Below are positions 1-64,000 of a stretch of DNA of 64,000 nucleotides, one piece after another. Every line of letters starts with the position of its first letter. Within the stretch, counting starts at the first letter, position 1. A model generated the notes under the pieces. The model saw only the letters and a program-made list of their open reading frames with translations. It searched no databases and was not told the origin of the DNA. The position numbers were made by a program, and so were the translations under genes. This DNA is from Polyangiaceae bacterium (GTDB taxonomy: Bacteria > Myxococcota_A > Polyangia > Polyangiales > Polyangiaceae), in assembly GCA_041389805.1 (NCBI GenBank), contig JAWKRD010000035.1:18389-82388 (forward strand), in the 5' to 3' direction.

Positions 1-1
1 G

Positions 2-427
2 GTCCCCGAGGTCGCCGCGTGGTGGTTCGAGGCGTGGGAAGGCTGGCCCTACGCATCGAGCGAGGGCGTCGCAGAGGAGCTGCGAGGCGAGCTGAGTCGC
101 GACACGTTACCCATCCAGGTGATCGCACTCCAGGGCGGCGCCGCGATTGGCTCCGCGGTGCTCAAGCAGCAGGAAATGCGCAAGAGCTTTCCAGAGTTCG
201 AGTTCTGGCTCGGCAATGTCTACGTCAAGCCGGAGTACCGCGGACGCAAGCTCGCGACGCAGCTCGCACTTCACGTCGAGAGCGTCGCCCTCGCACGTGG
301 CGTGGCTCAGCTGTACCTGGCGACGGAGCAGCTGGACGGCGGGCTCTACGCGAAGATCGGCTACCGCGCCGTGGTGGAGACGCGCAAGCGGGACGCCGAC
401 GTGCTGGTGATGGTCAAGCGGATCTAG
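2..427 (+). CDS. GNAT family N-acetyltransferase, 5' end outside window
   Basis: The reading frame is open from the window edge (VPEVAAWWFEAWEGW...). The C-terminal part carries a GNAT-type acetyl-CoA motif (VYVKPEYRGRKLATQLAL ... LYAKIGY). Confidence 0.7.
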   Translation, partial: VPEVAAWWFEAWEGWPYASSEGVAEELRGELSRDTLPIQVIALQGGAAIGSAVLKQQEMRKSFPEFEFWLGNVYVKPEYRGRKLATQLALHVESVALARGVAQLYLATEQLDGGLYAKIGYRAVVETRKRDADVLVMVKRI

Positions 428-697
428 TTCACGGCTCACGGATCCATATCCTCGCGGTAACATTCGCGCGCGCTGCTCCTCCCCCCAAAATCCAACTCCG
501 ATCTCTCCCCGGCGTCCGACCTCGCCGTGAACCGCAACGGCCGTTTGTTCGCGTCCTCGAGCAGAATGCTCGCGCCCTGGATTTGGGGAGAGGGTAGTCG
601 CCAGCTCAGTCGAGCTTGGTGCAGCTCAGGGCTTGCTCAGTGAGGCCGAGGCGTACGCCAGACCAACGGAGCTTGGCTTCGCCGAAAGGAAATTCCC

Positions 698-1345
698 ATG
701 AGCATCGAACTTGGATTGAAGCAAAAAGGCGTGTGGCATTGGACACTTGGAGCGCTGACACTGGCGCTGATGGTCGCCTGTGGCGGCGGCGATGGAGACG
801 GATCTGGCGGCAACTCGGGCGGCAGTGGCAATGGCGGCAGCGGCAACGGCGGCACCGGCAACACCAACGGTGGCAGCGGCAATGGTGGTAGCGGCAACGC
901 ACCCAGCTGTAATCAGGTGTGCGATGCACTGGCCGAGTGCGGTGTCGACGGGGACCAGTGCGCGGGCGTCTGCGATGGACTCCCCGAAGCGTGTCGTGCT
1001 TGCTTGGTAAGCGAGGGTTGCGACTCGCCGACCTGCGAAGCCCCATGCACCGATGGCAGCGGCGGTAGCGGCAATGGCGGCAACGGCGGTGGCGGTAACG
1101 GCGGCAACGGGGGCAGTGACAACGGCGGAAATGGTGGCGGCGGCAACGGCGGCACGGCCAACGACGCGTGGGGTCAGAAGTGCTCGGTGATCCTCGAAGA
1201 CTGCCCAGGGTCTTACGACTGCTTGAACAAGAACGGCAGTACCTTGGAAGATGGGATCTGCACGCAGGCCTGCACCAGCTTCGCAGATTGCCCGACGTTC
1301 TGGGATTGCACCCAGGTTGGCAGCGGCAAGTACTGTTTTCCGTGA
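698..1345 (+). CDS. Secreted Gly/Asn-rich, Cys-rich lipoprotein
   Basis: ATG preceded by an AAAGGA ribosome-binding site. Signal peptide with lipobox LMVAC, (GNGG)n low-complexity linkers and two Cys-rich blocks. Confidence 0.7.
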   Translation: MSIELGLKQKGVWHWTLGALTLALMVACGGGDGDGSGGNSGGSGNGGSGNGGTGNTNGGSGNGGSGNAPSCNQVCDALAECGVDGDQCAGVCDGLPEACRACLVSEGCDSPTCEAPCTDGSGGSGNGGNGGGGNGGNGGSDNGGNGGGGNGGTANDAWGQKCSVILEDCPGSYDCLNKNGSTLEDGICTQACTSFADCPTFWDCTQVGSGKYCFP

Positions 1346-1399
1346 AGAATGAGGACCGTGCTCCGTAAAACAACGGACGCACGCCTCGCGTGAATCCCA

Positions 1400-4306
1400 A
1401 TGTCCAAGCTGGAGCTCCTGCGCCGATCGTTACCGCTCTCGTTGCGGCTGCCCAACCCACCTCCGGTGTGGGTCGGGCGGCAGAGCGAAGTGGAGGCGTT
1501 GGTGCAGGCGCTCGAGCGCGGACCGTTGGTCATGGTCTGGGGTCCGAGTGGGATTGGAAAGACAGCGTTGGTGCAGCGCACGCTGCACACCCGCTTCCCT
1601 GACCGTGTGCCACGTACGCTGGTGCTGCGACTGGCTCCCGAGGCGACCCTCGAGCAGACCTTGAGCAGCTTGGTGAGCGCGCTGGTTGGCATTCACCAGC
1701 TCACCATGGACTTGAAGCCACTGGTTGCGAACCGAGAGTCGCTCGTTGCGACAGCCCTCGATTTGGCAGAGCTCGAAGTCGAAGGTGACCCGCAGTCGGC
1801 GCTCGCGGGCGGCTTCTGGATCGTGCTCGATGACGTCCAGCACCTACCGCTTGCCGATCTCGAGGCGTTGCTCGCGGCCCTCGCACAGCACGCGACGCGC
1901 AGTCGCTGGATCGCCATCGGTCGACAACGCCTGGAGCTCGACGTCGCCCGCGGCCAGTCCCTGGCAGTGACCGGATTCGATGAACCCGATCTCGAACGCA
2001 TGGCGAGCGCGTGGTTCCCGGACGTCGATCACGATCCGGAGCTCTTGGCCCGCGCCGGAGGCTCGCCGTGGCGCCTGCTCAGGTTGCTGTCTGGCTCGGC
2101 GCTCGAAGCGGGAGACGATCCCCTCGCAGACGTAGCTGAAAGCGCGCGACCGCTGCTTCGCTTGCTGTCGATGATCGAGCTACCGCTGGGTGCTGCGGTC
2201 GTGCAGCGCCTCCACGCGCCGGTCGACATCGACGCGCTGGTACACCAGGGCCTGCTCGAACGCGGCCCCGCCGGAGTGCGCATCCACGACTCCCAGCGCA
2301 GCCTGATGCGAGCTGGGCTGAGTCGCTCCGACGCGAGTCGCCTCGAGACGAAAGCGGCAGAGCTGCTCGCGGGGGAGAGCGAGCCCTTCGCCTGGCTCGA
2401 GGCGCTCCGCTTATTTCTGCATGGCAATAACATAACCTCGGCGCAGCAGCTGCTCGACCGACACCTGAGCGCGCTCATCGAGCAGGGCTATGAAGCCCAC
2501 TTGTGGCGTCTGCTGGAAGGCCTGAGCGATCCGAACCTGGCGGCGGCGCGCATCGAAATCGCGGTCGAGCTGGCGGATCCGAAGGCTGTCCCCAAGCTGA
2601 CGTTACCCGCTGCCCCGTCCCACCAGGACCGCTTGCGCTGGGGCAAGCTCTTGCGCATCGCCGGGCGCTTCGACGAAGCACTGGAGACCGTCGATTCGCT
2701 GGTCGAGGACGCAAACACCCTGGGTGACGCTCGGGTGGCGTTCTTCGCCAACATCTTGCGCGCCAACCTGGCGCTGGACAGACATCAACCGCAGTCCGCG
2801 CGAGAGCTGCTCGAGTCACTCGCCCCGAGCACGCCGCTGGAGAGCGTCGAGCGAGATATCTTGCTAGCCGTTGCCCTGGGGCAATGCGGAGAGCACAGCG
2901 ACTCGGTCGGGCTGGCGAAGCGCATCGAACCACGCCTCGCAGATCTGGAGGATCGCAGCGGCGACTTGCGCCGTGGCCTCGGCTGGGTGCTCTACTCTGC
3001 TGGAGCGATCCGCCGCGCTCGAGACGTGGTGCGACCATTGCTCGCGGAGAAGCGCGCGTCACGGCTCCACGGGCTCGGCCCAGCTCGGCTCCTGTTCTTG
3101 GCCCTGGGGGCCTCCCTCGACTGTGGTGAGCTAGCGGAGGCCAGCGTATTCTTGGGACGCCTGCGCAAGATGTCCGGCTCCGCGTTTCAGCGTGCTTTTA
3201 CCCACTTTCTGGAGGTCCAGCAGTTGCTCGCACAAGGTTACCTCGAGGAAGCGCGTGAAGCCTGCGTCAGCGTGGATGGACCCGCGAAGGAGTATCAGCG
3301 CTTCGACTTGCTCTCCGCCGTAGGTGCAGTGCGCTGCCGCATCGCCCTGGGCGTGGGAGAGCCGCCGAGCGCGGAGCTGGCGCCTTCTGGCTCCAGCACC
3401 TCGGAGCACGACGATCTGCACCGGCTGCACCACTACGCGCTACGTGGGGCCTGGGCGCTGGAAGACACACCCCCTGCGCTCTCCGAGCCTGCGCATCCTG
3501 AGGTCGCGGCCACGGCGGCCTATGTGTCCGCGTTTCGAGACCTGACCCGTGGTGATCCACACGCAGCGGTCGAAGCGTCACGGCGCGCCCGCACCTTGGC
3601 CCGCAACACCGACTACCGCTTGATCGAACACGCGGCGCTGGTCACTCAGGTGGAGAGCGAGCTCATCTCCGATCTGGATCAGGCGACGCTCGCACGCAGC
3701 GTCGGGGAGCTGGAGAGCCTGGCGCGCGCCATGGATCTCGAGCTGGGAGTGCAGCTCGGCGAGCTGATGCGCTGTGGCGGCGCCCTCGGCAACGTCGACC
3801 CTCTGGGGCTCGAACGCCTGGCGCAGAGCCCCTTTCCGAACGTCCAGCGCCGAGCGCTGGCACTGCTTGGAGACGAGGTCCAGCTCAGCCCGTACGAGGA
3901 ACTGGTCGTGGCAGCCCATCGCAGGCGCTGCGGCATGCATGTGGAGGTCGCCAACTGCAGTCGGGGCAAGGACCGCAGCGCGAACTTGATCCCCGCGGGA
4001 ATGGACCCACGAAGCGCAGAGCTGTGGTTCGCGGGCAAGGTCACCAACCTGCGCAGTCGGCAGCTGCTGTGGCGGCTGCTCGAGCTACTCGCCGATAGTG
4101 ACGAGCCCTTGAGCAAGGAAGAGCTGATCGTACAAGCCTGGGAGCTCGACGCGTATCATCCCCTGCGCCATGACGCGCGCCTGCACACGGCGGTTTCGGC
4201 GATTCGCAAGGCGATCGGCTCGGAGCACACCATCGTGCAGAGCACCGCGGAGGGCTACCGGATTGCCGAGAACGTGCTGCTCCGGCGCCTGGTGCCGACT
4301 ACGTAG
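1400..4306 (+). CDS. STAND-type P-loop NTPase regulator with helical repeats and a C-terminal OmpR/PhoB-type winged-helix DNA-binding domain
   Basis: Walker A (VWGPSGIGKTALV) and Walker B-like (FWIVLDDVQHL) motifs, followed by a long Leu/Ala-rich helical region. The C-terminus (LSKEELIVQAWELDAYHPLRHDARLHTAVSAIRKAIG...AEGYRI) matches the trans_reg_C pattern. Confidence 0.75.
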   Translation: MSKLELLRRSLPLSLRLPNPPPVWVGRQSEVEALVQALERGPLVMVWGPSGIGKTALVQRTLHTRFPDRVPRTLVLRLAPEATLEQTLSSLVSALVGIHQLTMDLKPLVANRESLVATALDLAELEVEGDPQSALAGGFWIVLDDVQHLPLADLEALLAALAQHATRSRWIAIGRQRLELDVARGQSLAVTGFDEPDLERMASAWFPDVDHDPELLARAGGSPWRLLRLLSGSALEAGDDPLADVAESARPLLRLLSMIELPLGAAVVQRLHAPVDIDALVHQGLLERGPAGVRIHDSQRSLMRAGLSRSDASRLETKAAELLAGESEPFAWLEALRLFLHGNNITSAQQLLDRHLSALIEQGYEAHLWRLLEGLSDPNLAAARIEIAVELADPKAVPKLTLPAAPSHQDRLRWGKLLRIAGRFDEALETVDSLVEDANTLGDARVAFFANILRANLALDRHQPQSARELLESLAPSTPLESVERDILLAVALGQCGEHSDSVGLAKRIEPRLADLEDRSGDLRRGLGWVLYSAGAIRRARDVVRPLLAEKRASRLHGLGPARLLFLALGASLDCGELAEASVFLGRLRKMSGSAFQRAFTHFLEVQQLLAQGYLEEAREACVSVDGPAKEYQRFDLLSAVGAVRCRIALGVGEPPSAELAPSGSSTSEHDDLHRLHHYALRGAWALEDTPPALSEPAHPEVAATAAYVSAFRDLTRGDPHAAVEASRRARTLARNTDYRLIEHAALVTQVESELISDLDQATLARSVGELESLARAMDLELGVQLGELMRCGGALGNVDPLGLERLAQSPFPNVQRRALALLGDEVQLSPYEELVVAAHRRRCGMHVEVANCSRGKDRSANLIPAGMDPRSAELWFAGKVTNLRSRQLLWRLLELLADSDEPLSKEELIVQAWELDAYHPLRHDARLHTAVSAIRKAIGSEHTIVQSTAEGYRIAENVLLRRLVPTT

Positions 4307-5131
4307 TGGCGAAGCGACGCTTGAAGGCCGCCAGCGTTCCGCGATCCTTGCTGCGGTCGTGGACCGCGAACAACACGCGATCGAAGCACCCTGCGAAGCG
4401 CGCAGAGGTCAGGTGCTGACCAAAAACGTCCGCTACCTGCGAAGGCTGATTACGGAATACACCGCAACCCCAGGCTCCAAGCACCAGCACACGGTGCCGC
4501 TGATCCGCTGCAACCATGAGCACCTTTGCCGCGCGGCGACGCAGAGTCTCCTCGACCTCAGGCAGACAGCCAGTGTCCCGCTTGAGCGCTTCGCCAGCGT
4601 TGGGCGCGGGCGCCGTGATCACACCAGCGGAGAACGGCTCGTCGATCAAGTCGGTGCTCCGCGAGCGGAAGAACGGCACCGCGGGCGAGTAGATGATGTG
4701 ATCCGTGTAGAGCATCGAGTCGAGTGCCCGGTTCACCTTGTAGTACGCCGCCACCGCGGGAGACGTCAGACAAGGGTGCAGCGCCGAACAGCGGGTTACG
4801 TCCTCTTCCTGCGCCTTGGCGCCGTTGATGAAGCCGCCGCCTGGATTCCTAGCGGAAGCAAAGTTGAGCAATGCGACGTGGGTCTCGCCCTCACTGACCA
4901 GACGCCGGGCCCCGATCTGAGTCGTTTCGTCGCTGACTTCGACGCGAGGCGCCGTTCCAGGACCACCGGGCAGGGCCAGCAGATCATCGAGCTCAGTTGG
5001 TGTGTAGAGACGCGTCTCTACAACCGCCGCCTCGATCTGCGAGCCGATTTCGACTCGCCCACCCGAGGGCCGACGTAGGACCCCGCGTCGCAAATCGCGA
5101 GAGTATCGCGAGCGACCTGTTTGAGTGACAT
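4299..5131 (-). CDS. TIGR02452/DUF2263 microbial PARG-like macrodomain protein, apparently interrupted by a 1-nt frameshift near 5067-5069
   Basis: The core motif LNFASARNPGGGFINGAKAQEEDVTRCSAL is present. The family-typical N-terminus (MSLKQVARDTLAICDAGSYVGP) is read from the ATG at 5131 in a different frame and joins the main frame (SGGRVEIGSQIEAAVVETRLYTP) at a CCC run. The span is 833 nt, which becomes 834 if one base is restored. Confidence 0.7.
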
Positions 5132-5194
5132 AGCCCCCTTGGTGTAGCACCAACACTAAGCCACGCAAGCGCCGACGGCCGATTTTCAGGTTTG

Positions 5195-5219
5195 GGGGTG
5201 AGGCACACTGGCTCACCCC
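5195..5219 (-). terminator. Hairpin downstream of the DUF2231 gene (8-bp stem GGGGTGAG/CTCACCCC, 9-nt loop), no U-tract
   Basis: Inverted repeat read directly from the sequence, 12 nt after the stop at 5231. It overlaps one copy of the G-rich motif. Confidence 0.35.
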
Positions 5220-5230
5220 GCGGCACGCTG

Positions 5231-5745
5231 TCAGTCGTCGTCGTCATCCTCACCGGTCGCTGCGACCGCTGGCATATCCTTCTGGAAATTCGTTCCTTGA
5301 TAGGCCTGGGCTGCGCCGGGTAAACCAGGCGGCCGCCGGCCTCTCCCGTCAGGTAGCCGAGCGCCAGCACCCCAAGCGTGCCCGCCGTCGCAAGGCCAGC
5401 GACGGCGCGCCCAGCGGGTCTCCGCGACAGCGCGCCACCGAGCAGCATCAGCCCCAGCACCACGCCGCTCGCCAACATGAAGCGTTGCGCGGCGTGCTCG
5501 TGTGCCTCGATGTAGCTCTCGGCGACTACGCGCTCCACGCGCTCCTCGTCCGCTTCTCCGCTGCGCAACGCCCCGATCCCCGAGATGACGAGCACCAGCT
5601 GGAGCAGCACTGCGATGAACCACGCGCGGCCAGGGAGCCACTCACGCCACCAGGCGAAGAGCAACCCAGCTGTCACCAGCGGCATCAACACCGCGAGCGC
5701 GATGGGCAAGTGAACCAACTTGGGATGAAAAAACAGCGAGTCCAT
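5231..5745 (-). CDS. DUF2231-like integral membrane protein, apparent 1-nt frameshift near 5316-5320
   Basis: ATG at 5745 with a GGAGG ribosome-binding site. N-terminus MDSLFFHPKLVHLPIALAVL, with 4 predicted transmembrane segments. After GGRLVY the family-like tail GAAQAYQGTNFQKDMPAVAATGEDDDDD continues in another frame. The span is 515 nt, or 516 with one base restored. Confidence 0.55.
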
Positions 5746-5830
5746 GACTGACCTCCACGTCTTGGCTAAACGTGGGCTCGTTCGCAGGCGCACACCATCC
5801 GGCAAACGTCGGACGTCCCCGTGAGTCACG

Positions 5831-5992
5831 TTACGTTGCATCCGGCCAGCAATCCGCCATCTGGACCTGTGACCCGATCTCCATCACGCGTTCCGTGGGG
5901 ATATTGAAGAAGGTGGTGTGATCGATGGCGTACGCCTCCACCTGGTGGCGCCTTGCAAATTCGATGGCCTCGAGGGCTGGGCCGACTCTCAC
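5831..5992 (-). CDS. Unlisted 53-aa ORF whose GTG start overlaps the histidine kinase stop (GTGA)
   Basis: Hand translation gives (M)RVGPALEAIEFARRHQVEAYAIDHTTFFNIPTERVMEIGSQVQMADCWPDAT. About 80 % of third codon positions are G/C, which is coding-like for this genome. It falls below the ORF-track length cutoff. Confidence 0.35.
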   Translation of the reverse strand: MRVGPALEAIEFARRHQVEAYAIDHTTFFNIPTERVMEIGSQVQMADCWPDAT

Positions 5993-7773
5993 CGTGCCTT
6001 GGGGATCGTCAACCAGACCCGTGCGCCACCGAGGGGCGAGTCCGCGGCGCCCACCTCTCCCCCATGCGCGTTGACGATGTCACGCACGATGCTCAGACCG
6101 AGACCGTTGCCCTGTTTGGTCGTCCCCGGCACGCGGAAGAACTTCGAGAAGACTCGCTCCCGGAGCTCCTGAGGGATCCCGCGCCCCGCGTCGTCCACGA
6201 AGATCCGAACCGTTCCGTGCTGCGACTCGAAACCGACCTCGACGTCGCTGCCTCCGCTGTGGACCAGTGCGTTCTCGATCAGGTTGTCCAGAGCCCGCGC
6301 CAGGCGCGCAGCATCCGCATCCACCTCGAGTAGACCATCGCCTTGAAGGGCGACGAGACGCGAACCGAGCTGTCGCGCACGAGGTTCGAGACGCGCGACG
6401 GCATCACGCAGTGCCTCGGCCACATTCACCTTGGAGAGCGCGAGTGTCGCTGCGCCAGACTCGAGACGCGCGAGTTCGAGGAGCTCCTCGACCACCGACT
6501 GCAAGCGCTCGCAGTCACTGCGAGCCGTCGCCAGCAAGTCCTGCTGGCGATCCGTGATAGGTCCTGCAGCGCCCTCTAGGCACAAGTGCACGGCCATGTG
6601 GAGCGAGGTGAGCGGCGTCCGCAACTCATGGGCCGCCGCGGCGACCAGATCGCCGTGAAAGCCCTCCAGGCGGCGCATCGTCGACACATCCCGAAGCGCG
6701 ACCGTGATCCCGGACAGCAACCCATCGCGCGCCCGCACCGGAGTCGCTCCCGCAAGCAGCCAGCGGGGAGTTGGCGCACCAGGTACCTCGACCGCGTCAG
6801 CAATCGATCGCGGTTCATAGGCTTGGCCCGTCTCCTTCACCGTCTCGAATGCATTCCGCACGGCATCTTGCAGCGCCTCTGGCAGGGCTTCCAGCGTCAG
6901 TTCGTGCCCCGTCCACTGAACGACGACTTGATTGTTTGCCGTGGGCGTCCCGTCCAGGTCGTAGACGATGACTCCATCCGCCAGGCTGTCCATTACCGAC
7001 TCGAGGCGCCCATTGGCTTCCAGGAGCTCGCCGACGCTGCTCTGTCGATACCTGAGCAGTCGCTCCGCCATGTCGTTGAACGAACGCGACAGCGACGCGA
7101 TCTCATCGCTCCCAGAGAAACGGATGCGAGCCTCGAAGTCCCCATCAGCGAGTCTGCCTACCGCGCGCTCCAGGACTCGCACCGGGGCCAAGGTGCGTCG
7201 CAGGGACGTGCCGGTGAACACCAACGCGAGCAACAGGGCCACGAGGGCAGCGCTCCCAAGCATCACGCCGATGCGACGAGACTCCTCCCGGGCGAGGTCG
7301 CTCTTCCGATGCATTGCCCCGCGGTTCGTATCCAGAATGGTGTCGACTGCCGCCTGGAGCTCGCCGGAACGCTTGAGATAACCTTCCAGCCGAGACGTGG
7401 ACGAAGCCTCATCCAGATCCGCCACGTAGCGCTCCCAGCGCGTGCGCAACGCCTTGGTAGCTTCTCTCTCGCCGGTCTCGGTGATGTTGCCTTCTTGCGT
7501 GCGTAGCTCTCGATCAAAGTCGGCGATCGCCTGCGCCGCAGTCTCGCGCTGAAACGGTTCCCTGCGGAGAGCTGCAGCGAACACGAGACCGTCGATGGTA
7601 TCGATCGCGTGAACCATGTTGCGGCCCGCGTCGAAGCTCTTGAAGTTCTGCTGCAGGATCGCGTCCGGTGCGCTCCCGAAGCGAAACGCCGCGTACAAGG
7701 CCCCACCAGTAGTCAGAACTAGGGCCAGGACCAGCGGTAGCGTGGTCAGCAGCAACTTGCCGCGCAACGTCAT
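5989..7773 (-). CDS. Sensor histidine kinase (two transmembrane segments with a periplasmic helical sensor, HAMP, PAS, HisKA, HATPase_c), last gene of the kdp string
   Basis: H-box AAAHELRTPLTSL, a HAMP-like LAPVRVLERAVGRLADGDFEARI and G-box GNGLGLSIVRDIV. Its ATG overlaps the stop of the KdpD N-terminal domain gene. Confidence 0.85.
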   Translation of the reverse strand: MTLRGKLLLTTLPLVLALVLTTGGALYAAFRFGSAPDAILQQNFKSFDAGRNMVHAIDTIDGLVFAAALRREPFQRETAAQAIADFDRELRTQEGNITETGEREATKALRTRWERYVADLDEASSTSRLEGYLKRSGELQAAVDTILDTNRGAMHRKSDLAREESRRIGVMLGSAALVALLLALVFTGTSLRRTLAPVRVLERAVGRLADGDFEARIRFSGSDEIASLSRSFNDMAERLLRYRQSSVGELLEANGRLESVMDSLADGVIVYDLDGTPTANNQVVVQWTGHELTLEALPEALQDAVRNAFETVKETGQAYEPRSIADAVEVPGAPTPRWLLAGATPVRARDGLLSGITVALRDVSTMRRLEGFHGDLVAAAAHELRTPLTSLHMAVHLCLEGAAGPITDRQQDLLATARSDCERLQSVVEELLELARLESGAATLALSKVNVAEALRDAVARLEPRARQLGSRLVALQGDGLLEVDADAARLARALDNLIENALVHSGGSDVEVGFESQHGTVRIFVDDAGRGIPQELRERVFSKFFRVPGTTKQGNGLGLSIVRDIVNAHGGEVGAADSPLGGARVWLTIPKAR

Positions 7774-8921
7774 CGGGGCACCTCCTCCGAAGAGAGCAGG
7801 TGCAGATCGAACCCTTGCGCGCGGCGCACCAGACGCTGCGGTACTGTGAGCCCAAACACTTGCTTGTACCAGGGCTGGTCAGTCACCCCGATCACGATGT
7901 CGGTCACGCCGTTGGCCCGAGCAAACTCCAGAATCCCCTCCACTGGCTCGGTTGCCTTGATGTGTTGTACGTCCGCCCCCAGGTCCCGCGCCATCTGCTG
8001 GCCGTCGAACAGATGCCTCTGGGTCGACGCATCGATGCGCGTCGGCCCCTCGCTCGGTGTTTCCACGTAGAGCGCGTACCAGTGCACGTTCAGGCGACCC
8101 GCCATGCGGGAAGCTCGCCGCAATAGCGACCGAGTCCGGGGCGAGCGCGAGCTCAGGCAAACCATCACGCGACCTCCGGTCGCGCGCTCCGCCGGTTGTA
8201 CGAGTTTCTGGGATCCATCTGTTGGCTGAGCACGCCCAACCGCCTCCGCCACCTCTCTCAGGGACAGCTCTCGCAGCGCCGTCAGGTTCTGTACCTGGAA
8301 GAAGTTCCCGAGCGCCCAGGCGACGCGATCCTGAGGGTAGATCTTCCCGGCCCGCAGACGCTCCAGCAAATCGTCCGGGGGCAAGTCGATGTTGATGATC
8401 TGATCCGCGCGGCGAAGAAACGAATCCGGGACGGTCTCGTGCACCTTGACGCCCGTGGCCTTGCGCACGACGTCGTTCAGGCTCTCCAGGTGCTGGATGT
8501 TGAACGCGCAGTAGACGTGGATTCCCACTCGGAGCAGATCGAGGATGTCTTCGTAGCGCTTCTTGTGCCCGCTACCTGGTGCGTTGGTGTGCGCGACCTC
8601 GTCGATCAGTGCGATCTCCGGAGCCCTGCGCTTGACCGCGTCCAAATCCAGCTCCGCTAACTCGACCCCTCGGTACTCAATCTTCCTGGGAGGAACGCAC
8701 TCGAGCCCCTCGACGAGCGCCATCGTTTCCGCGCGGCCATGACTCTCTACCACCCCCACCACTACATCTACGCCGCGCTTCTTCAGCTGCTGCGCCTCCT
8801 GAAGCATGCGGTAGGTCTTTCCGACCCCCGCCGCCGGCCCCAGGAACACCTTCAAGCGGCCCTGACGCGAGCGGCGAACCAGCTCCAAGAACTCGTCAGA
8901 TCGCGTTTGCGGCTCGGACAT
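7770..8921 (-). CDS. kdpD: Stand-alone KdpD N-terminal sensor domain plus Usp domain protein (no transmembrane, GAF or kinase part)
   Basis: GRLKVFLGPAAGVGKTYRMLQEAQQLKKRGVDVVVGVVESHGRAET is the KdpD N-terminal P-loop signature. The C-terminal half is Usp-like (VMVCLSS...ILEFARANGVTDIVIG). Confidence 0.85.
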   Translation of the reverse strand: MSEPQTRSDEFLELVRRSRQGRLKVFLGPAAGVGKTYRMLQEAQQLKKRGVDVVVGVVESHGRAETMALVEGLECVPPRKIEYRGVELAELDLDAVKRRAPEIALIDEVAHTNAPGSGHKKRYEDILDLLRVGIHVYCAFNIQHLESLNDVVRKATGVKVHETVPDSFLRRADQIINIDLPPDDLLERLRAGKIYPQDRVAWALGNFFQVQNLTALRELSLREVAEAVGRAQPTDGSQKLVQPAERATGGRVMVCLSSRSPRTRSLLRRASRMAGRLNVHWYALYVETPSEGPTRIDASTQRHLFDGQQMARDLGADVQHIKATEPVEGILEFARANGVTDIVIGVTDQPWYKQVFGLTVPQRLVRRAQGFDLHLLSSEEVPR

Positions 8922-8924
8922 GAG

Positions 8925-9488
8925 TCACCGTGATACCGAACCCAAAGCGCGGTCCAGCGCAATGTTCGCCTGGAGCACGTTCACCAACGCAGGCGATCCC
9001 AGACTCGACTCCGAGCAACTTCGAAGCACCCCTTCCACGCTCGGCAAGGACACTCGCCTCACCCTCGCGATGCGAGGCGCTTGATAGAGGGCGCCGTCGA
9101 GGGTCACGTGCGGATCGACCCCCGAGCCCGAAGCCATGACCAGCTCGGCGGGCACCGGGTCACTCGATGTCGCGGCGAAACGCATGACGTCTTTTCCAAT
9201 GCGTTCCTTCAGAACAGGGTTTGTGGGGGAGAGGTTGCTCCCTCCAGTCGCTGCAGCGTCGTAGTCGACCGCCGAAGGGCGCGGCCAGAGGTACTCCGGA
9301 CGCTGAAAGCGCTGGGCTATCAGCTGGCTCCCGACCACGCGGCCCTGGTCGTCCCGAATCAAGCTCCCGTTGGCGCGCCCAGGCACCGCGATCTGAGCGA
9401 ATCCAAAGACGAACGCTGGGTAGCCCACTGCGCAGATTGAAAGCGTAGCCAGGCAGGTACGAAGGCTTATTGAGATATCTTTCCACAT
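8925..9488 (-). CDS. kdpC: Potassium-transporting ATPase subunit C
   Basis: MWKDISISLRTCLATLSICAVGYP... followed by ASGSGVDPHVTLDGALYQ, a KdpC signature. The longer track ORF (to 9647) is an artefact of reading into the kdpB 3' end. Confidence 0.85.
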   Translation of the reverse strand: MWKDISISLRTCLATLSICAVGYPAFVFGFAQIAVPGRANGSLIRDDQGRVVGSQLIAQRFQRPEYLWPRPSAVDYDAAATGGSNLSPTNPVLKERIGKDVMRFAATSSDPVPAELVMASGSGVDPHVTLDGALYQAPRIARVRRVSLPSVEGVLRSCSESSLGSPALVNVLQANIALDRALGSVSR

Positions 9489-9499
9489 GACAACACACC

Positions 9500-11552
9500 T
9501 CAGACCAGTCCGACAGCCGTTAGCAGGAGATCGATCAGCTTGATGCCAGCAAACGGCAGCACGAGGCCCCCAGGCCGTAGACCAAGAGGTTCCGTTGCAG
9601 GAGCTTGTCGGCGCTCGCCGGACGATAGCGCACACCCTTGATGGCAACTGGGATCAGGCCGGGATGATCAGGGCATTGAAGATCACTGCGGACAGAATCG
9701 CGCTACGGGGAGACGTGAGCCCCATCACGTTCAGAGCTGCCAAGGCTGGGATCGCTGCCATGAACAGCGCCGGCACGATCGCGAAGTACTTGGCGACATC
9801 GTTCGCGATCGAGAACGTGGTCAGGGCGCCTCTCGTCATCAACAGCTGCTTTCCGATCTCGATCACCTCGATCAGCTTCGTGGGGTTGCTGTCCAGATCC
9901 ACCATGTTGCTGGCTTCCTTGGCGGCTTGCGTGCCGGAGTTCATCGCCACCCCGATATCAGCCTGAGCCAGCGCGGGGGCGTCGTTGGTGCCGTCACCCA
10001 TCATCGCGATCAGGCGGCCGCCAGTTTGTTCCTTGCGGATATAGGCGAGCTTCTCCTCGGGCGTCGCCTCAGCGATGAAGTCGTCGACTCCAGCCTGCTT
10101 GGCGATCGCTTCCGCAGTGAGAGGATTGTCTCCAGTCACCATGACGATGCGCAGGCCCATCGCACGCAGGCGCTCGAAGCGCTGCTTGATGCCGGGCTTC
10201 AACACGTCGCTGAGCGCGACCACTCCCAGCGCTCGACCTTGCTCGGCGACAACCAGCGGTGTGCCTCCCCCCCGAGCGATCGCGGAGACGTGTGCCGTCA
10301 CTCCCTCCGGGAGCGCCGCGCCCTGCTCGCCAAGCCAGCGTTTGACGGCGTCGACAGCGCCTTTTCGCAGCTGGCGACCATCGGGCAGGTTGACCCCGGA
10401 GAGCCGAGTTTGTGCCGTGAAGGGGATACCTTCGGCCGCATCGGGGAGCGCCGCGATCTGCCGCTCCCTACGGCAAAGCTCCGCCAGCGACTTGCCCTCG
10501 GGCGTCTGGTCCGTGAGCGACGTGAGGAGCGCAGCCTCCACGAGGTCGTCGCGCCGCACCCCTTTCGCCACGAACAGCTCAGTCGCTCGCCGATTCCCCT
10601 CGGTAATGGTTCCCGTCTTGTCCAGCAGCACCGTATCGATGTCGCCTGCCAGCTCAACGGCCTTCCCGCTCTTCGCCAGCACGTTGGCTTTCAGCGCTCG
10701 GTCCATCCCCGCGAGACCGATGGCAGACAGCAGGCCGCCGATGGTGGTGGGGATGAGGCAGACGAGGAGCGCGGTCGCCGTCGCAACGTCGATGCTCGCG
10801 GAGAAGTACGCGGCCATGGGCACGAGTGACACCGTGACCATGAGAAACGCCAAGGTGAGGCCCGCCAGGGTCACCGTGAGCGCGACCTCGTTCGGTGTCT
10901 TCTGACGCTTCGCGCCCTCCACCAGCGCGATCATGCGATCGAGGAACGAGTCTCCAGGCTCGGCCGTGACCTTCACGACGATCTCGTCGCTCAGCACGCG
11001 TGTACCGCCGGTCACGCCGCTGCGGTCGCCGCCTGCCTCGCGTACGACCGGCGCGCTCTCTCCCGTGATCGCCGACTCGTCGATGCTCGCGATCCCTTCG
11101 ACGATCTCACCATCCGCGGGGATCACCTCGCCTTCGGAGACCACGATCAGATCTCCCATCCGAAGCTCGGTCGAGCTAGTCGCTTCGATGCTGCCGTTCT
11201 GGCCTCGACGCCGCGCTGGCGTCGCTTTGCGAGTCTCTCGTAGCGCCTGAGTCTGAGCCTGACCACGCGCCTCGGCCAAGGCCTCAGCGAAGTTGGCGAA
11301 CAGCACGGTCAGCCAAAGAATGGCACTGACGAGGAGTTGGTAGCCGCCACTCTCATGAGCGCTCGCCAGCGCGCTGAGACCGGAGAGGGTGCTCAAGGCC
11401 GCCCCCAGCTCCGTGACGAACATCACGGGGTTTCGCACCAAACGCCGCGGAGACAGCATCACGACCGCCTCGCGAAGCGCCGGAACAGCCAACGCGGGCG
11501 CAAACAACCCCTGGGGTGCAGGCCCGCGACGCGCCGAGGAGATGCTACTCAT
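9500..11552 (-). CDS. kdpB: Potassium-transporting P-type ATPase subunit B, with two apparent 1-nt frameshifts in the last ~55 codons (possible pseudogene or assembly error)
   Basis: KdpB motifs are present ([43 protein letters not shown]). The main frame stops at 9654 after [11 protein letters not shown]. The expected C-terminus continues as [30 protein letters not shown] in a second frame and [22 protein letters not shown]-stop (9500) in a third. Confidence 0.85.
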
Positions 11553-11865
11553 GACCGCCCTCTCGCGCCTCATCACCCAGCAGCAAGATATTCCCCGGAG
11601 GAAACGCTGTCAGAGCGTCTAGGTTCACACGCGCGGGCGCGTACATGGGTGCAAGTGCCAGGCCTGCCCGGAGCAGGTTCACGGCCTCCCCGTGCTGCCC
11701 TTGTCGCTCGCGCACCACGGCCAAAACGTTGTACGCATCCGCCTTGTCTGGGCACACCGAGAGCGCCTGACGCGCAATCGCTTCGCCTCGGTCGAGCTGT
11801 TTCGCCCGAATCTCCTCGCGTGCGTAGGAGAGCAGGGCGTCGTAGGTAGCCTCTTGGTCGGTCAT
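11545..11865 (-). CDS. Small TPR-like protein encoded between kdpA and kdpB
   Basis: ATG at 11865, 25 nt after the kdpA stop. The 106-aa product ([73 protein letters not shown]) has a TPR-like helix pattern. Its stop overlaps the kdpB start. Confidence 0.5.
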
Positions 11866-11890
11866 TTGGATCTCTTCGTTCCCAGGATTG

Positions 11891-13561
11891 TCAACGCGCT
11901 CCAAGCATCCCGAGGTGCTCGGCGATGGGGCCGAGCACCGCGGCTGGTAGGAACAGCAGGCCACCGAGTAGCAATACGCTACCCAGCAGCAAGAAGCCGA
12001 ACAGCGGCGTGTCGGTACGGAAGGTGCCTGCCGTCTCGGGCACCACTTTTTTTTCCGCAAGGAATCCTGCGATCGCGAGCGGCAAGACGATTGGAAGGTA
12101 GCGTCCCAGAAACATCCATACCCCGGTGAGCGTGTTCCAGGGCACCGTGTTGTCTCCGAGGCCCTCGAACCCAGACCCGTTGTTCGCTGCAGCCGAGCTC
12201 ATCTCGTAGAGGATCTCGCTGAAGCCGTGGCTCCCTGGATTGGCTACGCTGTGAACGCCCCAGGGCGTCGCGGCGAACAGCGCCGTTCCCCCGAGGATCA
12301 ACAGCGGATGCAGCAGCAGCGCGAGCGCCGCGATCTTCATCTCGCGCGTCTCGATCTTGCGCCCGAGGTACTCAGGAGTGCGCCCCACCATCAAGCCTGC
12401 GATGAACACCGCGACCACGACGTAGAGGAACATGTTGATCATGCCTACGCCGACGCCGCCGAAGCTCACGTTGAGCCACATACCGGCCAGCGCCGTGAGG
12501 CCGCCGAGAGGACTCAAGCTGTCGTGCATCGCAGCGACGGACCCGTTGCTCGTGGCCGTGGTGGAGACTGCCCAGAACGCCCCGGGGCCCGCACCCACTC
12601 GCAGCTCTTTGCCCTCCAGATTGCCCAAGCCTTGATCGACCACTGAGCTCGCGGCCAGGTTGGGTTGCGCCTCGAAGTGCAGCGCACCGACGGCGGTCAC
12701 CAGAAACAGCACGGCCATCACGCCGAAGATCACGGTGGCGTGCCTGATACGGCCAATCAAGCGTCCGAACATCCACACGCTCGCCATCGGCAGCAGGAGA
12801 ATCGCGACATTCGACAGCGCGTTGGTGAGCTGTGATGGATTCTCGAACGGGTGGGTGCTGTTCGGGCCGAAGAAGCCGCCGCCGTTGGTGCCCAGCTGCT
12901 TGATCGCCAGCATCCCGGCAACTGGGCCCCGCGCGATCGTCTGAGTGGTGCCCTCGAGGGTGTGAGCCACCGCGGCGCCATCCAGCGTCATCGGGACGCC
13001 AAGCAACACCAACACGCTAGCAAACCCCACGGAAATAGGGAGCAGCAGCAGCAAGCTCCCGCGCAACAGGTCACGGTAGAAGTTCCCAACCGACCTGCTG
13101 GGTCCCAGCGCTCGCGCGATCGCGGCGAGCGCGCCAAGCCCGGTAGCCGCCGACACGAACTGGAGCCAACTCAAGCCGACGACCTGCGAGAAATAGCTCA
13201 GCGATTGTTCACCTGAGTAGTGCTGCAGGTTCGTGTTCGTCGCAAATGAGATCGCCGTGTGGAACGCGAGGCTAGGCTCGAGCCCTGGCTTGGCGTCAGG
13301 GTTGAGTGGCAGTCGATGCTGAAACACCAGCACCAGGAACACCAAGGCGAACATCAGCGCGTTGAACACGACGAGGGACGACGCGTAACGTCGCCAGTCT
13401 TGCGAGGCGACGGCTCCCTCCCCCACCAGCCGCTCGAGCCAGGAGTCGAAGCGGCCGCGCGACGTCGGCGAGAAGACCCAAGCCATGTAGCGAGAGAGCG
13501 GCCAGGCAAGCAGCAAGCAACTGGCAAACAGTGCAAGTCCATACAGCATCACAGGCCTCAA
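11891..13561 (-). CDS. kdpA: Potassium-transporting ATPase subunit A
   Basis: A polytopic protein of about 556 aa with KdpA-like sequence throughout (NTNLQHYSGE, LGTNGGGFFGPNSTHPFENP, AANNGSGFEGLGDNT). The TTG at 13561 or the ATG at 13549 are both possible starts. Confidence 0.9.
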   Translation of the reverse strand: MRPVMLYGLALFASCLLLAWPLSRYMAWVFSPTSRGRFDSWLERLVGEGAVASQDWRRYASSLVVFNALMFALVFLVLVFQHRLPLNPDAKPGLEPSLAFHTAISFATNTNLQHYSGEQSLSYFSQVVGLSWLQFVSAATGLGALAAIARALGPSRSVGNFYRDLLRGSLLLLLPISVGFASVLVLLGVPMTLDGAAVAHTLEGTTQTIARGPVAGMLAIKQLGTNGGGFFGPNSTHPFENPSQLTNALSNVAILLLPMASVWMFGRLIGRIRHATVIFGVMAVLFLVTAVGALHFEAQPNLAASSVVDQGLGNLEGKELRVGAGPGAFWAVSTTATSNGSVAAMHDSLSPLGGLTALAGMWLNVSFGGVGVGMINMFLYVVVAVFIAGLMVGRTPEYLGRKIETREMKIAALALLLHPLLILGGTALFAATPWGVHSVANPGSHGFSEILYEMSSAAANNGSGFEGLGDNTVPWNTLTGVWMFLGRYLPIVLPLAIAGFLAEKKVVPETAGTFRTDTPLFGFLLLGSVLLLGGLLFLPAAVLGPIAEHLGMLGAR

Positions 13562-13638
13562 AATTTTTCCGGGCGGATTATAGCCACGAGCAGATAGCCA
13601 AACGTGAGGGCAGCCAAGGCAGCGGCGAGGAGCAACAT
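13558..13638 (-). CDS. kdpF: KdpF-like 26-aa hydrophobic peptide
   Basis: Hand translation gives MLLLAAALAALTFGYLLVAIIRPEKF, which matches the KdpF C-terminal pattern (YL..A.I.PE.F). Its stop overlaps the kdpA start region. Confidence 0.7.
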   Translation of the reverse strand: MLLLAAALAALTFGYLLVAIIRPEKF

Positions 13639-13642
13639 GGTC

Positions 13643-13729
13643 TCAGGCCCGATCCAGGGTCGAGGTGAGCGCATACAGAGCGCCGAACAGCAGCAAACCG
13701 AGAGCCAGGTACGCGACTACATTCATCAT
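13643..13729 (-). CDS. Second tiny hydrophobic ORF (28 aa) immediately upstream of kdpF
   Basis: Hand translation gives MMNVVAYLALGLLLFGALYALTSTLDRA. A GAGGAG ribosome-binding site lies 4 nt upstream of the ATG, and the stop is 4 nt before the kdpF ATG. Confidence 0.4.
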   Translation of the reverse strand: MMNVVAYLALGLLLFGALYALTSTLDRA

Positions 13730-13750
13730 GAACTCCTCTACGACCCACAT

Positions 13751-13766
13751 AGCAATTGGTGTACCC
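13751..13766 (-). promoter_or_regulatory. Sigma-54-like -24/-12 element upstream of the kdp string
   Basis: The minus strand reads GGGTAC-ACCAA-TTGCT, against the consensus TGGCAC-N5-TTGCW. The GG-N10-GC spacing is correct. It lies about 22 nt upstream of the first small ORF. Confidence 0.3.
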
Positions 13767-13961
13767 AGCTGGGGCTCCGGACACTCGCCACGTTTTGCTG
13801 GGGTTTTTGTGCTTCAAGGTGGGAAACGGGGACGCGGCGCCATGCAGGCTGCAAGGTTGCGAGAAGCGACCTGTTGCAACATGAGGTTGGTCGGAGCGGG
13901 GCACCGGTTGAGACACTCGATACCGCGCGGATATCGTTGACAGCCGGAGCGCGACGCGCGC

Positions 13962-13977
13962 TGGAACGCCCATTGCA
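13962..13977 (+). promoter_or_regulatory. Sigma-54-like -24/-12 element upstream of the small plus-strand gene
   Basis: TGGAAC-GCCCA-TTGCA matches the consensus at 10 of 11 positions with correct spacing. It sits 14 nt before the ATG at 13991. Confidence 0.4.
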
Positions 13978-13990
13978 CCAGCCGGCGAGT

Positions 13991-14302
13991 ATGAACGCAG
14001 CAACCAAACACCGACTCACGGCGGGCTCCGCCGTGATCCTCTTTGTCGGACTAGCGCTGGGCGTTTGGCTCTGGCAGCGGACGAGTGAGACTCGTGCGAT
14101 TCACGATCTCGCCCCCGCACAGCGCCAGGAGGTCCTCGAGCGTGAGCTCGCCGCGTACGCTCGCCTGTGTCCAGAGCGTCTCGCTGATGACGCGCTCGAG
14201 GCCCGTTGCGAAGACAAGGCGCGGTTCATTCGCCAGTTCCCCGAGTGTGGGTCACAGTGCGAGCGCATCATCAGGCACTCCTTACCGCAGCCGGAGCGCT
14301 AG
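13991..14302 (+). CDS. Small membrane-anchored protein with four Cys
   Basis: MNAATKHRLTAGSAVILFVGLALGVWLWQ forms an N-terminal transmembrane anchor, followed by C...C...C..C in the soluble part. Its stop directly abuts the stop of the convergent NtrC-type gene. Confidence 0.5.
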   Translation: MNAATKHRLTAGSAVILFVGLALGVWLWQRTSETRAIHDLAPAQRQEVLERELAAYARLCPERLADDALEARCEDKARFIRQFPECGSQCERIIRHSLPQPER

Positions 14303-15682
14303 CTAGCCTTGACCGCCTGTCTCATAACGCTTCAGTCGGCGCCACAGCGTCGAGGGATCGATGCCCAACACCCGGGCCGCCTCATCTCGTGTCGCCAGGC
14401 GAGCGAGCACGCGCAACGTGTGCTCTTGCTCGACTTCAGCCAGCGTGAAGTCTCCACCGACTCGCGGCGTCACCGACGCGGATCCGCGGATCCTCTCGGA
14501 AAAGCTCTGCGGAGTCAGCACGCTATCTCCGGACAGCACGACCGCGCGCTCCATCTCGTTCTTGAGTTCCCGCACATTGCCGGGCCACTGGTACCCCAGC
14601 AAGAGCGCCTGTGCGTCGGGGTTCAAGCGTGGTGCTGGACGCCCAGCATCGGACGCAGCAAATCTCAAGAAGTGCTGCGCGAGGCGCGCCAGGTCCTCTG
14701 GGCGTTCACGCAGAGCGGGCACGACGACCTCGATCACATTGAGTCGATAGAGTAGATCCAGTCGGAAACGACCCTGCTCGACGTCGGCTTGGAGATCGCG
14801 GTTCGTGGCCGCCACGAGCCGAACATCAGCCTGCCGGGTCTGCGTCTCCCCAACGCGCTCGAACTCGCGGTCCTGCGCGAAGCGCAGCAGCTTCGTCTGG
14901 AGCGCTGGTGAGATCTCTCCAATCTCGTCCAAGAAGAGCGTGCCGCCATCGGCCTCCTCCACCTTCCCTCGCTGGTCACGCACCGCGCCGGTGAAAGCAC
15001 CCCGCGCGTGGCCGAACAGGTCGCTCGCGAGCAGGTCGTCGGTCAACGTCGGGCAGTTCACGGTCACCAGACGTCGTCCGCGCCGCGGGCTCAGCTCGTG
15101 AGCCAGGCGGGCGAGCACTCCCTTCCCCGTACCGCTCTCACCGCGAAGCAAGATCGGCGAGTTGGCTTTGGCGGCTTGAGTCACCACATCGATGGCGCTC
15201 TGCATGGCACTCGAGCTCGTCTCCAGGACCACCTGGGGCGTCGAGGTTGCAAGACGGCCCTCCAGATCGGCGATGCGGTTCTCCAGGCCTCGTCGCTCAG
15301 CCAGGCGCTCCACGATCACGCGGATCTGGGCTGGGGTGAACGGCTTCTGAAGGTAGTCTTGCGCACCACGCTTCATGGCCGTGACCGCGCTCTCGATGCT
15401 CCCGTAGGCGGTCATCATGACGACACCCAGGTTGGGATTGAGGTCGAGGATCTGGCCCAACACCTCGAGTCCGTCGGCGGCGCCGAGGCGAATGTCCAGA
15501 AACGCAACGTCGAACGGCCTGCGTTCCACGATCGCGAGCGCCTCTCGAGCTCCGGCGGCGGCGTGTACCTCGCACCCCATCGACTCGAGACAGACCGAGA
15601 CCGTGGACCGGATGTTCGGCTCATCGTCAATCACGAGCACGCGGAGGGACGCAGAGTTGGCCGATTCCAGAGAGGCGGTCAT
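14303..15682 (-). CDS. NtrC-family sigma-54-dependent response regulator (REC, AAA+ sigma-54 interaction domain, Fis-type HTH)
   Basis: ATG at 15682 (MTASLESANSASLRVLVIDDEP). Motifs present: GESGTGKGVLA, GAFTGA, ESDLFGH-like DLFGHARGAFTG, and a C-terminal HTH (TRDEAARVLGIDPSTLWRRLKRY). Confidence 0.85.
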   Translation of the reverse strand: MTASLESANSASLRVLVIDDEPNIRSTVSVCLESMGCEVHAAAGAREALAIVERRPFDVAFLDIRLGAADGLEVLGQILDLNPNLGVVMMTAYGSIESAVTAMKRGAQDYLQKPFTPAQIRVIVERLAERRGLENRIADLEGRLATSTPQVVLETSSSAMQSAIDVVTQAAKANSPILLRGESGTGKGVLARLAHELSPRRGRRLVTVNCPTLTDDLLASDLFGHARGAFTGAVRDQRGKVEEADGGTLFLDEIGEISPALQTKLLRFAQDREFERVGETQTRQADVRLVAATNRDLQADVEQGRFRLDLLYRLNVIEVVVPALRERPEDLARLAQHFLRFAASDAGRPAPRLNPDAQALLLGYQWPGNVRELKNEMERAVVLSGDSVLTPQSFSERIRGSASVTPRVGGDFTLAEVEQEHTLRVLARLATRDEAARVLGIDPSTLWRRLKRYETGGQG

Positions 15683-16173
15683 CAGCCAGTTGTACACGCA
15701 AGCTTCGAGCCAGCGGTGTCCTGCGTGCTCGTCCGGGAGTTCTGCTTGCAAGTTGCAAGGGTTCGGATGCTTCGCTCGTGCAAGACGCCAGGCGGAGGCC
15801 GCGTTCGCCCGGGGGCAGCGAGCCCCATCGTCTGCGGCTCCGCTCGGCGGACCTGCACCTACCGGCATCGTAGGGTTGACGCTCCGGCACGTGTCCAACA
15901 GCGGAGCCACCCGACGCCTTCGCGATGCTCGCCGCCCTGTGACGAAGGGGCTCAGCTCCCATTTCCCCAAGGAAATTTTACAACCCAGCACCCCCGTCGC
16001 TGCCCAACGACGGCGTCGGGAGCACCGTCCGACCGATCTCCGCGGAAACTACGATTAGTGCGATATCAGCGTTCGGGTACACCCACTAGGGTGGTAGCGC
16101 CGCGCGAGCGTTGCCCCTAGGTTCGCCTCGCGGCTCCTCTCGCTGCATCGCGCCACACCAGCGCTCCTTCGCC

Positions 16174-16644
16174 ATGTCACTACGCCCCATCTTGGCGCCT
16201 CAGGGCTTGCCAGAAGACGAACTCGTACGCTCGGCACTGTGGAGCGCCGAAGGCGATCTCGGGCGCATCATCGACGCGCCCAACAACTCGATCGAGGCCT
16301 ACGTCCACTACCTGAAAAAGCTGCGCTTCCTCGCTGGGGGTCCGCCGCCGCTGGTTTGCTTCGTAGAAACACGCGCGCTCGGAGTCGTGCTCACAGCGCG
16401 CGCCCTGCTGGAAGGCGAGGTGCCGTCCCTGCGCAAGGCAAGCTGGCTCATCTTCCTCGCCTGCGCCGAAGATCCAGAGTTCGAAGCTGCGGCTCAGCGC
16501 CTCGGTAGCCTCGATGACTCACTCGCTTCCGTTCCCTTGTGGAAGTCCCGTTCCGGACAGTACTTCGTGGTCGTACCGCCAGGTCCACCCATCGCGCGGC
16601 TCAGGGTACGGTGCGCCGAAGCGCAGATGCTTGCGATGCTCTAG
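16174..16644 (+). CDS. Hypothetical protein (156 aa)
   Basis: ATG at 16174 with coding-like composition. No family recognised. Confidence 0.45.
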   Translation: MSLRPILAPQGLPEDELVRSALWSAEGDLGRIIDAPNNSIEAYVHYLKKLRFLAGGPPPLVCFVETRALGVVLTARALLEGEVPSLRKASWLIFLACAEDPEFEAAAQRLGSLDDSLASVPLWKSRSGQYFVVVPPGPPIARLRVRCAEAQMLAML

Positions 16645-16665
16645 CTCGAGCTTTCGGCAGCGCCG

Positions 16666-17934
16666 CTACCAACATGCTCGTGGCAACGCTGGTCCAGGTT
16701 TCGCAAAGCGAAAACCCTGAAGTAAATCGCAACCGAGGTCGACGAGCGCGTCTCGCTCGGCTTCGGTCTCGATACCCTCGGCCACGACCAGCGAGCCGAG
16801 CTCCTGGCACAACGTCACCATCGACGAGACCAAGCGGCGCTTGACGAGGCTCCCGTGGATCCCGCGAATCAACGAGATGTCGAGCTTGACGATGTCCGGT
16901 TCGAGCTGAGCAAAGCTCGCGAGTCCCGCGTAACCCGCGCCGAGATCATCCACCGCGATGCGAAAGCCAACCCCGCGCAGCAGGCCTACACGCCCCTGCA
17001 CGTCTTGCACTCGGTCCAGCGCGGCGCGCTCCGTGACCTCTAGCACGACTCGCTGAGCGAACCGCGTCAGCGGCGCGTCGTCGTCATACAGATCCGGGTC
17101 CATCAGATCCCACGGGTGCAAGTTCACGAACATCACGGCGTCGTGATCCGTGCGCGTGAGCTGCCTGGCGACCTGCGCGCGAATGGCTCTCCCCAGCGAC
17201 CACACGGCGTCGAGACGCTCCGCTGCGTTCAACACCGCGGACGGCTCGATCAGGCTACAGCCCGTGGTGCGTAGCAACGCCTCGTAGCCGAACACTCGGC
17301 GCTCGCGGGCGCAGACCAAGGGCTGGAAAGCCATCCATAGCGAACCCACCGCCTGGGCAAACTCTGCCTCCAGAGATGCCATTTCCCCGGGGCAACCAAT
17401 CCCAGTGCCCAGCACCGCGAGGGTCTCCTGTTGCACCAGCGCAAGCGCTCGCAGGCGCACGGCGCGCGCGACCACACCTAGCAGCTCGGATGCGGCAATC
17501 GGCTTCAAGAGATAGCGAAACGCCCCGTGTTCGAGCGCCTCCACCGCTGACTTCACGTCGGGCGCACCGGACATCAACACCACGGGAAGCGTGTGGTGCT
17601 GACGACGGATCGCGCGCAGGAGCTGCACCCCGGACATCTCAGGCATGGTCACGTCGCTGATCACGACGTCGACCTGCGTTTCCTCCAACGCCTCCACCGC
17701 GCTCGCGCCGTCGATGCAGCACGTGACGAGGTACCCAGCATGCTCGAGGTGCCGCGTCAGCGCACGCAGCAGCATCGGCTCGTCGTCGACCAACAAGACG
17801 TGCGCCGGACGTGGTGGATGGGAGTTGCCGGCCACACTCTGGTTGTGTCCTTTGCCCTCGCTATTTTCAAGTCTCACCGACGCTGCGCAGACACGTGATG
17901 TCACAACGTGCAAAGGGTGCCCGGATGCACCCAT
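16666..17934 (-). CDS. Response-regulator receiver plus EAL domain protein (putative c-di-GMP phosphodiesterase)
   Basis: REC domain (HVLLVDDEP...DVVISDVTMPEMSG...LLKP). EAL motifs are present (FGYEALLR, EVTERAAL, DDLGAGYAGLASF, VAEGIETEAE, QGFRFAKP). The start is uncertain: ATG 17934 or GTG 17877. Confidence 0.85.
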   Translation of the reverse strand: MGASGHPLHVVTSRVCAASVRLENSEGKGHNQSVAGNSHPPRPAHVLLVDDEPMLLRALTRHLEHAGYLVTCCIDGASAVEALEETQVDVVISDVTMPEMSGVQLLRAIRRQHHTLPVVLMSGAPDVKSAVEALEHGAFRYLLKPIAASELLGVVARAVRLRALALVQQETLAVLGTGIGCPGEMASLEAEFAQAVGSLWMAFQPLVCARERRVFGYEALLRTTGCSLIEPSAVLNAAERLDAVWSLGRAIRAQVARQLTRTDHDAVMFVNLHPWDLMDPDLYDDDAPLTRFAQRVVLEVTERAALDRVQDVQGRVGLLRGVGFRIAVDDLGAGYAGLASFAQLEPDIVKLDISLIRGIHGSLVKRRLVSSMVTLCQELGSLVVAEGIETEAERDALVDLGCDLLQGFRFAKPGPALPRACW

Positions 17935-18101
17935 CGTGTCATTCGAGGTACTCTCGACGCCCGTGTCGGAGGGGTTGCACTTGCACATGACAGCGCGCAA
18001 CTTCCGCGAAGTTTCCCCGAGGTAACTACTAAAAGCCCAAGAGTTACCAGGGGCGTTCGCCAGCGAACCGGGGCGGTCTCGAGGGGACCGCCCCGTTAGC
18101 C

Positions 18102-18611
18102 CTAGAAGTCACCATCCTTCACGTAGGGCTGACTCCAGAGAGTTAGCTGGAGCAGGCAAGCCTTGAGCCAAGCCTGGTACATGCGCTCGACGTCCTCTGG
18201 CGAGTGACCGCCCTTGGATAGGAACGGCCGCAGCGTGAACGTCACCGGGAAGATCAAGGCGAACAGATCGCGGAAGGGCACGATCGCCGTGGAGTCGGCG
18301 CCATCGGTCCGATTCTTCTTGGCGCGGTGGTGTCGCAACCCGATCTCGTGCTGGTAGTCGAGCCACGCTTGGTCGTAGCGGGCTTGAGCCGTGTCCAGGA
18401 TCCAGCGCCCAAAACGTTTCCTCACGGCTTCAAGATAGCCGGGCAAGGGCTGGCCATCCTTGGGGTTGGAGAAGGAAGCCAGCAGGTGAGGTTGGCTCCC
18501 GACGAAGCCATACCAGACATCCAGGATGTCTTCGACGTAGTCCTTCACCACGTCATGGGAGATGTGCAGGTAGCGCACGTCTTCTGAGTCAAACAGAACA
18601 CTCTGTTGCAT
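18102..18611 (-). CDS. Single-domain protoglobin (globin-coupled-sensor-type globin without an output domain)
   Basis: Similarity to the archaeal protoglobin family, as I recall it, runs nearly the full length: ILDVWYGFVGSQPHLL, YLEAVRKRFGRWILDT, YDQAWLDYQHEIGLRHH, MYQAWLKA, PYVKDGDF at the C-terminus. Confidence 0.88.
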   Translation of the reverse strand: MQQSVLFDSEDVRYLHISHDVVKDYVEDILDVWYGFVGSQPHLLASFSNPKDGQPLPGYLEAVRKRFGRWILDTAQARYDQAWLDYQHEIGLRHHRAKKNRTDGADSTAIVPFRDLFALIFPVTFTLRPFLSKGGHSPEDVERMYQAWLKACLLQLTLWSQPYVKDGDF

Positions 18612-18825
18612 GCGCTGAAAGTCGGCCAGCGTGATCGGAGAGCGCGCGAGTGCGCTACTCCCGTGGGTGTAACCAGGATCGAGGTCATTTGCTAGTCACT
18701 CCCGCGGGGCATAGCTCCGCTGTGCAGTCGACCGAGACGGTCTCGGACGCTGTGAGTCAGCTCACGCCAAAAGGTGCTGCGCCGGGCCCGTGTATATCTA
18801 TATGGAAATATATTTCAGCGCGGAT

Positions 18826-19488
18826 CTACGCGCCGGCGCGGAAGCGCTCCCAGGCGGCTTCACGTTGCACTGGCTCGGCTCGTTCATGCTCTGGGCAATC
18901 GAGGCGCAGTTGAGCCGCGGCAAGTGGTGCGTCCTCCTGGGCGCAATGATGCGGCGCCGATCCCTTGCGAACGTGAGGCCGAAAGTGGGTGCAGGTCACG
19001 CACATACCGCTGAGCGGCACCTGGCCACGCTCTTGCAAACTCCGAATCATCTTCACCACGCCGGCGAAGAAGGCTTGCTGTTCGTCACCGTTGAGCTCCC
19101 CCACCGCCTCCGCCAGGAACTCGGGCCAGCCGCGCGCGGTCGTTCCGAGCAGAGTGCCGCGCCTCGTCGGTTCGAGTAAGCTCGCCCGAGGATGCCGGGG
19201 ATCCGGCTTCTTCAGTACGAGCTGCTTGCCGACCAAGACTTTCACGGACTCGCTGATGGTGGGCAGCGTCACACCCAACCGCCGGCTCAACTCCGAGCCA
19301 GTCAGTGGCCCTTCTCCCACCAGCGCGGCCAGGATCTGCCCTTGCGTGGCGGATAGCCCAGCTTGATTGGCCTGCTGCCAGTCCTGCTGTTTCATCGCTA
19401 GGCCGATCTTGTGCAAGCCCGTAGCGATGCGAGCCTCGATGGGCTCGGAGTGCTCTTCGAAGTACGGCAGGCTGCGCTTCGATCTCAT
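18826..19488 (-). CDS. MarR-family transcriptional regulator with a Cys/His-rich C-terminal extension
   Basis: The winged-helix core (LSATQGQILAALVGEGPLTGSELSRRLGVTLPTISESVKVLVGKQLV) is followed by GMCVTCTHF...HHCAQ...LDCPEHE. Confidence 0.8.
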   Translation of the reverse strand: MRSKRSLPYFEEHSEPIEARIATGLHKIGLAMKQQDWQQANQAGLSATQGQILAALVGEGPLTGSELSRRLGVTLPTISESVKVLVGKQLVLKKPDPRHPRASLLEPTRRGTLLGTTARGWPEFLAEAVGELNGDEQQAFFAGVVKMIRSLQERGQVPLSGMCVTCTHFRPHVRKGSAPHHCAQEDAPLAAAQLRLDCPEHERAEPVQREAAWERFRAGA

Positions 19489-19489
19489 A

Positions 19490-19516
19490 TTCGGAGTCCT
19501 AACTTAGGACTCCGAA
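19490..19516. promoter_or_regulatory. Perfect 13-bp inverted repeat with a 1-nt spacer (TTCGGAGTCCTAA-C-TTAGGACTCCGAA), 2 nt upstream of the MarR start codon
   Basis: Read directly from the sequence, and unusually AT-rich for this genome. It could be a MarR-type operator or the terminator of the upstream lipoprotein gene (stop at 19549). Confidence 0.5.
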
Positions 19517-19548
19517 GTTGTCAAGCAGCGCCGCGAGCGAGGCAACGC

Positions 19549-20739
19549 TCAGTTGAGCTCCGGAGCGACCCGCCCGAGCAAACCGGGCCAATCCAGGGGA
19601 GCGGTCGCTTGATCAGTGCTCCTCAGCACGCCGCGCGCGCCGAATAGCCAAACATCGTCGTCATCGACCACTTCGACGCGCTCCCAGCCACTCGGCTCTT
19701 CCCCTTCAGGCAAGCGCGCATGCATCCAGTTGCCACTCGCTGGCTTGAGATACACCCCGCCGTCTGAAATCGCCCACAGCGTGCCGTCCGGCTGCGCGTC
19801 CAGGGACGTGATCGCGGGGAAACGTAAGTCAACCTGGCTCACCTGGTGCCCATCGACGCGCAGCAGCTCGAGGCGCTTGGCGCGTTCCACCAGCGCGAAC
19901 ACCTCGGTCGCGCTCACTGCGACGATCTGACTTATCCGGGTGTCGGACCCCAGATCGATCACCTGATCCCCGGGGTAACGGTGAATGCGCGAGCTGCTAT
20001 CACCGACGTAGTACAGCGCCCCATCCGCGGTGGTGTCGACGAGCAACGGTGAGCGTTCGCCTTCGTCGACAGCGATCTTCGGCTGCCCACGCACATCGAT
20101 GAAGATCCACGGTCCGTCCGTCGTGGGTTGGTCCTCGATCACGAACAACGGGTGACCTTTCCAGGCCCCCACCGCCTCCACGCTCCCCAGTCCGCCAAGA
20201 CTGGCACCACGCAGCGCGCCACTCTTGTAAGCAGAGAAGCTCGGCGGCCCCGGGTTGGCGCCTTGCACCGAGACGTAAGTCTCCCCGGGCCAACGCCCCG
20301 ATACAAACCACAGCGAGCCGCTCGTTTGCCGGATCGCACCGCGTATCACCTTCGATAGCCCAAGCTCCGGAACCAACCTCTGGCCGTCGACACGCACCAC
20401 GACGCCATTGCGATCGTAGATGAAGTGCGTCGGCCCAACCTGGGAACGCAGGTCACCGCCGGAGATCACGAGCTTGAAGCGGCTCGGCCCTGGCTGCAGC
20501 GGTAACAGCGGCTTGACCTGAGGTGCCGCCCCGCCGCTCGTGGCCGGAGGCGCAGGAGAGCTGCTGGGCTCGCTGATTTCGGGGGTGAGGGGCGCGCCGG
20601 GCGTCGCTGAAGGCGCCGCGTACACCGGCGGCGGCTCATCCGTCTGTTTCCGCACAGAACCACACGCGGCCATCAAGAGCCCAAGTCCAAGGCCCAAACG
20701 CCCAAGCACGCTCGACTCGAGCGGACGACGACCTGCCAT
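19549..20739 (-). CDS. Lipoprotein, possibly a beta-propeller-like repeat protein
   Basis: ATG at 20739. Signal peptide with lipobox LLMAAC, a Pro-rich linker, then a beta-rich region. No family recognised. Confidence 0.55.
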   Translation of the reverse strand: MAGRRPLESSVLGRLGLGLGLLMAACGSVRKQTDEPPPVYAAPSATPGAPLTPEISEPSSSPAPPATSGGAAPQVKPLLPLQPGPSRFKLVISGGDLRSQVGPTHFIYDRNGVVVRVDGQRLVPELGLSKVIRGAIRQTSGSLWFVSGRWPGETYVSVQGANPGPPSFSAYKSGALRGASLGGLGSVEAVGAWKGHPLFVIEDQPTTDGPWIFIDVRGQPKIAVDEGERSPLLVDTTADGALYYVGDSSSRIHRYPGDQVIDLGSDTRISQIVAVSATEVFALVERAKRLELLRVDGHQVSQVDLRFPAITSLDAQPDGTLWAISDGGVYLKPASGNWMHARLPEGEEPSGWERVEVVDDDDVWLFGARGVLRSTDQATAPLDWPGLLGRVAPELN

Positions 20740-20877
20740 GACGTGAGAGCTTCTCACGAATCGGTCCCCAGTCCTAAGCCCCGAATCGACCAAACGTCTG
20801 AAGACTCGCGTCTGATTAACGCAGAGGAAGTGGCGGCTATTCGTAGCCGTAACTCTGCACAGCTCAGGAGACTTGCT

Positions 20878-21573
20878 TTGACTACCCTCACCCCCAAGAA
20901 ACTCGTCCCCTTCGTTCTATTGGTCCTTGGCGCTTGCACGCCCTTGCGCATGGCAGCCCCGTCTGACCTCGGCCAAGACGTCGAAGTCCTCGAGACCAGT
21001 GGCCGAAGCAGCGCCCGGGGCTCCCTCGTCGACGAGAGTTTCAAGCTCGGGCCCTACGCCGTCAGCTCCGTGGACCGCGACTGGACGACGAGCCAGAGCT
21101 TTTCCTCAGGGAATCTATCCCACGAGAACCTGCGAGCCGGCTACACCTACAAGTTCGGGGGCGGGGATTCCCCAGCCTACGAGGGGCTGTGCGCTTACCG
21201 TCAAAACAAGGGTGAGGCGGACCTGGGTTCATTGAGCATCACTTCTCGGCACGGTGTGTTGACCTGCCGTTGCCAGGCGCCGAGCGGTGAGTTCATCAAC
21301 GCGCGGGTCCAAGGCGACGGGGGCAAGGCAGTGGGTAACGTGTCCTTTGGGGACGAGACGCTGGTCATCACCTCGGTGCACGACGCTCAAGGTGGCGCTC
21401 GAGTGAGCGACGCGATCGGCTATCGCATTGAAGGCGAGTCCGGGCTTGCCGCGGCCGAGGCGGTGGCACCAGGTCGGGTCTGGCTGCGGCGCGACCTGCG
21501 CAAAGACGAGCGGGCGGCGTTCAGCTGCCTGTTCAGCGGAATGATGTTATTCGACCCGCCGGACAATCACTGA
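20878..21573 (+). CDS. Lipoprotein (hypothetical)
   Basis: An in-frame TTG at 20878 gives TTLTPKKLVPFVLLVLGAC (lipobox). The track ORF starts earlier, at 20743. Confidence 0.5.
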   Translation: MTTLTPKKLVPFVLLVLGACTPLRMAAPSDLGQDVEVLETSGRSSARGSLVDESFKLGPYAVSSVDRDWTTSQSFSSGNLSHENLRAGYTYKFGGGDSPAYEGLCAYRQNKGEADLGSLSITSRHGVLTCRCQAPSGEFINARVQGDGGKAVGNVSFGDETLVITSVHDAQGGARVSDAIGYRIEGESGLAAAEAVAPGRVWLRRDLRKDERAAFSCLFSGMMLFDPPDNH

Positions 21574-21599
21574 GCTCGCGCGTGAGCTATCTTCCCCCC

Positions 21600-22217
21600 A
21601 TGAGAGTGAGCTGGCTATTAGCAGCGTGCCTGTTGTTTGGATGCTCGGGTAACGCGACGGGCGGCGGGGACGAGAGCGGCGGCGCTGGCGGAGGGGGCGG
21701 CAGCAGTGGGGGCGCGACTTCCGGCAACGGCGATACGCCGATGTGTGGTGAAGCCTGTACAGATCCCCACGGATGTTACCCATGTGCCGAGGGGAGCAAG
21801 CGCACGGTGCTTGATGCCTTCCAGTACTGCATTGGTGGCTGCTGGGCCGCGCAGCCTCCACAAGACCCGGGCTGCAGCATGTACGGCCGTGTGTTTCCCC
21901 TCGGGACGACACACTTCGACGCCTACGACTGCAACGAGTGCGAGTGCGTTGGGACCCCCATCGGGACGAGCTGGGGCTGCACTCTGAAAGCTTGTGGTGG
22001 GTGCAAAGAGTTGAGCGGCGTCAGCTACGTGGCGAAGAGTCCGCAGGAATGCGCTGTCATCGATTACGCGTGCCCCGCCAACACCGAGGGCTGGGGCGAC
22101 GACTGCGGGTGCGGCTGCCGCCAGAACCCCGACTGCGCCGAGACGTATGACTGCAGGAACGGCTGCGAGCGCGAAGTGATCGAGACGTGGTGCCCGTTCT
22201 CAGCAATCGTGGACTAG
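21600..22217 (+). CDS. Cys-rich secreted lipoprotein
   Basis: MRVSWLLAACLLFGC lipobox, a Gly-rich linker, then about 30 Cys in the mature part. Confidence 0.6.
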   Translation: MRVSWLLAACLLFGCSGNATGGGDESGGAGGGGGSSGGATSGNGDTPMCGEACTDPHGCYPCAEGSKRTVLDAFQYCIGGCWAAQPPQDPGCSMYGRVFPLGTTHFDAYDCNECECVGTPIGTSWGCTLKACGGCKELSGVSYVAKSPQECAVIDYACPANTEGWGDDCGCGCRQNPDCAETYDCRNGCEREVIETWCPFSAIVD

Positions 22218-22261
22218 GGAGAGGTCGACCCGGCCGAACTGCCGTATTGTGGTGTTCCGCC

Positions 22262-22669
22262 ATGCGCTTTCTCCGTCTCGCCAAACTGGGCTTGGTGCTG
22301 GGCGTCGCCTACACGCTCTTGGCAGCGCTGATCAGCGTCTACACCGTCCCGGCCCAGCTGTTCCGCGTGAGCCTCGCCCTGTGGCTCAGCATCTTCGCGC
22401 TAGGGACCTGGCGCTTCGTGGCGCTGGGCTACGCCGCACGGAAACGCCTGGTTCCGCACAGCAGTCGCCTGGAGTTCGTGGATGGGGCGCTGTTCAACCT
22501 GATCGGCGTCGTCGGCGCGGGTCCGTTCGGTGCTGCGCTGGTCCTCGGCAGCGTCAACCAGCCGCCAGGCACGCTGTGGAAGGGCCTGTTGTTCGGCTCT
22601 CTGGGTGTGATCGGAGCGGTCTTGAGCTACGTCGACCTGCAGCGCACGCTCGGCGCCAGAGACGACTGA
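22262..22669 (+). CDS. Small integral membrane protein (4 predicted transmembrane segments)
   Basis: ATG at 22262 (MRFLRLAKLGLVLGVAYTLLAALISVY...). Hydrophobic segments are evident by eye. Confidence 0.55.
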   Translation: MRFLRLAKLGLVLGVAYTLLAALISVYTVPAQLFRVSLALWLSIFALGTWRFVALGYAARKRLVPHSSRLEFVDGALFNLIGVVGAGPFGAALVLGSVNQPPGTLWKGLLFGSLGVIGAVLSYVDLQRTLGARDD

Positions 22670-22670
22670 G

Positions 22671-23447
22671 CTACTCTCTCGGCTGCTTGCTCAGCCAGGT
22701 GCAGGCGAACTCGTTACCAAGCTCGCAGCCTCGCGCATAGGCAGCGCGAGCCGCGTCGTCGTCGCCTTCTGCCGTCGCGATCGCTGCTTCAGTGACGATG
22801 GTGTCGATGGATTGGGGGGAGAGAGCGGCGAGCCTGACGTGAAGCTCCTTTGCCCGCTGAATGTCTTTCGCGCGCAGCGCGGCTCCGATGTTGAAGGCGA
22901 GGCAACCGACCTTGACGAATGTTTCCTCGAGGCAACCCTCATACAGTTTAGCCGCGGACTCGAAGTCACCGGTCCGCGTGTAGCGGCGCTCGAGGGTCTC
23001 CTGGCAGCGAACGCGATCCTTGTCGAGCTTCAGGCAACGCTTCGCGAGCGCCTCGGCGTCTGCATAGTCTTCGTCGTGGAGTCGCAGCTCGCCGAGTTCC
23101 ATCAGTGCGTCCACGTTGCTCGGGTTGGCCTCGAGGGCGTCTTCGTACAGCTCGAGCTGCTTTATCCCTTCCGCTTCTCGAGCCTCCTTCAGCAGCCGAT
23201 TGGACTCGAGGCGCTGCGCCAGCGTCGCCGCCCTAGCGTCTTGCTCTGCAGCACTCGAAGCAGCGTTCGGTGACTGCACCCTTGCCGGGGGCAGCGCCTG
23301 CTCCGGCGGCGAGGTCGAGTGCTCAATCCTGGACGATGAAGACGGCGCCGTCACGGTGGGCTTGTCTGGTTCCCTCGGCCAGTAGATCCACGCGGCGTAT
23401 ACACCGCCAACCAGGACGCCGCTCATAAGCACCCAGCGCAGCTTCAT
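22671..23447 (-). CDS. Membrane-anchored TPR/Sel1-like repeat protein
   Basis: ATG at 23447 (MKLRWVLMSGVLVGGVYAAWIYW), followed by helical repeats containing Cys pairs. The start overlaps the upstream stop as ATGA. Confidence 0.6.
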   Translation of the reverse strand: MKLRWVLMSGVLVGGVYAAWIYWPREPDKPTVTAPSSSSRIEHSTSPPEQALPPARVQSPNAASSAAEQDARAATLAQRLESNRLLKEAREAEGIKQLELYEDALEANPSNVDALMELGELRLHDEDYADAEALAKRCLKLDKDRVRCQETLERRYTRTGDFESAAKLYEGCLEETFVKVGCLAFNIGAALRAKDIQRAKELHVRLAALSPQSIDTIVTEAAIATAEGDDDAARAAYARGCELGNEFACTWLSKQPRE

Positions 23448-23809
23448 CGCGCAACCTTCTGCAGCGTCTCCCAGGTGCGTGTCGTGAGGTCCTTGCCAAA
23501 GGTCTTCTCGATGAATGGCATGAACGCGGTGTTGGCGCCTTCCACGTAGCTCGACAGCACCTCCAGCCCCTTTCGCTCCAGGATACGCACGCCCTTGTGT
23601 TGGAGCGGAAGCTCGATACGTTTCCTTGGGGCAACTCTCAGAAACGTGACGGTGCACCTCTCCCCCCGATCGAGATCCCAGGCAGCGAATGGATCCGCCC
23701 GCAGCAGGCGCTGGAGCGCGCTCATGGGCCGCACGTTCATCGGGCTCACGCCTCGCAGGAACGCCCCATAGCGTCGTTCGCTTCCCGCCTGCTTGGAACC
23801 CGTACCCAT
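23444..23809 (-). CDS. DUF1697-like protein, shorter than is typical for the family
   Basis: The N-terminal YGAFLRGVSPMNVRPMSALQRLL and C-terminal TVTFL...GKDLTTRTWETLQKV resemble the two ends of DUF1697 proteins (LLRGINVGG..., T.RNWNTV). The middle ~60 aa appear to be absent. Confidence 0.4.
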   Translation of the reverse strand: MGTGSKQAGSERRYGAFLRGVSPMNVRPMSALQRLLRADPFAAWDLDRGERCTVTFLRVAPRKRIELPLQHKGVRILERKGLEVLSSYVEGANTAFMPFIEKTFGKDLTTRTWETLQKVAR

Positions 23810-23869
23810 CAGAGGCCGGCAGCCTAGCGCAAGGCGCCTCTCGGCGACGAGAGGCGCCGGTTCGAAGCG

Positions 23870-24337
23870 TCAATCCCAGTCGATGCTGATCAGCACGTCG
23901 CTGGGGAACGGCGCGCCTTTGCCGGACTCGTGCATTTGCTTGAGGCTCATCAGGAAGGTTCCCCACTTCATGCTGCAGTGCCCCATGAAGTCGACCTGTT
24001 CGCGCCAGCCTGCGTGCTTGAAACGAATCGTGGTGCCCTTGCCCTCGGGCGCGAGATCCCAAATCACTTTCGTACCGACCCAGTCTTCCGGGCCTTCAAT
24101 GACCTCCCACACGACGCGCGTCTCGGGCGTCGATTCGAGCACCTTCATCTTGAAGCCACCGCGGTCACCAAAGCGAAAGTGGATCACGCCGCCGGCCTCA
24201 GCGTCCCCGGTCGTGTCGCTCGTCCACCAGGTGCTCAGGCGCTGGCAGTCGGCGAGAGAGTCATAAACAGCGCGAGGCGAAGCCTGCACACCCAGGCGAT
24301 GCATGATGTCGAACATTCTCGAGTTCTCCTGTTTCAA
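23870..24337 (-). CDS. SRPBCC/AHSA1-family protein
   Basis: LGVQASPRAVYDSLADCQRLSTWW...VVWEVIEGPEDWVGTKVIWDL...GTTIRFKHAGW is the typical Aha1/START-like pattern. Confidence 0.75.
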   Translation of the reverse strand: MKQENSRMFDIMHRLGVQASPRAVYDSLADCQRLSTWWTSDTTGDAEAGGVIHFRFGDRGGFKMKVLESTPETRVVWEVIEGPEDWVGTKVIWDLAPEGKGTTIRFKHAGWREQVDFMGHCSMKWGTFLMSLKQMHESGKGAPFPSDVLISIDWD

Positions 24338-24675
24338 GTTGCCGCCGGCGTCAGCACCGGCACGCCACTCAGCATGGCGAGCGAGGCGCCGCGGTGTGAG
24401 TTACAACTGTGTCGGGATTCCGGCGCCATTCGGCACTCCCCGCCAAACACCGAGTTTGTCCGCGTGTTCTTGCTGTCTCCGGGTTTGGGGGTGAGGGTCG
24501 CGCTGGGTCTCACGAGGCGCGACGTCCGCACGGTCACCCCTCCCAGCGACCGCACGGTCGTTGCCGCGTGGCAATAATTCCATGCGAGATAAGGTTCCGC
24601 TCGCCAAGGAAGCGTCAGCGAGTACATTCGAGTCAGTCGCATGGTCTTTCGAACTCGCTTCATCATCAAGATCAC

Positions 24676-25305
24676 GTGACCTCTCACTCCGCACGTCCTG
24701 CTGTCGCATTTCTAGTGCTCTTCTCCACTGCCTGCGAACCGGAGCCCGGCGTGCGTAGCGCCACTTCGGCTTCTGCGAGCGCGCCCGCATCCAAGGCGAC
24801 GCCCCCGAAGCCGTACTTTGGAGACGATCGCGAGGGCGTCGTGGTGCGCGATTGGCTGAGCTCTCGACGCATCGCGGCCGCCGACATCGCGGGAGATACA
24901 GTGCCCACTGCTTGGCTCTGCCCTAGGACGACTGAGCCGAGCGAAGCGCCCACCTGCTTCGAAGCACAGTTGGGAGCACCCGCACACGACGGCTTGGTGT
25001 GTCGCTATATCCCCAGGGATTCACCCTGGCAGCGAGACTCAATCGTCACCGCCTGGCGAACGGACGGCGGAACCCTGAGACAGGTTCTCAGAGTTCACAC
25101 CTTGTGCCACGCACAGGTCAACGTCTCGAACGCAGAAGACCTGCTCATCGACGTCGACTGCGACCGGGCAAAGATCGCACTTGAGTGGGAGCAGAAGGTC
25201 GCCATCGGAGTCTCAGACAAGGCGTGGTCGGAACACCGGGGCACGATGTCCAATCGGGTTGGCGCTTATCACTGGGATGGGGGTCGCTTTGTCTTCCAGC
25301 AATGA
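24676..25305 (+). CDS. Lipoprotein, copy 1 of a tandem paralogue family
   Basis: GTG at 24676 (VTSHSARPAVAFLVLFSTAC). It shares blocks with the next two ORFs (DWL...I...DI, C.EAQ.G.P.H.GL.C, ...WDG..F). Confidence 0.55.
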   Translation: MTSHSARPAVAFLVLFSTACEPEPGVRSATSASASAPASKATPPKPYFGDDREGVVVRDWLSSRRIAAADIAGDTVPTAWLCPRTTEPSEAPTCFEAQLGAPAHDGLVCRYIPRDSPWQRDSIVTAWRTDGGTLRQVLRVHTLCHAQVNVSNAEDLLIDVDCDRAKIALEWEQKVAIGVSDKAWSEHRGTMSNRVGAYHWDGGRFVFQQ

Positions 25306-26008
25306 ACACTGGGTCCACGTCTCGAGATGTCGCTTGCTCGTCGTGTGCATCACTCTCTACGGCTGCGAGCAGAATGCGACACCAGTACAGGTCTCCAGCG
25401 GCGCCCCTCTGACTAGCGCTGGTGCACCCTCCCCCCCGATCAAGACATGCTTTTGCGAACCGGGGGCCCCCACGGCAAGCAAGGGTCGCGAGTGGACGAC
25501 TCCGGTGTTGATTCCCGACTGGCTCGCCGCTCAGGGGATCCATCCAGGAGACATCAACGCACTCGAGATCCCTGGAAGCTGGATCAGCGGGGAACCGAAA
25601 GCAGGCGATCCGAGCTGCGAAGCGGTGCAGGTCGGATCGCCACCGCATGCGGGTCTACTCTGCGTTCAGCGCTTGGGCGCGGACAACGACCCGCGGTTTC
25701 CAGATGACACACGCTGGGAGCTCTGGCGCGTCGAGCAGGGCAGGCTCAACCGGGTTTGGCAAGGCCGCCAAACTCTCGACGGCCTGTCGCTGACGCTCGA
25801 GTGGGAGACACCCCGGCGCTTCCACATCGGCGGAAGCCCAGCGACGACGTGCCGACAGATCGAGCGAAGGATGCAGCGAAAGTACAGTCAGTACCACAAC
25901 CCAATTCAGCGCGTAGTCCCCTCCCAAGTGCGCCACGCACGCGATGATTTCTGCGATCAATGGGGAGCACACGAGTGGGACGGCCACGGCTTCAAGCACG
26001 AGCCATGA
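25302..26008 (+). CDS. Lipoprotein, copy 2 of the tandem family; the start needs a 1-nt correction or a TTG start
   Basis: The ATG at 25302 (ATGA overlap with the copy 1 stop) gives MNTG. After one extra G in the GGG run at 25311-25313 it continues VHVSRCRLLVVCITLYGC (lipobox). The alternative is a TTG start at 25334. Confidence 0.5.
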
Positions 26009-26255
26009 GGCGCGCTGTGTGTCGACCTCAGTATGAATCCTCTGTGCCGAAGGGGGGAAGCATTGGACTGGCATCGAGTCAATCGACAGCACTCACGTCT
26101 CTGAACTACCAGCCATTGACTACCTCGCAGTCTGGAGAGATGAGGTTCCACACCAAAGGGCTCGATCCGGGCGGCTACATCGCTCGCTGCTACGACGGGG
26201 GGGGCGGCATGTTGGGGCAGGCAATGACTCCGCTGATCGTCAAGAAGGCTGACTG

Positions 26256-26537
26256 ATGCTCGCCAGAACCGCGTGTTCAATCCTGTTCGCCCTCCTCGCG
26301 TTTGGTTGCGATGAGCCCAGTTCGCCCCCCCTGGTGGAAGCGTCCCCAACTGTTAGCCCGAGCACCCGTAGCGTGGCGAGCTCGCGTATCTTCGCCAAGG
26401 ACGATGCAGCGGAGCCTGCAGAAGTCGGGCTCTGGTTGACGGCTCGAGGTATTGACGCCCAGCATGTCCAGGGGGAGGCGGTCCCAACTAGTCCCCGATC
26501 TAGCGCTCGAATCTTCGTCGAGCGGGAATTTGTCTGA
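26256..26537 (+). pseudogene. Copy 3 of the tandem lipoprotein family, truncated after ~80 family-like residues next to the IS element
   Basis: MLARTACSILFALLAFGC lipobox and the family block GLWLTARGIDAQHVQGEAVPT are present. The conserved Cys-containing C-terminal two thirds are missing, and the ORF ends 9 nt before the transposase ORF track begins. Confidence 0.5.
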
Positions 26538-26545
26538 AAAGCCCG

Positions 26546-28113
26546 GTGTTGTTGGGGTTGCCACACCAAACAACCACACCGGGGGTCCCTTTTCAGGTGA
26601 AGAAGACGCTAGCCATATGGGTTTCGCGAGGAAAGAGAAAAATCGCTGCGCGGCTCCGCGCGCTTCACGGTGGTGCTCGGCCCCGCCTCGAGCGGCCTGA
26701 GTTCGCCACAGATCGGCCGCGCTACGAAGCGAGCCAACGCGTCGAGGCGATCCCCTGCGGCGGCATCGGCGTCATGCATCAGCTCGCGCACGCTGTCGGT
26801 TTGCCCCGTGCCATCGATCGCGAGTTGAAGATCCTGTATCGCCACCGGCCCTACCGCGAGTCCGACCATGTTCTCAACATCGCGTACAACCTGCTGTGCG
26901 GCGGCCAGGTGCTGGATGACATCGAGCTGCGACGCAACGACATCGCGTTCCTCCGCGCACTCGGGGCGCGGGCCATCCCGGACCCCACGACGGCTGGCGA
27001 CTTCTGCCGCCGCTTCGCGGAGGCAGACATCCAGCAGCTCATGGACATCGTGAATCGTATCCGCGTGGCAGTGTGGAAGCGAGCGCACCTGTCGCGAAAA
27101 CACCGCTCGGATCCGCTACGCGTTGTCGTGACCACCCACAGGTGTGCAAGGAGGGGATGGACGTCTCCTACAAAGGTGTGTGGGGCTACCATCCGCTGCT
27201 CGTCTCCCTCGCCAACACGCAGGAGCCGCTGTTCATCATCAACCGACCTGGCAACCGACCCTCACACGACGGCGCAGCTGCCTACCTGGATCGCGCCATC
27301 GATCTGGTACGTCAAGCGGGCTTCAGCGACGTGCTCCTGCGAGGCGACACGGACTTCACGCAAACCGCGCACCTCGATCGCTGGCACGAAGACGGCGTCC
27401 GCTTCGTCTTTGGCTACGATGCCAGCCCGCAGTTCGTCGAACGAGCAGAAAACATAGAGCTTTGCGACTACGCGGACCTCGCGCGAAAGGCGGACCAAGC
27501 ATTTATCCGCAAGGAATCACGCGCGAAGCAGCCACGAGTGAAGCAAGCGATCGTCACAGAGCGCGGGTACCTCAACAAGCGCCTCGAGGCAGAAGACACC
27601 GCGGAGTTTCTGCACAAACCCGCGAAGGCGAAGCGTGAGTACCGCGTCGTCGTGCTGCGCAAGATGATCACCGAGGAGCGCGGGCAGCTCTCGCTCAGCA
27701 CGGACTTCAAGTACTTTTTCTACGTCACCAACGACCTGGAGATGACTCAGGCCGAAGTCGTTACCGAGTCAAATTTGCGTTGCCAGCAGGAAAACATCAT
27801 CAGCCAGCTCAAGACGGGCGTACGAGCGCTCCACGCACCGCTCAACACCCTCAACGCAAACTGGGCGTACATGGTGATCGCTTCCCTGGCTTGGTCGCTC
27901 AAGGCGTGGTTCGGGTTGCTCCAGCCCTCACGATCATCGAAGAAGGCGCAAGCCACGACACAACGGATCCTCACGATGGCGTTCCGATCCTTCGTCAATC
28001 GCTTGATCCTCATCCCCGCGCAGATCTTGGTGCACGGGCGCTCCCGAGTTTTTCGCTTGCTCGGGTGGCGTCCGGATGTCGCCGCGCTGCTGCAGGTCCA
28101 AGACAGCCTGTGA
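26546..28113 (+). mobile_element. IS1380-family DDE transposase gene, split over two frames (IS ends not resolved)
   Basis: The N-terminal part (frame of 26546) carries GGIGVMHQLAHAVGL...[32 protein letters not shown]...[14 protein letters not shown]. The C-terminal part (frame of 27073) carries [44 protein letters not shown]...LRGDTDF...[11 protein letters not shown]. The frame changes near 27140. Confidence 0.8.
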
Positions 28114-28313
28114 CCGAACTCCAAGGCTGACGCGATGGTGCCCAGCCTTGGATCCTTGGCCCGAACACCCAACCATACGGAAACACATGAACCTCCACAA
28201 CCAAGCCATCGGCAGCCCGTCCGGCTGCGGCGGCAAGCTGCGCCCACCGCACGCCGGCTTGGACCGAGCGCCGGCGAGCCCAATTTCGTGTCATGCAAGC
28301 GCTTGATTCGGGC

Positions 28314-29312
28314 CTAGTTGCGACTCGGGAGCTTCGCGACGCTCAGGGCAAACGCCTGGTCGCTTGGGGTGAACCAGTGGGTGAGTTCGAGCCCTGCGGC
28401 TCCAAACAGTTCCGCGACCGCTTCTTCCGAGAACTTACGGCTGATTTCCGTGCGCATGCGCTCGCCGAGTTTGAACTCCACATCGAGCTCCAGCGCCTCC
28501 AGGTGCACCCGTTGCGGAGCCAGACTTTCCAGGTGCATTTCGATGCGGCGGGTGTCTTCGTCGTAGAAAGCCACGTGCCTGAACCGAGCCTCATCGAAGT
28601 TCGCGCCGAGCTCACGATTCATGACTCGCAGCACGTTGAGATTGAAGGCCGCAGTGACACCTGCTGCGTCGTTGTACGCGCGGTCGAGCGTGACCTTCTG
28701 CTTGACCAGATCAGTGCCGAGCAGCAGCGCGTCACCTGGGCCCATCGTCTTCGCCACACGCTGGAGGAAGCGGATTGCCTCGTGGTGTTCGAAGTTGCCG
28801 ATGGTTCCGCCAAGGAAAGCGATTAGCCTGCGGTCTCCCCGGGGAAGCAGGTGAAGGTGGTGGTCATAATCACCGACCACTCCGTGAACTGAGAGCCAGC
28901 CATAGCTGGACAAGAGCGTCTCGGCGCTGTGACGAAGCGCAGTCTCGCTGACGTCAAACGGTACGTAGCGCGGCTGCAGGCCCTGCGCTGCGGCTGCCGA
29001 AAGCAACACGTGGGTCTTCCTTGCCATGCCGCTGCCGAGCTCTACCAGGTGAGTCGGACGCACGCTCCGCATCACACGCTCGGAGACCTGCTCCAGCAGG
29101 GCCTGCTCGGTCCGCGTTGGGTAATACTCCGGCGTTCGGCAGATCGCGTCGAACAGCTCAGAGCCCCGGGCGTCATAGAAGTGCTTTGGCGGTAGCTGTT
29201 TGGGATCTCGCGTGAGCCCCGCGAGCGCGTCTTGGCGGAGCGTATTGGACTGCCCGGGGCGAACGTGAACGTCGACCAACAGGCGTGAACCACAGGTGTC
29301 GGTGGTGAGCAT
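28314..29312 (-). CDS. egtD: L-histidine N-alpha-methyltransferase (ergothioneine biosynthesis)
   Basis: Similarity to EgtD runs the full length: LPPKHFYDARGSELFDAICRTPEYYPTRTE, LVELGSGMARKT, FLGGTIGNF, GTDLVKQKVTLDRAYNDAAGVTAAFNLNVL. Confidence 0.9.
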   Translation of the reverse strand: MLTTDTCGSRLLVDVHVRPGQSNTLRQDALAGLTRDPKQLPPKHFYDARGSELFDAICRTPEYYPTRTEQALLEQVSERVMRSVRPTHLVELGSGMARKTHVLLSAAAAQGLQPRYVPFDVSETALRHSAETLLSSYGWLSVHGVVGDYDHHLHLLPRGDRRLIAFLGGTIGNFEHHEAIRFLQRVAKTMGPGDALLLGTDLVKQKVTLDRAYNDAAGVTAAFNLNVLRVMNRELGANFDEARFRHVAFYDEDTRRIEMHLESLAPQRVHLEALELDVEFKLGERMRTEISRKFSEEAVAELFGAAGLELTHWFTPSDQAFALSVAKLPSRN

Positions 29313-29742
29313 GGATACCTCGGTGCGGCGGGGCGGGTGAGCGGTAGTCGGAGTAGGTTGGCTCGCTTGGAGACGTTCACGTCGTCAGCACATGGGGCGC
29401 GACAGTCGCGCCCGCGGAAGCAGACGTCCCCGCCAGAGGCACCTCAAAAGGCGGCTCAAACGCAGCAACGCTCCCTCAGCGGGCATCCTGCACGGGATAG
29501 GGGCATACGTCCACCGTGGGCAGTGGTTTCTCACACAGCTGTTGCCACCGCCGTGTCAGGAGTCGAGCGTGCGAGTTTTGCAGCGAACTACGGAGACAGG
29601 ACACTGGATCGGCACCCAAGCGCGGCGTTGTGTTGTACCAACGGGTCGTCGAGGGTTGACGAAGGTCTGACGGAGCTTGATGTACCAGCGCTTTTGCTGG
29701 GACATTCCACGCGCGTTAGATGGATCGGGAGTGCACGGGTCC

Positions 29743-30621
29743 ATGCAAGTCCATTTGATAGACGGCACGTACGAGTTGTTCCGCGCGTTTTATGGCGCGC
29801 CTTCCTCGAGCGTCGGGGGACGTGAAGTTGGCGCGACCCGCGCCCTGCTCAGCAACTTCGCCAATTTCGTCAGTAGCACTGACGTGACCCACGTCGCTGT
29901 GGCCTTCGACCACGAAATCGAGAGCTTTCGAAACGCGTTGTTCGACGGCTACAAAACGGGGGAGGGCATCGATCCCGATCTCTTCGCACAGTTTCCCCTC
30001 GCCGAGGAGGCGACCCGCGCGCTGGGCGTCGTCGTGTGGCCCATGGTGGAGTTCGAGGCGGACGACGCGCTTGCTGCCGGTGCTGCTCGCTATGCGCAGT
30101 CTCCGGACGTCGAGCGGGTCGTGCTGTGTTCGCCCGACAAGGACCTCGCCCAGTGCGTGGGCGACGGCGTCGTGTGCTGGGATCGCCTCAGGGACAAGTG
30201 GTTGGACGTGGAGGGGGTGAGGGAGAAGTTCGGAGTCGCTCCGGAGTCGATCCCTGACTACCTGGCGTTGGTCGGGGATGCGGCCGATGGCATCCCTGGC
30301 ATCCCCAAGTGGGGCGCGAAGTCGGCCGGGGCTGTGCTCTCGGAGTATGTGCACCTGGAGCGCATCCCCGCACGCGTCGAGGACTGGAGCGTGAAACCCA
30401 GAGGTGCGGCGCGGCTGAGTGCAGAACTGGAGTCGGCGCGCGAGCAGGCGTTGCTGTATCGCCGTCTCGCGACGTTGCGGCGCGACGTACCACTCGAGGA
30501 GGGCCTGAATGAGTTGCGCTGGAGCGGCCCGAACTTCGAAGCGCTGGCCGCGCTGAGTGAGATCATCGGTTCTGATAATGTGTTGAAGAAGCTCCGCGCG
30601 GTAGTCGACGACCTGAGCTAG
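29743..30621 (+). CDS. 5'-3' exonuclease / flap endonuclease (PIN-like plus H3TH domains)
   Basis: MQVHLIDGTYELFRAFY..., EADDALAAGA, SPDKDLAQCV, LVGDAADGIPGIPKWGAKSA. Confidence 0.85.
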   Translation: MQVHLIDGTYELFRAFYGAPSSSVGGREVGATRALLSNFANFVSSTDVTHVAVAFDHEIESFRNALFDGYKTGEGIDPDLFAQFPLAEEATRALGVVVWPMVEFEADDALAAGAARYAQSPDVERVVLCSPDKDLAQCVGDGVVCWDRLRDKWLDVEGVREKFGVAPESIPDYLALVGDAADGIPGIPKWGAKSAGAVLSEYVHLERIPARVEDWSVKPRGAARLSAELESAREQALLYRRLATLRRDVPLEEGLNELRWSGPNFEALAALSEIIGSDNVLKKLRAVVDDLS

Positions 30622-30674
30622 GCCAGCTCGATGTCGGGCCCTGCGCTACCGGCAGTCTGTGCTATTGGCAGCGC

Positions 30675-31448
30675 GTGCTCACGCTGCTCTACCTCCACTA
30701 CTCTCCCTGGTCCGAGAAAGCCGCCTGGGCTCTTGACCATCATCGTGTCGTGCACGCGCGCCGGGAATACCTGCCCTTGATCGGCGAACCCTTACTGCGT
30801 GTCCAGCTGAAGAAATGGCGCGGTCCCGTCACTGTTCCGGTGCTCTTCGGTGGCCATGACTTGTGGGAGGACTCCATGTCGATCGCTCGCTACGCGGAGT
30901 CGGTTGGTCGTGGGTCGAGTCTATTTCCTGGAGGAATCATTACTCCAGACCCGCGACTGGTCGAGTTCGATCGGCTCGCGGACGAGCTCATGAACTCCGG
31001 CCGAGCTCGCGCTGCCGAGCGCGCCGCCGAGCGAGAGGATGTCTTGGTGGAGAGCCTCCCACCTGCTTTTCGCGTGGGCGGTGCGCTGGCGCCCCGCGTA
31101 GGCAGGCTCGGCGTAGAGTTTCTGCGCAGAAAGTACGTCACGCGGGAGCGTACGAGCGCTCAGCACCTGGCACGCATGCGTGGTGCGCTGGACCAGCTGC
31201 GGGCGGCCCTCGCTCCAGCGCCTGGACACATGGGTGCGCCCGTGGCGAACCCCGATGCCTACGTTCTCGGGCGCTTTTCCTACGTCGACATTGCTTTCTG
31301 TGCCGCGCTGCAGTTCGTGCAGCCCGTGGCTGATAGCTACATCCGGCTGGGGCGCGCGAGCCGTGAAGCCTGGTCGGATCCAGAGCTGGCAGACTACGCC
31401 GACCTGCTGGCTTGGCGTGATCGGGTCTACGCAGCACACCGGCGTTGA
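30675..31448 (+). CDS. Glutathione S-transferase-like protein
   Basis: GTG start. The N-terminal thioredoxin-like fold pattern is present (LYLHYSPWSEKAAWAL...VPVLFGGHDLWEDSMSIARY). Confidence 0.55.
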   Translation: MLTLLYLHYSPWSEKAAWALDHHRVVHARREYLPLIGEPLLRVQLKKWRGPVTVPVLFGGHDLWEDSMSIARYAESVGRGSSLFPGGIITPDPRLVEFDRLADELMNSGRARAAERAAEREDVLVESLPPAFRVGGALAPRVGRLGVEFLRRKYVTRERTSAQHLARMRGALDQLRAALAPAPGHMGAPVANPDAYVLGRFSYVDIAFCAALQFVQPVADSYIRLGRASREAWSDPELADYADLLAWRDRVYAAHRR

Positions 31449-31484
31449 CCTGGAAAGCTCAAGGTTCCCATAGCGGCGCGCGCG

Positions 31485-31551
31485 GCGAGAATCTGCAGCG
31501 CCGCGAGAATCTGCAGCGCCGCAAGAATCTGCAGCACGGCGAGAATCGACG
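31485..31551. repeat. Intergenic 18-bp tandem repeat, about 3.7 copies (GCGAGAATCTGCAGCGCC)
   Basis: Copies at 31485-31502 and 31503-31520 are identical. The copy at 31521-31538 has 3 mismatches, and a partial copy starts at 31539. Each full copy contains a CTGCAG site. Confidence 0.9.
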
Positions 31552-31635
31552 TCCCGCGCTGCTTCCGTATGCGTCCGAGATCCGTCATGGTTTTTGGCTG
31601 GCGGTTCGAGACTCGGGCCCATACGCTTTGTCGTC

Positions 31636-32496
31636 ATGCAGTCTTTCTTGAAGTTCGTAGTCGTCGGGAGTGCGCTCACGCTGAGCGGGCCAGCGTTCGC
31701 CCAGTGGCAGCAACCGAGTAACGGACAGCAACCCGGCTACGGGCAGCCTGGTTACGGGCAACCGGGTTACGGGCAACCGGGCTACGGGCAGCCAGCGCCG
31801 GGACAGCAGGGCCTGAGTTCAGGCGGGCTGCAGCCACCGAGCGGCCAGTCAGACAGCGCGGCCCAGGCCACCGAAGCCGACCTCGAGAAGTCAGAGAAGG
31901 AAGACTCGGGCCGCGGTCTGGAGTTCATCTATCTGAACGTCGAGGGGGGGTATGCCCACATCGGCCTGCAGACCTTCAAGGCGAACAACATCGTCGACGC
32001 TGGGACGCAAAAAACCACTGACAGCGGGTATGTCATCGGTGCGGGGCTCGGCCTCCGCCTCGTCTTCATCACCATCGGACCGCGCTTTCGACTGAACAAG
32101 TTCAGCGAGTACGACATGTGGTCGCTGAACGCCGAGCTGGGTATCCATATTCCACTCGGAAATTTTGAGCCATACTTCACGTTCGGAGGCGGCTACGCTT
32201 CAATTGGCGGCTTTAGCTCCGACAACATCGGGGCCCAGATCAACTCAAGTGACGTCCAGATCACCGGCTACGACGTGCGCGCTGGCGCCGGCTTTGACCT
32301 GTACCTGAGCCCATCGTTTTCGATCGGTGCGAACCTCACCGGCGAGTTGCTGGGGCTGACGCGACCGGGCGCGAGCTTGAATACCTCGGCTTCTGCCGGG
32401 ACCACGCAGGAGGCTCAGGCCAAGGTTTTAGAGGCTGACGGTTCTAGCGTGGGCACTTCCGTCGCCCTGACTGGCGTGCTTGGCTTGCACTTTTAG
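31636..32496 (+). CDS. Outer-membrane beta-barrel protein with an N-terminal (GYGQP)n repeat
   Basis: Signal peptide ending AFA-QW. The C-terminal part has alternating hydrophobic beta-strand patterns and ends in ...GVLGLHF. Confidence 0.65.
   Translation: MQSFLKFVVVGSALTLSGPAFAQWQQPSNGQQPGYGQPGYGQPGYGQPGYGQPAPGQQGLSSGGLQPPSGQSDSAAQATEADLEKSEKEDSGRGLEFIYLNVEGGYAHIGLQTFKANNIVDAGTQKTTDSGYVIGAGLGLRLVFITIGPRFRLNKFSEYDMWSLNAELGIHIPLGNFEPYFTFGGGYASIGGFSSDNIGAQINSSDVQITGYDVRAGAGFDLYLSPSFSIGANLTGELLGLTRPGASLNTSASAGTTQEAQAKVLEADGSSVGTSVALTGVLGLHF
31735..31794 (+). repeat. 15-bp coding tandem repeat, 4 copies (GGYTACGGGCARCCN, encoding GYGQP)
   Basis: Read directly from the sequence. Confidence 0.9.
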
Positions 32497-32520
32497 CCAA
32501 CCCCAGGCAGAGCCGACTGC

Positions 32521-33666
32521 GTGAACATCGGCGTCGCCCTTCTGCTCGCGCTCCCGGCGCCGCTGATCGGCGGTCTGGTGTGGCTGCGAGTGGGGCGGCT
32601 GCGGCCAGTCTCCTCGCGCATCGTGCTTGCGGTGCTCGGCGCGAGCGTCGGTCTGGGCGCGGGGGCGCTGTACCTCGAACATTTGTTGCTGCGCTTCACC
32701 GACCTCAGTCTACGAGTCGAGAGCGGAAACGCGGGCACCGCCGCGCTGGCGATGTTTCTGCTCGCAGCTCCGCTGGAGGAAGCGGCCAAGGTCGGCTGCG
32801 TTTGGCCTCTGTACGCCACGGGCCGGTTGCTGAGCCCGCGAGTTGGTCTGCTTTACGGAGTGACGGCTGGCGTCGGTTTGAGCGTGGTGGAACTCATTTG
32901 GGCGAGCCGTGGCGTCGACCTGAGCGGGCTGACGGGAGCTCAACTGCTGCTCGGGATCCCGCTACAACTGTTCGCGTCTGGGTTGTGGGGCTACTGGCTC
33001 GGCAGAGGCGACAGACCGCGTGGAAAGTGGTTCCGAGTCGCCTGGCTTGTCGCCGTCGCGATCCACGGGCTCTATGCTCTCCTGATCAGCTCGGGTTCGC
33101 CCAAGCTCGTGGCTTCTGCGCTTCCGCTGGCGTTGAGCATGGGCGCCACTGGTTGGTTGGCGTTGCGTGACATGACGCCGCTGGAGGGGAGCATCGGTCA
33201 TGAGCGACGCGGCATTCTACGCTCGCTCCCGGAGCCTCCATCACTTCGGGCGATGCGTCGGTCCCTGCGTCGATCGGACCGTCCCATCATGCTGCACTGG
33301 ATCCTCATCGGCGGGCTCGTGACGCTGGGCGTGATGCTCGTGAGCGTGGGCATTGCCGTGTGGCTGGGACACGAGCTCGCGATCGACTTCAGTCATGCGG
33401 AGAGCAGTGGTCCAGAGGCGGGAGCGCCGCTGTTGCTCTTGGGTAGCGCCGTGTTGGTTTCCTTCCCCGTTGCGGCGTTTCTGGTGGCGCGGGCGAGCGA
33501 AGCGAGCAGCGTGCTCGAGCCCGCTCTGGGTGCGTGCATCGCCATCGTGCTGTTGGCGCTCACCCTGGCTGTCAGCACTTCGTCGGGAGTTCTGATGTCT
33601 CTGGGGTTGGCCCCGGTGGCGTTTCTACTTGCCTGTGTCGGCGCCTGGTTTGGCACGACCGGCTAG
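32521..33666 (+). CDS. PrsW-family intramembrane protease-like protein
   Basis: Polytopic protein with LLAAPLEEAAKV (E-E-x-x-K) and AVAIHGLYALL (H-x-x-x motif), as seen in PrsW-type proteases. Confidence 0.5.
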   Translation: MNIGVALLLALPAPLIGGLVWLRVGRLRPVSSRIVLAVLGASVGLGAGALYLEHLLLRFTDLSLRVESGNAGTAALAMFLLAAPLEEAAKVGCVWPLYATGRLLSPRVGLLYGVTAGVGLSVVELIWASRGVDLSGLTGAQLLLGIPLQLFASGLWGYWLGRGDRPRGKWFRVAWLVAVAIHGLYALLISSGSPKLVASALPLALSMGATGWLALRDMTPLEGSIGHERRGILRSLPEPPSLRAMRRSLRRSDRPIMLHWILIGGLVTLGVMLVSVGIAVWLGHELAIDFSHAESSGPEAGAPLLLLGSAVLVSFPVAAFLVARASEASSVLEPALGACIAIVLLALTLAVSTSSGVLMSLGLAPVAFLLACVGAWFGTTG

Positions 33667-33681
33667 TGAGCGGACGGCCGT

Positions 33682-34362
33682 TCACTCGTTCCCGTCGAGG
33701 CGGCGCCAGCGCGCTGCCGCGCCGGAGGCTTCAGTGGAGATCTCTCTAGATTCCGTATGGAAAATGCGCTCGTCGCTCACCACCCAGTCCACTCGGACGT
33801 CGTGGGGTTGGCTGGGCACCTCGGGCACGAGCTGAAACTCGAAACCAACACCGACCGCCACACCCGGCGGACAGAAGTCTGGCAGCGTGGCGTCGTAGAA
33901 GCCCCTGCCATAGCCGAGGCGATGACCGTCGTTGGCCAAAAGCAGCGCCGGGACCGCGATCCAGTCGATCTCGCCCCTGCTAGCCGCCGGCACAGCGTCC
34001 GCGGGCTGACGAAAGCCCCAGGCTGAATCGACCAGCTCTGTCGGGTCGTCGACGCGAGCAAAGCCGGTGGTTTGTCCTCGCAGGAACGGATAGTAAACCC
34101 GCTTACCGGCCTGCCGAGCCTGCTCGTCCAGTGCGCGCAGGTCGACCTCGCGCTTGCCTTCCAGGGGCCAGAAGAGCCCGACTCCCGACGCCTCCGCGTA
34201 GCTTGGTAGACTGACCAGCCGCTCGATGATCCGTGCGGATCTTGCTCGAGCTGCCCCTTCGGGTAGCGCAGCGCGGTTCTTGCGAACGCGGTCGCGCAAA
34301 TGCTTGCGAATGCGCGTCGCGAGCAGGCGCTCCTGGGCTTCGGGCAACTCTGGACGGCTCAC
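33682..34362 (-). CDS. 5-formyltetrahydrofolate cyclo-ligase
   Basis: GTG at 34362. The C-terminal signature is present (IDWIAVPALLLANDGHRLGYGRGFYD). Confidence 0.8.
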   Translation of the reverse strand: MSRPELPEAQERLLATRIRKHLRDRVRKNRAALPEGAARARSARIIERLVSLPSYAEASGVGLFWPLEGKREVDLRALDEQARQAGKRVYYPFLRGQTTGFARVDDPTELVDSAWGFRQPADAVPAASRGEIDWIAVPALLLANDGHRLGYGRGFYDATLPDFCPPGVAVGVGFEFQLVPEVPSQPHDVRVDWVVSDERIFHTESREISTEASGAAARWRRLDGNE

Positions 34363-34533
34363 GACCCTGCTATAGTCTGCAGCGTGGCAGGTCGCCACTT
34401 CGCTGCGCTGTGGCGCGCAAAAGCGTCCTCGAGCTCGCGGGTCGGCGCCAACGTCGGTGGCGCGGGCGCGCTGACGCAGGGAAGTGTTGTTTGTGCGCAC
34501 CCCAGCGGGCACGATTGGCGTATACAAAGCCGG

Positions 34534-35256
34534 ATGTCTCGAGCGAGCTACGCCTTCGTGATCCCCGCTTTCGAAGCGGAAGATCGCGTCGCCGAAGTGG
34601 TCCGCGAGCTCTCACTGCTGGAGAGCGGGGTACCCATCATCGTCGTGGACGACGGTTCGACGGACGCTACCGCCGCCCGCGCTAGGGCAGCCGGCGCGCG
34701 GGTCGTGCGCCACCCCGTCAATCGCGGAAAAGGCGCGGCGCTGATGACCGGCTTCGAAGTTGCCCACCGACGCGGCGCAAACATGGCCGTGACAGTCGAT
34801 GCTGATGGACAGCATCTAGCCCATGAGGCGCTTCGCTTGGCGGAGTATCCAGCGCCAGCGGAGAGTCTGGTGCTCGGTGTTCGCAACCTCGAGAGAGATC
34901 AAGCGCCAGCCAACTCTCAGGTCTCGAACGCCATCTCGAACGTCTTCCTGTCTGCGTTCACGGGGCATCGCCTTGCGGATACGCAGTGCGGCCTACGGCG
35001 CTACCCGCTGCCGCGCACCTTGGATCTCGGCACGCGGGATCGAGGATACGCCTTCGAGGCGGAAATCTTGCTCAGGGCGTCCCGCGCTGCCATCCCGATC
35101 ATTCAGGTCCCGATCGAGGTGTATTACCCCCCACCGGGACTCCGGCAGACACATTTTCATGTGGTAAAAGATCCGTCGCGGATCGTGCGGCGCGTGTTGA
35201 AGACGCTGGTCTACACCCGGCTCAGTCCTCCCAGGCTGCGCGACGGTACCAAGTAG
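34534..35256 (+). CDS. Family 2 glycosyltransferase
   Basis: YAFVIPAFEAEDRV...IIVVDDGSTDAT...NRGKGAAL...VTVDADGQH. Confidence 0.8.
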   Translation: MSRASYAFVIPAFEAEDRVAEVVRELSLLESGVPIIVVDDGSTDATAARARAAGARVVRHPVNRGKGAALMTGFEVAHRRGANMAVTVDADGQHLAHEALRLAEYPAPAESLVLGVRNLERDQAPANSQVSNAISNVFLSAFTGHRLADTQCGLRRYPLPRTLDLGTRDRGYAFEAEILLRASRAAIPIIQVPIEVYYPPPGLRQTHFHVVKDPSRIVRRVLKTLVYTRLSPPRLRDGTK

Positions 35257-35264
35257 CTTAGGCC

Positions 35265-36725
35265 ATGAGCTCCTCTCCCCCAAATCCAAGCGCGGCAAAG
35301 CGGCCCTTGCCTGGCAGCTTTGGTGGCTGGGTGCGGAGGCACCCAAAGAAGCTCCTGGCGCTCTTGGTGTTGCTCGCCGTCCCTCTGGTGTTTCATGGCT
35401 ACGTCCTGCTGAGGAGCCGCATGCGGCCGCCGCAAGTCGAGCTGCGGCTGCTGACGCTGGGTGAATCCGCGGGGATTCGGCATGCGAGCTGGGGTGAGAA
35501 GGCAACGCTCGATATGTCGAGTGACTATGCGCGCCACATCGGCAAACTCGAAGAAGTACGGCTCGTTGGTACTGCGAGCCAAATCGGCCAGGCGCACGCG
35601 ACGCTCCTCAAGGCGGAGATGGATCGTACCGAAGAGGTGGTGTGGGGCCTCTTTCGCCAACACGTCTCGAGCCGTTTGGCGCGCGCGCTGCTGCTGGACA
35701 TGGCGCGGCTGCGTTATGCGGATCTGGACAGTGAGCTCAGCAGCGACCGGCGCCAGGAGATCGCGGCGCAGGCTGCGGCGTATCAGCCTGATCCCTTCGA
35801 CTCCGAGCTGCCAACCTACCAGCGCTTCGTGTTCCTGAACGCGCTCTATGACATCAGCCTGAGCTTCGAGCAGTCGCCGTTGATCGGCTGCACGACCTTC
35901 ACAGGAAGGACCGCCAGCGGCGCCGGAATGCTGGCGCGCGCCTTTGATTTCGAGGTGCATCCGATCTTCGACAAGGAGAAGATCGTGTTCCTCGTGCGTG
36001 AGGACGGTAAGTTGCCGTTTGCCTCCGTCGCGTGGGCGGGGCTCGTGGGCGTGGTGAGTGGCATGAACTCGGAGGGCGTTTCCGTGGTGGTTCACGGCGC
36101 GCGGGCGGGTGAGCCTGGCGTCGTTGGAGAGCCGGTCGTGCACGCGCTGCGGCGGGTGCTGTCCGAAGCGCACTCCACGAACGAGGCTGTGGCGCTACTT
36201 GCTGAGCGCGAGCCGCTCGTGAGCCATCTCGTGATCTTGAACGACGCCCGCGGCGATGCACGCGTGGTGGAGCGCGTGCCTGGACAGCCGAACGTCGTGC
36301 GTGGACTCGAGGGCGCCGCTTGCGTCACGAATCACCTGGAGGGGCCGAGTTCCAAGGATCCCAAGAACCGCAGGGTTCGTGAAATCACCTCCACGCTGCC
36401 GCGGCGCAAGCGGGGGGATGAACTCACGGCGGAGCAGGGCCCGACGCCGCTCACTCCAGAGGTCGCCGCTGACTGGCTTCGAGATCGCAAGCTCGCTGGC
36501 GGGCAGAGCCTCGAGCGCGGGGATCGACGGGCGATTGATGCAGGTATCGCGACTCACGCGATCATCGCGGACTCCGGCGCTCATCGCCTCTGGGTCAGCG
36601 AAGGGCCAAACCTCGACGGTGATTTCGTCGCGTTCGACCTCGAGCAATTGCTCGCCAGCGACTACGTACCTGCTGCGGGCGAAGCTCCACGCTCGCGCAT
36701 CCCGGGCCGCGCCAAAGCGCAGTGA
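35265..36725 (+). CDS. Peptidase C45 / acyl-CoA:6-APA acyltransferase-like Ntn-hydrolase family protein
   Basis: GCTTFTG nucleophile context and ASVAWAGLVGVVSGMNSEGVSVVVH. The start is uncertain; the GTG at about 35331 gives VRRHPKKLLALLVLLAV, a transmembrane segment. Confidence 0.6.
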   Translation: MSSSPPNPSAAKRPLPGSFGGWVRRHPKKLLALLVLLAVPLVFHGYVLLRSRMRPPQVELRLLTLGESAGIRHASWGEKATLDMSSDYARHIGKLEEVRLVGTASQIGQAHATLLKAEMDRTEEVVWGLFRQHVSSRLARALLLDMARLRYADLDSELSSDRRQEIAAQAAAYQPDPFDSELPTYQRFVFLNALYDISLSFEQSPLIGCTTFTGRTASGAGMLARAFDFEVHPIFDKEKIVFLVREDGKLPFASVAWAGLVGVVSGMNSEGVSVVVHGARAGEPGVVGEPVVHALRRVLSEAHSTNEAVALLAEREPLVSHLVILNDARGDARVVERVPGQPNVVRGLEGAACVTNHLEGPSSKDPKNRRVREITSTLPRRKRGDELTAEQGPTPLTPEVAADWLRDRKLAGGQSLERGDRRAIDAGIATHAIIADSGAHRLWVSEGPNLDGDFVAFDLEQLLASDYVPAAGEAPRSRIPGRAKAQ

Positions 36726-36814
36726 GCAAGCACCGCCAGAAGGCGCCGCGGGGCTTGCTCCGGGCGCAACCTCCTGTACGGTAGCGCCCGCTTCATCCAC
36801 GTTTGGAGGCTCGA

Positions 36815-37702
36815 ATGGCAATTGATTTCAAGGGTAAAGTCGCGATCGTAACCGGAGCAGGCAACGGCTTGGGCAAGAGCCATGCGTTGTCGCTCGCCAA
36901 GCTAGGCGCAAAGGTCGTCGTGAACGATCTCGGGGGCAGCGTTGATGGTTCCGGCGGCTCGAGCGACGCGGCGAACGCGGTCGTCGAGCAGATCCGCGCG
37001 GAAGGAGGCGAGGCCGTCGCCAACGGTGCTTCGGTCTCTGATCGTGTGGGCGCCGAGAGCATCGTGAAGACGGCGGTTGACGCGTTTGGCACCGTTGACA
37101 TCGTGATCAACAACGCCGGGATCTTGCGCGACCGCACCTTCGCCAAGGTGACCCTGGACGACTTCGAGCTGGTGGTAAACGTGCACTTGCTCGGCGGCGT
37201 GTACGTGACCAAGGCGGCGTGGCCCATCTTGCTGGAGAAGCAGTACGGACGCGTGGTGCTCACCACGTCCTCGAGCGGCCTGTACGGCAACTTCGGGCAG
37301 TCGAACTACGGTGCCGCGAAGCTCGGCCTGGTAGGGTTGATGAACACGTTGAAACTCGAAGGCGAGCGAAAGAACGTCAAGGTGAACTGCATCGCGCCCA
37401 TCGCGGCCACGCGCATGACGGAGAACCTTGGGATCCCTGAGGAAATATTCAATCGCCTCAAGCCCGAGCTGGTGACGCCGGCGGTGCTCTTCCTGTGTAG
37501 CGAAGGTGCGCCGAACGGCGTGACCATCGAGGCGGGCGCCGGTCACTACGCCAAGGTCGAGGTGATCGAGAGCGCTGGGGTGAACCTCGGGGACTCCGTG
37601 AGCGTCGATGACGTCGCTGGTGCCTGGGACAAGATCAGCGACATGACCGGCGCCAAGGCCTACAAGATGGGCGGCGAGGTCACCGCGAAGCTGGTCGGCT
37701 GA
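36815..37702 (+). CDS. SDR-family oxidoreductase (MFE-2 type hydroxyacyl-CoA dehydrogenase-like)
   Basis: VAIVTGAGNGLGKSHAL, NNAGILRD, and YGAAK in SNYGAAKLGLVGL. Confidence 0.85.
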   Translation: MAIDFKGKVAIVTGAGNGLGKSHALSLAKLGAKVVVNDLGGSVDGSGGSSDAANAVVEQIRAEGGEAVANGASVSDRVGAESIVKTAVDAFGTVDIVINNAGILRDRTFAKVTLDDFELVVNVHLLGGVYVTKAAWPILLEKQYGRVVLTTSSSGLYGNFGQSNYGAAKLGLVGLMNTLKLEGERKNVKVNCIAPIAATRMTENLGIPEEIFNRLKPELVTPAVLFLCSEGAPNGVTIEAGAGHYAKVEVIESAGVNLGDSVSVDDVAGAWDKISDMTGAKAYKMGGEVTAKLVG

Positions 37703-37966
37703 GCCGTGTGAATATCCCTGCCGGAGCAAGCCGCCCAGGCGCGCGTCGCCCGGGCCCGGCTCCGGCTGGCGAGTGCGCGGCTTCGCCGCGTCCGCTGTGT
37801 AGGTCGTGGGCAACGGGGTGTCGGTTCGAAACGACACTCGCGACATCGCGCGCAAAGCGCAGCCGGGTTCCGCCGTCGCAGCACGCAGGGGTACGCTCGC
37901 TCTAGGCCAGCGGACCATGGGGATTTCCCAGGTGATTCGCAGGGCCGCCCGCCAGAACATGCGCTT

Positions 37967-39310
37967 GTGCCACACCAGCCGGGTCGGCCCTCGCGTCCCA
38001 CCCGGCACACGGGTTGCAGCGCGCCGCGTGTGAACTCACCCGTCCTCGAAGTCGCTCGCCAACGGTCGGTCGACCTGACATTTCACGGAGGAGAAGAGGG
38101 GACGGCGCTCGAGCCCGGCAGCGTCGTCCAGGGGTACCACTTGCTCGCTCGCGTCGGTACCGGCGGAACGGCTCAGGTGTTTCAGGCGGTCGAGCTCGCC
38201 AGCGGACGCGTCGTGGCGTTCAAGACGGCGCTGCCGCGCTTGCGCGCGAACCAGAGCCTCGCAACACGTTGCCGTAGGGAAAATAGAATTGCGTCTCGGC
38301 TCGCCCACGAGAACATCGTGCGCGTCCACGACGCGGGAGAGCACGCCGGGGTGCCATTCTTGGTCATGGAGTGGCTCTCCGGAGAGAACTTGCGAGCGCA
38401 CCTGGTCGCGCGCGGCTCGCTTGAACCCGCGGAGGCGCTTCGGCTGATGCTCCCGGTCCTCGGGGCGGTCGCCTACGGCCACGCGATGGGGGTGATCCAC
38501 CGAGACATCAAGCTCGATAACATCGTCCTGCATCGGGAGCCGTTGGCTGATGGTAATTTCCGCGTGGTCCCAAAGCTCGTCGACTTTGGCGTGTCACGCT
38601 TGCTCGGTGCCACGGCGCTCACCCTGGACTCTCGCTCGAGTCTGCTCGGGACTCCTCAGTACATGGCGCCTGAGCAAGCGCGCGGCGAGGCCGACATAGG
38701 GCCTGCCGCGGACCAGCACGGCCTCGCGGTAGCGCTCTACGTGTTGCTGTGCGGAAACTTCCCGCGCTCCGGAGGGAACTTGAGTCAGCTCGTCAGTTGC
38801 GTGGCGCTGAGCGGTTTTACTCCCCTCTCGTCGCGCGCTCCGAGCCTGGATCCAGAGCTCGTTCGCATCGTGGAGCGGGGCATGGCGTGCGAGCCTCAGG
38901 ATCGCTTTGCGGATGTCGCTGCGTTTGCGCAGGCACTCAGCGGGTGGCTGCGGCGTTCGCAGGCGGACACCCTAGTGGAACCTGCGGTCACGCTTCCCAC
39001 CGCCTCGACTGCTTGGCTGCGTGGGGTTGGGGGGGAGAGCGAGCGGCACCTGGAGGACCCTCACCCCCAAACCCGTGAGCTGACCCACGGCACGTGGACG
39101 CTGCGGTCGCCGATCCAGGAGCGCACGCTGCCATCGCCGCCTTCGCTGCGCGCAGTGACGCTAGAAAGCGCACCGCCGAGTAGCTTGAGCGCTCCGGAGT
39201 CGCCGCTGCAAGTCCCCGCAGCGACGCCCAGCGACTGGGTGTGGCTGATGGTCGCTGGCTTGGTCGCGGCGCTGGTCGTCACCTCTTTGGTGCTCAGCGT
39301 CTTCGTTTAA
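37967..39310 (+). CDS. Ser/Thr protein kinase with a C-terminal transmembrane anchor
   Basis: GTGGTAQVF...VAFK, HRDIKLDNIVL, DFGVS, GTPQYMAPEQ, and the terminal WVWLMVAGLVAALVVTSLVL. The start is uncertain. Confidence 0.85.
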   Translation: MPHQPGRPSRPTRHTGCSAPRVNSPVLEVARQRSVDLTFHGGEEGTALEPGSVVQGYHLLARVGTGGTAQVFQAVELASGRVVAFKTALPRLRANQSLATRCRRENRIASRLAHENIVRVHDAGEHAGVPFLVMEWLSGENLRAHLVARGSLEPAEALRLMLPVLGAVAYGHAMGVIHRDIKLDNIVLHREPLADGNFRVVPKLVDFGVSRLLGATALTLDSRSSLLGTPQYMAPEQARGEADIGPAADQHGLAVALYVLLCGNFPRSGGNLSQLVSCVALSGFTPLSSRAPSLDPELVRIVERGMACEPQDRFADVAAFAQALSGWLRRSQADTLVEPAVTLPTASTAWLRGVGGESERHLEDPHPQTRELTHGTWTLRSPIQERTLPSPPSLRAVTLESAPPSSLSAPESPLQVPAATPSDWVWLMVAGLVAALVVTSLVLSVFV

Positions 39311-39322
39311 ATCCTCGCGGAA

Positions 39323-39811
39323 CTACATGTAGTGCCTGCGGCGGCTCATGAAGCGGCCGGGCGGCGCTTCCGCAAAGCCAAACTTGCGGTACAGCTCGTG
39401 AGCGTCATGGGTGCCGAGCAAGCACAGCCTGAGCGGCTCGAGCTCCGGCTGAGCCAGCACCGTCTTGACCAGCCAGGTGCCTAGGCCACGCCCCCGATGT
39501 TCTTCGCCCACGATCACGTCGCACAGGTAGGCGAAGGTCGCGGCGTCGGTGACCAGCCGCGCGAAGCCGACCTGACGCTCGGGAGCCCCGGCTTGTTCCG
39601 GCAGTTCGTACAAGCCGAAGCACCAGGAGCCGCGCACGGCGCCTTCGACCACCTCGGGCGGGATCCCTTGCGCCCAGTAGCTGTGCTGAAGCTGCCAAGT
39701 GAGCCAGTCGAGCTGGATCCGGGCCCGCTCGGTGCTGATCACGTGAGCACCTTGGGAGCTCTGCCGCGACCAGCGGCGTGGCTCGCCAGTTAGTGAAGCG
39801 ACGTGTTGCAT
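39323..39811 (-). CDS. GNAT family N-acetyltransferase
   Basis: VGFARLVTDAATFAYLCDVIVGEEHRGRGLGTWLV...HELYRKFGF. Confidence 0.7.
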   Translation of the reverse strand: MQHVASLTGEPRRWSRQSSQGAHVISTERARIQLDWLTWQLQHSYWAQGIPPEVVEGAVRGSWCFGLYELPEQAGAPERQVGFARLVTDAATFAYLCDVIVGEEHRGRGLGTWLVKTVLAQPELEPLRLCLLGTHDAHELYRKFGFAEAPPGRFMSRRRHYM

Positions 39812-39927
39812 CCCGCTGATTTGGGGCAACGTACGCGGCACCTCCAGGGACAGCGGCTGAATTGCCTCGTGGACAGACGCGCGCCATGTGGCCCCCACCC
39901 GCGGGCTGGGGTATGCGTTCGGCCGCC

Positions 39928-41130
39928 ATGAGCAACACCTCCGAGCTAGTGCAGGTTGCCAAAGCGAACCTGTATCCGAACTACCGCCAGCCCGATTTGG
40001 TCTTTGGTCACGGTCGTGGAGCCGAGCTCTTCGACCTCGATGGGAAGCGCTACATCGATCTGTTCGCGGGCATCGCCGTGAGCACGCTGGGACACGCTCA
40101 TCCCAAGCTCGTCGCCGCGATCAGCGAACAGGCTGGCAAGCTCCTGCACCTGTCGAACTACTACTACAACGAGCAGAACGTGCGATTGGCCGAGCGCCTG
40201 TGTCGCCTGACCAACATGGAGCGCGCGTTCTTCTGTAGCTCAGGCACGGAAGCCATCGAGGCGATGCTCAAGCTCGCGCGGCGCCACTACTGGGCCAAGG
40301 ATCAGAAAGACCGCGTGCGTGTGATCGCCTTCAACAAGGCGTTCCACGGTCGAACCTTGGGCGCGCTCGCGGCGACTGGTCAGCCGAGCTACCAGGAGGG
40401 CTTCGGTCCGCTCTCTCCGACGACTCACGTCAACTTCGGCGACCTCGACGCGGTGAAGGCGGCGATGGGCGACGACGTGTGCGGCATCATCGTGGAAGCG
40501 GTCCAAGGTGAAGGCGGCGTGACGCCGGCGCCAGAAGGCTTCCTCCAGGGGCTGCGTGAGCTGTGCACGAGCGCTGGAGTGCTCTTGCTCGGCGACGAGG
40601 TGCAAACCGGCGTCGGGCGCTGCGGAACGTTTCTTGGCTTCCAGAGCTTCGGCGTGGAGCCTGATGCGATCGCGCTCGCCAAGGGCCTCGGCGGCGGCGT
40701 GCCGATTGGCGCGATGGCTTGTAAGCCCTTCTTGATCGACGCGTTGCCTCCCGGAAGCCACGGCAGCACCTTCGGTGGTAGCCCGCTTGCGTCGGCAGCA
40801 GCCAACGCCGTGCTCGACGTGATGGAGGAGACCCAGCTGATGGAGCATGTGTCCAAGGTCGGCGGCTACCTTGGTCAGCAACTCGCGAATCTCGCGGAGA
40901 AGCACGGGAAGATCGCCGCTGGCGCACGCGGTCGCGGCCTCTTGCAGGCGCTGGTGCTGAAGGAAGGCGTGGACGCGCGGGGTGTCGTGGAAGCGCTGCG
41001 CGAGAAGGGCGTGCTGGTGACGGTGGCCGGTGGCGTCGCGCTGCGCTTCACTCCGCCCCTCAACATCGAGCAGCCGCTGCTCGACGAGGCGCTGAAGATC
41101 GTCGACGAGGTCCTCGGAGGTGTGGCGTGA
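39928..41130 (+). CDS. argD: Acetylornithine aminotransferase
   Basis: Class-III aminotransferase motifs are present (FCSSGTEAIEAMLKLAR, DEVQTGVGRCGTF, LAKGLGGGVPIGA). The gene sits immediately upstream of argF. Confidence 0.85.
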   Translation: MSNTSELVQVAKANLYPNYRQPDLVFGHGRGAELFDLDGKRYIDLFAGIAVSTLGHAHPKLVAAISEQAGKLLHLSNYYYNEQNVRLAERLCRLTNMERAFFCSSGTEAIEAMLKLARRHYWAKDQKDRVRVIAFNKAFHGRTLGALAATGQPSYQEGFGPLSPTTHVNFGDLDAVKAAMGDDVCGIIVEAVQGEGGVTPAPEGFLQGLRELCTSAGVLLLGDEVQTGVGRCGTFLGFQSFGVEPDAIALAKGLGGGVPIGAMACKPFLIDALPPGSHGSTFGGSPLASAAANAVLDVMEETQLMEHVSKVGGYLGQQLANLAEKHGKIAAGARGRGLLQALVLKEGVDARGVVEALREKGVLVTVAGGVALRFTPPLNIEQPLLDEALKIVDEVLGGVA

Positions 41131-42038
41131 CTCGGCACTTCATTGAACTCGCGGATTTGGGTGAGGGGGGCATCGTGCGCGCCCTGGATAGCGCCGATCG
41201 TTTCCTGGAGACCCGGGGCACCGCGGAGCATCCTCGCCCGCTGACGGGCAAGAGCATCGGCCTGGTGTTCCAGAAGGCCAGCACCCGCACGCGGCTCTCG
41301 CTGGAAGTCGCGGTCAGTGAGCTCGGAGGTCACCCGGTGGTGCTCACCTCGAGCGGCTCTCAGCTGGGGCGCGGTGAGCCGATCAAGGATACGGCGCGGG
41401 TGCTCGGGCGCATGGTGCACGGCATCACCTTCCGCACCTTCAGTCACGCCGAGCTGATGGAGATGGTGGACTACGCCGGTGTGCCGGTGCTCAACGCCTT
41501 GACCGACGCGGGTCACCCGATGCAAATCCTCGCGGATTTGCAGACGGTGCGCCGCAAGCTGGGCAAGCTCGCGGGGCTCAAGTACTGCTGGCTCGGCGAC
41601 GGCAACAACATGGCCAACAGCTGGATAGAAGCGGCGGGCCTCTTGCAGCTGGAGCTCGCCCTGGCGTGCCCCGAGGGTTACGACCCGGATGCTGCCGTGG
41701 TCAGCAAGGCCAAGGAGCGCGGCGCCAGGCTCCGCATCGTGCGGCGCCCCGAAGAGGCGATCGAAGGCGCTGACGTGGTGAGCACCGACGTGTTCACCAG
41801 CATGGGCCAGGAGGCGGAGAGCGCCGCGCGGCTCAAGGCGTTCGCCGGCTACGAGCTGAACGAAGCGCTGCTCGGTAAGGCAGCGGCGAAGTCCATCGTG
41901 CTCCACTGCCTGCCGGCGCACCGCGGAGAAGAAATCTCCGAGGCGGTGCTCGAAGGTCCGCACAGCGTGGTGTGGGACGAGGCAGAGGCGCGGCTGCACA
42001 CTTCCAAGGCGCTCTTCGCCTGGGCGTTTGGTGGCTAG
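41127..42038 (+). CDS. argF: Ornithine carbamoyltransferase
   Basis: FQKASTRTRLSLE, HPMQILADL, CLPAHRGEE. The GTG start overlaps the argD stop. Confidence 0.9.
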   Translation: MTRHFIELADLGEGGIVRALDSADRFLETRGTAEHPRPLTGKSIGLVFQKASTRTRLSLEVAVSELGGHPVVLTSSGSQLGRGEPIKDTARVLGRMVHGITFRTFSHAELMEMVDYAGVPVLNALTDAGHPMQILADLQTVRRKLGKLAGLKYCWLGDGNNMANSWIEAAGLLQLELALACPEGYDPDAAVVSKAKERGARLRIVRRPEEAIEGADVVSTDVFTSMGQEAESAARLKAFAGYELNEALLGKAAAKSIVLHCLPAHRGEEISEAVLEGPHSVVWDEAEARLHTSKALFAWAFGG

Positions 42039-42047
42039 AATTAGCGT

Positions 42048-44327
42048 ATGGATACGGAGCTGACGCCGTCGCCGGCAGCGGGCGCGAGGGACTCCGCGGG
42101 ACTCCTGCGGGTCGCTGAGCGGCCTTGCGACCGCTGCGGCAAGCCCGTCGATCCGCTGCGGGCGCCGCGTGTCGCGATCTTCCATGATCGCTTTCATTAC
42201 TTCTGCTCCGCGGATTGTCGCGAGACGTTCGACCCAGAGAACGCGGCACCGCAGCTGCCTGCGCCGCGGCGCATGGGGGCGCTGCGTCAGGAAGACGTGA
42301 TCGCGACCCTGGCGCAGACTCCGGAAGATCTCGGGTTGCGCCAGAAGACGGCGGAGGCGCTCAGCGAGATCGTCGAGGCGGGTATCGAAGGCGGTGGCCT
42401 CTCGGACTTGGACGAGCTCGGCCCGACGGCAGATCCTCGGGGAACAGCCGTCGAGGTGGTCGAGCCGACGGACCTGCCCACCTTGATGGTCTTGATGGCG
42501 GGCCTCGCGGGCCTGCTGTCGCTCTTGTTGTCCCTTGCGGGTGACTTCCGCGCGTTGATTTTCATCCGCGCGATCGTGTTGGTGGTGGGCAATGCCGCCC
42601 TGGTGGCGCGCTACTTCGCCGGTGCTCGAGACGCGACGGAGCCTCACCCGGCAGCGCTGATGGGCGCGCCCTTGACCGCGGCGTTGGTCACGCTGGGGAC
42701 ATCCCTCAGCTCCGGTCCGAACGAAATCGTCAACGTCGCGGGTGCCGCGCTGGTCGCGAGCGCGGCGGGGATCTGGCTGGTGCAGCGCGCGCGGCGTCCG
42801 ATCGAGGCGGAGCGGGAACACATCCAGACGTCCCTCTCGGCGGCGACACGGCGCGTCGTCGGGCAGGAGCTGGCGCCAGCGACTGCGAACGAACTACATC
42901 CCGGCGAAGAGATCTTGATCGAAGCCGGAGAGACGGTGCCCGCCGACGTCAGCATCATTGCGGGCGAGGCGCAGGTGCTGCCGTGGCTCGGCGCGAACCA
43001 GAGCGAAGCGCGGGGCGAGGGTGACTCCCTGGTCGCAGGCGCGAGGGTCGTGCAGGGTCGGGTCCGCGCGGTGGTCGCGTGGTCGGGTCTCGACCGAGCC
43101 TGGGTACGCTTGACCAACGATCCGCGTCGCCGCGCGGAATTGATTGCGCCCAGCGCGCGCGCGGGTCGCCTGCTCGCCGAGCGCGGCGGTCCTGCGCTCG
43201 GTCTGGTGGCGGGGCTTGCTGCGCTTGCAGCTGGCGCATCCTGGGTCGGTGTCATCGCCTACGTGGTTGCAGCCCAAGCTGCCGTGGCGACGGCAGGTGT
43301 GGCGCAGATCGGTGGACTCCACGTGGGGCTCGGCGTGTTGTCCGCGCTGCGGCGCGGGGTTGCCTACCGCAGCGCTGCGGCGTTCGAGAAGGCGGGACAC
43401 GCGACGGTCGGTGCGTTCTGTGCCCGCGGCACGTTGCTTCTGGGCGAGCCCGAGGTCGCCAGTATCGAGGTGTTCGGCAGCGATCCGCCGGAGCGCATCC
43501 TCGGATGGGTTGCTGGCGCCGAGGCGGGTTCCACACATCCTGTAGCTGTTGCGGTCACCCGCGCCGCGCGAGATCGCGGCGTGCGCGCCGATGGCGTGCG
43601 CAGCTTGACGACTCTGCCCGGGTTAGGCGTCGTGGGCGTCACTTCAGGTGGTGAGGCGCTCGCCGTCGGCAGCCGCGCGCTGATGCTGCGCGAGCGAATC
43701 GGCGTGGCCAGCGCTGAAGCGCGCATCAACGAGCTCGAGGGCATGGGGCGCACGGCGCTCTTGGTCGCGGTGGGCGAGCGCCTGGTCGGCCTGGTGGGCC
43801 TGCAAGATGGCTTGCGGCCTGGTGCGCGCGCGGCGGTGCAGTACCTGCTGGATGCGAGCATCGAGCCGGTGCTGATCAGCGGTGACGCGCGGGAGACCTG
43901 CGAAGCGCTTGGGCGCTCGCTGGACATCGATCATATCCGCCCGGAAATATTGCCGGCGGACCGTGGCGCGGAGATCAAGCGTCTGGCCGATGCTGGAGCG
44001 CAGGTGGTGGTGTTTGGGCGTAGCCCAGCGGATGACGTCGCTTTGGGGGCGGCCGATGTGTCGGTGGCGCTCGCCTCGGCTGGATCGATCAGCGCCGAGT
44101 GGAACGTGCAGCTCGCGACGGACGCGATTCGAGATGCTGCCTTCGCGGTCGCCGTTGCCGGGCGCGCGCGTCGCGAGGCGCGCCTCGGTGTGCTGATCGC
44201 AGTGCTGCCTGGGGTGGTCGGTGTGGCGACGATGGCGGTTGGTGCGTTGAGCCCAGCGGTGACGCCTATCCTGGCGCTGCTTGGGACTGGCGCCGCCGTG
44301 CTGCGGAGCAGCAGCCAGTCCGGTTGA
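42048..44327 (+). CDS. P1B-type ATPase homologue with an N-terminal TRASH-type Cys motif and degenerate catalytic motifs (putative pseudo-ATPase)
   Basis: CDRC-x22-CSADC matches C-x2-C-x19-22-C-x3-C. The A, P and N domains align by eye to CopA-like pumps, but TGES is GANQ, CPC is absent, DKTGT is CARGT and GDGIND is GRSPAD. Confidence 0.75.
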   Translation: MDTELTPSPAAGARDSAGLLRVAERPCDRCGKPVDPLRAPRVAIFHDRFHYFCSADCRETFDPENAAPQLPAPRRMGALRQEDVIATLAQTPEDLGLRQKTAEALSEIVEAGIEGGGLSDLDELGPTADPRGTAVEVVEPTDLPTLMVLMAGLAGLLSLLLSLAGDFRALIFIRAIVLVVGNAALVARYFAGARDATEPHPAALMGAPLTAALVTLGTSLSSGPNEIVNVAGAALVASAAGIWLVQRARRPIEAEREHIQTSLSAATRRVVGQELAPATANELHPGEEILIEAGETVPADVSIIAGEAQVLPWLGANQSEARGEGDSLVAGARVVQGRVRAVVAWSGLDRAWVRLTNDPRRRAELIAPSARAGRLLAERGGPALGLVAGLAALAAGASWVGVIAYVVAAQAAVATAGVAQIGGLHVGLGVLSALRRGVAYRSAAAFEKAGHATVGAFCARGTLLLGEPEVASIEVFGSDPPERILGWVAGAEAGSTHPVAVAVTRAARDRGVRADGVRSLTTLPGLGVVGVTSGGEALAVGSRALMLRERIGVASAEARINELEGMGRTALLVAVGERLVGLVGLQDGLRPGARAAVQYLLDASIEPVLISGDARETCEALGRSLDIDHIRPEILPADRGAEIKRLADAGAQVVVFGRSPADDVALGAADVSVALASAGSISAEWNVQLATDAIRDAAFAVAVAGRARREARLGVLIAVLPGVVGVATMAVGALSPAVTPILALLGTGAAVLRSSSQSG

Positions 44328-44333
44328 GCCAGC

Positions 44334-45074
44334 TCAACGGGGGCGCAACTTAGCGTTGGCTTCGAGCTCGGCGATCGCTTCATCCGTCGTGAGGATCTTG
44401 GCGTAGCGATCGCGCAAGGTGTTCAGCGATGAGTTGTGGAGCTCCGGGGTCACCGTGGCGCAGGCATCCTCAATCACACTCGTGAAGAAGCCGAGATCGC
44501 TCGCGTCGCGCGCGGTCGTCTCGACGCACTCATTGGTGTAGACGCCGCACATGAACAGCGCGGAGATCTCCATGTTGCGCAGCACGAACTCGAGGTTGGT
44601 CGAGACGAAGACGCCGCTCGCGGTCTTGCTGAACACGATCTCGTCGCCTTGAGGTGCAACCTGTTCGATGAACTCCGCGTCTTTCGAGCCCGGCGCGGCG
44701 TGTAGGCCGAGGCGCTTGTGCCCGGGGCTGCGATCGCGGCCATCACGGGTGAGCGACATGATGCGCGTGTGGATCACCTCCAGGTGATGCCCTCGAAACG
44801 CATCCTGCAACCGCCGGATGTTGGGCAGCGTGAGCGTTTCCAAGCGATTGAAGTAGTACTCCTGCGCATCTGCCGGCACGCCGGACTTCATCGCGTCCGC
44901 GAACACTCCATGACCCCGCGCGGCGTCCAGGTACTGCACGTCGATCACCAGCAATGCGACGGTGCGATGCGCGATCGCTTCCTGGGCCTCGGGCGCTTCG
45001 GTGACCGCCTCGCGGTAGACGTCCTTAAGCGGATCGATGTTCGAGGCTGCGTCCAAGCTCAATTCAATTTCCAT
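44334..45074 (-). CDS. Isochorismatase-family cysteine hydrolase
   Basis: VALLVIDVQ..., SKTASGVF, and FMCGVYTNECVETTARDA (catalytic Cys context). I prefer the ATG at 45074 over the track start at 45119. Confidence 0.8.
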   Translation of the reverse strand: MEIELSLDAASNIDPLKDVYREAVTEAPEAQEAIAHRTVALLVIDVQYLDAARGHGVFADAMKSGVPADAQEYYFNRLETLTLPNIRRLQDAFRGHHLEVIHTRIMSLTRDGRDRSPGHKRLGLHAAPGSKDAEFIEQVAPQGDEIVFSKTASGVFVSTNLEFVLRNMEISALFMCGVYTNECVETTARDASDLGFFTSVIEDACATVTPELHNSSLNTLRDRYAKILTTDEAIAELEANAKLRPR

Positions 45075-45108
45075 AGCCTGACTCTTCTGGTTTTTCTTGG
45101 GGGGGAGG

Positions 45109-46368
45109 TCAGCTGGCAAGCCGCTCCAGGGTTCCTAGGAGCACATTCGCGCCAGCTTCGATGGCCTCCCAGGAAGTCCATTCCGCGGGGGAATGACTGC
45201 GGCCATCCTTGCTAGGGACGAAGATCATACCGACGCGGGTCACGTTCGCCAACTGCTGCGCGTCGTGAGCAGCGCCGCTCGGCAAGCGCAGGGCTTCTTC
45301 AGCCAGCGCCTCAGCGCTGCTCGCGATCGCGTCCATCACGCTCGTGTCGCATCTTACTGGCGAGAGCTCGCTCAACACCTCGAACTCGAACATCAGGCCG
45401 CGTCGCCGCGCGATCGCGCTCATGGCTCTGCGAAACGCACCGCCAAGCTCTTCGAGCACTGCGGAGTCGATGTCACGCACCTCCAGGCTGAACTCGGCGA
45501 CGCCCGGGACCACGTTAGGAGCGCCGGGCTGCAGCTGAATGCGTCCGATCGTCGCCACGCTGCGACCGCCGCCGTTTTCCTCGAGGATGCGCGGAATGGC
45601 CATCGATAGCTCCGCCACGCCTTGGAAAGCGTCCTGACGCATGTCCATGGGAGTCGTACCGGCGTGATTCGGCGTGCCGAGGAACTTCACGTTCCACTTG
45701 AACAGCCCCACGATGCCCTCCACCACACCGACCTTCAGGCCACGGCGGTCGAGGACTGGACCTTGCTCGACGTGGAGCTCGACGTACGCGTGGATCGAAT
45801 CCGGGCTGCGCTGCGCGCGTAACAGATGGCTCGCGTCGAGGCCATGGCGCTCCATGGCGTCGATCAGGCGGAGGCCCTGCAAGTCTTTTGCCGTGCGGAT
45901 ACTTTCTGGGGTCAGCTTCCCGGCGAGCGCCATGGACCCGGGCATGCCTCCGAAGCGCCCCTCCTCGTCGGTGAAGCTGATGACCTCGAGAGGGCGCGCT
46001 AGCTCGGCGCCAGATTCCTTGAGGCGCCTGAGGGCTTCGAGACCTGCGAGCACGCCGAGGGCGCCATCTAGATGTCCAGCTCCGGGCACCGAGTCGATGT
46101 GGGAGCCGGTAATCACGCTCGGGCGCTTGCCATCCCAGCCGAGGCGCCCGTGCAGATTCGCGGCCCCGTCGCTGAAGAATTCCAAGCCGGCGTCTTCGAT
46201 GCGCTGCCTCAACCAGGCGCGTGCTTGCATGTCTGCGTCGCTGAACGCCATGCGGTGGATGCCGAAGTCCGCGGCGCGTCCAATGCGCGCGAGGCTCTCG
46301 ATGTCTTCCTGCAGGCGCGGGAAGTTCACTCTGAGTTCGCTCACGAGGAGCTCCTTTCTGCTTTGCAT
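45109..46368 (-). CDS. M20-family amidohydrolase (allantoate / N-carbamoyl-amino-acid amidohydrolase type)
   Basis: GSHIDSVPGAGHLDGALGVLAGLEAL, FTDEEGRFGG, SGAAHDA. Confidence 0.8.
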   Translation of the reverse strand: MQSRKELLVSELRVNFPRLQEDIESLARIGRAADFGIHRMAFSDADMQARAWLRQRIEDAGLEFFSDGAANLHGRLGWDGKRPSVITGSHIDSVPGAGHLDGALGVLAGLEALRRLKESGAELARPLEVISFTDEEGRFGGMPGSMALAGKLTPESIRTAKDLQGLRLIDAMERHGLDASHLLRAQRSPDSIHAYVELHVEQGPVLDRRGLKVGVVEGIVGLFKWNVKFLGTPNHAGTTPMDMRQDAFQGVAELSMAIPRILEENGGGRSVATIGRIQLQPGAPNVVPGVAEFSLEVRDIDSAVLEELGGAFRRAMSAIARRRGLMFEFEVLSELSPVRCDTSVMDAIASSAEALAEEALRLPSGAAHDAQQLANVTRVGMIFVPSKDGRSHSPAEWTSWEAIEAGANVLLGTLERLAS

Positions 46369-46479
46369 GCGATTGCATGCATGCGCCTGCCTCTGCGGGC
46401 GCCGTTTGCCTCCCGGCGCACGCTCTGAAACGAGCGGCGCGCCATTTCGAAGGCAGACCCTATCACACGCTGGCAGGGG

Positions 46480-47259
46480 TTACGAACGCAGGCGGAGCAA
46501 CTGATCGGCAAGCTCTGCGAAGCCAGCGCCCCGAGCGCCGCTGCAGCGGTAGCGTGGCACGACGCTTGGCGCGCCGCTCAGGTTTGCGACGCCTATTGTC
46601 GTGCGGAAAGCGGCGAAGCACGCAGCATCGTTCTCGCTGTCACCGATATACGCGAAGCTTTGCAGCGCGCGCGTGCTGTCGACGCCCTCGTGCTGCGACA
46701 AGAAGGCGACGCTGCCGCTCGCCTTGTCATGGGTGTCGAATGTGATGTGGAAGTGCACACTGGACACCGTCGTGCTGGCGCCTCTGGCTTCCGCTGCGCG
46801 GCGCGCGGCGGCTACTACTTCAGGGTCCACCTTCCGAAACTCACCGATGTCGAACGTGAAGTCGCTGACGCGGCCGTGGACGTCGTCTGCTGGCACCAGC
46901 TCCGAGAACTCCGCCATCAGTCGCTCACTGAGTTCGAGCAGGCGCTCTCGGTGTGCCGCGCGTGTGGCGGTCGGGACAGCGTCCAAACGCCGTACCCTCC
47001 CCCCCAAACGAGCGTGCGCTAGATGACCGTTCTCACTCAGGGCGGCGCGGATGGGCCACATTCCGGCGACTAGCTCACCCCAGCTCGCGGGGCGACCCGT
47101 GACGGCGATTAGCCAAAGATCTGTTTCCGCGAGGTTGCAAAGCGCCTGGTACGCCTTGCGCGTCAGCTGACCGTGGTCGAGCAGCGTGTCGTCCAGGTCG
47201 AAGAGTAGCCCACGGAGTCCCTGGGCTTCTGCCTGGGAGAGCTGTGCGAGAGGCAGCAT
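46480..47259 (-). CDS. HAD-IIB-like hydrolase
   Basis: ATG at 47259 (MLPLAQL...). LLFDLDDTLL, AVTGRP, YIGDSENDA. Confidence 0.75.
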   Translation of the reverse strand: MLPLAQLSQAEAQGLRGLLFDLDDTLLDHGQLTRKAYQALCNLAETDLWLIAVTGRPASWGELVAGMWPIRAALSENGHLAHARLGGRVRRLDAVPTATRAAHRERLLELSERLMAEFSELVPADDVHGRVSDFTFDIGEFRKVDPEVVAAARRAAEARGASTTVSSVHFHITFDTHDKASGSVAFLSQHEGVDSTRALQSFAYIGDSENDAACFAAFRTTIGVANLSGAPSVVPRYRCSGARGAGFAELADQLLRLRS

Positions 47260-48503
47260 CAGTAGCTGCTCACTTGCACTACCAGGTTCGTCAGGTACTG
47301 GCCTTCGGGGAAGGCGGCGGGCACCGGATGGTCCCCTCCCTGGAAGACGCGCTCCAGTACCACCGCCCGGCGACCTGCGTCGCGGGCGCCGAGCGCCATC
47401 GCTCTGCGCAGCTCGAAGAGTCCGATCGCCGCCGAGCAAGAGCAGAGGATGACGATGCCGCCCTGCGTGCAGGTCCGTGTGGCGCCCTGGGCGAGTTTCC
47501 GCATGGCATCGAGCGCCTTGGTCTTGGCGTTGCGGTTCGGTGCCAGCTTGGGCGGGTCACAGATCACCAAGTCGAAGCTCTCCGGCTCGACCTTGTCGAG
47601 GTAGCGCCGCATGTCCTCGCGCTCGAACTGGATGCTGGAGAGTCCGTTGCGCTCTGCCACGCGTCCGCCCACTTCCAGCGCTGGCGCGCTCGAGTCCACC
47701 GCGTGCACGTGCTTTGCGCCGCCGCGAGCCGCCGCAAGGGCCGCACTTCCGACGAAACAATAGCCGTCAAGCACCCGACCGCTGCCTCCGGAGCGCACGT
47801 CGCTCGCGGCGAGCCGCTCGATCACGTCACGCAGCGGACGCTGGTCCAGGTAGTAGCCAGTCTTCTGGGAGAGCTCGCTCGGCAGTTCGAAGTCGAAGCC
47901 GCGCTCACGGAACTGCAGGCTATCCGCTTGGCCGGCGATGAACGTCGGCCCCACCTCGAAGCCTTCAGCCTTCGCCGTGCGCCCGCTGGTGCGGTTGAGG
48001 ATCACCGAGCAGCCGGTCACTTCTTGTAGCGCCGCGCTGATGGTCTCCCGCAATCGGTGCATGCCTCGGGTGCCAAACTGCACGACCAGCGCGTCTCCGA
48101 AGCGATCCACGATCAGCCCGGGAAGCTGATCGCCTTCGGCGTGGATCAGGCGGTAGGCGGTGGTGTCCGCGTTGGGGAACCCGAGCTGGCGCCGAAGCTG
48201 AGCTGCGGCCGAGATGCGCTGGTTCAGCAAGCTCGCGTTTAGGGACTCCTGGCGCCGCGTGAACAGCCGTACCGCGATCGCTGAGCCAGGCGAGTACAGA
48301 CCTCGACCCAGGTGCTGGCCGCGCGGGTCGAACACATCCACTTCGTCGCCCGCGGCCGGCTCGCCCTCGATGCGATCCACGGCTTGAGCGTAGATCCAGG
48401 GGTGCCCGGCCCAGACGGGTTGAACGTGACCAGGCTTGAGTCGCAGCTGTGCAACCACGCTGCTCCCTACCGGCAGTTCACTCTGGTGTAAACGGCTCTC
48501 CAC
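47259..48503 (-). CDS. rlmI: PUA-domain SAM-dependent rRNA (cytosine-C5) methyltransferase, RlmI-like
   Basis: HPWIY, LPGLIVDRFGD, QKTGYYLDQR, DPPKL, CSCS. Confidence 0.75.
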   Translation of the reverse strand: MESRLHQSELPVGSSVVAQLRLKPGHVQPVWAGHPWIYAQAVDRIEGEPAAGDEVDVFDPRGQHLGRGLYSPGSAIAVRLFTRRQESLNASLLNQRISAAAQLRRQLGFPNADTTAYRLIHAEGDQLPGLIVDRFGDALVVQFGTRGMHRLRETISAALQEVTGCSVILNRTSGRTAKAEGFEVGPTFIAGQADSLQFRERGFDFELPSELSQKTGYYLDQRPLRDVIERLAASDVRSGGSGRVLDGYCFVGSAALAAARGGAKHVHAVDSSAPALEVGGRVAERNGLSSIQFEREDMRRYLDKVEPESFDLVICDPPKLAPNRNAKTKALDAMRKLAQGATRTCTQGGIVILCSCSAAIGLFELRRAMALGARDAGRRAVVLERVFQGGDHPVPAAFPEGQYLTNLVVQVSSY

Positions 48504-48666
48504 GCTGGCGTGATTGGCCAGATCCGGAAACCATCGAGTTTTCTCGAGGATTGAACGCGAAACCGGCCGACCTAGCGCCTGGCACTCGGATTGCTAACCT
48601 CTGTGAGTGCCGCGGGGCTCTCGCGGCGCTTGGGGGTGCGACCCCAGAATCCGAAAGGAGCCTTCC

Positions 48667-49557
48667 ATGAAGACGCGGCTCACCGCATTCAGCGTTGTCT
48701 TAGCCACCTGTGCAGTCCCTGTTTTGGTCAGCAGCACTGCCTATGCTCAAGAGGAATGTCCTCCCGGATCCTGGTTCTGTGAGGATGAAGGTGGCGACGT
48801 CGACGTCGATGACGAAGCGGACACCGCGGACGAGCCGCCTCCTCCGGAGCGCGTCGACGTTCCGAAGCGGCGCACGAAGCGTCCGCCGCCGATCGTCGTC
48901 TATCAGCCTGAGGGCGAGCCACCGCCGACCGTCGTCGTGGTCAAGGACCGCGCCGCGCCTGAACCACCGCCCCAGCCCAAGAAGCCGCGCTGGAAGCGGG
49001 AGTGGGGTCTGAACCTGCGCCTGCAAGGCGTGATGATGAGCAAGAAGAACGACAACTACGCGAACGGCGATGGTGTCGATGACCGCGGCATGGGCGGTCT
49101 TGGCGTGGGCCTGCGCTACCGTCCGAAGCCGCACTTCGCGTTCGAGGTGGGCTTGGACTTCTTCGGCGGCCGCGACTACCAGGCTGATGAGCGTGAAGAG
49201 ACCGCTCTCACCTTCAATGGCCTCGTGTTCTTCAATCCGAAGGACAAGTTCCAGCTCTACGCCCTGGGTGGCTTCGGTTTCACCGGCGCTCACGTGAAGC
49301 TGGATCGCAGTCAGGCGCTGGTGAACGGAAGCGCCGAGGAGAGGGACTACAGCTACTTCGGTCTCCAGGCGGGCCTTGGTCTCGAGTGGCGCCTGGCCAG
49401 CAAGACGGCGCTGAACTTCGACGTGATTGGCTTCGTGCGTGGCCGCACCGATGACGCGGCTCAGTACGAGTACGAGTACACGGATCCGGATACGGGACGC
49501 CAAACCAACTCCTCCGGAGGCGGCTTGGCGCGCTTGGGTCTCACCTTCTACTGGTGA
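48667..49557 (+). CDS. Outer-membrane beta-barrel protein with an acidic, Pro-rich N-terminal region
   Basis: Signal peptide ending AYA-QE. Beta-strand pattern in the C-terminal half, ending in LGLTFYW. Confidence 0.65.
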   Translation: MKTRLTAFSVVLATCAVPVLVSSTAYAQEECPPGSWFCEDEGGDVDVDDEADTADEPPPPERVDVPKRRTKRPPPIVVYQPEGEPPPTVVVVKDRAAPEPPPQPKKPRWKREWGLNLRLQGVMMSKKNDNYANGDGVDDRGMGGLGVGLRYRPKPHFAFEVGLDFFGGRDYQADEREETALTFNGLVFFNPKDKFQLYALGGFGFTGAHVKLDRSQALVNGSAEERDYSYFGLQAGLGLEWRLASKTALNFDVIGFVRGRTDDAAQYEYEYTDPDTGRQTNSSGGGLARLGLTFYW

Positions 49558-49575
49558 CCGCGCTCTGACTGAGTA

Positions 49576-49620
49576 AGGGCCCGAGAACGGGAGGGATTGA
49601 ATTCCCCGTTCGCGGGCCCT
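49576..49620 (+). terminator. 16-bp stem hairpin (one mismatch) after the OMP gene
   Basis: AGGGCCCGAGAACGGG ... CCCGTTCGCGGGCCCT. It overlaps the track start of lnt, which argues for a later lnt start. Confidence 0.5.
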
Positions 49621-51237
49621 AAGCCTGCCCGCATCGAGCAACGTCACCGACCGACGACCGCAGCCGTGCTGGGCGGGCTGTGTTTTGCGCTGACGGCGCC
49701 TCCCATCAACTTTCATCTGGGAGTGCCGCTCGGGTTGGCTGCGCTGTTCCTCGCCTCGGAGCTGCCAGCCACAGCGCCCAGGGGTAAGCGGCGGGCGTTC
49801 TTCCGAGGCTGGCTATGGGCGACCTCAGCAGGGCTACTGGGCCTGCGCTTCGTGCCGGCCGTGGTCGACCGCTTCACGCCCCTCGGTGTGGCAGGCGGGT
49901 TGCTGGCTCTGCTGTTGCTCGCCGCGTTTCAGGCCTTGGGTTGGGGGCTCGGGACGCTGCTCGCCTGGCTCCTGGAAGCGCGCCTCGAGCTGGATCGGCG
50001 GCTCGCGTTTCCTTGCGGTGTGCTCTTCGCCTGCATGTGGCCTGGAGTCTTCGCGTGGACGCCCGGCGCGCTGCTCTCGGAGTGGGTGCCAGTGATCCAG
50101 ATCGCGGAGCTCGTGGGGGAACGCGGGCTGAGCTTCTTGATGGCGCTCGGCGTCGGATGCATTGCCTGGCCGTTGCGCCGGCATTTCCGTGAGGAGACGG
50201 CCCGGGCTTCCACGCCACGCTTTCACCGCCCGGCCGTGAACGTCGTCCTGGGTGTCGGTGTCTGGGCTGCACTGTTGGGTTACGGCGTCGTGCGTCTCAA
50301 GATGCTCCCGGCCCCACGCGGCAGTGTGAAGGTCGCCCTCATCCAGCCGGCCACCGATGCGCGGCTACGCTGGGAGCCAAGCCAGCGCATGGAGATCCTG
50401 AGTCGCCTGCGGCGCGTGACCGCAGAAGCCGAAGCGGCCGGTGCCGAGCTCAGCATCTGGCCGGAGGCGGCGTACCCGTTCCTGTTGAGCCCCGAAGCGG
50501 CTCACGAACCCCGTGGTGGACGCGCGATCCACATCAACGGCGTGAAGGGCCCCGTGTTGCTCGGCACGCTCACGCCAGCGCGAGCTCCCGCCGGAGAGCG
50601 ACCTGAAGGGCAGTACAACGCGGCGACGCTGATCGACGCTCAGGGTCACCAGCAGCGCGTCCAGGCCAAGCTTCAGCTGCTGTGGTTTGGCGAGAGCCTG
50701 CCGTTTGGCGCTCAGTCGATTCCCTGGCTGCGCAAGGTGTTCTTCCGCGCTGGCGGCTTGGTACCCGGTGACGAAGTCGTGCTCCTCACGCATCCGACTC
50801 AGAGCGGCGAGCTGCGCATGGCAGTGCTCAATTGCTACGAGGACATCTTGCCTGGGATTGGACGCCGGATGGCGGCAGAGGGGCCGAACCTGCTGGTCAA
50901 CGTGACCAACGACGCCTGGTTCGAGGGCAGCATCGAGTCGGCGCTTCACCTGCGGCTCAGCGTGTTGCGCGCGGTGGAGACACGGCGTGATCTCGTGCGG
51001 GCGGTGAACCTCGGGTTGCCCGCATGGATCGATCGCAGCGGCCGCGTGCGGGAGCTGGGCTCACCCAGCCCAGCTGGCTTCACCCTGGTAACGCCCAGCA
51101 TGCACAACTCGCCGCCGACGTTCTACGTGCGGTTCGGCGACTATCCCTTGCTCGCGCTGCTCGGCTTGTTGCTTGGACTGCGTGCTTTCCGTGTGGCAAG
51201 GGGACGGCGCGCAGCTTCCAGTGACCCGCAGAGCTAG
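49597..51237 (+). CDS. lnt: Apolipoprotein N-acyltransferase
   Basis: Polytopic N-terminal part plus a CN-hydrolase domain (IWPEAAYPF, LNCYEDI, NVTNDAWF). The likely true start is the GTG at 49666. Confidence 0.85.
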   Translation: MNSPFAGPKPARIEQRHRPTTAAVLGGLCFALTAPPINFHLGVPLGLAALFLASELPATAPRGKRRAFFRGWLWATSAGLLGLRFVPAVVDRFTPLGVAGGLLALLLLAAFQALGWGLGTLLAWLLEARLELDRRLAFPCGVLFACMWPGVFAWTPGALLSEWVPVIQIAELVGERGLSFLMALGVGCIAWPLRRHFREETARASTPRFHRPAVNVVLGVGVWAALLGYGVVRLKMLPAPRGSVKVALIQPATDARLRWEPSQRMEILSRLRRVTAEAEAAGAELSIWPEAAYPFLLSPEAAHEPRGGRAIHINGVKGPVLLGTLTPARAPAGERPEGQYNAATLIDAQGHQQRVQAKLQLLWFGESLPFGAQSIPWLRKVFFRAGGLVPGDEVVLLTHPTQSGELRMAVLNCYEDILPGIGRRMAAEGPNLLVNVTNDAWFEGSIESALHLRLSVLRAVETRRDLVRAVNLGLPAWIDRSGRVRELGSPSPAGFTLVTPSMHNSPPTFYVRFGDYPLLALLGLLLGLRAFRVARGRRAASSDPQS

Positions 51238-51247
51238 TCACAAACAG

Positions 51248-51281
51248 CAACGAGCCCATGGCGAATGCCATGGGCTCGTTG
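51248..51281. terminator. Perfect 15-bp stem, 4-nt loop hairpin between convergent lnt and the HU gene
   Basis: CAACGAGCCCATGGC-GAAT-GCCATGGGCTCGTTG. Confidence 0.7.
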
Positions 51282-51303
51282 CGTGAGTCCGGTGGACTCT
51301 AAT

Positions 51304-51333
51304 GAACTGCAGCGAAGATGATCGCTGCAGTTC
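51304..51333. terminator. Perfect 12-bp stem, 6-nt loop hairpin just after the HU gene stop
   Basis: GAACTGCAGCGA-AGATGA-TCGCTGCAGTTC. Confidence 0.6.
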
Positions 51334-51339
51334 CAAAGA

Positions 51340-51651
51340 TCACTGAACCAGGTCCTTGAGAGCCTTCAGTGCGGTTGCGCGCACCTTCTTGCTCGCGGGC
51401 TTGGCCTCGATCGTCATGGGCTCCTTGGTGAAGGGGTTGATGCCCTGACGCTCCTTGGTCGCGGGCTTCTTCACCACGCGGAGCTTCACCAGACCGGGGA
51501 CCACGAACTCGCCTGGTCCACGCCCCGTGAGCTGCTTACGGATCAGATCCGTGAGCGCCTCGAAAACCTTGTTGATGCTCTTCTTGTCGAGGTCCGTTGC
51601 CGTTGCTAGCTCCGCGACCACCTGCGCCTTCGTCAGCCTCTTACCAGCCAT
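51340..51651 (-). CDS. HU/IHF-family DNA-binding protein
   Basis: LTKAQVVAELA...INKVFEALTDLI...GLVKLRVVKKPATKERQGINPFTKEPMTIEAKPA is the typical beta-arm motif. Confidence 0.9.
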   Translation of the reverse strand: MAGKRLTKAQVVAELATATDLDKKSINKVFEALTDLIRKQLTGRGPGEFVVPGLVKLRVVKKPATKERQGINPFTKEPMTIEAKPASKKVRATALKALKDLVQ

Positions 51652-52141
51652 TGCGCTTCCTCCTAGTGAAACCCTTACGAACTAGTGCTTTGCTGTTGGT
51701 TCGTGCCCCCCGGGCACGTTACCTAAGCGACCCCGTCCTAACGCCTTCGATGGCATTCCACCCCACGAATGTGGAAGCAGTCAGACAACCTCGGCGGTTG
51801 GCCCAAACGGGTTCACAGCGGTTTTGCTGCTGAATCCGTGAGGCGGCATGACGACTATCAAGGAGCCATGGGCCATACAAGCGAAAAAAATAGGGTGTTT
51901 CGCGATCGGGTCTCGAGCGGTGCTGCCCCACGTATGCGGATCCGGCTGAAAACCGGCTGCATCCGCCATGGGGCGTTTCCGCCGATCAGCACCACGACGC
52001 GCCGCATCCATCGGACAGCAAGGAAGCAGCCTAAATCGTTGCGCAACGAAGGCTTAGCGATCATCTCGCAAGCCGTACACGAAGCTCCAGCCAGGGCTTT
52101 TCAGCCGCTTGGCGAGGCCTAGCTCACCCCCCCGGCCGGGC

Positions 52142-52669
52142 TCAGCGGCGGGCGTTTCCGTGCTTCCGTGAGCGCGGTCCGGCCTGGCGTTTTTTTTTCG
52201 TGGCAGGGGGGGTTTTGGGGCGGATCGGCCCCCCAGCGGCTTCCACCAAGCGTCTGGTCTCCGCGTCCATTTCGGCTTCTTCGGCGTCGGTCTGGTGGTC
52301 GTAGCCGATCAGGTGGAGTAGCCCGTGGGCCAGCAGGAAGCGCACCTCGTCCACGAGCTCGTGACGCCGCTGGCGAGCCTGGCGCTCCGCGGTGTCCAGG
52401 GAAATCACCACGTCGCCGAGCACGCGGAAGGGCAGCTCTTCTCCGCCGGTGTCTGCTTCTTCCAAGGCGAAGGCGAGCACATCGGTCGGCTTGTCCTTTC
52501 CGCGGTGAACCCGATTGAGCTCGTGGATCTCGCTGTCGTTGGTCAGCAGCACGGAGAGCTCGGCGCTCTCGAGCTCGAGCGCACGCAGCATCTGATCCGC
52601 GAGAGACTTCACGCGCCGTGCAGCGAGTGCTGCAGAGCCCGGTGCACGGCGCGAGACGTAGCTAGGCAT
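52142..52669 (-). CDS. ybeY: rRNA maturation endoribonuclease YbeY with a basic C-terminal tail
   Basis: HGLLHLIGYDH zinc-binding motif. Confidence 0.9.
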   Translation of the reverse strand: MPSYVSRRAPGSAALAARRVKSLADQMLRALELESAELSVLLTNDSEIHELNRVHRGKDKPTDVLAFALEEADTGGEELPFRVLGDVVISLDTAERQARQRRHELVDEVRFLLAHGLLHLIGYDHQTDAEEAEMDAETRRLVEAAGGPIRPKTPPATKKKRQAGPRSRKHGNARR

Positions 52670-52671
52670 GT

Positions 52672-53319
52672 TCAGGCCTTCGGGATCTTCTTTGCATCCT
52701 CGAGGAACTTGGCCAGGCCGATGTCCGTCAGCGGATGCTGCGTCAGCTGCTGAATCACCTTGAGCGGCAGCGTCGCGATGTCGGCGCCCATCAGTGCGGC
52801 CTCTACGAAGTGGATCGGGTGACGCACGCTGGCGACCAGCACCTCAGTCTCCAGGCCGTAGTTCTGATAGATGTTGATGATCTGCTCGACCAACTCCATG
52901 CCCGGCATCGAGATGTCGTCGAGGCGTCCGACGAAGGGCGAGATCATGGTCGCACCGGCCTTCGCGGCGAGCAGCGCTTGGCTGGGCGAGAAACACAGTG
53001 TCACGTTGGTCTTGATGCCTTCGCTGGTGAACTGACGCACCGCCTTCAGGCCATCGATGATCAGCGGCACCTTGACCACCACATTCGGGTGCAGCTTGGC
53101 CAGCTTCCGACCTTCTTCCAGGATCCCCGCGGTATCGGTCGCGATGACCTCGGCGCTCACGGGGCCGTCCACGAGCTCGCAGATTTCAGGGATCGAGTCC
53201 TGTAGCGTGCGTCCAGTCTTCGCCAACAGTGAAGGGTTCGTGGTCACGCCGTCGATGGCGCCCATCGCCGCGGCCTCTTTGATTTCGCCGATGTCAGCGC
53301 TGTCGATGAAGATCTTCAT
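52672..53319 (-). CDS. fsa: Fructose-6-phosphate aldolase / short transaldolase
   Basis: [16 protein letters not shown]...[12 protein letters not shown]...VVVKVP...NVTLCFS...[10 protein letters not shown]. Confidence 0.9.
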
Positions 53320-53448
53320 GGCTTTGCTCCTAAGGGTAGAGCGCCGTCGGGCGCTCGTCGGATTGGCTCGCAGAGCGAGCTAGCGCCGGACCCCAGGGCC
53401 CGATCGCCCGGTTCGCCTACCCGCTCACGCCGCCAGGAGCAAGGCCGG

Positions 53449-54096
53449 TTACTGCATCAGCCCGAGGTTGCAGTCGCAGGGCGCAAACGCCTTCCCGTCG
53501 TCCTGACAAACCTGCGCGCCGGCGCAGTTGTCCTTGCCAACACACGCGCGGGGCGACTTGGGTTTGCAACCTTCCTCAGCGTCGCTCGAGGGTGTCTTGG
53601 CGCGCTCTGCGCGCTTGGTCTGCTTCGGCGGAGGTTTCTCGGATTTTTGGGGGGGAGGTGAGTCGTCCGTGGATGCGGCCAACGCGATGTCGCTGGCGGT
53701 CTCGGGGCTGCCCCGATCGTCACACCGGTAAGCGACGCCGCTGACGGTTGCCGTCGTGGTGTTCGAGCCGCTGTTGCCTTCGAGCACACCCAGCGTCGGC
53801 GTGTCGTACTGAATGAAGTTGGCGCCAAGCTCTGCAGCTTGGTTCCGCAGGTCGTTCATCGCGGACTCGATCAAGGTGTCGTTCGTGATCCACTGTCCAC
53901 CGAGGCCACCTGCGTGTCCCACCACGAAGCCGAGCTGGACGCAGTTGGAGGGATCGAACCCTGACATGCCGGGAGGACCACCCGACATCTCAACGCCGCG
54001 GCCTTGCTCGAGAGGCGTGACGCAACCAGCACCGGCCAGTGCTACCAAACCGATCGACCCACACAGCGCAGCAAGCTTCTTCACGCTCTGACTCAT
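53449..54096 (-). CDS. DUF4156-like lipoprotein with a Cys-rich C-terminal tail
   Basis: ATG at 54096 with lipobox LAGAGC. LRNQAAELGANFI resembles the DUF4156 core. Confidence 0.55.
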   Translation of the reverse strand: MSQSVKKLAALCGSIGLVALAGAGCVTPLEQGRGVEMSGGPPGMSGFDPSNCVQLGFVVGHAGGLGGQWITNDTLIESAMNDLRNQAAELGANFIQYDTPTLGVLEGNSGSNTTTATVSGVAYRCDDRGSPETASDIALAASTDDSPPPQKSEKPPPKQTKRAERAKTPSSDAEEGCKPKSPRACVGKDNCAGAQVCQDDGKAFAPCDCNLGLMQ

Positions 54097-54800
54097 ATCA
54101 AACGCGCTGCGTTGGGCCACTCGCAATCGATGCTGCCGCACGGCACCAGGGCTGCGACGGTTGGATGGGACGCGGGCTGCACCTGGTTGACCTCTCCCCC
54201 AAAAATGGAGACGGCAGGGGACGGAGCGGCTTCGGCGGGGCTGCCGGGCTCATGGCTGGGGCCGGGGCGGTCCAGGTGGTTGGGCGCTACCTCTGAGGGC
54301 TGGCGCCTGATGGCACTTGGGTGCGGCTTCGCTGCGCTCGAGGATGTGATGGGTGTGTTTCGGACCTCGGGTCGGCCGTGACGCTGTGCGGCAGCGCGGC
54401 GTCCGCTGTCGCGCCGGACTCCACAGTGAGGGATGCCGAGGCTGCTTTGCGAACTGTGCTTCGCACGGGCGTGCTTCTGCTGGCTCAGGGCGCTTTCGAG
54501 AGTGAGAACGTTGGTTCGCGGCGCAGCGTGTGTCTGCGCGATGTGTAGCAACGCGTCACGACCGCCGCTGAAGGCGCATGGCGTCATGCGCCGAGTGTTT
54601 CGACAACGTGTTGGGTGCTTCACGATTCTCGAGGCAATTCAGCGTAAAGGTCGCTTGAAACCTGCTGCCACTAGAGTACTCAGCGAGCCGTAACGCGCGT
54701 CCTCGTCGACCCCTTCGATCGGGTCATGAGCAGCGAGTGCACCGGACGCGAAGCTCGTAGGCAATCGCCGCGAAGCTGAAGAGAGAAGAGCCACGGAAAC

Positions 54801-57800
54801 ATGACCGAGTTGCAACCCATTCGACGTTTGGCAATCGTGAACCGCGGTGAGGCCGCGATGCGCTGCATTCGCGCAGTCAAGACGCTGCGCGCCCTCGAGA
54901 ACTCCGAGATCGAAGTGCTCGCGCTGTACACCGCCGTCGATCGCAACGCGCCCTTCGTGCGTCATGCCGACATCGCGGTGATGTTGCCTACACCCGGCAC
55001 GGCAGTGCAGTCGTACCTGAACCACGATCTGTTGCTACGCACACTGGAGCGCCACGGAGTGGACGCGGTTTGGCCCGGTTGGGGCTTCGTCGCCGAAGAC
55101 CCGGTGTTCGTCGATCGCCTGGACGCCGCGAAGATCCGCTTCCTCGGGCCGACCAGCGCCACCATGCGTGCGCTGGGAGACAAGATCGCCTCCAAGGAGC
55201 TGGCCGAGAAGAGCGAGGTGCCGGTCACCAAGTGGAGCAACGGTGTGGTCGCGAGCGTCGAAGAGGCGCGTCGCCATGCGGAAAATATTGGCTACCCGTT
55301 GGTGATCAAGGCCTCCGCGGGCGGCGGTGGTCGCGGTATCCGTGTGGTGCGCGAACCTGGGCAGCTCGAGGCTGCGTTCCGTTCGGCGGCCTCCGAGGCC
55401 CAGGCGGCGTTCGGCGACGGGCGGCTCTTCATGGAGGCCATGGTCCAGGGTGGGCGTCACATCGAGGTACAGATCGTCGCGGACAAGCACGGCAACGTGA
55501 TCGCCTTGGGCTGCCGCGACTGCTCCGTGCAGCGCCGTCACCAGAAGGTAATCGAAGAGGCGCCTCCCGCGCATTTGCCGCCGCTCCTGATCAAAGCCGT
55601 GAAGGACTCGGCGGTGGAGCTGGCGCAGAGCGTGGGCTACTCGGGCGTGGGCACCGTCGAGTTCTTGGTGCGCGACGCGGAATATTTCTTCCTGGAAATG
55701 AACCCGCGCCTCCAGGTCGAGCACGGGATCACCGAGGAGCTGACGGGTACGGAGCTCGTGCAAACGCAGATCCGCATCGCGCGGGGCGAGCGCCTGCCAG
55801 AACTCGACTATCGCGAGCGCGGCTTCGCGATCGAAGCGCGCGTGTGTGCGGAGGACCCCGACGCGGGCTTCCTCCCTGCGCCTGGGCGCGTGGTGCGCTT
55901 CGACCCGGCGCTGGGGCCGCGGCTGCGCATCGACACGGGCGTGGCCTCTGGCAGTGAAGTGCCTGCAGACTTCGACTCCCTGATCGCAAAGGTCATCGCC
56001 TACGGCGACACCCGCGAAGAGGCGCGCGCCCGCCTGGCGTGTGCCCTGCGCGACTTCGATCTCGTGATTGAGGGCGGCGCAACCAACAAGGGCTACCTGC
56101 TCGAGCTGCTCGAGGCTGAGGACTACAAGGCCGGCGGCGTCGACACGCTGTGGCTCGATCGCTGGAACGCCGAGCGCAAGCACACCGATGACCTGGCGAG
56201 CGAAGGCTTGATCCTCGCGGCGCTGCTCTCCTACCAGGTGCAGCGCGAAGTCAAGCGGCTCAACTTCTATGCCGACGCCGCGAACATCACACCAGAGAAG
56301 ATCCCGCCGTCACTCGGCCAGGAGATCGACCTGACGTATCTGGGTAAGCCCTACCGCGTGCGCGTGTTCGCTTCCGGCTCCTGGCAGTACCGCGTGCACC
56401 TGGAAGATCGCGTCGTGGCGGCTCGCATCAACGCCTCCAGCGAGAACGCGGCGCGCCTGGTGATCGGCGACCGCGACCTGCGCGTGCTGTACGACATCAC
56501 CGACACGAACATCCGTGTGGAAATTGAAGGCCGCGTGCACAGCTTCGGTCGCCAGACAGCGGGCCAGGTGTGCGCCAGCGCGCCCTCCATGGTCGTCGCG
56601 CTGCACGTGAGCCTTGGTCAGCGCGTCGAGGCTGGACAACAGCTCGGCCTGGTCGAGGCGATGAAGATGGAGATCGGCTTCGACTCCCCGGTCGCGGGCA
56701 CCGTGAAGGAGATCCGCGCGCGCAAGGGCCAGCAAGTCGCCGCCGGCGATGTCATTCTCGTGATTGACCCCGCGAGCGAGGAAGGCGACGCCGCCGCGAG
56801 TACGCGGCTGGCGCTACCGGTCGTCGAAGACTCCTTGGCGCTGCTCTTCAGCAAAGACGAGCAAGGCAAGCTGGCGGAGCCGAACCTGGCGCGCGCGGCG
56901 GCAGCCCCGGCAGCCGTGTGGCGCCGAGCGATGGACGCGGTCGACGAAGAAGTGCTGCGCATCATGCTCGGTTACGACGCCTTCGATGAGCGCGTGGAGC
57001 GCCTGATTGGTTTCCTCGAGGCACCAATTCCCGACACGATGCCGCCCACCTACCTGAAGCAGCTCGCGGAGGTGAAGCGCCAGCTCGGGGTCTTTGCCGA
57101 CATCGAGCGCATCTTCACCCGTCGTCGCGCGGCGGATGACGCCGGCTCCGTTGGAGCATCCAACAACGCGCGCATGCGTCTCTACGTGCGGCGCCTGCGC
57201 GCCGGTGGCGCCGAGCTGCCCACGGAGTTCCTGGACAACCTGAAGCGTGCACTCGGGCACTACGGCGTTGACTCCCTCGACTACAGCGTGCCCCTCGAGC
57301 GCGCGGTGCTGCGGCTGTTCGCCTCTCAGGGCAATCCTGAGCTGCGCTTCCGCTTGGTGCGCGCGTTGCTCAAGCGCGTGATGCAGCTGGTTGACGCTGG
57401 CTTCGAGCTCGACCGTGACGCGGATCTGCGCCTCGCGCTCTCGAGCATGGCGCAGATGCGCGGTCAGATCCCCGACGACGTCGCGGATGCCGCGATCGAC
57501 GCCGCGTACACCATCTTCGAGCGCCCCGAGCTCAGCCGTCAGGCGGAGCGGACCTCGCGGGGCGTCGAGCAGTGGCTCGAGCGCAGCAACGAAGCGATCG
57601 ACGACTCGGTGCTCGCGGATTTGGCGCTAGCTCCATCCGGGGTGTTCCGTCAGGTCAAGCAGTGGCTGCGCGACGCGCCGATGCGGCAGCGAGGGATCGC
57701 CCTCTCTGCCTGCATTCGCCGCAACTACGCCCCGAAGCAGCCCAGCTCTCAGAGGAGCAAGCGCGTGAGCCTGGGCAACGTCGAAGTTCCCGTTACTCGT

Positions 57801-60416
57801 CTCGAGTTCGCTGGGTCCCGTGACTGGCGGCGCTTGGCGGAGGCCGAGCGTCGCGTGGTCATCGCCGGCCTGAGCGACCTGGAGGGCGCCGTCGCAGCCT
57901 TCGAGGCCCTGATCCGCGAGGCAACGGAGCCGGTGTTTGCGCTCGAGCTGGTGGTGACGATTGAAGACGAAGGCGAAGTCATCCCGCTCATCGAGCGCCT
58001 CACGGCGCGCGCCGCAGACGGCGTACCCGCGGAGCGCTTCACGATCTCCGTGCTGAACCCCGAGCTTCGCACCTGTCACTACTCGTTCTCCGGCAGCGAT
58101 ACTCAGGCGCTCGACCTCCACCTCTTGCATCCTGAGGCTGCGGAGCGCGTCGACTTCGAGCGCTACAAGAGCTTCGAGCTCGAGCGGCTGGTGTCGCCCG
58201 AGGGGATCTACTGTTTCCACGGCAAGAGCCGTGAGGTGCCCGAAGACGAGCGCATCTTCGTGCTGGTCGATGTGCGGGGTCGCCCGCCAGAGGATGGCCC
58301 CGCGGCGATTCACTACGTACCGATCGTCGAGCGCGCCTTCCACGAGGCGGCGCGGACGCTGCGCCACATCTTGCTCGAGCGCGACTCACGCCGTCGGCTG
58401 CAGTGGAACCGCATCACGCTGTTCCTGGCGCACGAGGTGGTGCTCGACGCGAACACGGCGGGCTGGCTGTCCCGCAAGTTGCACCCCGCCACCCGTCACC
58501 TCGGGCTCGAGCGCGTCGCGGTGCGCCTGAAGATCCTCGACCCCACGGCGCCTTCAGAATCGGCGCGCCGCCGCGAGATGTTGATCAGTGACATCACCGG
58601 GAGCTCCATGGAGATCCTGTGGCGCGAGCCTCACACCGAGCCCCTCGTGCCGGTTCAGGCATACGAGCGCGCGGTCGTGGCGGCGAAGCGTCGCGGGCTC
58701 GTGTATCCGTACGAAATCATCCGCATGCTCGCGCCGGATGGTGGCCCTCGCTCCGTGCGCGCCACGGAGCGCGCTCTGCCGTCTGGGACGTTCGAGGAGT
58801 ACGACCTCGATCCCCAGAGCAAGGCACCGAAGGCGGTGAGCGTCGACAGCAGGCCCTACGGGCAGAACCAGGCTGGCGTCGTGTTCGGCGTGATCTCCAC
58901 ACCGACCAAGAAGGTGCCCGAAGGCATGAAGCGGGTGCTGGTGCTCTCGGATCCGACGCGCGACATGGGTGCGCTCTCCGGTCCCGAGTGCGATCGCGTG
59001 ATCGCTGCGCTCGACCTAGCTCAGCAGCTCCAGGTGCCCCTCGAGTGGATCCCGGTCTCCAGCGGCGCCAAGATCGCCATGGACTCTGGGACCGAGAACC
59101 TCGACGCCACGGCGCGCGTCGTGCGCCGCATCGTGACGTTCACTCAGGCGGGCGGCGTGATTCACATCATCGTCGCGGGCGTCAACGTGGGCGCCCAGAG
59201 CTACTGGGATGCGCTCTCCACGATGCTGCTCCACACCCGCGGCGTGCTGATCATGACTCCGCGCTCTTCGATGGTGCTGACGGGGCGCGCAGCGCTGGCT
59301 GCGTCAGGCTCCGTTTCTGCCGAGGACGAGGTCGCCATCGGTGGGCACGAGCGCATCATGGGACCCAACGGTCAGGGCCAGTACTTCGCGTCCGATCTCA
59401 AGGAGGCCTTCCGCATCTTGTACGAGCACTACTCCTACACCTACGTGGTGCCTGGAGAGCAACGGCCCCGTGAGCTGGACACGACGGATCCCGCCGACCG
59501 TCGCGTGACCGAGGCGCCCTACCAGAAGAGCTCTGACGCTGAGACCTTCGAGCGCGTCGGAGAGATCTTCGACGACGCGACCAACCCTGGGCGCAAGAAG
59601 CCGTTCTCGATGCGCGCGTTGATGAGCGCGGTCATCGATCAAGACGGTGGCTTCCTCGAGCGCTGGAAGAATCAGGTCGGCGCGGAGACGGCAATCGTCT
59701 GGGACGCGCACCTCGGCGGTCAGCCGGTTTGCTTGATCGGCATCGAGAGCCAGAACGTGCCACGCTACGGCTACCGTCCCTTGGACGGACCCGCGGAGTG
59801 GAACGGCGGCACGCTGTTCCCGCAGTCTTCGCGCAAGGTGTCCCGCGCCCTCAACAGCGCGAGCGGTAACCGCCCTGTCGTGATCCTGGCGAACCTCAGC
59901 GGCTTCGATGGCTCGCCTGAATCCATGCGGAAATTCCAGCTGGAGTACGGCGCAGAGATCGCCCGCGCGGTGGTGAACTTCAAGGGCCCGATCCTGTTCT
60001 TGGTGGTGTCTCGCTACCATGGTGGTGCCTACGTGGTGTTCAGCCGTGAGCTGAACCCCAGCCTGCGCGCCCTTGCCCTCGAAGGCAGCTACGCCTCCGT
60101 GATTGGTGGCGGCCCTGCGGCGAAGGTCGTGTTCGGTCGCGAGGTGCGTGGTCGCGTGCAGGCGGACCCCCGCGTGAAGCAGGCGCTCGAACAGCTGCGT
60201 GAGGAGCGCAGCCCCGTGGCTCGTGAGCGCCTCGGACGCGTGAGCCAGGACGTGCTGCTCGAGAAGCAAGCGGAGGTCGCGCAGGAGTTCGACGCCGTTC
60301 ACAGCGTCGAGCGCGCGCTGAAGGTCGGTTCCCTGGAGCGCATCCTGCCGGCGGTGGATATGCGTCAGTTCCTGATCAACTCGCTTTGCGAGGCGCTAGG
60401 CCGCGCCGCGGAGTAG
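54801..60416 (+). CDS. Single-chain multidomain biotin-dependent carboxylase (biotin carboxylase, BCCP, long linker, carboxyltransferase)
   Basis: ATP-grasp biotin carboxylase N-terminus (RLAIVNRGEAAMRCIRA..., EMNPRLQVEHGITE). Biotinylation motif EAMKME at about residue 620. Carboxyltransferase region in the last ~550 aa. Confidence 0.9.
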   Translation: MTELQPIRRLAIVNRGEAAMRCIRAVKTLRALENSEIEVLALYTAVDRNAPFVRHADIAVMLPTPGTAVQSYLNHDLLLRTLERHGVDAVWPGWGFVAEDPVFVDRLDAAKIRFLGPTSATMRALGDKIASKELAEKSEVPVTKWSNGVVASVEEARRHAENIGYPLVIKASAGGGGRGIRVVREPGQLEAAFRSAASEAQAAFGDGRLFMEAMVQGGRHIEVQIVADKHGNVIALGCRDCSVQRRHQKVIEEAPPAHLPPLLIKAVKDSAVELAQSVGYSGVGTVEFLVRDAEYFFLEMNPRLQVEHGITEELTGTELVQTQIRIARGERLPELDYRERGFAIEARVCAEDPDAGFLPAPGRVVRFDPALGPRLRIDTGVASGSEVPADFDSLIAKVIAYGDTREEARARLACALRDFDLVIEGGATNKGYLLELLEAEDYKAGGVDTLWLDRWNAERKHTDDLASEGLILAALLSYQVQREVKRLNFYADAANITPEKIPPSLGQEIDLTYLGKPYRVRVFASGSWQYRVHLEDRVVAARINASSENAARLVIGDRDLRVLYDITDTNIRVEIEGRVHSFGRQTAGQVCASAPSMVVALHVSLGQRVEAGQQLGLVEAMKMEIGFDSPVAGTVKEIRARKGQQVAAGDVILVIDPASEEGDAAASTRLALPVVEDSLALLFSKDEQGKLAEPNLARAAAAPAAVWRRAMDAVDEEVLRIMLGYDAFDERVERLIGFLEAPIPDTMPPTYLKQLAEVKRQLGVFADIERIFTRRRAADDAGSVGASNNARMRLYVRRLRAGGAELPTEFLDNLKRALGHYGVDSLDYSVPLERAVLRLFASQGNPELRFRLVRALLKRVMQLVDAGFELDRDADLRLALSSMAQMRGQIPDDVADAAIDAAYTIFERPELSRQAERTSRGVEQWLERSNEAIDDSVLADLALAPSGVFRQVKQWLRDAPMRQRGIALSACIRRNYAPKQPSSQRSKRVSLGNVEVPVTRLEFAGSRDWRRLAEAERRVVIAGLSDLEGAVAAFEALIREATEPVFALELVVTIEDEGEVIPLIERLTARAADGVPAERFTISVLNPELRTCHYSFSGSDTQALDLHLLHPEAAERVDFERYKSFELERLVSPEGIYCFHGKSREVPEDERIFVLVDVRGRPPEDGPAAIHYVPIVERAFHEAARTLRHILLERDSRRRLQWNRITLFLAHEVVLDANTAGWLSRKLHPATRHLGLERVAVRLKILDPTAPSESARRREMLISDITGSSMEILWREPHTEPLVPVQAYERAVVAAKRRGLVYPYEIIRMLAPDGGPRSVRATERALPSGTFEEYDLDPQSKAPKAVSVDSRPYGQNQAGVVFGVISTPTKKVPEGMKRVLVLSDPTRDMGALSGPECDRVIAALDLAQQLQVPLEWIPVSSGAKIAMDSGTENLDATARVVRRIVTFTQAGGVIHIIVAGVNVGAQSYWDALSTMLLHTRGVLIMTPRSSMVLTGRAALAASGSVSAEDEVAIGGHERIMGPNGQGQYFASDLKEAFRILYEHYSYTYVVPGEQRPRELDTTDPADRRVTEAPYQKSSDAETFERVGEIFDDATNPGRKKPFSMRALMSAVIDQDGGFLERWKNQVGAETAIVWDAHLGGQPVCLIGIESQNVPRYGYRPLDGPAEWNGGTLFPQSSRKVSRALNSASGNRPVVILANLSGFDGSPESMRKFQLEYGAEIARAVVNFKGPILFLVVSRYHGGAYVVFSRELNPSLRALALEGSYASVIGGGPAAKVVFGREVRGRVQADPRVKQALEQLREERSPVARERLGRVSQDVLLEKQAEVAQEFDAVHSVERALKVGSLERILPAVDMRQFLINSLCEALGRAAE

Positions 60417-60571
60417 AGCCTGAGGGCACGGATTTGAGAGGTGGGCGCCCGGTCTGGGGACTGGTGCGCCTCACCCCCGAACCCTCTGCACAGAAAAAAA
60501 GTCGCCGAGACAAAACCTTCGGGCGATCCTCGGACATCTATCGAGCGAACCCTTGAAGAGGAGTGCTTTCG

Positions 60572-61288
60572 ATGATGAACCTTGGCTTTGGATCGACGTG
60601 GCGGTTGCTGGGTGCGATCGCATGTGGCGCGTTCTTGATGTTCGGCGGTGCAGCTTGCTCCGACGATGGTCACGACCTCGGCGGCGGTAGCGGCGGCGCT
60701 GCTGGCAATGGCGGCGCTGCTGGCAATGGCGGCGCTGCTGGCAATGGCGGCGCTGCTGGCAATGGCGGCGCTGCTGGCAATGGCGGCGCTGCTGGCAATG
60801 GCGGAACCGCAGGTAACGGTGGCAGCGGCGGCGGGACCACGGCGTGCGAGCAAGCTGGTGGCACCGTCCTGGAGTCGCAGTGCTGCAGCGGAACTGCGGA
60901 CTTCCCGAACCTGTGCTCGGTCGGTGCGTGTGGCTGCGCACCTCAAGACAGCACGCTCACCAAGATCTGTGACTGCCCTGGGAACACGTGCTGGGACGGC
61001 ACGAAGTGCGCCGACGCGGGCTTTGGTGGCGCTGGCGGTGGTGGCGGAGCTGGAGGCAGTGGTGGCTCCGGCGGCAGTGGTGGCTCTGGCGGTGGCGCGG
61101 CGAGTGGTTGCGTCAACTCGGGAGGTGTCGTGAGCACCAGCCTGTGCTGCGCTGCTGGCAGCGACTTTCCCGACACGTGTTCGACGGGCGCCTGCGGCTG
61201 TTCGCCGGACAACAGCAAAGACACGCAAGTCTGCGACTGTCCTCAAGGCACCTGCTTCAACGGGGCGGAGTGCGTCGCCGCGAACTGA
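60572..61288 (+). CDS. Lipoprotein with a (GGAAGN)6-7 repeat and two copies of a 10-Cys module
   Basis: ATG at 60572, 9 nt after a GAGGAG ribosome-binding site. Lipobox FGGAAC. The two Cys modules align to each other (see findings). Confidence 0.7.
   Translation: MMNLGFGSTWRLLGAIACGAFLMFGGAACSDDGHDLGGGSGGAAGNGGAAGNGGAAGNGGAAGNGGAAGNGGAAGNGGTAGNGGSGGGTTACEQAGGTVLESQCCSGTADFPNLCSVGACGCAPQDSTLTKICDCPGNTCWDGTKCADAGFGGAGGGGGAGGSGGSGGSGGSGGGAASGCVNSGGVVSTSLCCAAGSDFPDTCSTGACGCSPDNSKDTQVCDCPQGTCFNGAECVAAN
60692..60817 (+). repeat. 18-bp coding tandem repeat: six identical copies plus one diverged copy
   Basis: GGCGGCGCTGCTGGCAAT occurs six times (60692-60799), followed by GGCGGAACCGCAGGTAAC. Confidence 0.95.
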
Positions 61289-61295
61289 CACCGTA

Positions 61296-62345
61296 GTGAC
61301 CCTGAACCGCGCCTTGATCCGTGTGGCAATGGCCTCCTTGGGGTGGCTATGCGGTTTTGCGGGAGTTCAGGGGGTGGGGGAGGTGAGCGCCGAGCCCATC
61401 CAGCAGTTCAGCGTGCAGTACGTGAGCGCTCCTGGGTGTCCGACCGAGGAGCGCTTCGTCGCGGGCGTGGAGGGGCGCACGGCCCTTGCGCGCCACGTCC
61501 CGGATGCGCACGGCGTACGGGTCAGACTTCAGATTGAGGACCGGGGCAGCGGGGCCGAGCCGTTCATCGCGCGCCTGAGCATCACGGGAGACGTCGAGGC
61601 GCCGCAGAGAAGTATTTCCGCGGGGAGTTGCGATGAGCTCGTGAACGCCGCCGCGCTGATCGTCGCGCTGGCGCTGGATCCTGGTGCCAGCGCAGAGCCG
61701 CGGCAGGCGCGGTTGCCCCCCGCAGCTCCGCCAGCGCCGCCTCCGACTGTCACGCCGCCGCGCGACGCTCCTGGCCCGTCTGTGGAACGACGCGATCCCG
61801 ACGAGCCGACGCTGGGTGTGTTTGCTGGCGCCGGCCTCACAGGCGGCGTCGGTGGTAGCGTGGCGGCGCTGTGGTCCCTCGGAGTTGCTGTGCGCGCCAG
61901 CCTGACGCCAGACTGGCAGGCTGGGGTTTCATTGCGTGGGATGTATGCGCGCGGAAGCGCGAGCGCCGCGCTCGGGAGCGCCAGCCTCACGCTGCTCGGA
62001 GCCCGTGTCGGCCTCAGCCCGTACGTGGCGGCGACCGACCAGTGGTTGCTCGAACCGAGCATCAGCTTCGACTTCGGAAGCCTTGAGGCGGAGGGGCGAG
62101 GTGTTCCGAACGCCGCAACCGACAGCGCGCCGTGGCTCGGTCCAGGTGTGGAGCTCTTGGTGGAGCGGCGATTCGCAGAGGTGCTCGGAGGCGCGCTTGC
62201 CGTGGGTGTACGCGGCGGCGCAACCTGGAGCCTCGCGCGGGACTACTTCTACTTCCGTGAGGATATAGATGGCGAGGAGGCGCGCATCTTCGAGCAGCCC
62301 GGTGTGGTCGGCCATGGCGGTCTGGCTCTGGAGCTCGCATGGTGA
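61296..62345 (+). CDS. Secreted protein with a C-terminal beta-barrel-like half
   Basis: GTG start, signal-like N-terminus and a Pro-rich linker. The C-terminal half has alternating patterns and ends in LALELAW. Its stop overlaps the ECF sigma start. Confidence 0.45.
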   Translation: MTLNRALIRVAMASLGWLCGFAGVQGVGEVSAEPIQQFSVQYVSAPGCPTEERFVAGVEGRTALARHVPDAHGVRVRLQIEDRGSGAEPFIARLSITGDVEAPQRSISAGSCDELVNAAALIVALALDPGASAEPRQARLPPAAPPAPPPTVTPPRDAPGPSVERRDPDEPTLGVFAGAGLTGGVGGSVAALWSLGVAVRASLTPDWQAGVSLRGMYARGSASAALGSASLTLLGARVGLSPYVAATDQWLLEPSISFDFGSLEAEGRGVPNAATDSAPWLGPGVELLVERRFAEVLGGALAVGVRGGATWSLARDYFYFREDIDGEEARIFEQPGVVGHGGLALELAW

Positions 62346-62887
62346 GCGAACTCAGCACGGCGCAGCCACAAGTCGACGACGCGCGCCTGCAGCAGCTGTT
62401 CACCGAGCACTACGCTTGGGTGTGGCGAACCGTGCGGCGCCTCGGCGTGCTGGAGAGCGCGGTGGATGACGTGGTTCAGCAGGTCTACATCACGGTGAAT
62501 CGTCAGCTGGACAGGATTCGGCCGGGCGCGGAGCGGGCATACCTGTTTGGCGTTGCTCAGCGCTTGGCAGCGAACGCTCGCCGTGGTGCGCGGCGCAACC
62601 GCGATACGGCGAGCGACGAGCTGGACCTCGAACCAGCCTCAGGCCGCAACCCTGAGCAGCTGGTGGATTTGAAGGAGCGGCGGCAACAGCTGGACCGTTG
62701 GCTAGACGAGCTGGACGACGACCTGCGCGCGCCGTTCGTCTGCTTCGAACTCGAGGGGCTCAGCCTGATGGAGATCGCCGAACTATTGGACCTGCCGCTC
62801 GGCACCGTGAAGACGCGCCTGCGGCGGGCTCGGGAGCGTTTCCTCGAGGTAGCACAGAGCAAGCAAGAGGAGGCGACTCATGGATGA
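62339..62887 (+). CDS. ECF-type RNA polymerase sigma factor
   Basis: Region 2 (VDDVVQQVYITV) and region 4 (LSLMEIAELLDLPLGTVKTRLRRARERF) are present. Confidence 0.85.
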   Translation: MVSELSTAQPQVDDARLQQLFTEHYAWVWRTVRRLGVLESAVDDVVQQVYITVNRQLDRIRPGAERAYLFGVAQRLAANARRGARRNRDTASDELDLEPASGRNPEQLVDLKERRQQLDRWLDELDDDLRAPFVCFELEGLSLMEIAELLDLPLGTVKTRLRRARERFLEVAQSKQEEATHG

Positions 62888-63671
62888 TGAGCTACGGCCG
62901 CTCCTGGCGGGGGACCTGGCACCGGAGCTACGAAGCGCGCTGGAGTCTGGGCTGGAGGATGGTCCCAGCCTCGAGAGCATGCAGGCGGCTGCACTGGCCC
63001 TCGGGTTGTCCGCTGGCGCCACGAAGGCTGCAGCTGCAGGCGCGGCTGGTCAGGGGCTCTTGAAGGGTGCTTCGTCTTCCTGGCTGCTCAAGTGGTTTGG
63101 CATCGGGCTCCTGGTCGGTGGTGTTTCGAGCTCCGGGGTGGCACTGGTGAAGAGCCAGGCTGCGGCGCCCACGGAGCCCAGCGCGTCCGCGGTGGAGGCT
63201 AATTCGCCACCTCCGACTCACGCCGTGTTTCAGCCTGCCGCGCCTGAATCCCCGAGGAACGAACCAGCCGCTCCGACCCTGGACGATGCGGAGCCGGCTC
63301 GTCGTAGTGCGGCGCGTGGTGACCTCGAAAGAACCTCGGAAGCACCTGAGTCAGCCGACTCCGCTCCCAGCGCGGCGAGCTTTCCCAGCACCATCCGCCA
63401 GGCCGACTTGCGAGCTGAGGTTCAGCTGATCGACGCCGCGCGGCGGTCGCTCAATTCGGGCAATGCTCAGGGCGCGCTGCTCGAGCTCGGGCGGTATGAT
63501 GCGTTGGTTGGTCCAAAGCGTCTCGCGCCCGAAGCGCTGGTGCTTCGAGTCCGCGCCTTGAGTCAAATTGGGCGAACTCAAGAGGCGCGCGCGCTGGCTG
63601 AGCCGGTCATTGCAAACCAGCCCGACAGCGCCCAGGCGAGGCAACTGCGAAGAGCGCTGGGTCCAGACTAG
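62880..63671 (+). CDS. Putative anti-sigma factor (single transmembrane segment, helical C-terminal domain)
   Basis: The start overlaps the sigma gene stop. Transmembrane segment WLLKWFGIGLLVGGV. The position and topology are typical, but no sequence family was recognised. Confidence 0.5.
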   Translation: MDDELRPLLAGDLAPELRSALESGLEDGPSLESMQAAALALGLSAGATKAAAAGAAGQGLLKGASSSWLLKWFGIGLLVGGVSSSGVALVKSQAAAPTEPSASAVEANSPPPTHAVFQPAAPESPRNEPAAPTLDDAEPARRSAARGDLERTSEAPESADSAPSAASFPSTIRQADLRAEVQLIDAARRSLNSGNAQGALLELGRYDALVGPKRLAPEALVLRVRALSQIGRTQEARALAEPVIANQPDSAQARQLRRALGPD

Positions 63672-64000
63672 AACGAGCGACCTATCTCACGCCAACGCGT
63701 GGCCGTCGGCACCGAATCGCCCCAGCTCTGGGTGCTGGCGGTATCGATCGTGACTCGCGCTAACGTGATGCTACCTCCGGGTGGCACCGCTGCATGCACT
63801 CTTCCGGTCAGGTGCACGTTGGAGCTAGGGGAACCCGGATCCATGTGGCGCAGCGTCATGTTGAGCGTTGCGTGTGTATTGATAATGGTCAGCCGCTTGC
63901 CGTCGTAGCCGCCGCCGATCCAGTACCAGTAGCCGCCCGTGCTGAGCAGCGTATCCGTCAGGTTCGCGTTTAGCGGATTGGTGCTGTAGTCCGGCGGGCA
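63668..64000 (-). CDS. 3' end of a gene continuing beyond the window (hypothetical, Gly/Tyr/Trp-rich)
   Basis: The frame is open from position 64000 down to the stop at 63668 (CPPDYSTNPLNANLTDTLLSTGGYWYWIGGGYDGKRLTIINTH...). The track lists only the part from an internal Met. Confidence 0.45.
   Translation of the reverse strand, partial: CPPDYSTNPLNANLTDTLLSTGGYWYWIGGGYDGKRLTIINTHATLNMTLRHMDPGSPSSNVHLTGRVHAAVPPGGSITLARVTIDTASTQSWGDSVPTATRWREIGRSF

What the first reader, a model, noticed from the sequence alone, without database searches (positions are those of the whole stretch)
42048..44327. Full-length P1B-ATPase homologue with every catalytic motif lost but a TRASH-type Cys motif kept, directly downstream of argD-argF
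The 759-aa ORF aligns by eye to CopA/ZntA-type pumps: actuator, transmembrane, P and N domains, with HP retained in STHPVAV and SGD in LISGD. The functional residues are replaced:
- The phosphorylated Asp motif DKTGT reads CARGT.
- TGES reads GANQ.
- The transmembrane CPC metal site is absent (AGVAQIGG).
- GDGIND reads GRSPAD.

The ORF is nevertheless uninterrupted over 2.3 kb, in a window where other genes do carry frameshifts. This argues for selection on a non-catalytic role, such as a metal sensor, scaffold or channel-like protein. The N-terminus carries CDRC-x22-CSADC, a TRASH/YHS-like metal-binding signature. The start lies 9 nt after the argF stop, which suggests co-transcription with arginine biosynthesis genes.
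Basis: partly seen in the sequence, partly recalled or inferred. Interest (0 to 1): 0.65.

Follow-up and report, generated by a model that had tools for sequence, protein, structure and literature searches.

The report
Conserved catalytically dead metal-pump homologue
This gene encodes a full-length look-alike of a heavy-metal-pumping ATPase that has lost every residue needed to pump. It is nevertheless kept under very strong selection across a whole class of myxobacteria, next to arginine-biosynthesis genes and usually an iron/metal regulator gene, so it is a real non-pumping protein, probably a sensor or regulator.

Summary
Window 42048-44327(+) is an intact 759-aa P1B-type ATPase homologue with 8 TM helices, A, P and N domains and an N-terminal Cys4 TRASH/YHS-like domain. 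DKTGT reads CARGT, TGES reads GANQ, CPC reads AVA and GDGIND reads GRSPAD.

This is not a one-off decay. It is a member of a large Myxococcota family, mainly Polyangia (Sorangium, Polyangium, Labilithrix and many MAGs). All 150 best 50%-identity cluster representatives carry the same substitutions, typically x[C/S][A/S]RGT and G[R/H]xxxDD. All 75 loci not cut by a contig end carry one uninterrupted frame.

dN/dS is 0.021 against a 94%-identical relative, lower than argD or argF. Constraint sits in the cytosolic P/N domains and the four Cys. No TM position is conserved family-wide.

argD lies directly upstream in 76 of 80 loci, with argF between in 39. A Fur-family regulator lies directly downstream in 58 of 72 loci, though not in the window's own clade.

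Best reading: a membrane-anchored pseudo-pump that keeps nucleotide and metal binding and acts as a sensor or regulator. No description was found in the literature. The function is inferred, not shown.

The parts
42048..44327 (+). Whole 759-aa pseudo-P1B-ATPase ORF
   Evidence: The AF2 model has a P1B fold, and its best Foldseek hits are ZntA, CopA and ATP7B.
42117..42233 (+). N-terminal Cys4 TRASH/YHS-like domain (aa 24-62; C27, C30, C53, C57; DPLRA motif)
   Evidence: The four Cys are 97-100% conserved in 83-89 representatives. hhalign against YHS domains of genuine Cu pumps gives prob 97%, E 4e-11. Pfam TRASH-clan hits are all sub-threshold.
42474..42797 (+). TM helices MA, MB, M1, M2 (aa ~143-250)
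   Evidence: AF2 helices 143-162, 168-191, 201-221 and 226-263, pLDDT 80-94. Hydropathy peaks agree. No position is >=85% conserved family-wide.
42837..43142 (+). Actuator (A) domain, aa ~264-365. The TGES loop is replaced by GANQ at aa 315-318 (nt 42990-43001), preceded by a near-invariant PW.
   Evidence: PF00122 hit at aa 266-395. Alignments. Family columns.
43149..43352 (+). TM helices M3-M4 (aa ~368-435). The CPC metal site is replaced by A-V-A at aa 412-414 (nt 43281-43289).
   Evidence: The AF2 helix break at 414-415 is retained.
43419..43433 (+). Degenerate phosphorylation motif CARGT (aa 458-462), aligned to DKTGT
   Evidence: A459, R460, G461 and T462 are invariant in 118 of 118 close members. 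The Asp position reads C 81, S 28, A 7, N 1, L 1. None of the 150 representatives has DKTGT.
43473..43817 (+). Nucleotide-binding (N) domain, aa ~476-590, with E492, H497-P498, G525xG527 and G541 retained
   Evidence: These align to AfCopA E457, H462, G490, G492 and G501. G525, G527 and G541 are 95-100% conserved, and R518, R543 and E564 are 99% conserved.
43878..43886 (+). SGD (aa 611-613), equivalent to the TGD motif
44016..44033 (+). GRSPAD (aa 657-662), aligned to GDGIND. The first Asp is replaced by Arg/His and the last Asp (D662) is 99% conserved.
44118..44321 (+). TM helices M5-M6 (aa ~691-758). The YN and MxxSS metal ligands are absent.
   Evidence: AF2 helices 691-730 and 738-758. Alignment to CopA. 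No conserved positions.
39862..41130 (+). argD (acetylornithine aminotransferase), the conserved upstream operon partner
   Evidence: TIGR00707 at 439 bits, above the cutoff of 410. Upstream on the same strand in 76 of 80 loci and in distant subgroups.
41127..42038 (+). argF (ornithine carbamoyltransferase), 9 nt upstream of the pseudo-pump start
   Evidence: TIGR00658 at 361 bits, above the cutoff of 281. Lies between argD and the pseudo-pump in 39 of 80 loci.

Best explanation
The gene encodes a member of an ancient, Myxococcota-restricted family of catalytically dead P1B-type ATPases, or 'pseudo-pumps'.

**Shown**
- The protein keeps the complete P1B architecture: a TRASH/YHS-type Cys4 domain, 8 TM helices, and A, P and N domains.
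- It lacks the phosphorylated Asp, the TGE dephosphorylation loop, the Mg2+-ligating Asp of GDGxND, the conserved Lys of PxxK (now Arg), and all transmembrane metal ligands (CPC, YN, MxxSS).
- It therefore cannot run the Post-Albers cycle or hold a metal in the membrane.
- It is nevertheless under very strong purifying selection. Constraint is concentrated in the cytosolic P/N headpiece and the four Cys, and no residue is conserved in the membrane helices.

**Inferred**
- The membrane domain serves as an anchor and conformational frame.
- The N domain still binds an adenine nucleotide, because the E..HP, GxG and G signature is kept.
- The former phosphorylation pocket, now lined by conserved Arg/His (R460, R639, R/H658) plus D662, holds the phosphate tail or another anion without hydrolysis.
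- The TRASH domain binds a metal ion.
- Together they form a membrane-tethered sensor or regulatory switch, a pump turned receptor. Its output most likely bears on metal homeostasis, given the recurrent adjacent Fur-family regulator. It is expressed from the argD(-argF) operon.
For: **Motif loss**
- Shown residue by residue against CopA and against real pumps in the same profile columns. No alternative motifs occur elsewhere.

**Family-wide conservation of the substituted motifs**
- Seen in 118 close members and in all 150 top 50%-identity representatives, scoring 1105 down to 307 bits. In the two follow-up profile searches (A2, A3), HMA- or YHS-bearing pumps start at 333 bits or below.

**Selection**
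- Of the 80 genome loci, five are cut by a contig end; each of the other 75 carries one uninterrupted frame, and no in-frame stop was seen in any.
- dN/dS against L001, with unsaturated dS of 0.175, is 0.021, compared with argD 0.078 and argF 0.052.
- dN/dS is 0.05-0.07 against L002 and L003, lowest in the P/N domains at 0.02-0.04.

**Where conservation sits**
- Across the 150 representatives it lies in the 4 Cys, the DPLRA motif, the A-domain glycines and the P/N residues. No TM helix position reaches 85%.

**Fold**
- AF2 gives 8 TM helices plus A, P and N domains, and Foldseek top hits are ZntA, CopA and ATP7B.

**N-terminal domain**
- It is homologous to the YHS domains of genuine Cu pumps. 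A YHS domain has been shown to act as a Cu sensor switching an attached enzyme (PMC4626032).

**Genomic context**
- argD is upstream in 76 of 80 loci, with gaps of 0-51 nt in distant subgroups.
- A Fur-family gene lies within 700 nt downstream in 58 of 72 loci. It also appears in subgroups C and E, in E without argD.
- One locus has an HMA chaperone-like gene adjacent.
Against: - No experiment or ligand-binding computation supports nucleotide or metal binding. The AF2 model is only moderate in the P/N domains (pLDDT 45-75), and I could not inspect its coordinates.
- The His of the HP motif is not universal: 91 of 118 close members have it, and fewer do in distant subgroups.
- The window's own clade (L001-L006) lacks the Fur neighbour, and no Fur homologue is found in the 64-kb window. 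Subgroup B has Ser/Thr kinases instead.
- The gene sits in a long conserved housekeeping block (ybeY, HU, lnt, OMP, RlmI-like methyltransferase, HAD-IIB, argD). Synteny may therefore reflect history rather than function.
- The most constant neighbour is argD, for which the sensor model offers no rationale.
Confidence: 0.5

Rival explanations
1. Non-catalytic partner or scaffold. The pseudo-pump heterodimerises with, or docks onto, an active P1B pump, a metallochaperone or a cuproenzyme-assembly factor, and modulates it. This would resemble the way many pseudoenzymes regulate their active paralogues.
For: - The complete fold, including the MB' platform region with invariant H200-P201 in close members, is retained.
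- An HMA chaperone-like gene is adjacent in L083.
- A MopE-like Cu-binding protein lies nearby in L090, as a weak hit.
- The TRASH domain is conserved.
Against: - No active P1B pump gene is found next to it in any of the 92 loci examined.
- TM surfaces are poorly conserved, which is unexpected for a specific intramembrane dimer interface.
Confidence: 0.15
2. Sensor tied to arginine metabolism. The remodelled, Arg-lined phosphorylation pocket binds a free acyl-phosphate or another anionic pathway metabolite, such as carbamoyl phosphate or N-acetylglutamyl phosphate. The protein would report pathway flux, which would explain the operon with argD and argF.
For: - Linkage to arginine genes recurs in different arrangements: argD upstream in 76 of 80 loci, argF in 39, argH plus an Orn/DAP decarboxylase directly downstream in subgroup D, and an arginine decarboxylase nearby in subgroup F.
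- Intergenic gaps are 0-51 nt.
- The nucleophile Asp and Mg2+ ligand are replaced by small residues plus conserved Arg/His.
Against: - This rests purely on structural analogy, with no ligand evidence.
- The arg linkage may be a relic of one ancestral insertion into an arg cluster.
- More distant subgroups have no arg neighbours.
- The model does not explain the conserved metal-binding Cys4 domain or the Fur neighbour.
Confidence: 0.08
3. Passive conduit. Having lost the pump cycle, the 8-TM domain works as a nucleotide- or metal-gated channel or uniporter for a metal ion.
For: - All eight TM helices and the M4 helix break are retained and under purifying selection (omega 0.04-0.07 in close pairs).
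- Polar Q/N/E residues occur in M4 of close members.
Against: - Across the family not one TM position is >=85% conserved, and all canonical ligands are gone. A selective pore would be expected to conserve its lining residues.
Confidence: 0.07
4. Decaying pseudogene or annotation artefact, with no function.
For: Every catalytic motif is lost. The score is far below the NCBIfam cutoff.
Against: - All 75 loci not cut by a contig end carry a single intact frame.
- dN/dS is 0.021.
- The replacement motifs themselves are invariant, with ARGT in 118 of 118 close members.
- The family spans at least 150 clusters at 50% identity.
Confidence: 0.01

Closest known systems
Canonical P1B-type heavy-metal ATPases (CopA of A. 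fulgidus and L. pneumophila, ZntA, ATP7A/B)
   Same: - Same overall fold and domain order: N-terminal metal-binding domain, MA/MB plus M1-M6, and A, P and N domains.
- Best sequence hit is 7r0g at E 3e-29. Best structural hits are 4umw, 4bbj and 7r0g.
- HP, GxG and T/SGD signatures are retained.
   Different: - No phosphorylatable Asp, no TGE loop, no CPC/YN/MxxSS metal site and no GDGxND Mg2+ ligand. The PxxK Lys is now Arg.
- Scores 178 bits against the cutoff of 346 for TIGR01525.
- It cannot be a pump.
YHS/TRASH-bearing copper ATPases, and the YHS-domain adenylyl cyclase of M. phlei
   Same: - The N-terminal ~40-aa Cys-rich domain is homologous to the YHS domains of real Cu pumps (P0401-P0404; hhalign 97%).
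- In the M. phlei cyclase a YHS domain works as a Cu2+ sensor switching the attached enzyme (PMC4626032). That precedent fits a sensing role for this module.
   Different: - Here all four ligands are Cys (TRASH type), rather than the Asp plus 3 Cys of YHS.
- There is a family-specific DPLRA motif.
- The attached 'enzyme' is catalytically dead.
FUPA families of Saier's P-type ATPase classification: FUPA24 (CtpH/CtpI), with an N-terminal non-functional type I module, and FUPA32 of Myxococcus xanthus
   Same: [quoted passage not shown] That the N-terminal part is a non-functional type I ATPase module is my recollection of Chan et al. 2010.
- M. xanthus is reported to carry one uncharacterised type-I-topology ATPase of Family 32 (PMC3924187). 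That family could be related to the one described here.
   Different: - FUPA24 keeps a functional pump half. Here the whole protein is dead.
- Whether FUPA32 is this family could not be tested: Chan et al. 2010 is not held, and no named Myxococcus member surfaced in any search.
Transporter-like sensors ('transceptors': Snf3/Rgt2, Ssy1, UhpC). This is an analogy from general knowledge only.
   Same: The concept is the same: a transporter fold that has lost transport and is retained as a membrane-bound sensor.
   Different: Unrelated folds (MFS/APC). No evidence yet that this protein signals.

Membership tests
Functional P1B-type (heavy-metal) P-type ATPase | DKTGT motif with a phosphorylatable Asp | tested here: not met
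   Reads C-A-R-G-T. The Asp column is C/S/A/N/L in 118 members. No DKTGT occurs in any of the 150 representatives or elsewhere in the protein.
Functional P1B-type (heavy-metal) P-type ATPase | TGE(S/P) dephosphorylation loop in the A domain | tested here: not met
   Reads G-A-N-Q. The family consensus is PW[L]GA...
Functional P1B-type (heavy-metal) P-type ATPase | Transmembrane metal site: (C/S/T)P(C/H) in M4, plus M5/M6 ligands | tested here: not met
   CPC reads A-V-A and YN reads P-G. The MxxSS region reads GTGAA by inspection of the sequence beyond the end of the CopA alignment. No TM position is >=85% conserved.
Functional P1B-type (heavy-metal) P-type ATPase | GDGxNDxP Mg2+/phosphate-binding motif and the PxxK Lys | tested here: not met
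   Reads GRSPADD, with the first Asp replaced by Arg/His. PxxK reads PADR, and R639 is 91% conserved.
Functional P1B-type (heavy-metal) P-type ATPase | 8-TM topology with A, P and N domains; N-domain HP and GxG nucleotide signature | tested here: met
   AF2 secondary structure and Foldseek hits. STHP, GLG and G541 align to CopA SEHP, GEG and G501.
Functional P1B-type (heavy-metal) P-type ATPase | Curated NCBIfam score threshold (TIGR01525, 346 bits) | tested here: not met
   178 bits.
HAD-superfamily phosphotransferase (as annotated: 'HAD family hydrolase') | Motif I nucleophilic Asp (DxD/DxT) | tested here: not met
   The Asp is absent. The PF00702 match begins at model position 10, after the nucleophile.
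TRASH/YHS metal-binding domain | C-x2-C-x19-22-C-x3-C ligand pattern with an FCS-type second half | tested here: met
   C27-x2-C30-x22-C53-x3-C57 with YFCS. The four Cys are 97-100% conserved.
TRASH/YHS metal-binding domain | Significant match to curated domain models | tested here: inconclusive
   DUF7576, TRASH_HVO_1752_C, zf-FCS, Arc_trans_TRASH and YHS all hit but fall below their gathering scores. Profile-profile comparison against YHS domains of real pumps is significant (97%, E 4e-11).
TRASH/YHS metal-binding domain | Actual metal binding | not testable with these tools
   Requires metal analysis of purified protein.
FUPA32 (TC 3.A.3.32) | Sequence membership in the TCDB family typified by a Myxococcus xanthus protein | not testable with these tools
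   Only an indirect mention is available (PMC3924187). The defining paper is not held, and 'FUPA32' occurs in no held paper.

The most novel reading that the evidence does not exclude
This is the first recognised pseudoenzyme clade of the P-type ATPase superfamily. An ancient myxobacterial P1B pump has been converted into a membrane-tethered receptor. It senses a cytosolic metal through its TRASH domain and a nucleotide or acyl-phosphate through its remodelled, Arg-lined phosphorylation pocket. It passes this signal to the neighbouring Fur-family regulator, or to nitrogen/arginine metabolism. That would link metal status to amino-acid biosynthesis in a group of bacteria with very large genomes.
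Probability: 0.3. Interest if true: 0.8.

Novelty: new variant of a known kind. Interest (0 to 1): 0.7.

Why it matters
P-type ATPases are among the most motif-invariant enzyme superfamilies. A 2014 survey found DKTGT in 99.77% of identified members and only 22 sequences with point changes (PMC3896382).

A deep family of at least 150 clusters at 50% identity has replaced all catalytic and ion-binding motifs with its own invariant residues, and evolves at dN/dS of about 0.02. This shows that the P-type fold can be reused for something other than pumping.

Four consequences follow.
- It offers a natural experiment on which parts of the headpiece matter when there is no catalysis.
- It offers a candidate new type of membrane-bound metal or nucleotide sensor.
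- It provides a clean marker gene for Polyangia.
- It corrects current annotations ('Cu+-exporting ATPase', 'HAD family hydrolase', 'cation-translocating P-type ATPase'), which would inflate metal-resistance inventories in metagenomes.

Tried and rejected
**Alternative placement of the motifs**
- A regex scan and three independent alignments (phmmer to PDB, MAFFT of 118 members, hmmalign with real pumps) found no intact DKTGT, TGES, CPC or GDGxND.

**Decay hypothesis**
- Rejected by the intact frames in all 75 loci not cut by a contig end and by dN/dS.

**Cys/Ser at the Asp position as a substitute nucleophile**
- Rejected. The column also holds A, L, Q, N and T, and there is no CX5R-type context.

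**Literature**
- I searched for pseudoenzyme plus P-type ATPase, TRASH/YHS plus Sorangium, FUPA, FUPA32, and 'lacking the DKTGT'. No description of this family was found.
- Chan et al. 2010, which defines FUPA32, is not held.

**Extending taxonomy to cultured Myxococcus**
- The last two protein searches and three cluster look-ups returned only Myxococcota or 'Deltaproteobacteria' MAG names, plus Sorangium and Polyangium isolates.
- Presence in Myxococcia remains unresolved.

**Fur in the window**
- tblastn with the L021 Fur at 1e-5 finds none.

**M20 peptidase downstream as ArgE**
- Rejected. It is an allantoate amidohydrolase/carbamoylase-type enzyme.

**Structure**
Full report
**Observation**

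Window 42048-44327 (+) is a single 759-codon ORF starting at an ATG. That ATG lies 9 nt after the stop of the preceding ORF.

The protein matches Pfam Hydrolase (PF00702) and E1-E2_ATPase (PF00122). Among NCBIfam models its best match is the heavy-metal P-type ATPase subfamily TIGR01525, but at 178 bits against a curated cutoff of 346.

Its best solved relative is A. fulgidus CopA (7r0g, E 3e-29). The printed alignment places FCARGT opposite FDKTGT, LGANQ opposite the TGE loop and A-V-A opposite CPC. It places GRSPAD opposite GDGIND and PADR opposite PxxK, while STHP matches SEHP and SGD matches TGD.

Genuine pumps aligned to the same family profile show TGES, CPC, DKTGT, EHP, TGD, PxxK and GDGxND in exactly these columns. 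A regex scan finds no such motif anywhere else in the protein.

The protein contains six cysteines. Four of them form C27-x2-C30-x22-C53-x3-C57.

**Not a one-off: a large conserved family**

A search of 5.8 billion proteins returned more than 300 relatives. The best 120 are nearly all full-length (four are under 700 aa) and mostly 50-55% identical. Those that carry names come from Polyangiaceae/Sorangiineae MAGs and are labelled 'HAD family hydrolase', 'cation-translocating P-type ATPase' or 'Cu+-exporting ATPase'.

In a MAFFT alignment of 118 full-length members the replacement motifs are themselves conserved:
- F-[C81/S28/A7]-A-R-G-T-L-L, with A, R, G and T in 118 of 118.
- P-W-[L]-G-A in place of TGES.
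- G-[R]-S-P-x-D-D in place of GDGIND.
- S-G-D in 114-118 of 118, and H-P with H in 91 and P in 115 of 118.
- The four N-terminal Cys in 112-118 of 118.

A profile search of 1.84 billion 50%-identity representatives gave 2229 hits at E<=1e-30. All 150 listed, from 1105 down to 307 bits, have an x[C/S/A]xRGT-type sequence and none has DKTGT, TGES, CPC or GDGxND. In the two follow-up profile searches built from distant family members (A2, A3), HMA- or YHS-bearing pumps begin at 333 bits or below.

Several subgroups can be recognised by motif flavour. Examples are GHPxxDD/STHPF, GTSPRDD/VHHP and LC[ST]HGTVT/LLSGDH.

Every named member is from Myxococcota or carries a legacy 'Deltaproteobacteria' MAG label. 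Cultured representatives are Sorangium spp. and Polyangium spp..

**Selection**

Of the 80 genome loci retrieved, five are cut by a contig end. Each of the other 75 carries one uninterrupted frame over the whole gene, and no in-frame stop was seen in any locus.

The closest relative is L001, at 94% DNA identity and dS of 0.175, so it is not saturated. Against it the gene has 5 amino-acid differences in 759 codons and dN/dS of 0.021. That compares with 0.078 for argD and 0.052 for argF.

Against L002 and L003, where dS is about 1 and so imprecise, omega is 0.05-0.07. The P/N domains are lowest at 0.02-0.04.

Across the 150 divergent representatives, the positions conserved at >=85% fall into three groups:
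- the four Cys and a DPLRA motif in the N-terminal domain;
- structural Gly/Asp residues of the A domain;
- a dense set in the P and N domains, namely G461, T462, R518, G525, G527, G541, R543, E564, D587, E606, S611, G612, R615, H629, R631, R639, G657, D662 and L666.

Not one position inside the eight TM helices reaches that level.

**Structure**

An AF2 model built from a 26-sequence alignment has pLDDT 70 and pTM 0.60. It has eight long helices at the expected places, including a break in M4 where the CPC proline would sit, a beta-rich A domain and Rossmann-like P/N domains. The P/N confidence is only moderate.

Foldseek against the PDB returns ZntA, CopA and ATP7B as top hits, with the best TM-score to AfCopA 7r0g.

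**N-terminal domain**

Single-sequence Pfam hits are all below gathering thresholds: DUF7576, TRASH_HVO_1752_C, zf-FCS, Arc_trans_TRASH and YHS.

A profile of ten family N-termini aligns to a profile of YHS domains from genuine Cu+ pumps (P0401-P0404, P0425) with 97% probability and E 4e-11.

The family has four Cys (TRASH type), where YHS has Asp plus three Cys. A YHS domain has been shown experimentally to act as a copper sensor that switches an attached enzyme (PMC4626032).

**Genomic context**

In the window the order is:
- a Ser/Thr kinase (+);
- a GNAT (-);
- argD (+, TIGR00707 at 439 bits, above the cutoff);
- argF (+, TIGR00658 at 361 bits, above the cutoff);
- the pseudo-pump (+);
- an isochorismatase-family hydrolase (-);
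- an allantoate-amidohydrolase-type M20 enzyme (-);
- a HAD-IIB hydrolase (-);
- an RlmI-like methyltransferase (-);
- an OMP beta-barrel (+).

Across the 80 genome loci, argD lies upstream on the same strand in 76. Of the four exceptions, two are contig-truncated and two have argF. argF lies between argD and the pseudo-pump in 39 loci, and in 37 argD abuts the pseudo-pump directly, as in all Sorangium genomes.

The argD-to-pseudo-pump junction, with gaps of 0-51 nt, persists in divergent subgroups B and C and in a further Myxococcota MAG. In subgroup D the gene is instead followed directly by argH and an Orn/DAP decarboxylase.

A Fur-family regulator (PF01475, E 3e-37; closest to Fur models but below their cutoffs) lies within 700 nt downstream in 58 of the 72 loci with enough flank. 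It is on the same strand in 46 and convergent in 12, including Sorangium. It also follows the pseudo-pump in subgroups C and E, in E without any argD.

The window's own clade (L001-L006) has lost this neighbour. No Fur homologue is detectable in the 64-kb window.

Other neighbours are seen occasionally:
- an HMA chaperone-like gene;
- Ser/Thr kinases;
- a NUDIX gene.

The gene also sits in a long conserved block of housekeeping genes: ybeY, HU, lnt, OMP, RlmI-like, HAD-IIB, argD, and grpE/dnaK. Part of the synteny may therefore be historical.

**Mechanism**

The following is shown:
- There is no nucleophile Asp, and the column is variable (C/S/A/L/Q), so a replacement nucleophile is unlikely.
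- There is no TGE loop and no Mg2+-ligating Asp.
- There are no membrane metal ligands.
- Phosphoenzyme formation, the E1/E2 cycle and occlusion of a metal ion are therefore all excluded.

The following is inferred:
- The adenine-pocket residues of P1B N-domains (E..HP, GxG, G) are retained, as are SGD, the GT of DKTGT and the last Asp of GDGxND. The lost Asp, Lys and Thr positions are replaced by conserved Arg/His (R460, R639, R/H658). The headpiece therefore probably still binds a nucleotide or another phosphorylated ligand, without turning it over.
- The invariant Cys4 domain probably binds a metal.
- The membrane domain, which is conserved as helices but not in sequence, serves as anchor and frame.

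I therefore read the protein as a pump converted into a membrane-tethered sensor or switch. The Fur neighbour and the TRASH domain point to metal homeostasis as the most likely output.

Confidence differs by claim. That it is a selected, non-pumping pseudo-ATPase: above 0.9. That it is specifically a metal/nucleotide sensor: about 0.5 including the generic 'regulatory' reading, and about 0.3 for a Fur-linked sensor.

The rivals are:
- a scaffold or regulator of active pumps or chaperones (0.15);
- an arginine-pathway ligand sensor (0.08);
- a passive channel (0.07, disfavoured by the lack of any conserved TM residue);
- a decaying relic (0.01, refuted).

**Comparison with what is known**

The family works like nothing yet characterised among P-type ATPases. 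It fails four of the defining features of a functional P1B pump while meeting the fold criteria, so it should not be filed or annotated as a Cu+/Zn2+ ATPase or as a HAD hydrolase.

A 2014 survey found DKTGT in 99.77% of identified P-type ATPases (PMC3896382). A recent review of open questions in the field does not mention dead members (PMC10654040).

The Saier classification lists an uncharacterised type-I-topology 'Family 32' ATPase in Myxococcus xanthus (PMC3924187). That family may be related, but I could not test this: the source paper is not held and 'FUPA32' occurs in no held paper.

No paper describing loss of catalysis in this family was found.

I rate it a new variant of a known kind, with interest of 0.7.

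Noticed in passing
P0400 (metagenomic protein, 811 aa, 4.5-kb JGI contig): A partly degenerate relative, possibly an evolutionary intermediate. It keeps DKSGT, TGD, PxxK and GDGVAD, but lacks CPC, TGES and HP. It carries both an HMA domain and an N-terminal TRASH-like domain with the same DPLRA..VAI..YFCS signature as the pseudo-pump family.
   Followed up: partly
L021:8084-8719, L085:5529-5981, L088:9194-9682, L089:3561-4088 and 58 of 72 genome loci: A Fur-family regulator with HHDH and two CxxC motifs lies immediately downstream of the pseudo-pump in most lineages, but not in the window's clade. Its subfamily (Fur, Zur or PerR) is unresolved: the best NCBIfam hits are Fur models, below their cutoffs.
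   Followed up: partly
L061-L079 (Sorangium complete chromosomes): In every complete Sorangium chromosome the gene sits about 9.7-12.2 kb from coordinate 1 of the record, downstream of dnaK(-) and argD. grpE/dnaK also flank it in L085 and L091. This suggests an old conserved core block.
   Followed up: no
window 44334-46368 (-): In the window's clade the Fur position is occupied by an isochorismatase-family hydrolase and an allantoate-amidohydrolase/N-carbamoyl-amino-acid-hydrolase-type M20 enzyme (NF006771, 512 bits). Both are convergent with the pseudo-pump, and the hydrolase ORF ends 6 nt after its stop.
   Followed up: partly
L087:9211-11888: In a distant subgroup (Myxococcota MAG) the pseudo-pump is followed 5 nt later by argH (Lyase_1 plus ASL_C2) and an Orn/DAP/Arg decarboxylase. 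This is a second, independent junction with arginine/lysine biosynthesis genes.
   Followed up: no
P0380, P0419, P0430, P0435-P0437, P0440, P0449: P-type ATPases of about 900-1100 aa fused to a Band 7/HflK domain (PF01145), from Acidobacteria, Holophagales, Planctomycetes and Kiritimatiellae MAGs. Some are annotated only as 'FtsH protease activity modulator HflK'.
   Followed up: no
window 40875-42821 (-), and the overlap of 46480-47439 (-) with 47259-48503 (-): A 648-aa antisense ORF spans argD, argF and the pseudo-pump. It is a typical high-GC shadow ORF and I regard it as not a gene. The first-start ORF calls for the HAD-IIB and RlmI-like genes overlap by 181 nt, so the HAD-IIB start is probably further downstream.
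   Followed up: no
L001:3286-3850 vs window 39323-39898 (-): Relative to the window, the 94%-identical MAG L001 has an uncompensated 1-nt indel inside the GNAT gene. The window copy is full-length, like L002 and L003, so any frameshift is in L001 rather than in the window.
   Followed up: partly
window 54801-60416 (+): A very long ORF (1871 aa) lies further downstream in the window. It was not examined.
   Followed up: no
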